From Candidatus Bathyarchaeia archaeon (GTDB lineage Bacteria > Patescibacteriota > Minisyncoccia > Moranbacterales > UBA11712), in NCBI GenBank assembly GCA_035297345.1, contig DATGZC010000033.1, forward strand, positions 1-40,059: DNA of 40,059 nt, given 5' to 3'. The notes beneath the pieces were generated by a model that saw only the letters and a program-made list of their open reading frames with translations, had not been told where the DNA came from and did no database searches. Below are positions 1 to 40,059 of this stretch, piece after piece (the first letter of the stretch is position 1; each line of letters starts with the position of its first letter). Position numbers and translations under genes: made by a program.

Positions 1-375
1 GGATTCACGAGCGCGACGCTCGCCGTGAGTCCTTTCACCCTTTCGCGCTACGCGGACAGCCTGCTCACCCTCACCCCGGCGAGCCTTCCCTACGCCAAAA
101 AGAAATCGAAGAGCCGGCGGGAGACCTTGATCATCCAGAAATTCAACCTGGCCAAAAAAGCCAAAAAGAGCTGGGCGTCGGTCCGCGTGAACGGCCGGAA
201 GATGAAAGTTTCGAGCGTCAAAAATTCTGGTGCGAATCTCCGGATCAGATTCAAGCTCGTCTATGGAAAATGGGCGCAGGGAAATTATACTCTTGTCATG
301 AGCTACAAAAACAAGGTCAACAATGCTTGGGAAACCGGGGCCTTTACCGGTGACAACATCTTCACGGTATATTAA
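1..375 (+). CDS. 3' end of a hypothetical, beta-rich (possibly surface) protein; the 5' end lies outside the window
   Basis: Frame 1 is open from nt 1 to the TAA at 373-375, so the tracked start at 25 is an internal GTG. A strong terminator follows. No family recognised. Confidence 0.5.
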   Translation, partial: GFTSATLAVSPFTLSRYADSLLTLTPASLPYAKKKSKSRRETLIIQKFNLAKKAKKSWASVRVNGRKMKVSSVKNSGANLRIRFKLVYGKWAQGNYTLVMSYKNKVNNAWETGAFTGDNIFTVY

Positions 376-402
376 TATTTACGAACTGAACTGTCAGCCA
401 AA

Positions 403-437
403 AGGCCTCGGGTGTTCCAGTCCCGAGGCTTTTTTTG
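403..437 (+). terminator. Rho-independent terminator
   Basis: Stem GCCTCGGG (405-412) pairs with CCCGAGGC (422-429), followed by T7 (430-436). Confidence 0.75.
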
Positions 438-496
438 GGCGCGCGGATTTTTCGGCATTTGCGTAGTAATAGAAAACAACAGCGAGGAGGCATTTT

Positions 497-877
497 ATGG
501 ACCTTGAAAAGATAAGCTTATTGCGCAGATACGGCCGTGAGAAACAGATCCGGAAATTTTTCGCCGAAAAACTGGCCGAAGAGCCGTATGCCGAGCATAT
601 CATCCGGGCGTATCTGGTCTGTCCGTCGCACGGGAAGAAGGATTTGGCGGCGCTTCTCAAGACGCCGCTTGAGGTCATCTTTGAGCACGTCTGCGGAGAG
701 GAAAAATGCGAAACCTGCGCGGCGCTTCTTGAAAACAGCAAGAAGGTGCTCAAATATTTTTGCGACCCGATCAAAAGGAACGGACGGACGGTGTGGATAC
801 CCAAGTGGCGCCTGGAAGCGAGCGACGCGGCCCGCTATTTGGTCAATCATCGGCGGCCCTGGGCGATCATTTTCTGA
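497..877 (+). CDS. Hypothetical protein (126 aa, several Cys)
   Basis: ATG is preceded by GAGGAGG at 485-491. A terminator lies downstream. The overlapping ORFs in other frames look like shadow ORFs. Confidence 0.6.
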   Translation: MDLEKISLLRRYGREKQIRKFFAEKLAEEPYAEHIIRAYLVCPSHGKKDLAALLKTPLEVIFEHVCGEEKCETCAALLENSKKVLKYFCDPIKRNGRTVWIPKWRLEASDAARYLVNHRRPWAIIF

Positions 878-916
878 AATTGAAAAGGCGACGGTAAAAA
901 CAATCAGCAATCCCCC

Positions 917-950
917 GGCTTGGACAGCGTCTCCAAGCCTTTTTCTTTTT
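917..950 (+). terminator. Rho-independent terminator
   Basis: GGCTTGGA (917-924) pairs with TCCAAGCC (932-939), followed by a T-rich run (940-950). Confidence 0.65.
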
Positions 951-952
951 TG

Positions 953-976
953 AAAGGCGCCGCGAGGGGCGCCTTT
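953..976 (-). terminator. Hairpin immediately 3' of the gam-like gene (convergent terminator pair)
   Basis: AAAGGCGCC (953-961) pairs with GGCGCCTTT (968-976). It starts 4 nt after the stop of the minus-strand gene at 980. Confidence 0.5.
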
Positions 977-979
977 TTC

Positions 980-1531
980 CTATCCGGTCCACGGGTATTT
1001 CAGTGTCTTCAGCGTGATCGGATATTCGCCGTGGTCCGTGACTATCTTGAAGACATGCTTCTTCACGAAATCAAACAGGCCGAGCTTGTCCGTTTCTGGA
1101 ATGTCTTTTTTGATGGCGTTCTTGTTGAGCTCGGGATCCGGAAAGCGCAGAAGGTCGTTGAGGCCTTTGGCTTTGAGAGCCTCCACCACCTCTTTCTCCG
1201 GTTTTCTGCATCTCACTTCCGGCTGGGTCAGATACCACTTGAGAACGGTTTGGGCCGGCGCCAGTTCGACCGACTTTCTTTTGCCGTGCTCGGTGAGCGT
1301 CTCAAAGTTCTGCTGGGCATAGGCGAGAACCAGCCGCGCCGTTTTTTCAAGCTCTGCCGTTTCCGTGTCGATTTCCCGCTGGGCGCAGGTCTTGATTTCT
1401 TCAAGATCAGCGTCCCGTTGCGCTTCGATTTGAGAAATTTTCAGCTGTTTCTCCCGGAAATCCTTGAGAAGCGCTTCAAGATCATGGACAGGCTGGGCAT
1501 TGCCAGCTGTTGTTTTTGCGAATTTGGCCAT
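980..1531 (-). CDS. gam: Host-nuclease inhibitor Gam family protein (phage Mu Gam-like)
   Basis: AGGAGG RBS sits 7 nt upstream of the ATG. The N-terminus is coiled-coil, followed by ...TEHGKRKSVELA...P.V......VVEALKAKGL...R......NKNAI. By eye this aligns with Mu Gam (NGGKVKTANL...VMETLERLGL...INKEAI). Confidence 0.72.
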   Translation of the reverse strand: MAKFAKTTAGNAQPVHDLEALLKDFREKQLKISQIEAQRDADLEEIKTCAQREIDTETAELEKTARLVLAYAQQNFETLTEHGKRKSVELAPAQTVLKWYLTQPEVRCRKPEKEVVEALKAKGLNDLLRFPDPELNKNAIKKDIPETDKLGLFDFVKKHVFKIVTDHGEYPITLKTLKYPWTG

Positions 1532-1614
1532 GGAGGCCCTCCTTTTGGTTTTCTCAATATTATTACTTCCCTGTCCATCCGGACTTTCATCAAAAGGAAA
1601 ATTGACAGTCGCCC

Positions 1615-1646
1615 AGCCCCGGCTTTTTCAAGCGGGGCTTTTTTTC
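1615..1646 (+). terminator. Terminator-like hairpin plus T-run with no plus-strand gene directly upstream (cassette boundary?)
   Basis: AGCCCCG (1615-1621) pairs with CGGGGCT (1633-1639), then T8. It has the same GGGCTTTTT..CTTGAAAAAA architecture as 2327-2362. Confidence 0.35.
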
Positions 1647-1675
1647 TTGAAAAAATAGGCGCTTTGGCGTAAGCT
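1647..1675 (+). promoter_or_regulatory. Sigma70-like promoter for the 1710 gene
   Basis: TTGAAA (1647-1652), N17, TAAGCT (1670-1675). Confidence 0.45.
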
Positions 1676-1709
1676 GGAAGCAGACAACCAGAAGAGGAGG
1701 GGAGAAAAA

Positions 1710-2285
1710 ATGGCTATATTTTTGGCGCCGGCCGGGCATATCCCGAAAACCCAGCAGTTCTTCCAACAACGAGAAGAAATCAAAAAGGCCGAGGCCGCGA
1801 TCGGCAAGGTCGACGGCTTCATCAACCCTCTTTGTGATTCCGTCGGACGCTATTGCATCAAAAAGGCTGCCGGCTTGATCAGCGAAAACACGGTTTGGCG
1901 GGGGAACGGAAATACCGATCCCCGCTCCTTTACGTATCAAACAGCCAAAAGCCTGATCCTTTCGAAAAATTTTGGGATGACCAAAATCCGCAGCTACACT
2001 TCCTTTTGCTTCTATATTAAAAGTTTTTTGCGGGCAAAAGGGTTTTCTGAGCTGCCCCACGACTACCAAGGGATCGGCGCCGACTATTTTGAGCACATGC
2101 CGGCCTTCCTGCGTCTTCTGTGGGAGCTGGCGGATCTTGCCAAGGGGCGGCGCCTTGAGATGATGGGGGGGATCCGGCTCAAAAAAGATTTTATCGACAA
2201 ATGCGTCGGCCAATTCATCGCTCATTTCTTCTGGTTTATGGTCCACGCCGGGAAATTCCCGCGAGAAAACTATCGGTTTCACTGA
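1710..2285 (+). CDS. Hypothetical protein (191 aa)
   Basis: Strong GAGGAGGGGAG RBS lies upstream of the ATG. A promoter motif precedes it and a terminator follows. The longer minus-strand ORF 1590..2369 has no RBS and a shadow-like composition. Confidence 0.55.
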   Translation: MAIFLAPAGHIPKTQQFFQQREEIKKAEAAIGKVDGFINPLCDSVGRYCIKKAAGLISENTVWRGNGNTDPRSFTYQTAKSLILSKNFGMTKIRSYTSFCFYIKSFLRAKGFSELPHDYQGIGADYFEHMPAFLRLLWELADLAKGRRLEMMGGIRLKKDFIDKCVGQFIAHFFWFMVHAGKFPRENYRFH

Positions 2286-2326
2286 CACTGTCCCTGCCAT
2301 CTTGGAGCCAAGACGCTCCGCCGCAA

Positions 2327-2352
2327 AGCCCTGCCAACTGGTAGGGCTTTTT
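2327..2352 (+). terminator. Rho-independent terminator
   Basis: AGCCCT (2327-2332) pairs with AGGGCT (2343-2348), then T5. Confidence 0.5.
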
Positions 2353-2353
2353 C

Positions 2354-2382
2354 TTGAAAAAACGGGCAAAGAGGAGTAGGAT
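2354..2382 (+). promoter_or_regulatory. Sigma70-like promoter for the AbrB-like gene
   Basis: TTGAAA (2354-2359), N17, TAGGAT (2377-2382). Confidence 0.45.
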
Positions 2383-2387
2383 GAAGG

Positions 2388-2418
2388 TACTTACATAAAT
2401 ACTTACCCCCATACTTAC
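2388..2418 (+). promoter_or_regulatory. Three direct TACTTAC repeats at exact 12-nt spacing (candidate operator)
   Basis: TACTTAC occurs at 2388, 2400 and 2412. The third copy abuts the ATG at 2419. Confidence 0.4.
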
Positions 2419-2586
2419 ATGAAACTCGTCGACAAAAACATTCGAAAAATCACCCGGGTGGGGAGATGCAGCCTGGCCGTGACGCTCCCGGTCGAAATTG
2501 CCCGCGAACTCGGCTGGCGCGAGAAGCAAAAAGTGGTCGTGAAGCGCGTCAAAGGCGGCATGATGATCAAGGATTGGAAAAAATAA
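2419..2586 (+). CDS. AbrB/MazE/SpoVT-type DNA-binding protein (55 aa; below the ORF-track cutoff)
   Basis: My own translation is MKLVDKNIRKITRVGRCSLAVTLPVEIARELGWREKQKVVVKRVKGGMMIKDWKK. This is the typical swapped-hairpin pattern (sl.vtlP.eia.elg...g..v.v). Confidence 0.6.
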   Translation: MKLVDKNIRKITRVGRCSLAVTLPVEIARELGWREKQKVVVKRVKGGMMIKDWKK

Positions 2587-2593
2587 TTATGAA

Positions 2594-2731
2594 AAGCAGA
2601 TTGTTGTCGTCCACGGCGGGGATTCATTCGAGACATACGAAAAATTTTTGAACTCCCTCAAAAATTGGGAAGTCTCGCTTGATTCATTCCTGCCCAAATA
2701 CGAAGCGTTGGCGGTGCCTTTGGGAAAATAA
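2594..2731 (+). pseudogene. N-terminal fragment of an unidentified protein (possibly alpha/beta-hydrolase-like), frameshifted at its start and truncated
   Basis: The frame-2 reading is KQIVVVHGGDSFETYEKFLNSLKNWEVSLDSFLPKYEALAVPLGK* and has no start codon. The ATG at 2589 is one base out of frame across an A-run. The reading is only about 46 codons. Confidence 0.3.
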
Positions 2732-2736
2732 AAAAT

Positions 2737-2820
2737 ATGAAAAATTCATTCATCTGGTATCAATCATTGATCAAGCCCTCTTGGGCGCCGCCGGCCTGGA
2801 TGTTCGGCCCGGTGTTCTGA
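2737..2820 (+). pseudogene. TspO/MBR family N-terminal remnant (27 codons)
   Basis: MKNSFIWYQSLIKPSWAPPAWMFGPVF* matches the conserved TspO N-terminal motif WY..L.KPs..PP.W.FGPVW. It then stops, whereas full-length TspO proteins are about 150-160 aa. Confidence 0.55.
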
Positions 2821-2866
2821 ATTGGCGATCATAATCTTTCCGAAGCTAAATTTTTGGAAAAAAATT

Positions 2867-3172
2867 ATGAATACAGTTGAACACTATGGGGAGGAAAAGA
2901 AAAAAGTGAATGAAGTTTTGGAAAGCAAAACCATTGAGCGACAGAGGCGGCTTGATGCGGTGGAATCCTTTCTCAAGGGACAGGAATCCGGCGGCGTGAG
3001 CCGGGATGAGCTTTTGGAATATTATTTCAAGAAGTACAAGGATATTCTCGAAAGCCAGCTTGTCGAAGGGATGAAAACAGCGGAAAGGCTGGAGTTGTTG
3101 AAGGATATTATATATAAGCACGAGATTCTTCACGAGGAAGCAGAAAATCTGGGCATGAAAAAAGCCGCCTAA
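2867..3172 (+). CDS. Hypothetical helical protein (101 aa from ATG 2867)
   Basis: The ORF 2822..3172 begins at a TTG. ATG 2867 is the more plausible start. The sequence is charged and helical, with no family recognised. Confidence 0.45.
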   Translation: MNTVEHYGEEKKKVNEVLESKTIERQRRLDAVESFLKGQESGGVSRDELLEYYFKKYKDILESQLVEGMKTAERLELLKDIIYKHEILHEEAENLGMKKAA

Positions 3173-3346
3173 CGCGCGAACGCCGCCCGGCGAGTGCGGA
3201 AAGCTTATAATTAGGGCACAAAATCTATGGGGAAAACGCCGGCCGGGGAATGAGTACCATTTGACAAAACGAGCCGGCAAGAGTAGTTTGATTAGTCCTT
3301 TAACATAGCGGACCGTGAAATTTTCATCAGAAAGGAGGAGGATTTT

Positions 3347-3829
3347 ATGGATGGAATCCCTGGCCAAACCAAAAATTTGCCGACCTTGGAAGAATTGCAA
3401 GAGGCGGCGAAGAGTCCCGACTACTTTCATTTTGTCGGCCTGTATGACCCCTTTCAACCGGGGGTGCGGCTCCTTTTTGCTCTCCTTCAAAATGCGCATT
3501 ATCCTCCTGAAACGCCGCGCGGTGAAAAGCTCATCGTGGTCATAATCGAATGGGTCGGGCAAAAGTGGGTGATCATCAGCCTCCCACGGGCCGAAGTAAA
3601 CTTTCTTGAAGAGATTGCGCCCCGATGCGAACTTCAAGTGGATCAAGGCGGCCCGCAGCTGGGAAACGAGGATTTTCCCATAAAGGGAAATGGAAGCAAT
3701 GTGTTCACCCTGATGACTCCGCTTGATCATCTCTTGTTGTGCGGAGACGACGGACAAATCAGCGCCATGATTCACCGAGAATTTTTTCAGGTTTTGGCCC
3801 TGGACAAGGGCTGGAAAAACCGGAACTGA
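3347..3829 (+). CDS. Hypothetical protein (160 aa)
   Basis: Very strong AGGAGGAGG RBS lies directly upstream. The 309-aa minus-strand ORF covering it is a shadow ORF. Confidence 0.6.
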   Translation: MDGIPGQTKNLPTLEELQEAAKSPDYFHFVGLYDPFQPGVRLLFALLQNAHYPPETPRGEKLIVVIIEWVGQKWVIISLPRAEVNFLEEIAPRCELQVDQGGPQLGNEDFPIKGNGSNVFTLMTPLDHLLLCGDDGQISAMIHREFFQVLALDKGWKNRN

Positions 3830-4074
3830 TCCGGTTTGTCGTGAAACAGCTTCGGGCAGGCGAGCGGCATTGCCGTTTCGTCTGCCCCTCCAGTTCGAAA
3901 GAGCTGGTTTTTGTTTGCAGAAAGCTTATAATTATCGCCTATGTCGAGCATCGCCACTGGCGGAGATTTTCAGAGAAATAAGTCCATTTTGGGCAGAGTG
4001 AAATAATATTCGGCCGGGGACGTACTATGTTTTTGTGCCCATGGGCTATAATTTTTATCTAAAATCGAATAAAA

Positions 4075-4836
4075 ATGAATAATTTTGCCAAACAGGCGGT
4101 GATTGTCTTTGCCGTCTTTTTTTGTACGGCGGGAATATCAGCCAGCAGTAAGACCGAGCTGGACTGGAGCAAATCCGCCGGAGGGATCAATGAAAATCTG
4201 GCCGTGGCGTCCCTGACGCCTTCCCAGGCCGCGCGCCAGGCGCAGAGCCGGTATTTGAGCAAAGGAAAAAAAATTGCCCTTCAGGCCGGCCATTGGGAAA
4301 ACGACGATCTGCCCGCCGAGCAGGTTCTGCTCAGAAAGTATAAAGGAGCGGAGGCCGGCGGAAAAACAGAATGGGCCGTGAATCTTTCGATCGCCCGGCA
4401 GACGAAGAAGCTTCTGGAGCGGCAAGGATACGAAGTCGAAATCTTGCCGGCCACGGTGCCGGTCGGCTATTCGGCCGACGCTTTCATCGCCATCCACGCG
4501 GACGGGAGTCTCAAGCCCAGCTCCTCCGGATTCAAAGTCTCCCCGCCGGCTTTCGGTTCGAACGAAAATAGCGTGAAGCTGTCCGGCGAGCTGGAAAAAA
4601 GCTACGGCACTGCCACGAAGATCAAAAATGATCCCAATGTGACCGGCAACATGCGCTACTATTATGCCTTCAACTATCGCTCGTTCAAACACGCTATTGA
4701 TCCCAAGACGCCGGCGGCCATCCTCGAAACGGGATATTTGACGGGGCAGTCTGACCGCGACGTGATTGTCGACCATCCGGAAGTCGCGGCGACAGGCATT
4801 GCCACGGCGGTCGAGAAATATTTTGGCAACGCTTAG
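4075..4836 (+). CDS. N-acetylmuramoyl-L-alanine amidase (Amidase_3 family), secreted
   Basis: Signal peptide is present. Motifs IALQAGH...E...AIHADG match the zinc ligand pattern. TATAAT lies at 4047-4052. Confidence 0.85.
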   Translation: MNNFAKQAVIVFAVFFCTAGISASSKTELDWSKSAGGINENLAVASLTPSQAARQAQSRYLSKGKKIALQAGHWENDDLPAEQVLLRKYKGAEAGGKTEWAVNLSIARQTKKLLERQGYEVEILPATVPVGYSADAFIAIHADGSLKPSSSGFKVSPPAFGSNENSVKLSGELEKSYGTATKIKNDPNVTGNMRYYYAFNYRSFKHAIDPKTPAAILETGYLTGQSDRDVIVDHPEVAATGIATAVEKYFGNA

Positions 4837-5018
4837 CTTAGCATCGCCCGGAAATCTGACATAATTGTTTTGACTTTCAGTACTAATTTAAAGAGGCCAA
4901 GTTTTGCCTCTTGTCATATGGGCTCAAAGAAATGTTCAAATGCGTGTCCTAACCCCCCTTCCCATGGAACTGGACAACTCCCCCCGCAAGAGACGCTTCT
5001 TTGGGCCCGCTTTTTTTG

Positions 5019-5040
5019 CCAGCCGCCGGGGCTGGTTTTT
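5019..5040 (+). terminator. Hairpin plus T5 in the long amidase/CAP spacer
   Basis: CCAGCC (5019-5024) pairs with GGCTGG (5030-5035), then TTTTT. Confidence 0.4.
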
Positions 5041-5073
5041 GGCCAGGCCTAAAGGTATAATGAGAATACTATT

Positions 5074-5943
5074 ATGCGAAAAAGAATAATATTTTATGGA
5101 TTTTTGATTTTTTTGGCTGCTGGGATTTTCTATTACCGGCCATATTTTGAAAATCTGTATCTGTTGTCCAAAGAAAGGATCGAAGAGTTGGGACTCAACC
5201 CGCTCTCGTCAGTCCACCAAACGGCGCAAAAAATTGTGTCTGCGCCGCCGCCTCTCACGTCCGCCGAAGATTCAGCCGGAGCGCACCTCACCCAAAAAGG
5301 CGTCATCGGCCTCACGAATGACGAAAGGAAAAACAACGGCCGGAAACCGCTCCGCGAAAATTCCGAACTCCATGCCGCCGCCGAAAAAAAAGCGCAGGAC
5401 ATCCTGGCCAAGCAATATTTCGCCCATGAGACTCCCGACGGAAAGGGGCCGGAATATTTTGTGAGTTCGGCCGGCTACAGCTACATCATGATCGGCGAAA
5501 ACCTGGCTCTCGGGAATTTTGCCGATGACAGGGCGCTCGTCGCCGGCTGGATGGCCAGTCCCGGCCATCGGGAAAATATTCTCCGGCCTCAATTTCAGGA
5601 AATCGGAGTGGCGGTCGCCAGAGGGGACTATGAAGGGAAAACGACCTGGGTGGCTGTCCAAGAATTCGGAGCGCCGTCCTCGATCTGCCCCGCGGCCGAC
5701 GCCGGCCTCAAGACGAGCATCGACGCAAAGACAAAAGAAATCGACGATCTGGCCAAGGAGCTCAAAGACAGGAAGGGTGAAATGAACAACATGAGCGCAA
5801 GGAGCTTGGCTGATGGCGAAGCGATCGAGGAATACAATATTCTCGTGAGTCAATACAAAGCGCTGGCCGCCAAAACGAAAACGCTCATCCAAAAATACAA
5901 CGCCGAGGTCGAAACCTTCAACAACTGCGTGAAAAATTTTTGA
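5074..5943 (+). CDS. CAP/SCP/PR1-like (YkwD-type) domain protein with N-terminal TM anchor and C-terminal coiled coil
   Basis: Motifs LTNDERKNNGRKPL...ELHAAAEKKAQDI...FAHE...GENLA...WMASPGHRENIL. TATAAT lies at 5055-5060. Confidence 0.8.
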   Translation: MRKRIIFYGFLIFLAAGIFYYRPYFENLYLLSKERIEELGLNPLSSVHQTAQKIVSAPPPLTSAEDSAGAHLTQKGVIGLTNDERKNNGRKPLRENSELHAAAEKKAQDILAKQYFAHETPDGKGPEYFVSSAGYSYIMIGENLALGNFADDRALVAGWMASPGHRENILRPQFQEIGVAVARGDYEGKTTWVAVQEFGAPSSICPAADAGLKTSIDAKTKEIDDLAKELKDRKGEMNNMSARSLADGEAIEEYNILVSQYKALAAKTKTLIQKYNAEVETFNNCVKNF

Positions 5944-5947
5944 TTTT

Positions 5948-6328
5948 ATGCGCGTTTCCAAAGATCAATTTGAAAAATGGGTGGCCGAAGCCGTCGACGG
6001 CGTTCCCGAAAAATTCCGAAAGAGGATTCACAATTTGGCCTTTTTCGTCGAAGATCGGCCGACCAAAGAGCAGCTGAAAAAAGCGCGGCTCGCGGGAAGA
6101 AAAGATACCTTGCTCTTCGGACTCTATGAAGGCTATTACCAATCCAAGCGTCTCGACTTGGGACCGGTATTTCCGGACCGGATCACGCTTTTCAAAAAAT
6201 CTCTGGAGAGTTTTTGCCAGACGAGAGAAGAGCTGAGAAGGCAGATTGCGAGCACCGTGCGGCACGAAATCGCCCATCATTTCGGCTCGGATGAAGCGGG
6301 GGCGCAAAAAGCGGGGAAAAGAAAATAA
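5948..6328 (+). CDS. Minimal zincin metallopeptidase family protein (DUF1025-like)
   Basis: HEIAHHFG (HExxH) lies near the C-terminus, with LLFGLYEGY upstream. Size is about 126 aa. Confidence 0.75.
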   Translation: MRVSKDQFEKWVAEAVDGVPEKFRKRIHNLAFFVEDRPTKEQLKKARLAGRKDTLLFGLYEGYYQSKRLDLGPVFPDRITLFKKSLESFCQTREELRRQIASTVRHEIAHHFGSDEAGAQKAGKRK

Positions 6329-6352
6329 GCAAATAATAAGCTGATCAAAACT

Positions 6353-7093
6353 ATGCAAAACGAGGAAATAAAAGAGATTGTCCGGGAGAGTTATTCCAAA
6401 ATTGCCAAATCTGCGGGATGCGGCTGCTGCGGAGGCCAAAAATCCGGAGAAAAAATTGCCGAGGAAATCGGCTACTCAAAAGAAGAGATCGCGCGCTTCA
6501 CGGAGGCCAATCTCGGGCTCGGCTGCGGCAATCCGACGGCGATGGCGGAAATCAGGGCGGGAGACGCGGTGCTCGATTTGGGATCCGGTGCCGGCTTTGA
6601 TTGTTTTTTGGCGGCAGTCCGGACGGGCGAGAGCGGAAAAGTGGTCGGCGTCGACATGACTGCCGAGATGATTGAAAAGGCGCGAGCGAACGCCGAGAAA
6701 TACGGATACAAAAACATCGAATTCAAATTGGGGGATATCGAAGCTTTGCCGGTTGAGAACAATTCTTTTGACATCGTGATCAGCAATTGCGTGATCAACT
6801 TGGCGCCGGACAAAGAGAAAGTTTTCCGGGAGTCCTGGCGAGCTTTGAAGCCCGGCGGAAAAATGTTTGTGTCTGATATTGTTCTTCTTGAAGAACTGCC
6901 GGAAGAATTGAAAAAAGACAAAGCGCTTCTCTCCGGTTGCGTGGCGGGGGCACTCATGAAAGAGGACTATATCCATAAGATGAAAGAGGCTGGTTTCGAA
7001 ATAGAGATCCTTGCGGAAGACAAAGACATCAGCAAAAAACAATATGCCGACAAACCGCTCGAAAGTTTGAAGGTCAAGGCGACGAAAAAATAG
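6353..7093 (+). CDS. arsM: Arsenite S-adenosylmethionine methyltransferase
   Basis: Cys cluster CGCCGG, motif GLGCGNP, SAM motif [11 protein letters not shown], and SGCVAGA. Confidence 0.85.
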
Positions 7094-7094
7094 T

Positions 7095-7388
7095 ATGAAA
7101 AATATCCAGGATATTCTCAAAAGAAAAGCGTCGCCCGCCAAAGGCAGGCTGGTGCGAGAGCTTGATGAAAAAACCATCGGGCGGGTCTTTTTGGAGGCGG
7201 CGAAGGCGGAGATCAAAAATCTCGAGGACGAAGATATCCGCGAGATGAAAAACAAAGAAAAAATTCTTTATATCAAAACAGCCCACCCGGTGATTTCGAG
7301 CGAGCTGTTTCTTCGCCGTGAAAATATATTGAAGAGAACAAATGAAATTGCGGGCACAAAGGCTGTTGAGAAAATATTGATCGGATAG
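7095..7388 (+). CDS. DUF721 (DciA-like) family protein
   Basis: 97 aa. LYIKTAHPVISSELFLRRENILKRTNE resembles the DUF721 core. The start is adjacent to the arsM stop. Confidence 0.55.
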   Translation: MKNIQDILKRKASPAKGRLVRELDEKTIGRVFLEAAKAEIKNLEDEDIREMKNKEKILYIKTAHPVISSELFLRRENILKRTNEIAGTKAVEKILIG

Positions 7389-7391
7389 CCG

Positions 7392-9611
7392 CTAGTTGCA
7401 CTGATCGATGCTGTCCGTCGATTTCAAATCTTCTTTTTCTCCCCACTTCTGGACGCCTTTTTCCCAAGCGTTGAATTGAGGGTCGGATTGCGGATTTTTG
7501 GGAATAGATCCGCGCGGATCGTCTTTATTCACCCAATAGAGAATATCGTGGGCAGAAAACAATTCTTTTTTCTTTTTGTCCGTCCCGTCCGGGCAGCTGT
7601 CTCCTTCAGGGAGGCAGTATTTGTTTTTCTTCATTTTGCAAACAATAGTATCCTTTTTCTCCCCGTTTACTGTGCCGTCGAGGACCGGCTTCCCGGTTTT
7701 TTCGGTCGGCGCCTCCGGAAATTTTTCAATGACGGTGTTCACAAGGGCGCGGTTCATGAAATCCCGCCAGATCGGCGCGGCTGAATACACTCCGTCGGCA
7801 CCTTGAGCCATCGGCGCATTGTTGTTGTTTCCTGCCCAGACGCCCACGACAAGTCCCGGCGTATAGCCGACCGTCCAGGCGTCCCGCCATTCGTTGGTGG
7901 TCCCGGTCTTCACGGCGACCGGCCGGTCGTCGAAGCGGAGTGGAGTATTCGACCCGAAAATCGGGGTGCGCAATTTGTTGTCGGAAAGAATAGAGTCGAT
8001 TTTCGCGCAGACATCCGTATCAAGCACTTTTTCGCCCGCACTGTTTTTGAATTCCTGCAAAACTTTTCCTTGTCCGTCTTCGATCTTGAGAATGGCCGTT
8101 TTTTCATGGCGCACTCCGGCAGTGGCGAATGTTCCGAATGCGTTCACATGATCAAGAAGCGTCACTTCGCCGCCGCCCAAAACGAGGGACAATCCGACGC
8201 GCGAAGGATCATTGATGGTGGTGATTCCCATGGACTTGGCGGTATTGGTGGCATTGTTCACGCCGGCCAGGTACAAAGTTTTCACGGCCGGAATGTTCAA
8301 GGATTCCGCCAGTGCCTCTTTCATCTTCACCGGTCCGCGGAATTTTCCATCATAGTCCATCGGCACGTATGGCTGGTCTTTGGTCCCGAAGTTCGTTTCA
8401 GTGTCGAAAAGGACCGTGTCGGGAGTGTAGCCTTTTTTGAAAGCGGTCGCATAGACGTACGGCTTGAATGAGGAGCCTGGCTGGCGAGGGCGGATGGCCA
8501 CGTTCACATTGCCGTCGATCGTCTTGTCAAAATAGTCGCGCGAGCCGACCATGGCGAGGATCTGTCCCGTCTTCGGATCGATGGCGACGAGTGCGGCGTT
8601 GGTGGCTTTGTATTTGGTGATGTTTGCGGCCACGCCTTTCCTCACCGCCTCCTCGGCCGCCTGCTGCTTGTCCCAATCGAGGGTCGTGAAAACTTTCATC
8701 CCGCCTTCTTCAGCTTGTTTCTCTCCATACAGGTCCACCAACTGTTCTTTGACGTACATCACGAAATGCGGCGCGGAAATATTTTCCTGAAAAGGACGGA
8801 TTTCAGCCAGGACGTCGAAATCTTTTGCCTCCTTGGCTTCGGCTTCGCTGACATAGCCGAGTTTGGCCATTTGGTCCAGGATATATTCCTGCCGGTATTT
8901 GAGCTCGTCCGTGTGAGTCCCGTAGGGTGAATAATATGTCGTGGCTTGAGGGAGGGCGGCGAGAATCGCCGATTCAGCGAGCTTCAGATCTTTGGCGTCT
9001 TTTCCGAAAAAGGTCTGGGACGCCGCCTGGATGCCATAGGCGTTCGAGCCATAAGGGATCTCGTTGAGATACATCTCAAGAATTTCGTCCTTGGAAAATT
9101 TTTGCTCAAGTTCGACGGACAGGATCACTTCCTTCACTTTGCGCGTAAAAGTTTTTTCTTTCGTCAGCACCGTATTTTTGATCAGTTGTTGGGTAATGGT
9201 CGATCCGCCCTGGCTTCGGGCGCGCCCCAAGATATCGTACAGAGCGGCGCGGATGACGGCTTTGAACTGGACGCCGTGATGCTGATAGAAGGACTGGTCT
9301 TCAGCGGAGATGGTGGCGGCACGGACAATCTCGCTCATTTGATCAAGGGGAATGCTCGTCCGTTTTTCTTCGCCGTGAATTTCATAGAGGATATGCTCGC
9401 CGGTGCGATCATATATCTTGGTCGATTCGACGACTTGCCGGTCGTTCAGTTTGGTCGGGCTGGGAAGATCCTTGGCATAGTAGGCGAAAACCCCGATCGC
9501 GAACAGCAAAAAAGCGGCCGCCCCCCAACAGCCGATCCGCAGAAGCCGCCGCATCCAGCGCTTTTTTGGCTTTTTCAAGGCATTTTTAGTGTTATCGACA
9601 AAGTTTTGCAT
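7392..9611 (-). CDS. Class A penicillin-binding protein (PBP1A: glycosyltransferase plus transpeptidase)
   Basis: N-terminal TM helix. GT51 motifs EDQSFYQHHG and RKVKE. Transpeptidase motifs SSFKP, SLN and KTGT. Confidence 0.95.
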   Translation of the reverse strand: MQNFVDNTKNALKKPKKRWMRRLLRIGCWGAAAFLLFAIGVFAYYAKDLPSPTKLNDRQVVESTKIYDRTGEHILYEIHGEEKRTSIPLDQMSEIVRAATISAEDQSFYQHHGVQFKAVIRAALYDILGRARSQGGSTITQQLIKNTVLTKEKTFTRKVKEVILSVELEQKFSKDEILEMYLNEIPYGSNAYGIQAASQTFFGKDAKDLKLAESAILAALPQATTYYSPYGTHTDELKYRQEYILDQMAKLGYVSEAEAKEAKDFDVLAEIRPFQENISAPHFVMYVKEQLVDLYGEKQAEEGGMKVFTTLDWDKQQAAEEAVRKGVAANITKYKATNAALVAIDPKTGQILAMVGSRDYFDKTIDGNVNVAIRPRQPGSSFKPYVYATAFKKGYTPDTVLFDTETNFGTKDQPYVPMDYDGKFRGPVKMKEALAESLNIPAVKTLYLAGVNNATNTAKSMGITTINDPSRVGLSLVLGGGEVTLLDHVNAFGTFATAGVRHEKTAILKIEDGQGKVLQEFKNSAGEKVLDTDVCAKIDSILSDNKLRTPIFGSNTPLRFDDRPVAVKTGTTNEWRDAWTVGYTPGLVVGVWAGNNNNAPMAQGADGVYSAAPIWRDFMNRALVNTVIEKFPEAPTEKTGKPVLDGTVNGEKKDTIVCKMKKNKYCLPEGDSCPDGTDKKKKELFSAHDILYWVNKDDPRGSIPKNPQSDPQFNAWEKGVQKWGEKEDLKSTDSIDQCN

Positions 9612-9620
9612 CTTGGTTTA

Positions 9621-10688
9621 CTACGAAGTTAGCGGATTATTGTTTTCGCTTAGAGTTATGATTATTTTATTATATAACTCAATATATTTCTCCGCCATCA
9701 CAGAGCTGTCAAAGTTTTTCTCGGCGTACTCACGGCATTTTTTTCGGTCGAACTGGCTGGCTTCTCTGACGACCTTCACTAGCTCGCGAGCGTCGTTTGA
9801 TAAGCGGCAAATTTTCTTGTTATTTTTCAAAAGTTCGGGCAGCGGATTGATTTTTGTTCCAATTACGGGGGTTCCGCAGGCCAAGGCTTCCATGATGACC
9901 ATCGGGCATACCTCCGGGCGGCGGATTGTAAACAACAACGCCTCTGCATCCCGAAGATAATCGAAGATTCGGCTGTTGGGAACTTCTCCCATGTGAACAA
10001 CCATCGCTCCATCCAGATGGGGTTTTATTTTCGTCCTGAAATAGGCCTGCCTTTTTTCTGAGAGTCCGATTCGGCCGAATATAAGAAGCTTTTTCTTTGC
10101 CCTCTTGGCAATCTGAATAGCGGTATCAATTCCCTTTTGATCATCCAGCCTTCCGATCGCAATCAGATATTTTCCGGGCTGATAGGAGGGCTCAATCTTG
10201 CTGACTGGGATCCCGTTCCAAATCGTCGCGGATGTTTGATATCCGTTTTTTTGGCTCCTTGAAAGGGATACCGCAAATATATTTGCCCTTTTGATTTGGA
10301 TAAATTCTGGCTCGGTGATTTTGTTGTGATAGGAGAGGACGCAGGGGGCGTTGGAAAATTTTCCAATGAGGTAGGCGTAGCGCTGGGAGTGAAAATGAAT
10401 TATGTCAAATTTTTTTTTGGAAAAAAGGACTTTGAGCTGGCTCTCAATTATCAAATTTCGCCTGATTTTTGTCGATTGGTCGGCAAAATTTTTCATATTC
10501 CACAGACTTTTTTCAAGCGTCGGAATATGTTTTGCAGAAGTCTTCCAATCTCTTGGTGCAAAGAGCGTGACATCCACGCCTTTTTTCACGAGCGCTTCGG
10601 TCAAGTTTTGGACCAATACCTCCGGTCCGCCCCACGGACCGAAGGGAGGAGCGACGATAGCAATTCTGAGTTTTTTCTGCTTTGACAT
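9621..10688 (-). CDS. Glycosyltransferase, GT-B fold (GT4-like)
   Basis: LRIAIVAPPFGPWGGPEV at the N-terminus. The C-terminal half carries the E...E-type motif (PEVCPMVIMEALACGTPVI). Confidence 0.8.
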   Translation of the reverse strand: MSKQKKLRIAIVAPPFGPWGGPEVLVQNLTEALVKKGVDVTLFAPRDWKTSAKHIPTLEKSLWNMKNFADQSTKIRRNLIIESQLKVLFSKKKFDIIHFHSQRYAYLIGKFSNAPCVLSYHNKITEPEFIQIKRANIFAVSLSRSQKNGYQTSATIWNGIPVSKIEPSYQPGKYLIAIGRLDDQKGIDTAIQIAKRAKKKLLIFGRIGLSEKRQAYFRTKIKPHLDGAMVVHMGEVPNSRIFDYLRDAEALLFTIRRPEVCPMVIMEALACGTPVIGTKINPLPELLKNNKKICRLSNDARELVKVVREASQFDRKKCREYAEKNFDSSVMAEKYIELYNKIIITLSENNNPLTS

Positions 10689-10690
10689 AA

Positions 10691-11656
10691 TTATTCCAAC
10701 ACTTTGGTTAGCTCAAGAAAATTTTTGTTTTTTATTTTTTCGTTGCCGACGAGGTGCAAGAGATCGAAACCGGGCGTAGTGTTGATTTCCATCAGGACCG
10801 GCTTGCCTGCATTTGTGTAGATAAGGTCGATCGAGTAGTTGGCTTGGGGAAATATTTTCATTCGGCTTGTTATTGCCGTAACGATTTTTTTGGCTGATTG
10901 CGGGATGTTTTTTTCCGGAACGAGAACAGCTGTCGCTCCTTGATGGAAGTTTGTGAAAAGGGACCCTCTTTTGGCGATTCTTGAAAGGGCATAGATCAAT
11001 TTGTGATTGAAGAAAACCATTCTTAAATCGGCAACCTCGCTTTTCTTGGAAAAGCCAGGCACGCCCTTGTTGCTCTTCACGAATTCCTGAACCAATATCG
11101 GGTATTCAAGTTTGAGGGAGGCAGCTTTCTTCTTTTCGGTGATGGTTATGCCGAATCCGCCTGATCCATAAAAAGGCTTCAGGACGACTTTTTTTGATTT
11201 TATTTTTTTCAGACCTTCAATCAGATCCCTCTTCGAATCAGCCAGATATGAAGCCGGCATGAAATCTTTGAAGATAATGTACTGATTGAGTTTGTTGTCA
11301 AAAATTGTCCGGAACAGCGGCGAGTTGAAAATTTTCACCCGTCGACTGATTCTCAGTTTTTGCTCGAAAAAATCGTAGTCGAATTTTCCGGCGATCTTGT
11401 CAAAAATCAGGTCGGGCTTGATCGGCTGGTCACTTTTTAGCCATTTTTTGTCACGATATGCCCAGGTCTTCCGAAAGACATTTTTTTTCTCATCATACCA
11501 CTGTATACTGGCACGGAACATTTCAACTCCCCGTGCGAGCCCCCTTTCATGCCAGTCCTCAAATGATTCGCGGGTTGTGGGATGTTTTTCAAGAGGCAGC
11601 TTCTTCTTCCAGTCGTCTCCTTTGTACACCACAACAATTTTTTTGAATTTTTTCAT
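10691..11656 (-). CDS. ATP-grasp domain protein (YheC/D- or sugar-transfer-associated type)
   Basis: VVLKPFYGSGGFGITI, ILVQEFV, DLRMVF, and MEINTTPGF at the C-terminus. Confidence 0.7.
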   Translation of the reverse strand: MKKFKKIVVVYKGDDWKKKLPLEKHPTTRESFEDWHERGLARGVEMFRASIQWYDEKKNVFRKTWAYRDKKWLKSDQPIKPDLIFDKIAGKFDYDFFEQKLRISRRVKIFNSPLFRTIFDNKLNQYIIFKDFMPASYLADSKRDLIEGLKKIKSKKVVLKPFYGSGGFGITITEKKKAASLKLEYPILVQEFVKSNKGVPGFSKKSEVADLRMVFFNHKLIYALSRIAKRGSLFTNFHQGATAVLVPEKNIPQSAKKIVTAITSRMKIFPQANYSIDLIYTNAGKPVLMEINTTPGFDLLHLVGNEKIKNKNFLELTKVLE

Positions 11657-11663
11657 GAAAAAA

Positions 11664-13067
11664 TTATTTTATTTGGATTAAGAATTTTTTGAGGTCTTTT
11701 TTTCCGACAATCATTGGATATTTCAATCCGGTCCGTTTGATAACGTTTGTCTTTGAAATCACCTCCTCGTTATTCATGACAAAACTTATTTTCACTTTCG
11801 GGCGGATCGTCACGCCGCTGGAAGAGTATATAATGACGATATCTTCCAAATCCTCATGGCCTGCCAAATATTTTTTTCTTAGATCTTCCTCAATCTCTTT
11901 TGCCTGTTCGCGGGGGAAATCCGACGGCTTCTCGATTTTTTCAAAATAACTCAGAACATCTTCGAAACCCAGTTCTTTAGCAAGCGACACATCTAGGGAC
12001 GATGATTGTGCTCCTGTGTCTATCTTCGCCTCAACTTCCGTTTCTCTTCCATTTTTTCCAATCAATTTCACTTTCTCGACCGTTCCGATGATTTTCTTTC
12101 CCGAGATGTCCTCGATTTCTTCTTCAATTTCACCTCCAAAAAGGTTCATTCCGACGGCCACGCCTTTTTCGGCGGTTTTTATTTTCAAACCTTCGACGCG
12201 TTGCAAGCGGCCGAGTAAACCATCTAAATTTGCAATCTGGATTGAGAGTCCCGGGCGGGCGTTGAGCTCCAAGAAGACCGGGCCGCGGTCGCGATCGATC
12301 GCAATATCGGCGCCGAGATAGCCGAGTCCCGAAATTTCCTGCGCGCGGACCGCCAGGCTCAAGATTGTTTTCCAATATGGGACGCGGATTCCCGAAAGGA
12401 CAAGCCGGGAGCCCGGAAGATATTCAATGATGGTGTTTTTGTGATAGACGGCCGTGGTCGTCACGCCCGAAGCCATGTCGATTCCCACGCCGACCGCTCC
12501 TTGCTGGAGGTTTGCCTTCCCGTCCGATTCGCGGGTTGGGAGGCGGAGCATTGCCATCACCGGCACCTTATTGTATACGACGATGCGGATGTCCGGGATT
12601 CCTTTGAAAGCGTAGGGCTTGAAGAGCTTCAAGAGTTTCAAGCGCTCTTCAAAAAAAGCGATATCCGGAGTGCCCGAGAGAGAATAGCTTCCGTCGATAA
12701 TGTTCGTGATGTGCGTCTTGATGTCTTCGATCGTGATGAGTGATCCGTCGGCTTTGATCCACGTATTTTCCATATTCTTCTTCTTTCCATAGACGACCAA
12801 AATGCCTTCACCGCCGAATCCGCGGTTCGGTTTCAAGACCCAGGAATCGGGAAGCGCGCTCCAATCGAAATCTTCGAGTTCGTCCAAGTTCTTTATTTTC
12901 GCGACGAGGCTTGGGACGGGCAGATCCGCTTTTTTGAGAAAACGCTTGCTCAAAAGTTTGTCGTCGGCGAGGCGCTTGGCGCGGCGAAGATTGTTGGGAC
13001 GAATAAAAGTCAGATTGCGGGCGTTCATTCCCAAAATTTTTCGGCTGTTTTTGAAGAACGCTATCAT
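11664..13067 (-). CDS. Alpha-L-glutamate ligase-like (RimK-related) ATP-grasp fused to a C-terminal retropepsin-like (putative ATP-dependent zinc protease, RimB-type) domain
   Basis: The start is set at ATG 13067, which overlaps the TGA of the 7TM gene (ATGA). The N-terminus ILGMNARNLTFIRPNNLRRAKRLADDKL.SKRFL is characteristic of this ligase family. VLKPNRGFGGEGI and ELNARPG are also present. The C-terminal part contains AKIDTGAQSSSLD, encoded around 11988-12030. Confidence 0.8.
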   Translation of the reverse strand: MIAFFKNSRKILGMNARNLTFIRPNNLRRAKRLADDKLLSKRFLKKADLPVPSLVAKIKNLDELEDFDWSALPDSWVLKPNRGFGGEGILVVYGKKKNMENTWIKADGSLITIEDIKTHITNIIDGSYSLSGTPDIAFFEERLKLLKLFKPYAFKGIPDIRIVVYNKVPVMAMLRLPTRESDGKANLQQGAVGVGIDMASGVTTTAVYHKNTIIEYLPGSRLVLSGIRVPYWKTILSLAVRAQEISGLGYLGADIAIDRDRGPVFLELNARPGLSIQIANLDGLLGRLQRVEGLKIKTAEKGVAVGMNLFGGEIEEEIEDISGKKIIGTVEKVKLIGKNGRETEVEAKIDTGAQSSSLDVSLAKELGFEDVLSYFEKIEKPSDFPREQAKEIEEDLRKKYLAGHEDLEDIVIIYSSSGVTIRPKVKISFVMNNEEVISKTNVIKRTGLKYPMIVGKKDLKKFLIQIK

Positions 13068-13708
13068 TTGGATTTCAATATTTGACGAAAGCGGAAATAT
13101 TCCGTGAGGCGCAGGCCCGTCCATTTGCCGAGGAAGATGTTGACCGGGATCGTGAGCAGGCTTATCCATGGATAGATCAGCACGACGCTGATTAAGGTCG
13201 GCCAGCTGGCGATATAGTATCCGATGACGGAGATGGCAAGCGTTTCAATGGCAAGGATTACAGCAGTGCGGGCGCCTTTTTCAATTTGGACAGCCACGAA
13301 TTTCTCAACAAGAGTGATCATGATGAGAATCGGAAAAATTGAGACGCTTGCGAGGCCGGTCCGGTTGTATATCCCTCCGACGATAAGAAGGACGAGGATC
13401 GAAAAACCGACGATTGTGATCATGATGGCGACGCGCGGAAGATAGAGCAGGCGGATCTGCTTCAGAAGAAAGCGGACAAAAGTTCCCATCACGATGACGG
13501 TGGCAAAAATGATGATGCCGTATTTGATCTGGTTTGTGGCGAGAAAGGCGAAGGTGATGATCGCGGGGGTGTAGATTCCGAAAGCCTTGATTCCGACCAC
13601 TTGGCGGAAAAAAGCAATGAGGGTCACGATGATCGGCAAAATGAGGACCAGCACGAGAGTGTCGAGCGGCACTCCGTTCGAAAGGGCGAGTTGGGCGAAT
13701 TGGTTCAT
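13064..13708 (-). CDS. 7TM membrane protein (the 7TM module usually fused to an inactive transglutaminase)
   Basis: 214 aa with about 7 hydrophobic helices. FRQVVGIKAFGIYTPAII is typical of that family. It is translationally coupled to the ligase gene. Confidence 0.72.
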   Translation of the reverse strand: MNQFAQLALSNGVPLDTLVLVLILPIIVTLIAFFRQVVGIKAFGIYTPAIITFAFLATNQIKYGIIIFATVIVMGTFVRFLLKQIRLLYLPRVAIMITIVGFSILVLLIVGGIYNRTGLASVSIFPILIMITLVEKFVAVQIEKGARTAVILAIETLAISVIGYYIASWPTLISVVLIYPWISLLTIPVNIFLGKWTGLRLTEYFRFRQILKSK

Positions 13709-13752
13709 TGGGATATTGATTATGAATAAAAAAAGCCCCTCTAGTTGGCTTA

Positions 13753-13781
13753 ATCTTACTTATTTTTTGGGCGTTTGTCAA
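13753..13781 (-). promoter_or_regulatory. Sigma70-like promoter for the 7TM/ligase operon
   Basis: On the minus strand: TTGACA (13781-13776), N17, TAAGAT (13758-13753). Confidence 0.45.
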
Positions 13782-13839
13782 CCCAAAAAGGTTCGAATTT
13801 GTTTTCCAAAGCTTGGCTTTGAGGAATTTTTAATCCCGC

Positions 13840-14352
13840 TCAGCGGGAGAAAAAGGAAAAAGCCGAGCTTTGGGAAAATTTCATCTTGCGTGAATTCAAA
13901 TGGCAGATCGCGATGGCCACGGCATCCGCGGCATCGTCGGGCTTGGGGATGCACTTGAGATTCAAAATATTTTTCACCATCAGCTGAATCTGCTTTTTGT
14001 CGGCCCGGCCATATCCGGTGAGGGCTTGCTTCACCTGAAGCGGCGTATAGCTCTCGATCGGCAGTTTGTTTTTCTTGAGCTCATACAAAACTACCCCGCG
14101 CGCTTGGGCGACGGTGATGGCGGTTTTTTGATTGTTGAAGAAAAACAGATCCTCGATGGCGGCTTCGTCCGGCTTGTATTTTTTGACGAGTGTTTGGATA
14201 TCCCGCCCAATTTCAACCAGCCGTTCCGCATCGGATTTCAATTTCGATGTATTCACGCACCCGCAGGCCACGAGCCGCGGATTTTTTTTGATTTCCTCAA
14301 CCACGGCCCAGCCGGTGGTGGCCGTCCCAGGGTCGATTCCGAGTATTTTCAT
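13840..14352 (-). CDS. ruvC: Crossover junction endodeoxyribonuclease RuvC
   Basis: MKILGIDPGTATTGWAVVE... with DAADAVAIAICH at the C-terminus. It overlaps the yebC stop by 4 nt. Confidence 0.95.
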   Translation of the reverse strand: MKILGIDPGTATTGWAVVEEIKKNPRLVACGCVNTSKLKSDAERLVEIGRDIQTLVKKYKPDEAAIEDLFFFNNQKTAITVAQARGVVLYELKKNKLPIESYTPLQVKQALTGYGRADKKQIQLMVKNILNLKCIPKPDDAADAVAIAICHLNSRKMKFSQSSAFSFFSR

Positions 14353-15065
14353 AAGTTATCATATATCTCCTGCACGTCGTCGAGTTCGTCGAGTTTTTCG
14401 AGAAGTGTTTCGTAGTCTATTTTTGTGTCTTGGTCGATTTCGATCGGGTCGAGGGGATGGAAGATGATGTTGGCGTTGTCGATTTCAACTCCGCTTTTTT
14501 CCAAGGCGTCCTTTACTTTTTTGAGTTCTCTTGGCTCGGTGTATATCTGAAGAAGTTCGGCTTGAAATATGGTATCAATGGCTCCGGCTTCGATCGCTTT
14601 CATCTCAAGATCGTCCGCGTCTTTATCCGTCGTGTCGACATAAATAACACCGACTTGTTTGAAGAGGTGCTTGAAACTTCCGGCCGGGACCATTTTGACG
14701 TTCGTTTTATTGAAAATCGCTTTGAGTTCGGAAACAGTTCGATTCTTATTGTCCGTCGCGGTTTTCACGAGCATTGCGATGTTTCCCGGCGCCAGCGCTT
14801 CGTAGACTATCTCTTCAATTTGGGCGGCGTCCTTGAGCTCGCCCGTGCCGCGCTTCACTGCCCGGTCGATATTGTCTTTCGGCATATTGACGGCCCGCGC
14901 CTGGTCGATCGCGATGCGCAATTTGAAATTCATATCCGGGTTGCCTCCGCCTTCTTTCGCGGCGAGTGTCACGATCCGCGCCACCTTCGTGAAAACCCCG
15001 GCGCGTTTCGCGTCAGCCAATCCTTTTTTGTGTTTTATCCCCGCCCAATGTGAGTGTCCTGACAT
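14349..15065 (-). CDS. yebC: YebC/PmpR family transcriptional regulator
   Basis: MSGHSHWAGIKHKKG...RAVKRGTG; collinear over the full length. Confidence 0.95.
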   Translation of the reverse strand: MSGHSHWAGIKHKKGLADAKRAGVFTKVARIVTLAAKEGGGNPDMNFKLRIAIDQARAVNMPKDNIDRAVKRGTGELKDAAQIEEIVYEALAPGNIAMLVKTATDNKNRTVSELKAIFNKTNVKMVPAGSFKHLFKQVGVIYVDTTDKDADDLEMKAIEAGAIDTIFQAELLQIYTEPRELKKVKDALEKSGVEIDNANIIFHPLDPIEIDQDTKIDYETLLEKLDELDDVQEIYDNL

Positions 15066-15094
15066 AAGATTCAGATTATTACTTGCTAAAATTA

Positions 15095-15123
15095 ATACTA
15101 GCCCGTATCTGGGATTGTTTCAA
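15095..15123 (-). promoter_or_regulatory. Sigma70-like promoter for yebC-ruvC
   Basis: On the minus strand: TTGAAA (15123-15118), N17, TAGTAT (15100-15095). Confidence 0.45.
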
Positions 15124-15137
15124 GATATTCAAATTAA

Positions 15138-15169
15138 AAACAGGCATGCGCAGCTGCGCATGCCTGTTT
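15138..15169. terminator. Perfect 32-bp palindrome that acts as a terminator for the histidine phosphatase gene
   Basis: The palindrome is AAACAGGCATGCGCAG|CTGCGCATGCCTGTTT, with T-runs on both strands. Confidence 0.75.
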
Positions 15170-15188
15170 GGTTTTCGTCAGGTTGAGG

Positions 15189-15725
15189 TTAGGGTCCGAC
15201 GGCGACAAAAGAAATTTCCTGGCCGTTTTGACTCTGCACGAAGTCGACATATTGCAAGGTCTTCAGGCTGTGAGCCCTTCCCCAGCCAAAATAATGAGCA
15301 GCAAGAGAGATTAGTGGATCGTGGCCAACCGCAATGCCATAGCCTCGGTCTTTCATCCGTGAAAACATCCCGATAACCGCTACAGCGGCGGTATATTCCC
15401 ACCCGAGAATAATGTTGTGCGGGAAGACTGAAATGATTGCGTCAAAATTGCTGAGGCCGCTTTCAACCGCTGCGATGAATTCGGGCGTATCGGCCTCTGC
15501 CTCCAATGCCTCCGTCCCGACATCTTCAATGGGTTCGTGAATATGGAGGTTCCAATTCAAGACTTCGGCAAAAGCGAGCAGGGTCTGGGCGGTGCGGATG
15601 AGGGGGCCGTAGAAGCCGTCGGTATAAGGTTCGATGGGCAATTCCCGCTTGGCTCTCTCAAGACCTGCGGGGGTGATAAATTGGCCTTTTTTGTCAGAGT
15701 GACGGAAATACCGCAGTTTTTTCAT
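15189..15725 (-). CDS. Histidine phosphatase (phosphoglycerate mutase-like) family protein
   Basis: RHS motif (YFRHSDKKG) near the N-terminus and a second catalytic His context (AVGHDPLIS). Confidence 0.65.
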   Translation of the reverse strand: MKKLRYFRHSDKKGQFITPAGLERAKRELPIEPYTDGFYGPLIRTAQTLLAFAEVLNWNLHIHEPIEDVGTEALEAEADTPEFIAAVESGLSNFDAIISVFPHNIILGWEYTAAVAVIGMFSRMKDRGYGIAVGHDPLISLAAHYFGWGRAHSLKTLQYVDFVQSQNGQEISFVAVGP

Positions 15726-15874
15726 GTGCTAGCCCTCCTCAGGCTTGATTGTATGTTCGTTGATCAGGCGAATAACACATATTCAACCTAATGGACTAAT
15801 ATAATTCATTCGGAACGAATAGTCAAGTAATGGAAAATTATTGCCTAGTATACTATGCAATATAATTCTAATTA

Positions 15875-15902
15875 TTGACAAACTTAGTCATTATGATAAG
15901 CT
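15875..15902 (+). promoter_or_regulatory. Sigma70-like promoter for the island operon
   Basis: TTGACA (15875-15880), N16, TAAGCT (15897-15902), in a very AT-rich spacer. Confidence 0.4.
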
Positions 15903-15931
15903 ACGGTCACTAATTCAGATAAAGCAATTAT

Positions 15932-17614
15932 ATGATCAAGTTAAAAATGAAGGAATTGGCTAAAAAGTTGAACAAATCAATCTCTGATATATCTCGCGAA
16001 ACGGGGCTCAACCGCAACAGTGTGACAGCTTTATTTCATGGCAAAGTGGACGGAATCAAGTTCGACACTCTTGAAAAAATATGTTCCATCTATGAAGTGA
16101 GTATCAGCGACGTGCTGGAAATCCTCGAAGAAAAAAAGAAAAACAATGAAGAGAAATTATACCGACAAGAGGGCGCCATGGTTCCGTTCACGGGTTGGCC
16201 GCCGTTTTTTGCTCTCAATGATGTGCCAAAAAAGTATTTCGGCGATAATTTTGGAAAAGGCTATTGGTATGGGAAAAAAGATTACATGTATGCCTACTGG
16301 AATTATGATCAAATGAACAAAATTTCAAACTATATGCTCGGAAAATATTATCAGCCGAAGCAAATTGATGGCCTGTTTAAGATTTATTCGGAATATTCAT
16401 TAGACGTCGAAAATATTTATTACAGCTGCAGTGCGAAAAAGATATCCGAAATGGACAGTGAAGAACTGAAATTTTATTTCAACGGGCTCAAGAGCACTCT
16501 TCATAAATTCTGGCAATATTGCATCTTCATTGACGGTTTCGACATAGGGGTCGATTACGAAAAAATCCAAGAAGTGGCCAAAAAATACAAATTAAGCACT
16601 GATGAGATAGGCATTTTGACTACTCCCTATGAAATGACATTTGGAAATGAAAGAAGTTTGACATTGTTTGAGATTATCAAGAAGTTAAAACGAAAAAAAA
16701 TTGATCAAAAAAATATAGATGCTGTTTTAGCTGGATTTATTAAGGACAATCCCATAATCGAAAAATACAAGCTTGATTTCGATTACTATAAATCAAATTA
16801 TGCTCACATAGAACACATCGAAGATGGGGAAATAACAAGAGAGATCAAAAAATATCTGGCCGATCCGGATCTGTTTCAGAAAGAATATGAAAAATTATCT
16901 GACTACGCAAAAAATCAGAAAAAGAAAGTCGCAACAATACTAAAAGCGCATAAGCTGAAGGTCAATCCATTGTATTTTTTTGCCAAGCTCACTTATTGGA
17001 GAGAGCACCGAAAAAAAATAAATCTTATGTCTATTCATGTTCTGAACGCAATCCTCGACTCGCTTGAGATATGGACAGGCATACCAAAAAAATATTTAGG
17101 TTATTTGAGTTTCGATGAGTTTGAAATCACTCTCAAGGGACTGATGAGTATTGATGTTCTGCACAAGAGGCGGGACAAAGGAATGGTCATTATTCTTCCG
17201 GAAGACGGCAGCTACAAGATCCTTGAAGGCCGAGAAGCGCAGTCTTTGAGGGATGAAGTGGAAGAAAAACTTGGAAAAAAAGACAAGGGGCAGGATATTA
17301 TTGCGGGTAAAGTGGCTTCGCAGGGATACGCAAAGGGAACAGCCAGGATCATTGCTGACAGAAAAGACTTCGACAAGTTTCAAGAAGGTGACATTCTGGT
17401 CACGGGGATGACGCGGCCCGAGTTCGTCCCGCTAATGAAAAAAGCGGCGGCTATTGTCACAAATGAGGGCGGAATAACCTGTCACGCAGCCATCGTTTCT
17501 CGAGAGCTTGGGAAACCGTGTATTATTGGAACCAAGTTTGCAACAGAGGTCATTAAAGACGGCGATCTGGTGGAAGTGAGAGCCAATCACGGCACCGTGA
17601 GAATCATTAGATAG
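15932..17614 (+). CDS. XRE-type HTH plus an unassigned ~380-aa central region plus a PEP-utilising-enzyme mobile (swivel phosphohistidine) domain
   Basis: N-terminus: LKMKELAKKLNKSISDISRETGLNRNSVTALFHGK (HTH). C-terminus: GKVASQGYAKGTARII...GDILVTGMTRPEFVPLMKKAAAIVTNEGGITCHAAIVSRELGKPCIIG. The catalytic His codon is at 17483-17485. Confidence 0.8.
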   Translation: MIKLKMKELAKKLNKSISDISRETGLNRNSVTALFHGKVDGIKFDTLEKICSIYEVSISDVLEILEEKKKNNEEKLYRQEGAMVPFTGWPPFFALNDVPKKYFGDNFGKGYWYGKKDYMYAYWNYDQMNKISNYMLGKYYQPKQIDGLFKIYSEYSLDVENIYYSCSAKKISEMDSEELKFYFNGLKSTLHKFWQYCIFIDGFDIGVDYEKIQEVAKKYKLSTDEIGILTTPYEMTFGNERSLTLFEIIKKLKRKKIDQKNIDAVLAGFIKDNPIIEKYKLDFDYYKSNYAHIEHIEDGEITREIKKYLADPDLFQKEYEKLSDYAKNQKKKVATILKAHKLKVNPLYFFAKLTYWREHRKKINLMSIHVLNAILDSLEIWTGIPKKYLGYLSFDEFEITLKGLMSIDVLHKRRDKGMVIILPEDGSYKILEGREAQSLRDEVEEKLGKKDKGQDIIAGKVASQGYAKGTARIIADRKDFDKFQEGDILVTGMTRPEFVPLMKKAAAIVTNEGGITCHAAIVSRELGKPCIIGTKFATEVIKDGDLVEVRANHGTVRIIR

Positions 17615-17625
17615 CAAAAAAATTT

Positions 17626-18219
17626 ATGAAGATCAACGAGCTCCCGGAAAAATACAATAAGCTCTGGAGAAAATGTCAGCCAGTTCTGAAGCAGGGAAGG
17701 CACGGCGATATCGATCACGCCAAGGAAGTGACGGTGCTTGTGCTCAACTATCAAGGAAAACTTGCAATCGACAAAGATGTTCTCGTTCCTGTCGCCATGA
17801 TGCATGATATCGGACATGCGGCTATCTTGCCGGAGCATTTTTTCATGATTACCGGTCCTAAAAAGTTGGTCAATGGGAAATTGGTGCATATGCTGGCGGG
17901 AGCAAAAATTGCAGGGGACTTATTACAATCAGTGAGTTATAATAAGGCTAAGGCGGCCGAAATTGTGGATATAATCTCAATGCATGATTCGGACCAACTC
18001 AAAAACGTGGATATTCAAGAGGTCTACAACACGGTTAACAAAAAGTTTTTTCACGACGTTGATTCACTCGATCGTTATACGAAAAAAAGGCTAGAGAAGG
18101 CTAGGAAAGTCTGGACGAACAAAAAAGAAATCGAGCGGATTCTGAAAAAATTCTTGAATCTTTTTTTCTTTGATGAATTCAGACAAATTGCCGAAAAGAG
18201 AATAGCAGAAATTTTTTAG
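17626..18219 (+). CDS. HD-domain phosphohydrolase
   Basis: H...MMHDIGHA...H...MHDSD...D spacing matches the HD superfamily. It lies 11 nt after the upstream gene. Confidence 0.75.
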   Translation: MKINELPEKYNKLWRKCQPVLKQGRHGDIDHAKEVTVLVLNYQGKLAIDKDVLVPVAMMHDIGHAAILPEHFFMITGPKKLVNGKLVHMLAGAKIAGDLLQSVSYNKAKAAEIVDIISMHDSDQLKNVDIQEVYNTVNKKFFHDVDSLDRYTKKRLEKARKVWTNKKEIERILKKFLNLFFFDEFRQIAEKRIAEIF

Positions 18220-18224
18220 AACCT

Positions 18225-19157
18225 ATGACGAGAGGATTCAAAAATTTATCAATGAAGGATATTTGCCTGGCAGGCGGAAAGGGCGCGTCATTGGGACAAA
18301 TGACGCAACTAAATATCCCCGTTCCGCCGGGCTTTGTTGTCCTGGCGCCAGCTTTTGACCACTTCTTGGAAGAAACAGATCTCAACGTTGAGATCAAGGC
18401 AAGACTTGCGAAAATCAACGTCCAAGATTTGAATTCCGTTGACCGGGCATCAAACGAGATCATGGGCATTATTTACAACGCGAATTTTCCAAAAGATATC
18501 GAGCGGGAAATATTGAAAGAATACAAAAAACTCAAGGCTTCCTTCGTTGCGGTCAGGTCTTCAGCCACAGCCGAAGATTCCTCGGTCGCATCGTGGGCGG
18601 GAGAACTGGAAAGCTATCTCAATACCACAAAAGCGGATCTTCTTGAAAATATAAAAAAGTGCTGGGCTTCCTTGTTCACCCCGCGGGCCATATTTTATCG
18701 CTTTGAGAAAGGTTTGGAAAATGACAAGGTTTCTGTGGCGGTGGTGGTCCAAAAAATGATCCAATCTGAGGTGTCTGGAATATGCTTCACGGTTCACCCC
18801 ATAACCAAAGACAAAAATCAAATGATAATCGAAGCGGGATATGGACTGGGTGAAGCTATCGTTGGCGGGGAAATAACGCCGGATAGCTATGTCGTTGAAA
18901 AGGACACAAAGAATATCTTGGACAAAAATATATCCGAACAAGGGACTATGATTTCCCGGGCAGCCAATGGCAACAAAAAAATCCCAGTTGCAAAAAAAAG
19001 GCGGGGACTTCAGAAATTATCCGACGAAAGAATAAAAGAGCTGGCCGATATATGTTTCATCATCGAGAAAAGTTATAACTATCCTCAAGATATTGAATGG
19101 GCGTTTGAAAAGGGAAAGTTTTTTATCGTGCAATCGAGACCGATAACGACGCTGTGA
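18225..19157 (+). CDS. Stand-alone PEP/pyruvate-binding ATP-grasp module (PPDK_N; N-terminal domain of PEP synthase/RPH type)
   Basis: GGKGASLGQM...IPVPPGFVV...VAVRSSATAEDS...SWAGE...VAVVVQKM...SGICFT.HP...EAGYGLGEAIVGG...DIEWAF..GKFFIVQSRPIT. The protein ends where the next domain would begin in single-chain enzymes. Confidence 0.85.
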   Translation: MTRGFKNLSMKDICLAGGKGASLGQMTQLNIPVPPGFVVLAPAFDHFLEETDLNVEIKARLAKINVQDLNSVDRASNEIMGIIYNANFPKDIEREILKEYKKLKASFVAVRSSATAEDSSVASWAGELESYLNTTKADLLENIKKCWASLFTPRAIFYRFEKGLENDKVSVAVVVQKMIQSEVSGICFTVHPITKDKNQMIIEAGYGLGEAIVGGEITPDSYVVEKDTKNILDKNISEQGTMISRAANGNKKIPVAKKRRGLQKLSDERIKELADICFIIEKSYNYPQDIEWAFEKGKFFIVQSRPITTL

Positions 19158-19183
19158 TCGCGAAATTTTTTTTGGATATAAAA

Positions 19184-19213
19184 AAGGATGGCGAGAGTCA
19201 TCCTTTTGTGTTT
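19184..19213 (+). terminator. Rho-independent terminator of the island operon
   Basis: AAGGATG (19184-19190) pairs with CATCCTT (19199-19205), followed by TTGTGTTT. Confidence 0.55.
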
Positions 19214-19361
19214 GGCATTCTGACTTCCGGCAAATTGTCCCAAATGAGTTCGAAAATCAGCTTCATCGTATTATATATCTCCGTGCTTTCGATGACAAGA
19301 CCCAGCCCCAGCACCAAAAAACTTTGGTGCATGGGTAAAAATCGCTCGGGTTTTTTGTTTT

Positions 19362-19397
19362 CACCTCACCCCAGCCCTCTCCTTATAAAGGAGAGGG
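19362..19397 (+). repeat. Diverged half-copy of the 111-bp element (3' hairpin arm)
   Basis: CACCTCACCCCAGCCCTCTCCTTATAAAGGAGAGGG compares with CACCTCCCCCTGCCCCCTCCTCAACTGAGGAGGGG of the full copies. The hairpin is retained through changes on both arms. Confidence 0.5.
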
Positions 19398-19402
19398 AAT
19401 TT

Positions 19403-19926
19403 TTATTTCTTCTTCCGATCCCGGAAGCCGATGATTTTGGCGGGTTCTTTTCGGTGGACTTCCAGAAGCCTTCGGATTGCGTCAAATACAGCCACAAATC
19501 TTTTGTCATATTTTCTTTCCATCGCCTCTATTTTCAGGCGCAATTGACGATTGCTGATAATCATCTCTCTCAACCTGACAAAAGTTTTTATAATTTGAAT
19601 GTTGACTTGAATGGCACGCTTGCTGTTCAAAACACCTGAAAGCATTGCGACGCCGTACTCAGTGAAAACATATGGCAAATATTTGAATGTCGGCCTTTCT
19701 CTAAGATTCCAATTTGGAATCTTAGAGAACCATATTCTTGCTTGGAAAGCTGAAACATGAATTATTCAGGGAAGCGCTCAGTGTTTCTCTTTACTGCTTT
19801 ATTGAAATTTCCAGTCGTAATTTCATATAAAATGGCCAGATCTCGATCTAGCATAACTTTCTTGCCTCGAATCAAATAAATTTTGTTTTCAATTATTTCT
19901 TGGGGGATCAATGTTGTGTTTTTCAT
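19403..19926 (-). pseudogene. ORF6N (KilA-N-related) domain gene, inactivated
   Basis: The N-terminal part MKNTTLIPQEIIENKIYLIRGKKVMLDRDLAILYEITTGNFNKAVKRNTERFPE ends at an in-frame TAA (19764-19762), where homologues have PEDFMFQL. A 1-nt frameshift in an A-run near 19682-19684 then precedes ...KYLPYVFTEYGVAMLSGVLNSKRAIQVNIQII. Confidence 0.7.
19697..19729. repeat. Perfect 15-bp-stem palindrome inside ORF6N copy 1
   Basis: TTCTCTAAGATTCCA, ATT loop, TGGAATCTTAGAGAA. Confidence 0.9.
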
Positions 19927-19943
19927 CTTTATGTCTTTACTAT

Positions 19944-20264
19944 TTATTTCCTCTTTCGATCCCGGGAGCCGACGATTTTTGCGGGTTCAATGGCGTCTTT
20001 TTCTATGAGGCGCTTGATGGCGTCGAAGACGACTCGGAATCGGCCGTCGTATTTTCGTTCCATTTTCTCGATCTTTTCTCGCAGCGCTTTGTTGCTCACA
20101 ATCATCTCGCGGATCTTTGTGAAAGTGCGCATAATTTGGATGTTCACCCGAATGGCTTGTTTGCTTTTGAGTACCGACGAAAGCATAGCTACGCCTTGTT
20201 CCGTGAAAACGTAGGGCAATTTTCTAGTACCGCCCCAACTTGATGTTCCAAATTGGAACATCAA
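19944..20264 (-). pseudogene. 5'-truncated ORF6N domain gene (C-terminal ~106 codons only)
   Basis: (L)[47 protein letters not shown]... lacks the whole N-terminal DNA-binding half. It begins 6 nt after the stop of the upstream gene. Confidence 0.65.
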
Positions 20265-20265
20265 G
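20239..20265. repeat. Perfect 12-bp-stem palindrome at the truncation point of ORF6N copy 2
   Basis: CTTGATGTTCCA, AAT loop, TGGAACATCAAG. It lies 5 nt downstream (minus strand) of the stop codon at 20271-20273. Confidence 0.9.
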
Positions 20266-20270
20266 GGTTT

Positions 20271-22226
20271 TCAGATCGAAGAAATAAGAAGATAATCCAG
20301 CGATGCGGTAGTATTTTTCAATGGGCAATAGTCTATTTCTTTATTTTGTGATTTCAAGAATCCGATGTCGCTCAAAAAGATGAAAGCGTCTTCAGAAGAG
20401 AAATTTGATTCGTATTGTGCGGAAGCAGCGGTTTCATTTTCGTCGCTGGCGCCGAGAATTTCACCCGTTGCATCTGGATCACTGGCTTCTGCGGCTTCGA
20501 TTTCTCCGGTCGGGTCGTCGATGATTTCAATTTGTTCCTCGGAATCATCGGCGATTTCTTCTGCGCCCGGTGATACCCACTGCCAGTGTCCGCTGATTTT
20601 TACGTAAGCTTCATCGTCGGGGATTTTTTCTTTTGAGTATTCCACTGCGTCCAGCATTTTTCCGTCAGACATCACCAGCTCCACTTTTCCCGCCTTGTTG
20701 TTGAGGGAAAATTTGGAAAATTCGCGGGTGATGGTCTTGGCTTCGTTCGGTCCGAGCGTGAATTCGCCGCTGATTGGGTGATTATACATTTTTTCGCCCG
20801 AGCCGGTCGCGATTTTCCAGCCGTTGAGATCAACTTTTTTCGTTGAATTGTTTTTCACGTCAATAATTTCTCCCTCCGTATCCGCTCCGGCGGGATTGGG
20901 GACAATTTTCACGAGCTCGAGATCGGGCCGGGGACTGTTTTTCACAATGACAGCGAAATTTTTTTCAACTGTTTGCGAATCGTCTGTGACCGCGAGCGTC
21001 ACCGTATATTTTCCCGTGTCGAGATATTTGTGCGAAGTATTTTTTAAATAGCTCTTCTTCCCGTCGCCGAAATCCCAGGTGTATTTCAACTTCTTCGTTT
21101 CTTCGTCTTTGGCTTTGGCGCTAAATTTGGAGAGGATATTTTTGTAGACGTTTTTGGGTTTTTCGATTTTTACGACCGGCTCCGAATCGTACTTGTTTTT
21201 TTCTCCGGGCGTCAGATATTTGCTCCATTTCCAAACTTCCCCGTCGAAATTATATGAAGAGCTATTGATTGATTTTTCCCAAGAAACGCTCGAGGCGGTT
21301 TTGCCTTGCGGGTTGGACAAAGTCACTGATTCTTTGGAGTTGTTTAGCGTTATTTTCGAATCGGGGCGAAAGACCGCCAAGTATTCGCCGGGATTCAGGA
21401 GTGTATGGACCTTGAATTGATAGCCCTTGCCTTTTGAAGCGTCTTTTAGCTTCCAGCCGAACAAGTCAACAGCATCTTCCCCGCCGTTTGCGATCTCGAT
21501 ATATTCTTCATCGGATTCGGTTTTCGGATTGGGGAAGATTTCATTGAGATATATCTTGTCAGAAAGAGAATAGCTGTCATCAGCTGCTGTGCTCGTATTT
21601 CCAACGGGTTTTGATTCTGCGGCAGGTGTATTGTTATTTGCTGCCGGTAGAGTTGGCTCCGGCGGACATTCATTTCCAATTTTTCCCGGCGTTCCACTAG
21701 CCTCGCAGCTTTCCTCCCAGTCGGAACCATTTTCGATTCTTTCCAGGCTATAGTTCTGTTTTGGATCCGGAAGCGGGAAATCGCATTTTGTCGACTTTCC
21801 CCAGCAAATCGAATCGACCACATTCAAATCTTTCGTGGCGGAGGTGCTTATATAAACGGCGCCATTTGAAACCAGGGCTGCTGAATATGTCGCGCCAATG
21901 GCAATCTCGCTATGATTGTTGCGAAAAGAGGCGGAAGCCAGCAAAAGATAGTCCCGCGCTTTGATGATGGAATTCGCTGACGTATAAGTCATGGTTTTTG
22001 AGGTGTCCGCTCCGGTGGAACTGACGATGTGCAATTTTAGCGGCAATGATTTCAAATCGATGTCGGTGGAGGAGGGATTATAGAGCTCGATAAATTCTTC
22101 GTCTGATGAATTTCCGCCGATCAAGACTTCCGAGATTATAAGATGGTCGTCGACGGCCCAGGAGGAATTTGCCAGGAAAAAAAGCACAATGGCTGACAGG
22201 AAGCCCGTAGTGATTGTTTTTTTCAT
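20271..22226 (-). CDS. Secreted lamin-tail-domain (LTD x3) plus PKD-domain protein
   Basis: Signal peptide is present. The three LTD-like segments are IISEVLIGGNSSDEEFIELYNPS, YLNEIFPNPKTESDEEYIEIANGG and IVPNPAGADTEGEIIDVKNNS. The PKD-like segment is YTWDFGDGK...HKYLDTGKYTVTLAVTD. Confidence 0.82.
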   Translation of the reverse strand: MKKTITTGFLSAIVLFFLANSSWAVDDHLIISEVLIGGNSSDEEFIELYNPSSTDIDLKSLPLKLHIVSSTGADTSKTMTYTSANSIIKARDYLLLASASFRNNHSEIAIGATYSAALVSNGAVYISTSATKDLNVVDSICWGKSTKCDFPLPDPKQNYSLERIENGSDWEESCEASGTPGKIGNECPPEPTLPAANNNTPAAESKPVGNTSTAADDSYSLSDKIYLNEIFPNPKTESDEEYIEIANGGEDAVDLFGWKLKDASKGKGYQFKVHTLLNPGEYLAVFRPDSKITLNNSKESVTLSNPQGKTASSVSWEKSINSSSYNFDGEVWKWSKYLTPGEKNKYDSEPVVKIEKPKNVYKNILSKFSAKAKDEETKKLKYTWDFGDGKKSYLKNTSHKYLDTGKYTVTLAVTDDSQTVEKNFAVIVKNSPRPDLELVKIVPNPAGADTEGEIIDVKNNSTKKVDLNGWKIATGSGEKMYNHPISGEFTLGPNEAKTITREFSKFSLNNKAGKVELVMSDGKMLDAVEYSKEKIPDDEAYVKISGHWQWVSPGAEEIADDSEEQIEIIDDPTGEIEAAEASDPDATGEILGASDENETAASAQYESNFSSEDAFIFLSDIGFLKSQNKEIDYCPLKNTTASLDYLLISSI

Positions 22227-22268
22227 AGTTGTTAATATAATATTTAAATTTATTTTTCGATCATAACA

Positions 22269-22300
22269 AAAAAGACCGTAATAAATCCGTATTACGGTCC
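22269..22300 (-). terminator. Rho-independent terminator
   Basis: GACCGTAATA (22275-22284) pairs with TATTACGGTC (22291-22300). The minus-strand T6 corresponds to 22269-22274. Confidence 0.75.
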
Positions 22301-22343
22301 AAAACCCCTAAATTTCCTTAATATATGAGAATTGCAAGAGCCT

Positions 22344-23552
22344 TTATTTGTCCTTGACGCAACGAAAACCGACATCCACGTCCTTATAATCTTTCCGAAA
22401 TCCGCAACGTGTCGCCGCGCGCTGTTCGCTTATGCCGTCGTCATAGGCTCCTCCGCGCAGTGACTTGAAGCCTTTTTCGAAATCTTCCTCGATATACTTG
22501 TCATTTTCCGGGTAGGCGTTGAAATCGTCGGCTGTCCATTCATAAACATTGCCCGCCATATTCAAAATTCCGTACGGGCTCACGCCGAGTTCCGTGCCGA
22601 CGGGGGCCGTATATTTCCAACCGTCTTTTTCGTCATAGCCGTAGCCGCCCGTGCCTTTTCCGTGATTGTCTTTTTTCGGATCCCATATGTTTCCCCAAGG
22701 CCAGTTTCGTCCGTCCGTTCCGCGGGCCGCTTTTTCCCATTCGGCTTCCGTGGGCAATCTCTTGTTCATCCAGCGGCAATAGGCGTCCGCGTCGTTCCAA
22801 TCGACTCCGACCACCGGTTGACTTGGCGCATTGAGCGTGCGGTCGTTCCACAGGGAGGGGGCGGCACGCCCGGTTGCCTCGACGAACATTCGGTAATCTC
22901 CATTCGACGCTTCCTTTTTGTCGATATAATAATCACCGAGCGTGATTTTTCGCCGGGGATATGATGAAATATAGTCCTGCTTCGACCAACCGCCGTCGTT
23001 TTGGCGCCAGGTCTCAAGAATCTCTTCGTCGGTGCTGCCCATGAGAAATTCACCGGCCGGAATCAAAACCATTTCATCTGGCGGCTTGGGAGCGGAGTTC
23101 TGCGGAGTTTCCCGGGCTGAATTTGCCTCGGCCGCTGGGTCAACGGGCCTGTTTTTGCCGCCGAGAGCGAAGATACTGTAGATTATCAGCAATATCACCG
23201 ATGATGAGATGACTATTTTTTCCTTGTTGGAAAATTTTTTCCGCTCTTTTTGGCGCTTCTCGGTTGATACCGGGCCGTCTATTGAATAGATATTGTTTTT
23301 GTAGGCTACGACGTTGCGGCCGATGAGGGAATTTATGCGCCAGCGATATTGCCTTATATGGTCACCCGTGTATTCTTTGGCTCCCGCCGGATCAAAGAAA
23401 TCATTTATGTCAGTCAACGTAATATTTTTCTTGTCGCACAAAAAAACAAGCAAACGATAAGCGTTGCCTGTTAGCGCCAGTTCTTTATCATTTTCATCAA
23501 ATACCTTTTGGCTCGCGGTGTCTAGTTTGAAATATTGATGCTTGAAAGTCAT
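22344..23552 (-). CDS. Membrane-anchored winged-helix (OmpR/CadC/ToxR-type) regulator with extracytoplasmic FGE-sulfatase (SUMF1-like) domain
   Basis: The N-terminus YFKLDTASQKVFDENDKELALTGNAYRLLVFL...IRQYRWRINSLIG is trans_reg_C-like. There is one TM helix (IVISSSVILLIIYSIFALGG). The C-terminus carries GEFLMGS...VVGVDWNDADAYCRWMNKRLPTEAEWEKAARG...GNVYEWT...LRGGAY...GFRCV. Confidence 0.8.
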   Translation of the reverse strand: MTFKHQYFKLDTASQKVFDENDKELALTGNAYRLLVFLCDKKNITLTDINDFFDPAGAKEYTGDHIRQYRWRINSLIGRNVVAYKNNIYSIDGPVSTEKRQKERKKFSNKEKIVISSSVILLIIYSIFALGGKNRPVDPAAEANSARETPQNSAPKPPDEMVLIPAGEFLMGSTDEEILETWRQNDGGWSKQDYISSYPRRKITLGDYYIDKKEASNGDYRMFVEATGRAAPSLWNDRTLNAPSQPVVGVDWNDADAYCRWMNKRLPTEAEWEKAARGTDGRNWPWGNIWDPKKDNHGKGTGGYGYDEKDGWKYTAPVGTELGVSPYGILNMAGNVYEWTADDFNAYPENDKYIEEDFEKGFKSLRGGAYDDGISEQRAATRCGFRKDYKDVDVGFRCVKDK

Positions 23553-23557
23553 TCCCG

Positions 23558-24124
23558 TTATAATTCCCCCCGAATGGCTTGGCCCATTTCAACTTCTTCG
23601 TTTTTGCGTTCTTTTTCCTGAAGCTGGACGATGATGTTTTTCACCTCATTGGGGTTCGGAATCTGATGAAATGTGAAGCGTTCGACTTCGGCCGCCGTTT
23701 GGACATAGATATTCCCATAGCCCAGGACAGTGGGAATGACGCCGATGATTTCGGAAGTTACGTCCTGGATTTTCGTGAGCTTGAGCTCCGAAATATCCCG
23801 GTTAAAAAAGCCTTTTTGATCAATATTGACGATGCGTTCGTTGGTGACGATCCAGGCGTCGAGATAGAAATCGAGCCAGAGGATGAAAAACAAATTCCAG
23901 ACAAAAAGCATTCCGAGACTTTCGGCAAAAAGAAGGAGATTATGGTACGCACTTTGGGAAAAATCGCCGCCGAAAAGAGTGAAAAAGACATAGGCCAAAA
24001 CCAAGCCGAGGATGGCGGCGAGCACCGAAAGCAGATGGATGAAAAAAATATACCAATGGCGGCGCAGAAAAAGAACCACTTGCTCGTCATCATGTTGTCC
24101 TGGAAATCGAATTTCTCCAAACAT
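23558..24124 (-). CDS. Membrane-flanked bacterial PH (bPH_2/YdbT-like) domain protein
   Basis: FPGQHDDEQVVLFLRRHWYIF, two TM helices, then WIVTNERIVNIDQKGFFNRDISELKLTKIQDV. Confidence 0.65.
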   Translation of the reverse strand: MFGEIRFPGQHDDEQVVLFLRRHWYIFFIHLLSVLAAILGLVLAYVFFTLFGGDFSQSAYHNLLLFAESLGMLFVWNLFFILWLDFYLDAWIVTNERIVNIDQKGFFNRDISELKLTKIQDVTSEIIGVIPTVLGYGNIYVQTAAEVERFTFHQIPNPNEVKNIIVQLQEKERKNEEVEMGQAIRGEL

Positions 24125-24148
24125 AATTTTGATTGTTATTTTTCAAAT

Positions 24149-24259
24149 CCTTCTCCCCTCAGATGAGGGGAGATGTCCGAAGGACAGAGGGGTGTTGAGA
24201 GTTCAGCAGACTGAAACAACACCTCCCCCTGCCCCCTCCTCAACTGAGGAGGGGAGGAT
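24149..24259 (+). repeat. 111-bp three-hairpin interspersed repeat, copy A
   Basis: It differs from 31617-31727 at 2 of 111 positions. Hairpins are CTCCCCTCA/TGAGGGGAG, GGTGTTG...CAACACC (with inner TTCAG/CTGAA) and CCCCTCCTCA/TGAGGAGGGG. Confidence 0.92.
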
Positions 24260-24262
24260 TGT

Positions 24263-24484
24263 TTATAACCTAAAACTTCCAAAAATCTGCCCCCAATCCA
24301 CCTGCAGAAATAAAGCAAAATTTGAAATCAAGAGAATTACTGCGCCGAGGATATAGATCACCGACATCACGCCGGAAGCGTGCCGATTGATCTTATAATA
24401 GAGCAAATGAAAAACAATCGCCGCGCCAAAAGCGAGAAAAATGAGGATGACGAAGATATAGAAACCAATGACGATGGATGACAT
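24263..24484 (-). CDS. Small membrane protein (73 aa, 2 TM)
   Basis: Two clear hydrophobic helices, co-directional with its neighbours. No SD sequence seen. Confidence 0.45.
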   Translation of the reverse strand: MSSIVIGFYIFVILIFLAFGAAIVFHLLYYKINRHASGVMSVIYILGAVILLISNFALFLQVDWGQIFGSFRL

Positions 24485-24506
24485 TTTTGTTTTAAATTTT
24501 TTTTGA

Positions 24507-25130
24507 CTAACTTCGCTTATTTTTCATTGTCGCGGCCATGGCGCCCGAGAAGCCTTCTTTCGGGTTTGTTTCTTTCTCTTTTCTTGCTTCCATTGTTCGC
24601 CTCCTAACCGTTGGATGTATTCCAGCGGTCGCGTTGAGAGAGCGATCGGGGGGCGGGGAAGTTTTTTCTGAAGTGGTTCTGTTTATAAAGCCTGGCTTCG
24701 CGAAGGAACAGTCGAAGCTGCTGCCTGGTACGTATTGGTTTGGCGATGCGGATTTTTTCGATCCAGAAGATGGTTGGCCGATGGCTTTTTCTGTATCTGC
24801 AATTTTTGATTGGGAAGAATTTTTCGGCTTGATGAATCTTTGGCCGCTTGAAAGACTTGGAAAGACTTCTTTTGCCAGCCGGAATCGCTCTGCATCGGTG
24901 AGAGTTTTCATTTCGCCGATCGTTGCCTGCATTTCGCCTCTTGAAAGACCATCCTTGGCCTTATTGTACATAATTTGATTGAATTCGACTTTTTCAGACC
25001 GGCTGTTCAGGATATGGGCTATTTTCTTGTTGCTAAGGAAGTCCTGGGTCGCCTTTGACTGGCGAAAATTTTGGCGAAATGACTTGCTTGAAATCTTTTT
25101 GCCGTTGGTAAACAGTTTTTTTGTGTCCAT
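24507..25130 (-). CDS. Hypothetical basic, low-complexity protein (start taken at ATG 25130)
   Basis: It fills the gap downstream of ruvB on the same strand. The tracked start at 25142 is a TTG that overlaps the ruvB stop. No family recognised. Confidence 0.4.
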   Translation of the reverse strand: MDTKKLFTNGKKISSKSFRQNFRQSKATQDFLSNKKIAHILNSRSEKVEFNQIMYNKAKDGLSRGEMQATIGEMKTLTDAERFRLAKEVFPSLSSGQRFIKPKNSSQSKIADTEKAIGQPSSGSKKSASPNQYVPGSSFDCSFAKPGFINRTTSEKTSPPPDRSLNATAGIHPTVRRRTMEARKEKETNPKEGFSGAMAATMKNKRS

Positions 25131-25138
25131 TGGAAAGC

Positions 25139-26146
25139 TCAAAACAACTTATCCTGTTCTTTGTCATACTGCAATCCCAGGTGCCTATAAGCCGCTTCGG
25201 TCGCGACGCGGCCGCGGGGGGTGCGGGTGAGAAAGCCGAGCTGGAGGAGATAGGGTTCATAGACGTCCTCGATAGTTTCTATTTCTTCGGAAGTCGCGGC
25301 GGCGATGGTGGAAATGCCGACCGGTCCGCCGTTGAATTTTTCGATGATGGTCTTCAAGATGTGGCGATCGGTCGGTTCGAGTCCCAGTTCGTCGATTTCG
25401 AGATTGGCAAAGGCGGCGAGGCAGAGTTCTTCGGTGATCGTATCACTATTATTCACTTGCGTGAAGTCGCGGACGCGTTTCAAGAGGCGGTTCGCAACTC
25501 GCGGGGTGCGGCGACTGGATTGGGAAACGGTTTTTGCCCCGGCGCTGTCGATCGGAGCGGAAAGGATCTCGGAAGAGCGGCGTACTATATTTTCAATCTC
25601 TTCGTTTTCATAGAATTCAAGCCGGTTGATGACGCCAAAGCGATTGCGCAGCGGAGAAGAAATTGCCCCCAAGCGCGTAGTAGCTCCTATGAGAGTAAAG
25701 CGGGGGAGATCGAGCTGCAAAGTTTTGGCCGAAGGCCCTTTTCCGATGATGATGTCCAGTTTGAAATCTTCCATAGCCGGATACAAAACTTCTTCGATAA
25801 GTTTGTTGAGGCGGTGAATTTCGTCGATGAAAAGGATGTCGCCGTCGCCGAGATTGGTGAGAATCGACCCCAGGTCGCCGACTTTTTCAATGGCCGGACC
25901 CGAGGTCACGCGGATGTTGGCGCCCATTTCTTTGGCGATGATGTGGGCCAGAGTCGTTTTTCCAAGTCCCGCCGGGCCATAGAGGAGGACATGTTCGATC
26001 GGCTCTTTCCTTTTTTTGGCGGCATCGATCAAAATCCGCAGGTTTTTCTTCGTTTTTTCCTGTCCAAAGTATTCTCCGAAGCTTTGCGGCCGGAGGGTGA
26101 CATCCAGTTTTGTATCGTCAATCTGTTCGTTTGAAGATGTAATCAT
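25139..26146 (-). CDS. ruvB: Holliday junction branch migration helicase RuvB
   Basis: [14 protein letters not shown], Walker [12 protein letters not shown], Walker B LFIDEIH, ATTRLG, and a C-terminal winged helix. Confidence 0.97.
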
Positions 26147-26155
26147 GAAAATCTC

Positions 26156-26188
26156 TACGAATTACGAATCAAGTACGAATATACGAAT
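26156..26188. repeat. Four copies of the heptamer TACGAAT in the ruvB 5' leader
   Basis: TACGAAT occurs at 26156, 26163, 26174 and 26182. The ruvB ATG is at 26146 on the minus strand. Confidence 0.85.
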
Positions 26189-26231
26189 ATTTGCTCGCTG
26201 TATAATAAAAAACGCAGTTATACGCGTTTCT

Positions 26232-26260
26232 ATTGTATCAATAAATAGCACACTTGACAA
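26232..26260 (-). promoter_or_regulatory. Sigma70-like promoter for ruvB
   Basis: On the minus strand: TTGTCA (26260-26255), N17, TACAAT (26237-26232). Confidence 0.5.
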
Positions 26261-26282
26261 AGAATTTGAGGTATGATAGACT
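26254..26282 (+). promoter_or_regulatory. Divergent, overlapping sigma70-like promoter facing the candidate ncRNA
   Basis: TTGACA (26254-26259), N17, TAGACT (26277-26282). Its -35 box overlaps the minus-strand -35 box in the palindromic CTTGACAAG. Confidence 0.4.
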
Positions 26283-26289
26283 ATTCCAT

Positions 26290-26493
26290 CAGGTTAAAAT
26301 CTGATATATAAAGTATTTTATTTTGAGAACCTTCTGATTTGCAGGCATATAAGGGGAGCTCGTAACTTTCCTACCGGGAACTTTCTTGCCCAGACACGGA
26401 TTGTTCGGTTTCGGCTGAACTCTTCCTCGGCACTGTTCCTACCCCGCGATTCCCTAGTTGCGGGAACTTGCCTGCATACCAGAGGGTTTTTTT
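26290..26493 (+). ncRNA. Candidate structured small RNA of unknown class (strand tentative)
   Basis: A long closing helix pairs CCTTCTGATTTGCAGGCA (26330-26347) with TGCCTGCATACCAGAGGG (26469-26486), followed by T7 (26487-26493). Internal duplicated motifs are TTCCTACC(G/C)(G/C)G and CGGGAACTT. No credible CDS is present, and a promoter motif lies upstream. Confidence 0.35.
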
Positions 26494-26538
26494 GTTGGCT
26501 TTTAAATAATTCAGGATTTAGACGAACTTGTAAATTGC

Positions 26539-27036
26539 CTAAAAACCTGATCGCGAGCATCCTTCTTCCGTGCAAACAATGAATTTGCTTCCGCTTCTTG
26601 CGAAGAAGCAAAAATCGGGATCGAAAAATTTTCCGCCACATAATCCGTTTGAATAGCTTCCGCAGCCGCTTACGCCCGTGGAAAAACTGCTGATACTCAA
26701 TCTCGGGTCGCACCACGAAAGAGAGTTTGGCCATCCATATTGGCTAAAGTCCGGCCATTCGCCAATTTGGGGGCCGAGAACGGCGTCGGCGCAAACATAC
26801 TGGTATATTCCTGTGCCCCCGGTATACCCAAGTCTTTGTATGGTCCCGGTGGCAAGGCACGAAAACGCTCCTGACTGGACACTTTTCATTGTTTGAAGCA
26901 TCGAGTTGTCTCTGGCTGTATTCCTTGCGTTGCCCAAGCTTACTAAAACGACTGCTGCCAATATTCCAAGTATTGCGATTACAACTAGAAGCTCAACCAA
27001 TGTGAAGCCTCTAGAATATAGTTTTATTTGATGCAT
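26539..27036 (-). CDS. Type IV pilin / pseudopilin (prepilin-type N-terminal cleavage/methylation domain)
   Basis: [25 protein letters not shown] directly follows a short leader. The C-terminal globular part is Cys-rich. Confidence 0.85.
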
Positions 27037-27122
27037 GTATTTTTTCTAAAGTTAGGCCAAGTTTCTGGCCCGAGTACGGAAAAAATATAAGGAAGACTAA
27101 GTAGACAGTCAAACTAGCTCCA

Positions 27123-30100
27123 TTATTCCTCTGTCACTCTCTCCACTTCTTCCATAGTTGTCAATCCTTCGAGGACTTTGAGTAGTCCGTCTTGGGCCAT
27201 GGTGATCATGCCTTGCGAGCGGGCCAGTTCTTCGACTTCCGAAGTGGTTGGCTGTTTTGTTATCAGCTCCTCCATTTCTTGGTTCATTGGAAGAACTTCG
27301 CTCACGGTCGTGCGGCCGCGGTATCCGAGGCGGTTGCATTTCTCACATCCGACGGCTTCGAAAATTTGGCCGATCTCTTTCGGCTCTTCGATGCCCGCTT
27401 GAGGCAGAATATTTTGAAGCATTTTTTCGATGCGTGCTTTCTCTTCCGAGCTGGGAGTGATTTTTTTCTTGCAATCGGGACACAAGGTGCGCACCAAGCG
27501 CTGGGCCATAAAAGCGTTCACAGAAGAGGCAATGTCGGTTGGTGAGACGCCCATATTGATAAGCCTCTGCACCGATCCGGCAGCATTGTTCGTGTGGAGG
27601 GTTGAGAGCACCAGGTGACCGGTGAGCGAAGCTTGGACGGCAATATGGGCCGTTTCGTCGTCGCGGATTTCCCCGATCATCATGATGTCCGGATTCTGGC
27701 GGAGAAGCGCCCGCAAAGCTTTCGGGAAAGTATAGCCTTTTTTGTCGTCCGTTTGGGTCTGGAGAACCCCCTTCAAGCGATATTCGATAGGATCTTCGAC
27801 CGTGATAATTTTCACGCCCGGTTTGTTGAGGATCGAAAGCAGGGAATAGAGCGTCGTCGTTTTTCCTGAACCGGTTGGACCGGTATTCAAAATCACGCCG
27901 TTTGGTTTTTTGGACGCGCTCAGGAGTTTTTCCAAATTTTCTTTGCGGATTCCCAATTTTCCAAGATCCAAAGCTTGCGCCGATTGGTTGAGGAGCCGCA
28001 TCACGACTGTTTCACCGTAGCCTCCCAAAATGATCGAAACGCGAACGTCCACTTCGCGGTCTTCAACGTGAGAAAGCGCTCCTTCGTCCAGTCGAATGCC
28101 AAATCGGCTGTCTTTCACGCCCTCTTCGATGTCCGTCGCCTTGAAACCGCTCAGCACTTTGATGTTTCCCAAAAAGTGCGGGTACTCGGTCATCGGAATT
28201 TCAGCGACATCCTGCAATATCCCGTCGATCCGGTAGCGGATCTTGACCGAATTTTCTTCCGGTTCGATGTGGATGTCGCCTGCCGAGAGCCAAAGACCGG
28301 CGCCGAGGACATAGCGCAAAGCTTTTTCGGGGTTGGCGGCGGAAATCAGCTTCGAGAGCGCAGAAAAATCTTTTTTGGTTTCGAAAATTTCTGCCGAATC
28401 CTCCGGAGTGATCACAACAGAGCGCAGCAAGAGCTGGCTGATTATTTTTTCGTAGAGTTCTTCCAAGAATTTTCCTTCGCCGGTCACCCGCTGCACTTCT
28501 TCGAGCGACGTGATTCCTTCGAGGGATTTCAAAATTCCGTCTTGGAGCATCGTGATCATCCCCGCTTCGAGGGAAAGAGCCAATATTTCTTCCTCCGGCG
28601 CCATTCCGGTGATCTTCTCGGAAATTTCTTCGTTCAAGGTGAAAATTTCGAAAATTCCGATCCGCCCTTTGTAGCCGAGCCCGTGGCATTTCGGACAGCC
28701 TTTCGCGCGATAAAAAGAGTTGATCTCTTTTGGTATGGAAAGCTTGGCTTTCGGGGAAATGACCGCCAGAATTTTTTCGATGCTCTCGATCGATTCGCGG
28801 GCCGGAACATATTTTTCTTTGCAGTGCGGACAGAGCTTGCGGACCAACCGCTGGCCGATGATAGCATTCACCGAAGCCGGAACAAGAGACGGTTTGATCC
28901 CCATATCAACCATACGCGGGACAGCTTCGATGGCGCTGTTCGAGTGGATGGTGGAGAGGACGAGGTGGCCGGTGAGCGACGCATGGACGGCGATCGAAGC
29001 TGTTTCGTCATCGCGGATCTCGCCCACCAAAATCACATCTGGATCCTGGCGAACAATGGCCCGCAGAGCATTTGCGAAAGAATATCCCCGGTCTTTTGAT
29101 ACCTGTGTCTGCGAGATTCCCTTGATTTTGTATTCAATCGGATCTTCAACCGTGATGATTTTCACTTCGGGCGTATTGAGCGTGTTGATGACGGCATAAA
29201 GCGTCGTCGTTTTTCCGCTCCCGGTCGGGCCGGTGTTGAGGATCATTCCGTTCGGATTTTTCATTTCGGCGAGAAGCTTGTCATAGGCCAATCCCCGCAA
29301 TCCCAAATCATCGAAGCGCAGGGCGACCGATTCTTGGTTCAAAAGCCGCATCACGATATTCTCGCCAAAATTTCCCGGCAAGATCGACACGCGTACGTCA
29401 ATTTCTTTTCCGTCGAGATTGATCGAAAACCGGCCGTCCTGCGCGATGTCCCGCACGTTGATCTTCATCCCGGAAAGGACTTTCACGCGGGACATTATGA
29501 AATGATAGGACTGGGCGGGGATGACGGTGATATTCTGAAGCACGCCGTCCAAGCGGTAGCGAAGCCGGATGCCGTCCTGTTGGGGCTCGAAGTGGATGTC
29601 GCTTGCTTCCATCTTGACCGCGCCCGCCACCACGATATTCAAAACTTCGGTGGTCGGGATCTCGGTGATCCTCTTTTTGAGGTCGATGACGTCCTTGAGT
29701 TTTTTTTCAAATTCTTCAAGATCGGCGCCGGTGAGCGAGAGGCGCATTTCTTCGAGGCTTTCAACGAGTGCGATATGTTTGTATTTTTCAATCGATTTCT
29801 CAAGGCCGCCAGTGGAACACATATAGAACTTGACCGTGAAGCCTTCTTCTTGTTTCAACTTTTCAACGAATGCTTGGAGCTCGGGGTTTTCGGGGCCGGG
29901 GGAGGCCAGGCTCACGTTTTTTCCTGCGCGCTGAAGGCAGACGACAGAATATTTTTCCGCGTCTTCTTTCGGAATGGTTCGAAGGGTTTCCGGGTCGATC
30001 GGAAAAATATTGAGATCGATATATGGCAAACCGAGCGCCGCCGCATATGCAGCCGCCTGCTGTTCTTCGGACTCATGTTTCATCTTCGAAAGCACCCGGC

Positions 30101-30167
30101 GCACGTCTTCTTCGTGGGCACCGTGAATCTCGTGAAATTCTGGATTTTGGTTTTTGTCTTCGGGCAT
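27123..30167 (-). CDS. pilB: Tandem-duplicated GspE/PilB-type secretion ATPase (two complete ATPase modules in one 1014-aa chain)
   Basis: Module 1: GspII_E N-terminal region, Walker A GPTGSGKTTT (about 29205-29231), DVILVGEIRD, TGHLVLSTIHSN, and CPHC...CPKC. Module 2: Walker A GPTGSGKTTT (about 27866-27893), DIMMIGEIRD, TGHLVLSTLHTN, and CPDC...CEKC. Both modules end in ..EEV.RVT. Confidence 0.9.
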   Translation of the reverse strand: MPEDKNQNPEFHEIHGAHEEDVRRVLSKMKHESEEQQAAAYAAALGLPYIDLNIFPIDPETLRTIPKEDAEKYSVVCLQRAGKNVSLASPGPENPELQAFVEKLKQEEGFTVKFYMCSTGGLEKSIEKYKHIALVESLEEMRLSLTGADLEEFEKKLKDVIDLKKRITEIPTTEVLNIVVAGAVKMEASDIHFEPQQDGIRLRYRLDGVLQNITVIPAQSYHFIMSRVKVLSGMKINVRDIAQDGRFSINLDGKEIDVRVSILPGNFGENIVMRLLNQESVALRFDDLGLRGLAYDKLLAEMKNPNGMILNTGPTGSGKTTTLYAVINTLNTPEVKIITVEDPIEYKIKGISQTQVSKDRGYSFANALRAIVRQDPDVILVGEIRDDETASIAVHASLTGHLVLSTIHSNSAIEAVPRMVDMGIKPSLVPASVNAIIGQRLVRKLCPHCKEKYVPARESIESIEKILAVISPKAKLSIPKEINSFYRAKGCPKCHGLGYKGRIGIFEIFTLNEEISEKITGMAPEEEILALSLEAGMITMLQDGILKSLEGITSLEEVQRVTGEGKFLEELYEKIISQLLLRSVVITPEDSAEIFETKKDFSALSKLISAANPEKALRYVLGAGLWLSAGDIHIEPEENSVKIRYRIDGILQDVAEIPMTEYPHFLGNIKVLSGFKATDIEEGVKDSRFGIRLDEGALSHVEDREVDVRVSIILGGYGETVVMRLLNQSAQALDLGKLGIRKENLEKLLSASKKPNGVILNTGPTGSGKTTTLYSLLSILNKPGVKIITVEDPIEYRLKGVLQTQTDDKKGYTFPKALRALLRQNPDIMMIGEIRDDETAHIAVQASLTGHLVLSTLHTNNAAGSVQRLINMGVSPTDIASSVNAFMAQRLVRTLCPDCKKKITPSSEEKARIEKMLQNILPQAGIEEPKEIGQIFEAVGCEKCNRLGYRGRTTVSEVLPMNQEMEELITKQPTTSEVEELARSQGMITMAQDGLLKVLEGLTTMEEVERVTEE

Positions 30168-30182
30168 TTATCGTGAGTGATC

Positions 30183-30212
30183 TCCGCCAGAGGCGGATCC
30201 GCCTCTGGCGGA
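30183..30212. repeat. Perfect 30-bp palindrome in the pilB/GH1 divergent spacer
   Basis: TCCGCCAGAGGCGGA|TCCGCCTCTGGCGGA. Each 15-mer is itself a 6-bp hairpin. It starts 16 nt upstream of the pilB ATG. Confidence 0.9.
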
Positions 30213-30315
30213 AACGACCAATGGTCAATAAGTTTTTCTACTATTGATTATATTAGGCTATTTTCGGCGAATAAACAAACTGTGCGGATTAGGCGAAATG
30301 TACTAAAATAAATAA

Positions 30316-31614
30316 ATGAATGGAAAAATGCCCGCCAAAGGCAGGTCCGCCTCTGGCGGAAAAAACAAAATTCTCAAATTTCCCGAAGGATTTCTCTGGG
30401 GCGCGGCGACGTCGGCGCATCAAGTTGAGGGCGGGACAAAAAATGATTGGACGGAATGGGAAAAGAAAAACGCCAAACGTCTCGCCAGGGAAGCAAAAAC
30501 GAAATGGACCAAATGGCAGCAAGAAAAGTTTCCCGAAATGTTCGACCCCCAAAACTATATTTCCGGCCGGGCGTGCGACCACTACAATCGCTACGAAGAA
30601 GATCTTGATATTGCGAAATCATTGGGGCACAATGCCCATCGATTTTCCATCGAATGGTCGCGGATCGAACCGAAGGAGGGGAAATTCGACGAAAAAGAAA
30701 TCGAACATTATCGAAAAGTCTTGAAAGCCATCCGCGCGCGGGGTATGGAACCATTTGTGACGCTTTGGCATTGGACGAATCCCGTATGGCTTGAAGAAAA
30801 GGGAGGCCCCGAAAGCAAAAAATTTTCATACTATTTTTCCCGCTATGCAGAACACATCGTTGAAAATCTCGGGAATGACGCAAACTTTTGGATAACACTC
30901 AATGAGCCGACCTCTGTTATCGCTAGTTCATATATAAGGGGAGCTTGGCCGCCCCAAAAGAAAAATCCACTCTCAGTATTGAAAGTTTATAAAAACCTTT
31001 CAAAAGCTCACAACCAAGCTTTTGAAAAAATTCACAAAATTTTTCCGCAAAGCAAGGTTGGATTTTCGAATATTATTCCTTATTTTGAACCGTATAGCGA
31101 GCAATCCTTCCTAGACAGAGCCGCAACAAGAATATTTAAATATTTTTCAATAGATAAGTTCTGGAATTCAACAAAAGGAAAGAATGATTTTTTAGCCGTC
31201 CAGTATTATTTTCATAACCGTATAAAGTTTCCAGGAAAAAGAAAAAATAGAAACGAATCAATGACTGATCTTGGTTGGGAAATTTTTCCAGAAGGAATTT
31301 ATTATATCTTAAAAGACCTCAAAAAATACAATCTGCCGATCTACATAACTGAAAATGGTCTTGCGGATGGCGAAGATAAAAAGCGGGAAAAGTTTATCAA
31401 AGATCACTTGGGCTGGATTCACCAGGCAATCAAAGAAGGCATAGACGTGCGGGGATATTTGCACTGGTCGCTTCTAGACAACTTCGAATGGGACAAAGGT
31501 TATTGGCCGCGGTTTGGCTTGGTGGAAGTGGATTTCAAAACGATGGAGAGGAAGATCCGTCCGAGTGCTTGGGAATACGCCAAAATCTGCAAAAATAATT
31601 CTTTGGAAGTATAA
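30316..31614 (+). CDS. GH1 beta-glucosidase
   Basis: FPEGFLWGAATSAHQVEG, TLNEP (acid/base), ITENG (nucleophile), and WSLLDNFEW. The start could be ATG 30316 or 30328. Confidence 0.93.
   Translation: MNGKMPAKGRSASGGKNKILKFPEGFLWGAATSAHQVEGGTKNDWTEWEKKNAKRLAREAKTKWTKWQQEKFPEMFDPQNYISGRACDHYNRYEEDLDIAKSLGHNAHRFSIEWSRIEPKEGKFDEKEIEHYRKVLKAIRARGMEPFVTLWHWTNPVWLEEKGGPESKKFSYYFSRYAEHIVENLGNDANFWITLNEPTSVIASSYIRGAWPPQKKNPLSVLKVYKNLSKAHNQAFEKIHKIFPQSKVGFSNIIPYFEPYSEQSFLDRAATRIFKYFSIDKFWNSTKGKNDFLAVQYYFHNRIKFPGKRKNRNESMTDLGWEIFPEGIYYILKDLKKYNLPIYITENGLADGEDKKREKFIKDHLGWIHQAIKEGIDVRGYLHWSLLDNFEWDKGYWPRFGLVEVDFKTMERKIRPSAWEYAKICKNNSLEV
30346..30360 (+). repeat. Third copy of the 15-mer TCCGCCTCTGGCGGA
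   Basis: An exact copy inside the first ~15 codons of the GH1 ORF (encodes RSASGG). Confidence 0.85.
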
Positions 31615-31616
31615 AG

Positions 31617-31727
31617 CCTTCTCCCCTCAGATGAGGGGAGATATCCGAAGGACAGAGGGGCGTTGAGAGTTCAGCAGACTGAAACAACACCTCCCCCTGC
31701 CCCCTCCTCAACTGAGGAGGGGAGGAT
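31617..31727 (+). repeat. 111-bp three-hairpin interspersed repeat, copy B
   Basis: See copy A. It starts 3 nt after the GH1 stop codon. Confidence 0.92.
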
Positions 31728-31763
31728 AGCCAAAGATCAAAATAATAAAATCAAAACAAAACT

Positions 31764-32657
31764 ATGTGGATGTTGTTTGCCCTCGGCGGATACACGCTTC
31801 TCGCGGGGGAAGCCGTACTCAGCAAATTCTTGATCACCGCACGGCTCAAAAACTGGCAGCTTTATACATTTTATGTCGGTCTTTTTTCCGGCTTTGCGCT
31901 GATTTTCACTCCTTTCGGCCTTGAATGGCAAGGCGCGGACGCTTTTTTTGCTGCCGTGCTCTCCGGCTTCTTGTTCTATCTGGCGCTGGCTTTTCTTTTT
32001 CAGTCGCTCCTGGTTTCTTCGGCGGTCCGGGTTTATGTCCTCTTTGGGGCGGTGACAACCCTTTCGACAGTTTTTCTCGCCCGGGTTTTTCTTGATGACA
32101 AAATCACGCCGGGGGTTTTGCTCGGCATAGGTTTTCTGCTCGCCGGCGGCATCCTGATTTCTTTCAAACACTATGAAACATCTTTCTTTTCCAATTGGCA
32201 CAAAGCGGTGCTTGCAGGATTTCTCGCCGCTCTTTCCTACGTCGTCCTCAAACATGCCTACGATCAGCAGAATTTCGTGAGCGGGTATGTCATCAGCCGG
32301 ATGGGGATCACCGCTTCGGCCGTCTTTTCACTCCTGATTCCGAGCTTTCGAAAAAAAATATTCGGAAGCATCAGGAATGGGAAAAAAAGAGACCACGTAA
32401 AAAACTTTTTCGGCTCCATCGCAGCCAAATCGGTCGCCGGGACAGGAACCGTCCTCATACACTACGCCATTTTTTTGGGAAGCGTGACCGCAGTGAATGC
32501 CCTGGTGGCGATACAATATCTTCTGACCTTTCTTTTCTCAATCGTTCTGAGTCTGTATTGGAAAAAAATATTCATTGAAAAATTTTCGATACCAAACGTG
32601 ATCTTCAAGGCAATCGGCGTCATCCTGGTCGTTCTGGGGACGGTCCTTGTCAGCTGA
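31764..32657 (+). CDS. DMT/EamA-like permease (about 10 TM)
   Basis: Two hydrophobic halves of about 5 TM each. It lies between two glycosidase genes. Confidence 0.55.
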   Translation: MWMLFALGGYTLLAGEAVLSKFLITARLKNWQLYTFYVGLFSGFALIFTPFGLEWQGADAFFAAVLSGFLFYLALAFLFQSLLVSSAVRVYVLFGAVTTLSTVFLARVFLDDKITPGVLLGIGFLLAGGILISFKHYETSFFSNWHKAVLAGFLAALSYVVLKHAYDQQNFVSGYVISRMGITASAVFSLLIPSFRKKIFGSIRNGKKRDHVKNFFGSIAAKSVAGTGTVLIHYAIFLGSVTAVNALVAIQYLLTFLFSIVLSLYWKKIFIEKFSIPNVIFKAIGVILVVLGTVLVS

Positions 32658-32660
32658 ACT

Positions 32661-33680
32661 ATGCAAAAATTTTTTCACTATTTTTTGAAAACATCAGGCA
32701 TAATATTTTTTTCGCTCATGGGCGTTGCCATTTTGGCGTTGGTCATTTTCAATTGGCCGGTTTCGAGCAAAAACGAAAAGATGGATTTTGGCGTTTCCTA
32801 TTCGCCGGTTTTCGCGAGGAGCCTCGGCCTTGATTGGCAAAAAGCGTATCTCGATATTCTGGATGGCCTCGCAGTCAAAAAAATACGCCTGGCGAGCTAT
32901 TGGACCGAGGTGGAGAAAGAAAAGGGGAAATATGATTTTTCAGAAACAGACTGGCTTCTCAATGAGGCGCGAAGCAGAAATGTGAAAGTGATTTTGTCTT
33001 TCGGGATCAAGGTTCCGCGCTGGCCGGAATGCTTCATTCCTAGTTTTTATATGAATGACAAAGCCGAACGGGAGCGGGCGCTTCTCGACTATGAATACGT
33101 GCTCATCGAAAGGTATAAAAGCTATGATAACGTCGAAATTTGGCAGGCGGAAAATGAGCCGTTCCTTCCGTTCGGGAGTTGTCCGACCGGAGCGATCGAT
33201 GGTGATCTGGTTTCCCGCGAAGTGGCCCAAGTGAAACTCCTGGATCCGGCGCGTCCGGTGATGGTGACGGACAGCGGGGAGTTGAGTCTGTGGTATCAGG
33301 CGGCCAAACGCGCGGATATTTTCGGGACGACGCTCTATCGCACGATCTATAAACCCCAGCTCGGATATTTCGACTATCCTATCGGGCCGAATTTTTTCCG
33401 GACGAAAGCGCTTTTCATCGATCTTTTCGCCAACCAGAAGAATATCATGATTTCTGAACTGCAAGCGGAACCTTGGGGACCGCAGTGGCTCAATGAAATG
33501 AGCCTGGAGGAACAATACAAATCAATGAGCCCGCAAAAACTCGAAGACATCGCCGAGTACGCGCGGAAAACAAATTTTTCCGCGGCCTATCTGTGGGGCG
33601 CCGAGTGGTGGTATTGGCTGAAGACCGAAAAAGGGAACAGCGATATGTGGGACACAGCGAAGAAAATAATCAATAATTAA
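32661..33680 (+). CDS. Membrane-anchored (beta/alpha)8 glycoside hydrolase, clan GH-A-like (GH5/GH42-like)
   Basis: N-terminal TM helix. WTEVEKEKGKYDFSETDWLL, AENEP (candidate acid/base), and SELQAEPW (candidate nucleophile). Confidence 0.6.
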   Translation: MQKFFHYFLKTSGIIFFSLMGVAILALVIFNWPVSSKNEKMDFGVSYSPVFARSLGLDWQKAYLDILDGLAVKKIRLASYWTEVEKEKGKYDFSETDWLLNEARSRNVKVILSFGIKVPRWPECFIPSFYMNDKAERERALLDYEYVLIERYKSYDNVEIWQAENEPFLPFGSCPTGAIDGDLVSREVAQVKLLDPARPVMVTDSGELSLWYQAAKRADIFGTTLYRTIYKPQLGYFDYPIGPNFFRTKALFIDLFANQKNIMISELQAEPWGPQWLNEMSLEEQYKSMSPQKLEDIAEYARKTNFSAAYLWGAEWWYWLKTEKGNSDMWDTAKKIINN

Positions 33681-33701
33681 AAAGCCGAGCTTTGAAAAAC
33701 T

Positions 33702-34562
33702 ATGAAAATCATTTGCTTTGATATTGGAAAGACAAAAATTTTGGCGGCGGTGCTCAAAATCGGGAGAGGCAGGCATAAAATTTTTGAGATGCAGGAGCAA
33801 AAAAATCCGCACAATTCCAAAAAAATAGAAAAAATAATTCTCGATTCTTGCCAAGCGGCGCGCAAAAAATACTGGGTCAAAAAAGTGGCGATTTCTGCCG
33901 CTCATCTGGTTGATTCTGAAAAAAAAATAGTGAGTCAGGGGGAAATTTGCTATGGAGCGGATGTTTTTGATTTTGGTTTTCTTGAGGCAGGCGGTTTTTC
34001 AGTCCGGATTGAAAACGACGGACGGTGTTTCGCGCTCGGAGAATATTATTTTGGAAAAGGCCAGGCCGCAGAAAATATCCTTGCCATCGCTTTGGGAACC
34101 GAAATTGGCGGCGGATGCATAATGCAAGGAAAAAATTATCGGGGTCATCACGGCTCAGCGCTTGAGATAAGCCATATTAGCGCTAGCTACGATGGAAAAT
34201 GGATTGATTGGGGAATTCTTTGCGTTGGAAAAGGGATTGAAGATTCGTATAGAAAAGAAACCGGGAAAAAGCTTTCTTCTCGAGAAATATTTTTTGAAGC
34301 GGAGAAAAATAACAAAAAAGCCAAAGAAATAATCAACAAAGCGGCGAATATTTTGGGTATAGGGACAGCCAGTCTCGTGAATATCCTCGATCCCGAAATT
34401 ATTATTTTTGGGGGAGGTCTGTCAAAGCAGAAGAACTTTGTCGATAAGGCGACTATAGCAGCGCGAAAAAATATCTTAAACAAAAAAGCGAATTATAAAT
34501 TCGCAATTTCTTCTCTTGGAAACAAAGCCAATCTTCTAGGCGCGGCGTCGTTATATAAATAA
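33702..34562 (+). CDS. ROK family sugar kinase
   Basis: ICFDIGKTKI, ENDGRCFALGE, ALGTEIGGG, and IFGGGLS. Confidence 0.8.
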   Translation: MKIICFDIGKTKILAAVLKIGRGRHKIFEMQEQKNPHNSKKIEKIILDSCQAARKKYWVKKVAISAAHLVDSEKKIVSQGEICYGADVFDFGFLEAGGFSVRIENDGRCFALGEYYFGKGQAAENILAIALGTEIGGGCIMQGKNYRGHHGSALEISHISASYDGKWIDWGILCVGKGIEDSYRKETGKKLSSREIFFEAEKNNKKAKEIINKAANILGIGTASLVNILDPEIIIFGGGLSKQKNFVDKATIAARKNILNKKANYKFAISSLGNKANLLGAASLYK

Positions 34563-34567
34563 AAAAG

Positions 34568-34590
34568 CGGCCGATCAAACAGATCGGCCG
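34568..34590. terminator. Shared convergent terminator
   Basis: CGGCCGATC (34568-34576) pairs with GATCGGCCG (34582-34590). On the minus strand T6 follows the hairpin. It lies between the ROK stop and the small minus-strand ORF. Confidence 0.7.
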
Positions 34591-34609
34591 TATGCGTTTA
34601 AATAGATGC

Positions 34610-34807
34610 TCACTTGCGGCGTTCTTTTCTTATGAATCGCATTGCCTCTTTGACTTCATCCCGAACTCTATCCAAGATTGCCATAGACGTGGGGGAATAA
34701 TCAAATTTGTATTGCAAGCGGGTCTTATGAAGACATACTGTTTGATCAGTGTGCCCAACTTCGATATCACCATCGTCGTGAAAAAGAACAATAACCGCTC
34801 TTGCCAT
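34610..34807 (-). CDS. Small hypothetical protein (65 aa)
   Basis: GAGGAGG RBS lies 7 nt upstream of the ATG. The terminator lies 20 nt downstream. Confidence 0.5.
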   Translation of the reverse strand: MARAVIVLFHDDGDIEVGHTDQTVCLHKTRLQYKFDYSPTSMAILDRVRDEVKEAMRFIRKERRK

Positions 34808-34820
34808 AGCATATCCTCCT

Positions 34821-35939
34821 CTAGGTCTTCAATTTTTCCAGTAATTCTTTTTCCGCTTCGAGGATGTTTTTTCCCTCGAAGATGACTTCCAAATAATTTT
34901 GCTTGATCTCTCCTCCCAGAATTTTTTGGATATTCTTGAGCGATTCGTTGTCGTTATTCCTTACCAAAGCGATGCTTTGGTCGAGAGTTTTGGAATAGAG
35001 GATTGCAAAATACTTTCCGGCCGAGAAATTTTCTTTCACTTTTTCGAGGACAAGCGGCAATTCTTCCGGTTTCGTCCGGCTTTGGACGAAATCTTCAAGA
35101 GAAAGCGTCGACCAGGCGATCTTCAGTTTCTCGTCCCACTGGAGGCGCGCCATCACCCGTCCCCAGAGCTTCATAAAGGAAAAAGAATGGGTTTTGAAAA
35201 GATTGCGGACGATTTTCTGCTGGTCGGCTCCTTTTTCGATGAGCCACGAGGCGGCGAGAAAGGTCTGCGGGGTGGTGTTCCGGCTCTGAAAATTGTGCGT
35301 CGCGGCAACCAGTCCCGAGAGGAGACATTGGGCGATATTCCGGTCGGTCTGCTTCTCCCATACACTCTTGGAAAGGCCAGCGAGGATTTCGGAAACGGAG
35401 GAAGCGGTGATGTCGACCAGATTGATCTGCCCGAAATTTTCGTTCGTGCTCGCATTGTCGATGTTGGCAACCGGCACTTCGAAAAAGAGGTCGCTATTTT
35501 TTTCGTTCGTCGTCCCGAGGCACTCGAGGTTCTGACAGCCCAGGATGATCACGAGATCATATTTGAACTTGGCCGGGATGAAAGAAAAATCCCGCGGATC
35601 GATCGCGCCTTTTTCGGGGGTGATATATATTTCAAATTTGCCGTCTTTTTCTTCCGTCCGGAAGTTTGTGATTTTGTTTCGTGTATTATCAAATGAGAGG
35701 ACAAAATCGCGCGCCCCTTTGATTTCCGTTTCCATTTTTTCCGGCGGCGCGAGATAGGAAAACGAATTGATTCCCTCTCTCTGCAAAACAGCCGGATTTT
35801 TGCCGAGGCTTTTCATGAGATGCGAAAGCGCCCAGCTGGCAGCCACTGCATCAAGAGTCGGTTTCTCTGCTGTGAGAATCAAAATATCTTCTGCGGATTC
35901 AATTTGTTTTTTCAGCTGTTCTTGAGGCGTCATATCCAT
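34821..35939 (-). CDS. DHH/DHHA1 (NrnA-like) family protein with degenerate catalytic motifs
   Basis: It is collinear with NrnA-type proteins (ILILT....DAVAAS...; VANIDNASTNENFG...; LLSGLVAATHNFQ). However, DHH is replaced by DNA, and the N-terminal H/DxD motifs are absent. Confidence 0.5.
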   Translation of the reverse strand: MDMTPQEQLKKQIESAEDILILTAEKPTLDAVAASWALSHLMKSLGKNPAVLQREGINSFSYLAPPEKMETEIKGARDFVLSFDNTRNKITNFRTEEKDGKFEIYITPEKGAIDPRDFSFIPAKFKYDLVIILGCQNLECLGTTNEKNSDLFFEVPVANIDNASTNENFGQINLVDITASSVSEILAGLSKSVWEKQTDRNIAQCLLSGLVAATHNFQSRNTTPQTFLAASWLIEKGADQQKIVRNLFKTHSFSFMKLWGRVMARLQWDEKLKIAWSTLSLEDFVQSRTKPEELPLVLEKVKENFSAGKYFAILYSKTLDQSIALVRNNDNESLKNIQKILGGEIKQNYLEVIFEGKNILEAEKELLEKLKT

Positions 35940-36058
35940 GGTTTGTGATGGGCTAGTACTTCAAAATATCACCTGGCGCCCAGAAAGTCAATTCTTGACA
36001 AGCCGGTTGCTCAATGCTACAGTCTCATATCCGAATAAATCAATCCAGTTCTCCGATT

Positions 36059-36655
36059 ATGACTCGCCGAATACTGAAAATTGTCCTGTTTCTTGCGATT
36101 GCAGCTTTGGCCGCCGGCGGGCCTGTTTGTTTTGCCGAAATTATAAACAATGGTTCGTCCGGGATATCCAATCCGGACAAGCAGATCATCAATCCGCCGA
36201 CGCCTGGAATAGACAATCCCGATCGGCAAATCGACAACCCTGACCGATGGATATGCAACGACGATCCAGGGGACATTGATAACAATGATCCAGAGAGGAT
36301 ACACAACCACACGGGACGGATTCACAACCGGGACCATTCGATCAACAATCGGGACCGTTCCATCTCGAATGGCGAACCGGCCGCGATCGAAAACCCGGAT
36401 CAATTCATCGAAAACGGCGACCATTTTATCGAAAACCCGGATCGGTTTATTGCAAACGATGAGCCGTTTTCCATCGAAAACCCGGACAATTTTATTGCCA
36501 ATCCGGACGTATTTATAAATAATCCGGACAATTTCATTTTTAATGAAGACAATTTCATCTTCAATCCGGATCAAGGCATTTGGAATCCCGATTCCTATGT
36601 TTTCAACTCCGACTGGCCGATATTTAATTTTTCCGACTGGCAAATTTGGGATTGA
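36059..36655 (+). CDS. Secreted heptapeptide-repeat protein (about 21 copies of I-x-N-P-D-x-x)
   Basis: The signal peptide is MTRRILKIVLFLAIAALAAGGPVCFA. The rest has a 21-nt periodicity, e.g. IENPDQF IENGDHF IENPDRF ... INNPDNF IFNEDNF IFNPDQG IWNPDSY. Confidence 0.7.
   Translation: MTRRILKIVLFLAIAALAAGGPVCFAEIINNGSSGISNPDKQIINPPTPGIDNPDRQIDNPDRWICNDDPGDIDNNDPERIHNHTGRIHNRDHSINNRDRSISNGEPAAIENPDQFIENGDHFIENPDRFIANDEPFSIENPDNFIANPDVFINNPDNFIFNEDNFIFNPDQGIWNPDSYVFNSDWPIFNFSDWQIWD
36164..36652 (+). repeat. 21-nt (7-codon) tandem repeat array inside the CDS
   Basis: See the CDS above. The mirror ORF on the minus strand (36017..36700) is a repeat artefact. Confidence 0.85.
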
Positions 36656-36823
36656 AATTCTGCTCCTTGGGAAACAAAAAATTAGGCCTAAATAAGGCAA
36701 ATTTCAGATATGTTTCACGGCAGATTGACAGCCGGCCGATTTGGGAGTAAAATAGTAAGTTAAAAACAGATATCAAAATTTAAAGGATATTGGTCAAAAA
36801 TGGCCGAAGGGGAGAGAAGAGAA

Positions 36824-37723
36824 ATGAACTTTAAAAATTTGGTTTCCGCGGCAATGGCCATCGCTGCATTTGTGGCGACTCCCGCCGGTGCAGAAACGTC
36901 TTTGGAGTATTACGAGCGTTGCCAGCAGCAAAGAGCTGTTGGTTACGCTGGCGCGGTCGACGCGTATAAAGAAAGAGTTGATGTATACAAGGGATCGGTT
37001 GATACGTACAAGGGGTCGGTTGACAACTTGTACGGAAAGGTTCAGGAAGCCGAACAGGTCGCAATCCAACATGGGGCTGAGGCCAATCAGCTTTATCAGG
37101 CGGCCTTGCAAAAGGAAGCGGACGTGAAAGCTGTCGAGGCAAGGCTAGCCTACCGAGAGGGCTACGTGCCTTACAGTGGCGGGTGCTATATGGTTAATGG
37201 ATATTTTCCATACGGATATTGGCCCAGTTACTGGAGCGCCGTGCCGATCGGTCCCATCTACGGACGGGCAAATTGCAACTGGAATCACCACAAGCAGTCT
37301 CCAGTTGTGAACAACATCACGGTCAACAAGACTGTGGTGGTAAAGAATCATGACGATTTTCGGCGCGATGTGCACAGGGGTTTTGACTCTCATCATGCCG
37401 CGCCGATAGCTTCGGCTTCGACGGCACACCGCCAGTCGCAGCCGCAAACGGTTCAGTCGGCACCTCAACCGCGGGCTGTTGCTCCGGCTATCCGGAGCAA
37501 CCCGACGCCGGCGATCAAAAATTCGCCGGTGCTAACTCCGAAACTGCAGCCGCAAATGCAGGCGCGTTCTGCCCCGACTCCCGCGCCTCATATGATGCAG
37601 CCGCAAGTTCGGTCAGCCCCGGCGCCAAGGCCGCAGCCGCAAATGCAGGCGCGTTCTGCCCCGACTCCAGCGCCAAGGCAAAACTATAACTATAGCGGAG
37701 CCCCGGGAGGACGGCGCCGCTAA
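36824..37723 (+). CDS. Secreted protein with N-terminal coiled coil, an aromatic/Gly middle and a Pro/Gln/Ala-rich tail
   Basis: RBS GGGGAGAG lies before ATG 36824. The signal peptide is MNFKNLVSAAMAIAAFVATPAGA. A 36-bp perfect direct repeat occurs at 37546-37581 and 37633-37668. Confidence 0.6.
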   Translation: MNFKNLVSAAMAIAAFVATPAGAETSLEYYERCQQQRAVGYAGAVDAYKERVDVYKGSVDTYKGSVDNLYGKVQEAEQVAIQHGAEANQLYQAALQKEADVKAVEARLAYREGYVPYSGGCYMVNGYFPYGYWPSYWSAVPIGPIYGRANCNWNHHKQSPVVNNITVNKTVVVKNHDDFRRDVHRGFDSHHAAPIASASTAHRQSQPQTVQSAPQPRAVAPAIRSNPTPAIKNSPVLTPKLQPQMQARSAPTPAPHMMQPQVRSAPAPRPQPQMQARSAPTPAPRQNYNYSGAPGGRRR

Positions 37724-37726
37724 ACC

Positions 37727-37783
37727 AGAGGTCCGGATTGGACAAGCTAAACAGCTTGCTTCAGTCCGGCCTCTATTTTTTTT
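37727..37783 (+). terminator. Compound hairpin plus T8 terminator
   Basis: AGAGGTCCGGA...TCCGGCCTCT with inner CAAGCT/AGCTTG, then TTTTTTTT (37776-37783). Confidence 0.8.
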
Positions 37784-37837
37784 GCAAAAAATCGGATTTG
37801 TGCCACAATAAAATCAACAAACAATGATCAACGAACA

Positions 37838-38350
37838 ATGAACAATAAGGATTTTTTTATTACAAATAGTTCCCGGCAGACCCAGAAACTTGGCGAATTG
37901 CTGGCTCGAGAGTTGAAAGGCGGGGAGATCATCTGCCTCACGGGCGATTTGGGATCCGGGAAGACGACATTTGCGCAAGGCGTGCTTCGCGGACTGGGGG
38001 CGAAGGGTCCGTATACGAGCCCGACGTTTGTGGTGATGAAACAATATCAACTCAAAGCGAAAAGCGAAAAGCGAAAAACTACAGTTCAAAATCCAAAACC
38101 GGAAAGCGTATATCACATGGATTCTTACCGCGTGAGCGCTCAAGACGTTTTGGATCTTGGTTGGGAGGAAATTATTTCTGGCGAGAATAACATTGTGATT
38201 GTTGAATGGGCAGAGAGAATAAAGAGTATAGTTCAGACAAATGCGATTTGGATAGACTTTAAGCATCTAAAAGATAGCACTCGAAAAATAATATTTAGCG
38301 CAAAACGCAAAACTCAAAACGCAAAATTGCAACTCAAAACTAAAAAGTAA
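37838..38350 (+). CDS. tsaE: tRNA t6A37 biosynthesis ATPase TsaE
   Basis: GDLGSGKTTFAQGVLRGLG...SPTF...VYHMDSYRV...IVIVEWAE. It contains a low-complexity insertion and a Lys-rich tail. Confidence 0.85.
   Translation: MNNKDFFITNSSRQTQKLGELLARELKGGEIICLTGDLGSGKTTFAQGVLRGLGAKGPYTSPTFVVMKQYQLKAKSEKRKTTVQNPKPESVYHMDSYRVSAQDVLDLGWEEIISGENNIVIVEWAERIKSIVQTNAIWIDFKHLKDSTRKIIFSAKRKTQNAKLQLKTKK
38054..38074 (+). repeat. AAAGCGA x3 tandem heptamer inside tsaE
   Basis: Three exact tandem copies encode part of the insertion KAKSEKRK, between the conserved TsaE blocks. Confidence 0.85.
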
Positions 38351-38404
38351 TTTGTTTTTAACTTTACACTTTGGCTTTGCACTTTGCACTTTAAGTTTTG
38401 CGCT
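38297..38404. repeat. Partially complementary A-rich (GCAAAAC-like) and T-rich (GCACTTT-like) heptamer arrays straddling the tsaE stop
   Basis: AGCGCAAAAC (38297-38306) pairs perfectly with GTTTTGCGCT (38395-38404). Within each internal unit, GCAAA can pair with TTTGC. Confidence 0.6.
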
Positions 38405-38411
38405 CAAATTG

Positions 38412-40059
38412 ATGACAACTAAGAAAAAATTGATTCTCATTGATAGTAACGCGCTGATCCACCGGGCCTATCACGCTCTCCCTCCCCTCACAACCAAAAA
38501 GGGCGAGATCGTGAACGCGGTTTACGGATATACGTCCGTCCTTTTGAACGTGCTCGCAAAGTTTAAGCCGGACTATATCGTGGCGACGTTCGATCTCAAG
38601 GAGCCGACTTTTCGGCACAAGGAATACAAAGACTACAAAGCGACGCGGGTCAAAGGGCCGGATGATCTCTATGCCCAGATTCCACGGGTGAAAGAAATTG
38701 TCGAAGCTTTCAATATTCCGATCGCCGAAAAAGAAGGCTATGAAGCCGATGATCTCATCGCAACGTTCGCGCGGAAAACCGAAAAGCTGCACCCGGACGT
38801 CGAGGTTACCGTGGTGACGGGTGATCTGGATACCCTCCAGCTGGTGGACGACAAAGTGAAAATATTCGCGCTTCGACGCGGTATGAGCGACTCGGTGATC
38901 TATGACGAGCGCGCGATTTTTGAGCGCTATGGCCTCAAGCCCGACCAGATGATCGATTATAAGGGCCTGCGGGGCGATCCGTCGGACAATTTGCCAGGGG
39001 TCAAAGGCGTTGGTGAAAAGACGGCGTCGGAATTGCTAAAAAAATACGGGACGCTTGAAAATATTTACAAGAATTTGAGCGATATAAAAGAGGGCGTCCG
39101 CAAAAAATTGGAAAAAGACAAACTGCAGGCGTATTTCAGCAAGCGCCTCTCGCGCCTCATCGACAATGTGCCTGTCAAATTTGATCTCGAAAAAGCCAAA
39201 GCCGAAGATTTTTCGCGGGTGAAAATAATCAATCTTTTGCGCGAGCTTGAATTTTTCAGCCTGCTCCGCCGTTTGCCCGGATACGAAGAGCACATCAAAA
39301 GCGTTGAGAAAGAAAAAAAAGAAAAACCGGGAGAAGCGGGGGAAATAAAGTGGAAAAGGATTTATTCCGCCGATCAGCTTGATGTGAAGAATGCCGTGTC
39401 AGTGGTCGTTGACGCCGGAGTGGATGGAATATTGAAAGGGATCGCCATGAGTCCTGATCCCCAAACGGCGTATTGCCTTTCCGGGGCGGACCAAAAACTG
39501 AAAAACATTTTGAGCGACGAAAAAATAGAAAAAATCGGCTACGATCTCAAAAAGGACTGGCGAATTCTCGCAGAAAACAAAATTTTTTTCCGCGGATTGT
39601 CTTTTGATGTCCAGCTCGCGGCCTATCTTCTTCACTCCGGATCGAATTTGTCCTGGCAGGATCTCGTGATGCAGGAACTGGGCGTGATGATCGAGAAAGA
39701 AGACAAAAAAGCGGGGCAAGGCGCTTTGTTTTTTCCCGAAGGGACCCTCTTGGGGGCGCAAGACAAAGAAGAAGTGGAAAAAATATGCCGGAAAGCGGCT
39801 CTCAATTTCGCCCTCAAAGAAAAGCTGGCGGAAGAACTCGAGCGGATCAGCCGTGAGCAGATGGCGGAGGGAAAAGAAAAAACGATCAAAAGCCTTTTTG
39901 AAAATTTGGAAATGCCGCTGGTTCCCATTTTGGCCGAGATGGAGCGCGTCGGGATCAGGATCAACAAACTTGTCCTTCGCGGGATCTCGGAGAAGCTTGA
40001 CCGGCGGGTGGAAAAACTTGGAAAAGAAATTCAAAAACTGGCCGGCGCTCGATTCAATG
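38412..40059 (+). CDS. polA: DNA polymerase I (5'-3' exonuclease and start of the 3'-5' exo-like/polymerase region); 3' end lies outside the window
   Basis: My own translation is MTTKKKLILIDSNALIHRAYHALPPL...GEIVNAVYGY...YKATR...EADDLIAT...GDLDTLQLV...GLRGDPSDNLPGVKGVGEKTASELL. The frame stays open to the window edge, and it is absent from the ORF track because no stop is reached. Confidence 0.93.
   Translation, partial: MTTKKKLILIDSNALIHRAYHALPPLTTKKGEIVNAVYGYTSVLLNVLAKFKPDYIVATFDLKEPTFRHKEYKDYKATRVKGPDDLYAQIPRVKEIVEAFNIPIAEKEGYEADDLIATFARKTEKLHPDVEVTVVTGDLDTLQLVDDKVKIFALRRGMSDSVIYDERAIFERYGLKPDQMIDYKGLRGDPSDNLPGVKGVGEKTASELLKKYGTLENIYKNLSDIKEGVRKKLEKDKLQAYFSKRLSRLIDNVPVKFDLEKAKAEDFSRVKIINLLRELEFFSLLRRLPGYEEHIKSVEKEKKEKPGEAGEIKWKRIYSADQLDVKNAVSVVVDAGVDGILKGIAMSPDPQTAYCLSGADQKLKNILSDEKIEKIGYDLKKDWRILAENKIFFRGLSFDVQLAAYLLHSGSNLSWQDLVMQELGVMIEKEDKKAGQGALFFPEGTLLGAQDKEEVEKICRKAALNFALKEKLAEELERISREQMAEGKEKTIKSLFENLEMPLVPILAEMERVGIRINKLVLRGISEKLDRRVEKLGKEIQKLAGARFN

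Follow-up and report, generated by a model that had tools for sequence, protein, structure and literature searches.

What do three adjacent genes that carry the modules of a dikinase, a DNA-binding domain and a hydrolase encode together, and on what might their products act? The genes lie on the plus strand of a 40,059-nucleotide stretch of DNA (the window), separated by gaps of 11 and 5 nt: g1 at 15932–17614 (560 aa), g2 at 17626–18219 (197 aa) and g3 at 18225–19157 (310 aa). The g1 product comprises an XRE-type HTH (residues 1–65), a flexible linker (66–72), an RPH-type substrate-binding domain (~73–440) and a swivel phosphohistidine domain (~441–560). The second gene codes for a metal-dependent phosphohydrolase with an HD domain, from a tight family of Patescibacteria proteins, and the third for a stand-alone ATP-grasp nucleotide-binding subunit (PPDK_N). 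The open reading frames, gaps and junctions bear out the closely spaced plus-strand arrangement reported in a preliminary description of this DNA. A terminator scan finds no convincing internal terminator in g1-g2-g3, only weak hairpin matches within the genes; a terminator-like hairpin with a T-run at 19375–19397 (plus strand; 10-bp stem with six GC pairs; consensus match only), starting ~220 nt past the g3 stop codon, is the probable end of the operon.

Residues 15–309 of g3 match PPDK_N in Pfam at profile positions 3–311 of 328 (E 1.1e-101). Sequence searches of the PDB return PEP synthase 8a8e (6.3e-72), the RPH ATP-grasp fragment 5hv6 (3e-57) and a stand-alone 387-aa chain, 9goj (1.9e-52). 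As first described, g3 ends at ...VQSRPITTL, and in the alignment the solved PEP synthase 8a8e continues past it into the linker that leads to its swivel domain. A decayed ppsA fragment, which the preliminary description had offered as a competing explanation of g3, is rejected, as stand-alone orthologues of 281–380 aa with 36–65% identity are present in ~20 other loci.

Pfam assigns both ends of g1, HTH_26 at residues 5–64 (E 1.7e-13), which bears out the fused DNA-binding domain, and PEP-utilizers at residues 483–554 (E 6.4e-25). The ~380 aa between them had been left unassigned; residues ~70–440 indeed have no match in Pfam, and a single-sequence search of the PDB with the middle domain returns no relative. 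The AlphaFold2 model (pLDDT 91.3, pTM 0.82) does place this region: its best Foldseek matches are the RPH-Lm structures 5FBU, 5FBT, 5FBS and 5HV1 (E 1.5e-12 to 2.8e-11; ~580 aligned columns; TM 0.46–0.51; identity 16–18%). The predicted middle region thus folds like the rifampin-binding domain of RPH, a similarity at the level of fold only. Homologues of g1 (n=235) are mostly ~560 aa long and share its architecture.

Two motifs point to catalysis. First, the swivel motif GGITCHAAIVSRELGKP is present as described, with the predicted phosphate-carrying histidine, His518 of GGITCHAAI, encoded at 17483–17485 (plus strand), within ~50 residues of the C terminus. Second, the codons for W356-R357-E358-H359-R360-K361 at 16997–17014 (plus strand) mark a putative second phosphotransfer site, in which R357, E358, R360 and K361 are invariant in the alignment of g1 homologues. 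In RPH-Lm, Arg666-Glu667-x-x-Lys670 lie 159 residues ahead of His825, and Arg666Ala or Glu667Ala abolishes rifampin phosphorylation (PMC4844700). The R-E-x-x-K motif of g1 lies 161 residues ahead of His518, and by motif and spacing R357, E358 and K361 are the putative equivalents of Arg666, Glu667 and Lys670.

Together, g1 and g3 make up a predicted two-component dikinase of the PpsAB/CreHI/HpeHI kind. The preliminary description had proposed a split enzyme with reversed gene order; there are indeed two proteins, on one strand and separated by g2 alone, but the split itself is not new, and the order is not a new permutation, as it matches that of HpeHI, CreHI and PpsAB. Natural fusions of ATP-grasp and swivel modules also occur, with one module each in chains of 673–796 aa at three related loci. 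Two further loci have a 2265-aa ORF with one PPDK_N and four swivels (L069) and a 3761-aa ORF in which one PPDK_N is fused to eight (L071). Pairing in cis is not obligatory, since some g1 homologues (L005, L087) have no ATP-grasp gene within 6–10 kb.

Large arrays occur in symbiotic bacteria and archaea of ultra-small size, and the triad is their smallest form. Those of Patescibacteria and DPANN archaea contain 5–10 very divergent swivel genes and usually one ATP-grasp gene, and they appear not to have been described before. Among 319 swivel ORFs of related loci the swivel motif most often reads GG[ILVM]T[CS]H, with the His kept in almost all, and [RQK][ED]xRK lies at the matching distance from it in 152 of 254 array paralogues. 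At 35% identity, the substrate domains of the paralogues form 171 clusters.

Two predicted phosphohydrolases accompany the dikinase. The HD domain of g2 is just above the Pfam cutoff (E 1.6e-4). An alignment of g2 homologues (n=227; ~200 aa; 50–72% identity) has invariant H31, H60-D61, H64, H71, H88, H120-D121, D123, H143-D144 and D146, which agree with the H...HD...D metal-ligand motif on an all-helical fold (model pLDDT 92.7). PDB matches are weak and of generic HD fold (HDDC2, YGK1, PgpH, YfbR; best E 0.03, TM 0.54). That the HD hydrolase belongs to the unit, as first proposed, is borne out by independently sampled homologues, all four of which lie inside swivel-gene arrays. The array HD gene is single-copy and conserved about as well as the ATP-grasp and swivel modules, far more than the substrate domains, and it therefore probably acts on the shared machinery rather than on a particular product. 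Its target may be the His carrier in its phospho or pyrophospho form, or else the nucleotide product, although either choice is a guess.

The second predicted hydrolase is encoded at 15189–15725 on the minus strand, divergently from g1, by a 178-aa gene with a histidine-phosphatase superfamily signature. Its family alignment has invariant R7-H8, T44, Q46-T47 and G133-H134 (RH...RTxQT...GH); Pfam His_Phos_1 is matched by five of nine members (best E 2.6e-8), with no match for the window copy. Relatives adjoin swivel arrays at L079 and four other loci; in L008, L014 and L084 the HTH gene has a distant relative upstream of it, in divergent orientation. By signature and neighbourhood the 178-aa gene probably belongs to the unit as its fourth gene.

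The divergent intergenic region contains a candidate operator, the 20-nt near-palindrome TTGCCTAGTATACTATGCAA at 15841–15860, centred between two divergent -35 hexamers. Its core, CTAGTATACTAT at 15845–15856, occurs once in the window as TAGTATACTA, with 0.04 occurrences expected. On the minus strand, a promoter-like site for the 178-aa gene (TTGACT, 17 nt, TATATT; 15798–15826) agrees with the consensus at 10 of 12 positions, as a consensus match only. The inferred promoter of g1-g2-g3, at 15875–15902 on the plus strand, has a -35 TTGACA (15875–15880), a 16-nt spacer and a -10 TAAGCT (15897–15902) too weak for the promoter scanner, and it is for this reason assigned by homology; the homologous position in L079 reads TTGACA, 16 nt, TATATT. 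The operator motif lies 74–89 nt before the start codon of the HTH-X-swivel gene at L079, L084 and five other related loci, with a further copy at -26 in L014 and L084. Allowing at most two mismatches, 1.055 Mb contains 27 matches, 11 of them within 2.25 kb of HTH-gene upstream sequence, an enrichment whose p-value is inflated because the consensus was drawn from the same upstream regions. The palindromic motif keeps a fixed upstream position across HTH-X-swivel proteins of 34–80% identity. The HTH fusion thus marks a conserved family with a conserved candidate operator in its own divergent promoter, and HTH and palindrome together suggest that g1 binds DNA.

We favor the reading, at a probability of about 0.7, that the triad specifies a small-molecule dikinase of the RPH family with two components, and that the substrate and phosphocarrier subunit of this enzyme doubles as its own transcription regulator. 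The g3 ATP-grasp would bind ATP and pass the beta-phosphate to His518 on the g1 swivel domain, presumably by the PpsAB and RPH route through a pyrophosphoryl-His intermediate with release of AMP and Pi. The swivel domain would then swing onto the RPH-like substrate domain of g1 itself, where R357, E358 and K361 may position the phospho-His for transfer of phosphate to a hydroxyl of a small-molecule substrate. The N-terminal HTH, probably as a dimer, would bind the palindrome that lies between the operon promoter and the divergent promoter of the histidine-phosphatase-like gene. Expression could then track the ligand occupancy and/or phosphorylation state of g1 in the style of a "trigger enzyme", with g2 and the 178-aa protein as partner phosphohydrolases.

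The same features allow for a g1 that is primarily a phosphorylation-controlled transcription factor and not an enzyme. In such a scheme, a one-component regulator with a phosphoswitch that runs from ATP-grasp to His, the RPH-like and swivel domains would sense ligand or phosphate, g3 would serve as the "kinase", and the HD and/or His_Phos proteins would reset the switch. The HTH with its conserved candidate operator and the presence of two predicted phosphohydrolases agree with this scheme, as does the length of the 178-aa protein, not far from that of the phosphohistidine phosphatase SixA. The family can also be purely regulatory, as the HTH paralogues that head large arrays are catalytically degenerate: neither the GGxTxH loop nor the WRExRK motif survives in them, and in those of L014 and L084 even the His is gone. 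The window g1, however, keeps both (GGITCH and WREHRK), which argues for continuing catalysis, and it alone can partner g3 in the visible 40 kb, although more swivel genes may exist elsewhere in the genome. The pattern of loss agrees with an enzyme that has a second role as regulator, which in some lineages has become its only one. We regard a g1 without catalysis as unlikely, and the regulatory role it proposes is in any case compatible with the favored regulator-dikinase.

It is highly improbable that the triad is resistance cargo, whether as a rifamycin phosphotransferase in two pieces or as a kinase that inactivates some other antibiotic or a toxin. RPH-Lm is the best structural match of g1, a motif like the catalytic R-E-x-x-K of RPH is conserved, and surveys of the CPR resistome include rph-like genes in their counts (PMC8651080). 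The preliminary description had held that a match to the rifampin-binding domain would make the locus only a split rph; the fold does match, yet at 16–18% identity, and nothing indicates rifampin as the substrate. RPH proper is rejected, because the protein is split and scores far below the NCBIfam equivalog cutoffs (NF041857: g1 75 and g3 275 bits against 999; NF000283: g1 61 and g3 186 against 1700). The known two-component dikinases act on phenolic catabolites, not antibiotics (PMC12167813), and 5–10 paralogues with so many substrate-domain clusters are unfit for a single drug target. The chromosomal, syntenic position of the locus likewise speaks against resistance cargo.

That position also bears on anti-phage defense or other mobile-element cargo, which the preliminary description had suggested from an AT-rich island beside ORF6N remnants. 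The observations behind the suggestion stand: GC content is 39.3% in g1, 41.2% in g2 and 44.1% in g3 against 50–52% in adjoining genes, ORF6N fragments lie immediately downstream, and a set of kinase, hydrolase and HTH superficially resembles defense operons. The suggestion itself is not supported. L079, with a g1 79% identical, has the same triad at the same chromosomal position, which answers the earlier call for a second genome with a conserved triad; it is colinear with the window over 12167–25414, with equally low GC and the same housekeeping neighbors, and it lacks the ORF6N remnants. Relatives neighbor ribosomal, tRNA-synthetase and gyrase genes. PADLOC-DB 2.0 has no match for g2 or g3 and just a non-significant HTH match for g1 (E 0.047), and 2.9 million viral contigs yield swivel-domain matches only and no g1-type protein. 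The gene neighborhoods thus indicate a chromosomal, syntenic locus and not an island, and defense cargo is scarcely credible. In NCBIfam and among PDB sequences, both g3 and the g1 swivel match PEP synthases best. That the triad is a true PEP synthase (pyruvate, water dikinase) in split form, working in gluconeogenesis, is effectively refuted by the absence of a PEP/pyruvate-binding TIM barrel from g1, g2 and g3 in Pfam and NCBIfam, with scores of 342 and 144 bits against a 598-bit cutoff, matches confined to positions 9–337 (g3) and 341–460 (g1 swivel) of the 798-position model, and an RPH fold in the g1 middle domain.

Comparison with known systems sets the triad among, and apart from, several families. 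By sequence, the g3 and g1 modules have their closest counterparts in PEP synthases, and the triad has the GGxTxH loop, Thr included, in common with PEP synthase and PPDK; in these enzymes, however, the domain order differs, and the RPH-like domain of g1 takes the place of the TIM barrel. The order given in the preliminary description (ATP-grasp, substrate domain, swivel His) is that of RPH only, since PEP synthase and PPDK are ordered ATP-grasp, swivel His, PEP/pyruvate. RPH shares with the triad the ATP-grasp, the helical substrate domain, the C-terminal swivel His and the R-E-x-x-K motif ~160 residues ahead of the catalytic His, but is a single chain of ~865 aa without HTH or HD partner (RPH-Lm; 5FBS, 5FBT, 5FBU; PMC4844700). 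As a regulator, g1 resembles other proteins with a DNA-binding domain on an enzyme, in which the substrate or catalytic state could steer its own operon. BirA, PutA and NadR are such enzyme-repressor fusions ("trigger enzymes"); the enzyme class is unrelated, and DNA binding by g1 is predicted only from its HTH and the conserved palindrome. The FakA/FakB fatty-acid kinase, in which a single nucleotide-binding component works with several exchangeable partners that bind the substrate, offers a functional analogy to the related arrays only; there is no homology, and Fak chemistry is a direct gamma-phosphate transfer with no phospho-His carrier.

The closest parallels are the two-component dikinases. 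PpsAB has a third, small stimulatory subunit, the CBS-domain protein PpsC, a loose parallel to the third small gene here, and the Hpe pathway employs a separate phosphatase at a later step; unlike in the PpsAB and Hpe systems, the partner gene of g1 and g3 is an HD hydrolase. HpeHI is from Rhodococcus, CreHI from Corynebacterium and the phenylphosphate synthase PpsAB(C) from Thauera; their subunit names imply that the substrate/His subunit comes first and the ATP-grasp second (PMC12167813). Substitution of the catalytic His abolished HpeHI activity, and HpeH alone moved phosphate between substrates (PMC12167813). The triad shares their gene order, separate ATP-grasp subunit and lack of a PEP/pyruvate TIM barrel: HpeI and PpsB correspond to g3, and HpeH and PpsA, with an RPH-type substrate domain and then a C-terminal swivel His in GGxT(S/C)H, to g1 residues 73–560. 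The N-terminal HTH of g1 has no counterpart mentioned for the known members in PMC12167813. These belong to aromatic-catabolism clusters of free-living bacteria, whereas the triad belongs to a Moranbacteria-like CPR genome and has no catabolic genes around it. They use one pair per pathway, whereas the array relatives of the triad combine one ATP-grasp with many paralogous partners. What is new here is the HTH fusion with its candidate operator, the conserved HD partner and the recurring divergent histidine-phosphatase-like gene.

Three closely spaced plus-strand genes, separated by 11 and 5 nt as the preliminary description had them, make up the triad: g1 (15932..17614, 560 aa), g2 (17626..18219, 197 aa) and g3 (18225..19157, 310 aa). 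Pfam places an HTH_26 domain at residues 5-64 of g1 (E 1.7e-13) and a PEP-utilizers swivel domain at residues 483-554 (E 6.4e-25), with no match between them. The HD match of g2 is marginal (E 1.6e-4), and g3 matches the ATP-grasp profile PPDK_N over nearly its full extent (E 1.1e-101). The g1 histidine codon at 17483-17485 and the motifs quoted earlier are correct, and the C-terminus of g3 indeed reads ...QSRPITTL, a string that directly precedes the linker to the swivel in PEP synthase 8a8e. No further swivel, HD or ATP-grasp copies were found in a search of the window. Rfam detects no RNA family anywhere in the window, so no riboswitch precedes the operon, and PADLOC and PHROGs scans of g1, g2 and g3 returned generic HTH and kinase matches and nothing more.

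The domain order ATP-grasp, substrate domain, swivel, which had been ascribed to PEP synthase and PPDK as well, is that of rifampin phosphotransferase (RPH) only; the positions of the model matches put the swivel centrally in the other two. The split between g1 and g3 is real, and it is not new, since the HpeHI dikinase has been characterised by Dexter et al., J Biol Chem 2025 (PMC12167813). HpeI is an ATP-grasp protein homologous to the RPH ATP-grasp, and HpeH joins an RPH rifampin-binding-like domain to a swivel domain; substitution of the catalytic His abolishes HpeHI activity, and HpeH alone moves phosphate between substrates (PMC12167813). The supposedly reversed gene order is likewise that of known two-component pairs and no new permutation. 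The split dikinase is already a known kind. Decay of a full-length ppsA is ruled out as the source of g3 because stand-alone orthologues (281-380 aa, 36-65% identity) are kept in ~20 related loci; in the PDB, g3 matches 9goj, a stand-alone chain of 387 aa (E 1.9e-52).

The preliminary description could not assign the middle of g1 and proposed a structural search, which finds the RPH rifampin-binding fold. An AlphaFold2 model built from an alignment of 29 homologues (A1) has a mean pLDDT of 91.3 and a pTM of 0.82, and its sole disordered part is the linker at residues 66-72. Foldseek against the PDB ranks Listeria RPH first (5FBU, 5FBT, 5FBS, 5HV1; E 1.5e-12 to 2.8e-11, ~580 aligned columns, TM 0.46-0.51, 16-18% identity), and the next matches, to PPDK, pyruvate kinase and enzyme I, cover the swivel domain only. 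Residues ~73-440 of the model thus adopt an RPH rifampin-binding fold. A single-sequence search of this domain against the PDB gave no match, and RPH surfaced by the structure-based search alone. The middle domain by itself matched 168 clusters among 1.84 billion representatives and is therefore group-specific, at single-sequence sensitivity. Within it lies a W-R-E-H-R-K motif, 161 residues before the phosphate-carrying His518, in which R357, E358, R360 and K361 are invariant across A1. In the Listeria enzyme RPH-Lm, Arg666-Glu667-x-x-Lys670 stand 159 residues before His825, and the Arg666Ala and Glu667Ala variants retain the ATP half-reaction and lose rifampin phosphorylation (PMC4844700). 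By motif and spacing, R357, E358 and K361 of g1 are putative counterparts of Arg666, Glu667 and Lys670.

The DNA-binding domain of g1, noted in the preliminary description as an addition, is a conserved family trait: most of 235 homologues are ~560 aa long with HTH and swivel, and those with names are labelled Patescibacteria. Upstream of g1, a 20-nt near-palindrome, TTGCCTAGTATACTATGCAA (15841-15860), is centred between two divergent -35 hexamers, TTGACT on the minus strand (15826-15821) and TTGACA on the plus strand (15875-15880). Its core recurs 74-89 nt before the start codons of genes for HTH-X-swivel proteins in seven related loci (L003, L005, L006, L012, L079, L081, L084). Two loci (L014, L084) carry a second copy between promoter and start codon, and two others (L008, L009) a similar palindrome located downstream. 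The consensus CTAGTATACTAG, at no more than 2 mismatches, matches 27 times in the 1.055 Mb of fetched loci, and 11 of these matches fall in the 2.25 kb that immediately precede HTH-X-swivel genes, an enrichment whose p-value is inflated by drawing the consensus from the same data. Persuasive all the same is the fixed position of the palindrome across proteins of 34-80% identity, and 15841-15860 is regarded as a candidate autoregulatory operator.

These observations are best explained, with a probability of about 70%, by a two-component dikinase mechanism of the RPH type with HTH autoregulation. In this mechanism, g3 would bind ATP, His518 of g1 would take up the beta-phosphate, and the swivel domain would bring it to the RPH-like pocket, where a small-molecule hydroxyl would receive it; the HTH would couple operon expression to dikinase activity through the palindromic operator. 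The chemical steps are all modelled by homology on RPH and on the two-component enzymes PpsAB and HpeHI. The main rival, in which g1 is chiefly a regulator controlled by phosphorylation, is rather improbable. It draws on the HTH domain and on the HTH proteins that head four large related arrays of swivel genes (L008 1234-2901, L009 6001-7668, L014 5191-6876, L084 4925-6610), all of which have lost the GGxTxH loop and the WRExRK motif as well; in L014 and L084 the catalytic His itself is gone (His to Ser). The window g1 and its close relatives keep both. Such coordinated loss implies that loop and motif serve one function, and together with their retention in g1 it indicates that g1 is probably still an enzyme and that the array-heading paralogues have turned into pure regulators. 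These paralogues have the look of regulatory pseudoenzymes descended from the enzyme form that the window g1 represents.

The dikinase also has a much larger context. Scanned with A1, 185,579 species genomes gave 573 relatives. The 78 best loci come from Patescibacteria and DPANN archaea, some of them under the record titles 'uncultured Gammaproteobacteria' or 'Methanosarcinales'. These 78, with loci fetched by protein identity, form a set of 85 loci containing 319 swivel ORFs (median length 486 aa). The swivel is C-terminal in 315 of the 319, GG[ILVM]T[CS]H is the commonest catalytic motif, and the His is kept in nearly all. The ORFs lie in arrays of 5-10 same-strand genes. An array usually includes a single ATP-grasp gene, which may be first, last or internal, and often one g2-type HD gene. 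Phosphatases of the HAD and His_Phos_1 types, and once of the LMWPc type, recur in the arrays. The substrate domains (n=296) fall into 171 clusters at a threshold of at least 35% identity, with paralogues of one array in different clusters, and 152 of 254 array substrate domains carry [RQK][ED]xRK at the RPH-equivalent distance. Rifamycin resistance, the role suggested by the RPH fold of g1, is unlikely beside such divergence.

Natural fusions tie the ATP-grasp and swivel modules together. Single fusions of ATP-grasp with one swivel module span 673-796 aa (L086, L006, L073). One locus (L069 4567-11364) encodes a 2265-aa ORF with one PPDK_N and four swivels, directly followed by an HD gene, and a Woesearchaeota locus (L071 1432-12717, JAFGGS010000004.1) a single ORF of 3761 aa with one PPDK_N and eight PEP-utilizers domains. 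An alternative genetic code as the source of these giant ORFs is ruled out, as none of the three stop codons occurs inside them. The array on CAVZGV010000004.1 extends over ~18 kb (~205.2-223.1 kb; L003 5995-13662 and L019 1-11773), with an HTH gene, eight further swivel genes, an HD gene, two His_Phos-like genes and one ATP-grasp gene; further arrays are found in L082-L086 and L088. The window triad is a minimal version of these arrays. No description of CPR/DPANN dikinase arrays was found in the open-access literature searched, an absence that is no proof of novelty.

Two other features accompany the swivel genes. A 422-aa protein (L087 19799-21067) fuses a GHKL/MORC-type HATPase_c to a PEP-utilizers swivel, possibly a different way of charging the phospho-His carrier. 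PTA_PTB (E 1e-90) and hexapeptide-repeat transferases recur in DPANN arrays, and, with TrmB regulators, beside swivel arrays of mostly DPANN origin (L010, L016, L018, L020, L026, L033, L039, L041, L045, L053, L059, L063, L068). These neighbours hint at acyl-phosphate chemistry, which is no more than a lead; carboxylate or lipid activation as the role of the arrays, which the PTA_PTB genes would suggest, is given little weight.

The HD hydrolase belongs to the unit, as initially proposed: all four g2 homologues sampled independently of g1 lie inside swivel-gene arrays (L082-L085). The g2 family comprises 227 matches of ~200 aa (50-72% identity) and is rich in invariant His and Asp residues. Searching the PDB by sequence with the family profile gave spurious urease matches only, and Foldseek gave weak generic HD matches; the modelled fold is HD, with no specific subfamily assignable. 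In the arrays, the HD gene is single-copy, and identity to the window proteins is 50-57% for HD, 52-65% for ATP-grasp and 45-69% for swivel domains, versus only 20-43% for substrate domains. Single copy number and conservation like that of the ATP-grasp and swivel favour the common carrier or the nucleotide, rather than a variable product, as the candidate HD target. Divergent from g1, on the minus strand, is a 178-aa gene (15189-15725), a putative member of the histidine-phosphatase superfamily with an RH...RTxQT...GH signature; five of nine family members match Pfam His_Phos_1, the window copy not among them. It recurs with dikinase systems, in some of them again divergently upstream of an HTH gene. 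Between it and yebC, a perfect 14-bp-stem hairpin (15138-15169; 8 GC pairs, T-runs on both strands) looks like a predicted bidirectional terminator.

The resistance or defence island of the preliminary description, which rested on low GC and adjacent ORF6N remnants, is not borne out, and defence cargo is unlikely. First, a syntenic relative, L079, has the same triad (g1 79% identical) between the same neighbours, flanked by RuvC, YebC and the 178-aa gene to one side and by an LTD/PKD protein to the other, and is colinear with 12167-25414 at 73-79% nucleotide identity. Second, L079 lacks the 1.1-kb ORF6N stretch (19158-20270), which is thus an insertion in its own right with no relation to the triad; the low GC is common to both and therefore old or intrinsic. 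Third, PADLOC finds no defence-system match among the triad proteins, and a scan of viral contigs gives swivel-domain matches only and no g1-type protein. The ORF6N remnants are two tandem partial paralogues on the minus strand (19403-19678 with 19762-19926, and 19944-20264). The next gene beyond them, also on the minus strand (20271-22226), encodes a protein of 651 aa that combines three lamin-tail domains with one PKD domain; its position is conserved in L079 (792 aa). At 11664-13708, minus strand, a 501-aa ATPgrasp_ST protein with a C-terminal RimB/Zn-protease-like domain overlaps a 214-aa 7TM_transglut membrane protein; conserved in L079, this appears to be a separate gene pair. The contig, labelled 'Candidatus Bathyarchaeia archaeon' at NCBI, has bacterial RuvC, YebC and sigma-70-type promoter motifs, and the named relatives of YebC (14349-15065; 70-91% identity) are Candidatus Moranbacteria and Parcubacteria; it is probably mis-binned.

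A wider reading is offered tentatively and is on balance doubtful: the triad may be the minimal, still catalytic form of a 'dikinase battery' across Patescibacteria and DPANN that would phosphorylate a range of small molecules from the host so as to capture, activate or detoxify them. A single ATP-grasp module would charge numerous, strongly diverged phosphocarrier/substrate modules, encoded by 5-10 genes in each array, with as many as eight joined to the ATP-grasp within the 3761-aa protein; the conserved HD hydrolase would service the shared phospho-His carrier, and an enzyme-derived HTH protein would regulate the array. If true, this would be a significant, so far unrecognised part of metabolism in reduced-genome symbionts. 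Most biosynthesis is absent from the very small genomes of such symbionts; even so, up to ~18 kb of related genomes is given over to the arrays, plus phosphatases of several superfamilies. Many array genes are annotated 'phosphoenolpyruvate synthase' or 'PEP-utilizing enzyme', labels that could misdirect metabolic reconstructions in which they are taken as signs of gluconeogenesis. A true PEP synthase is unlikely for the triad with its RPH-like middle domain.

Taken alone, the triad is a modest variant, yet it opens onto a large unexplored CPR/DPANN system, of which it is the simplest experimentally tractable version, comprising a single substrate module, ATP-grasp and HD along with a defined candidate operator. 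As far as the literature was searched, three features are undescribed: the fusion to an HTH and its candidate operator, the dedicated HD partner, and the arrays that set one ATP-grasp against many modules. To our knowledge, two-component dikinases have so far been known from aromatic catabolism only; the present loci extend this recently recognised subfamily by a predicted enzyme-repressor fusion, a dedicated HD partner and the pairing of one ATP-grasp with many phosphocarrier modules.
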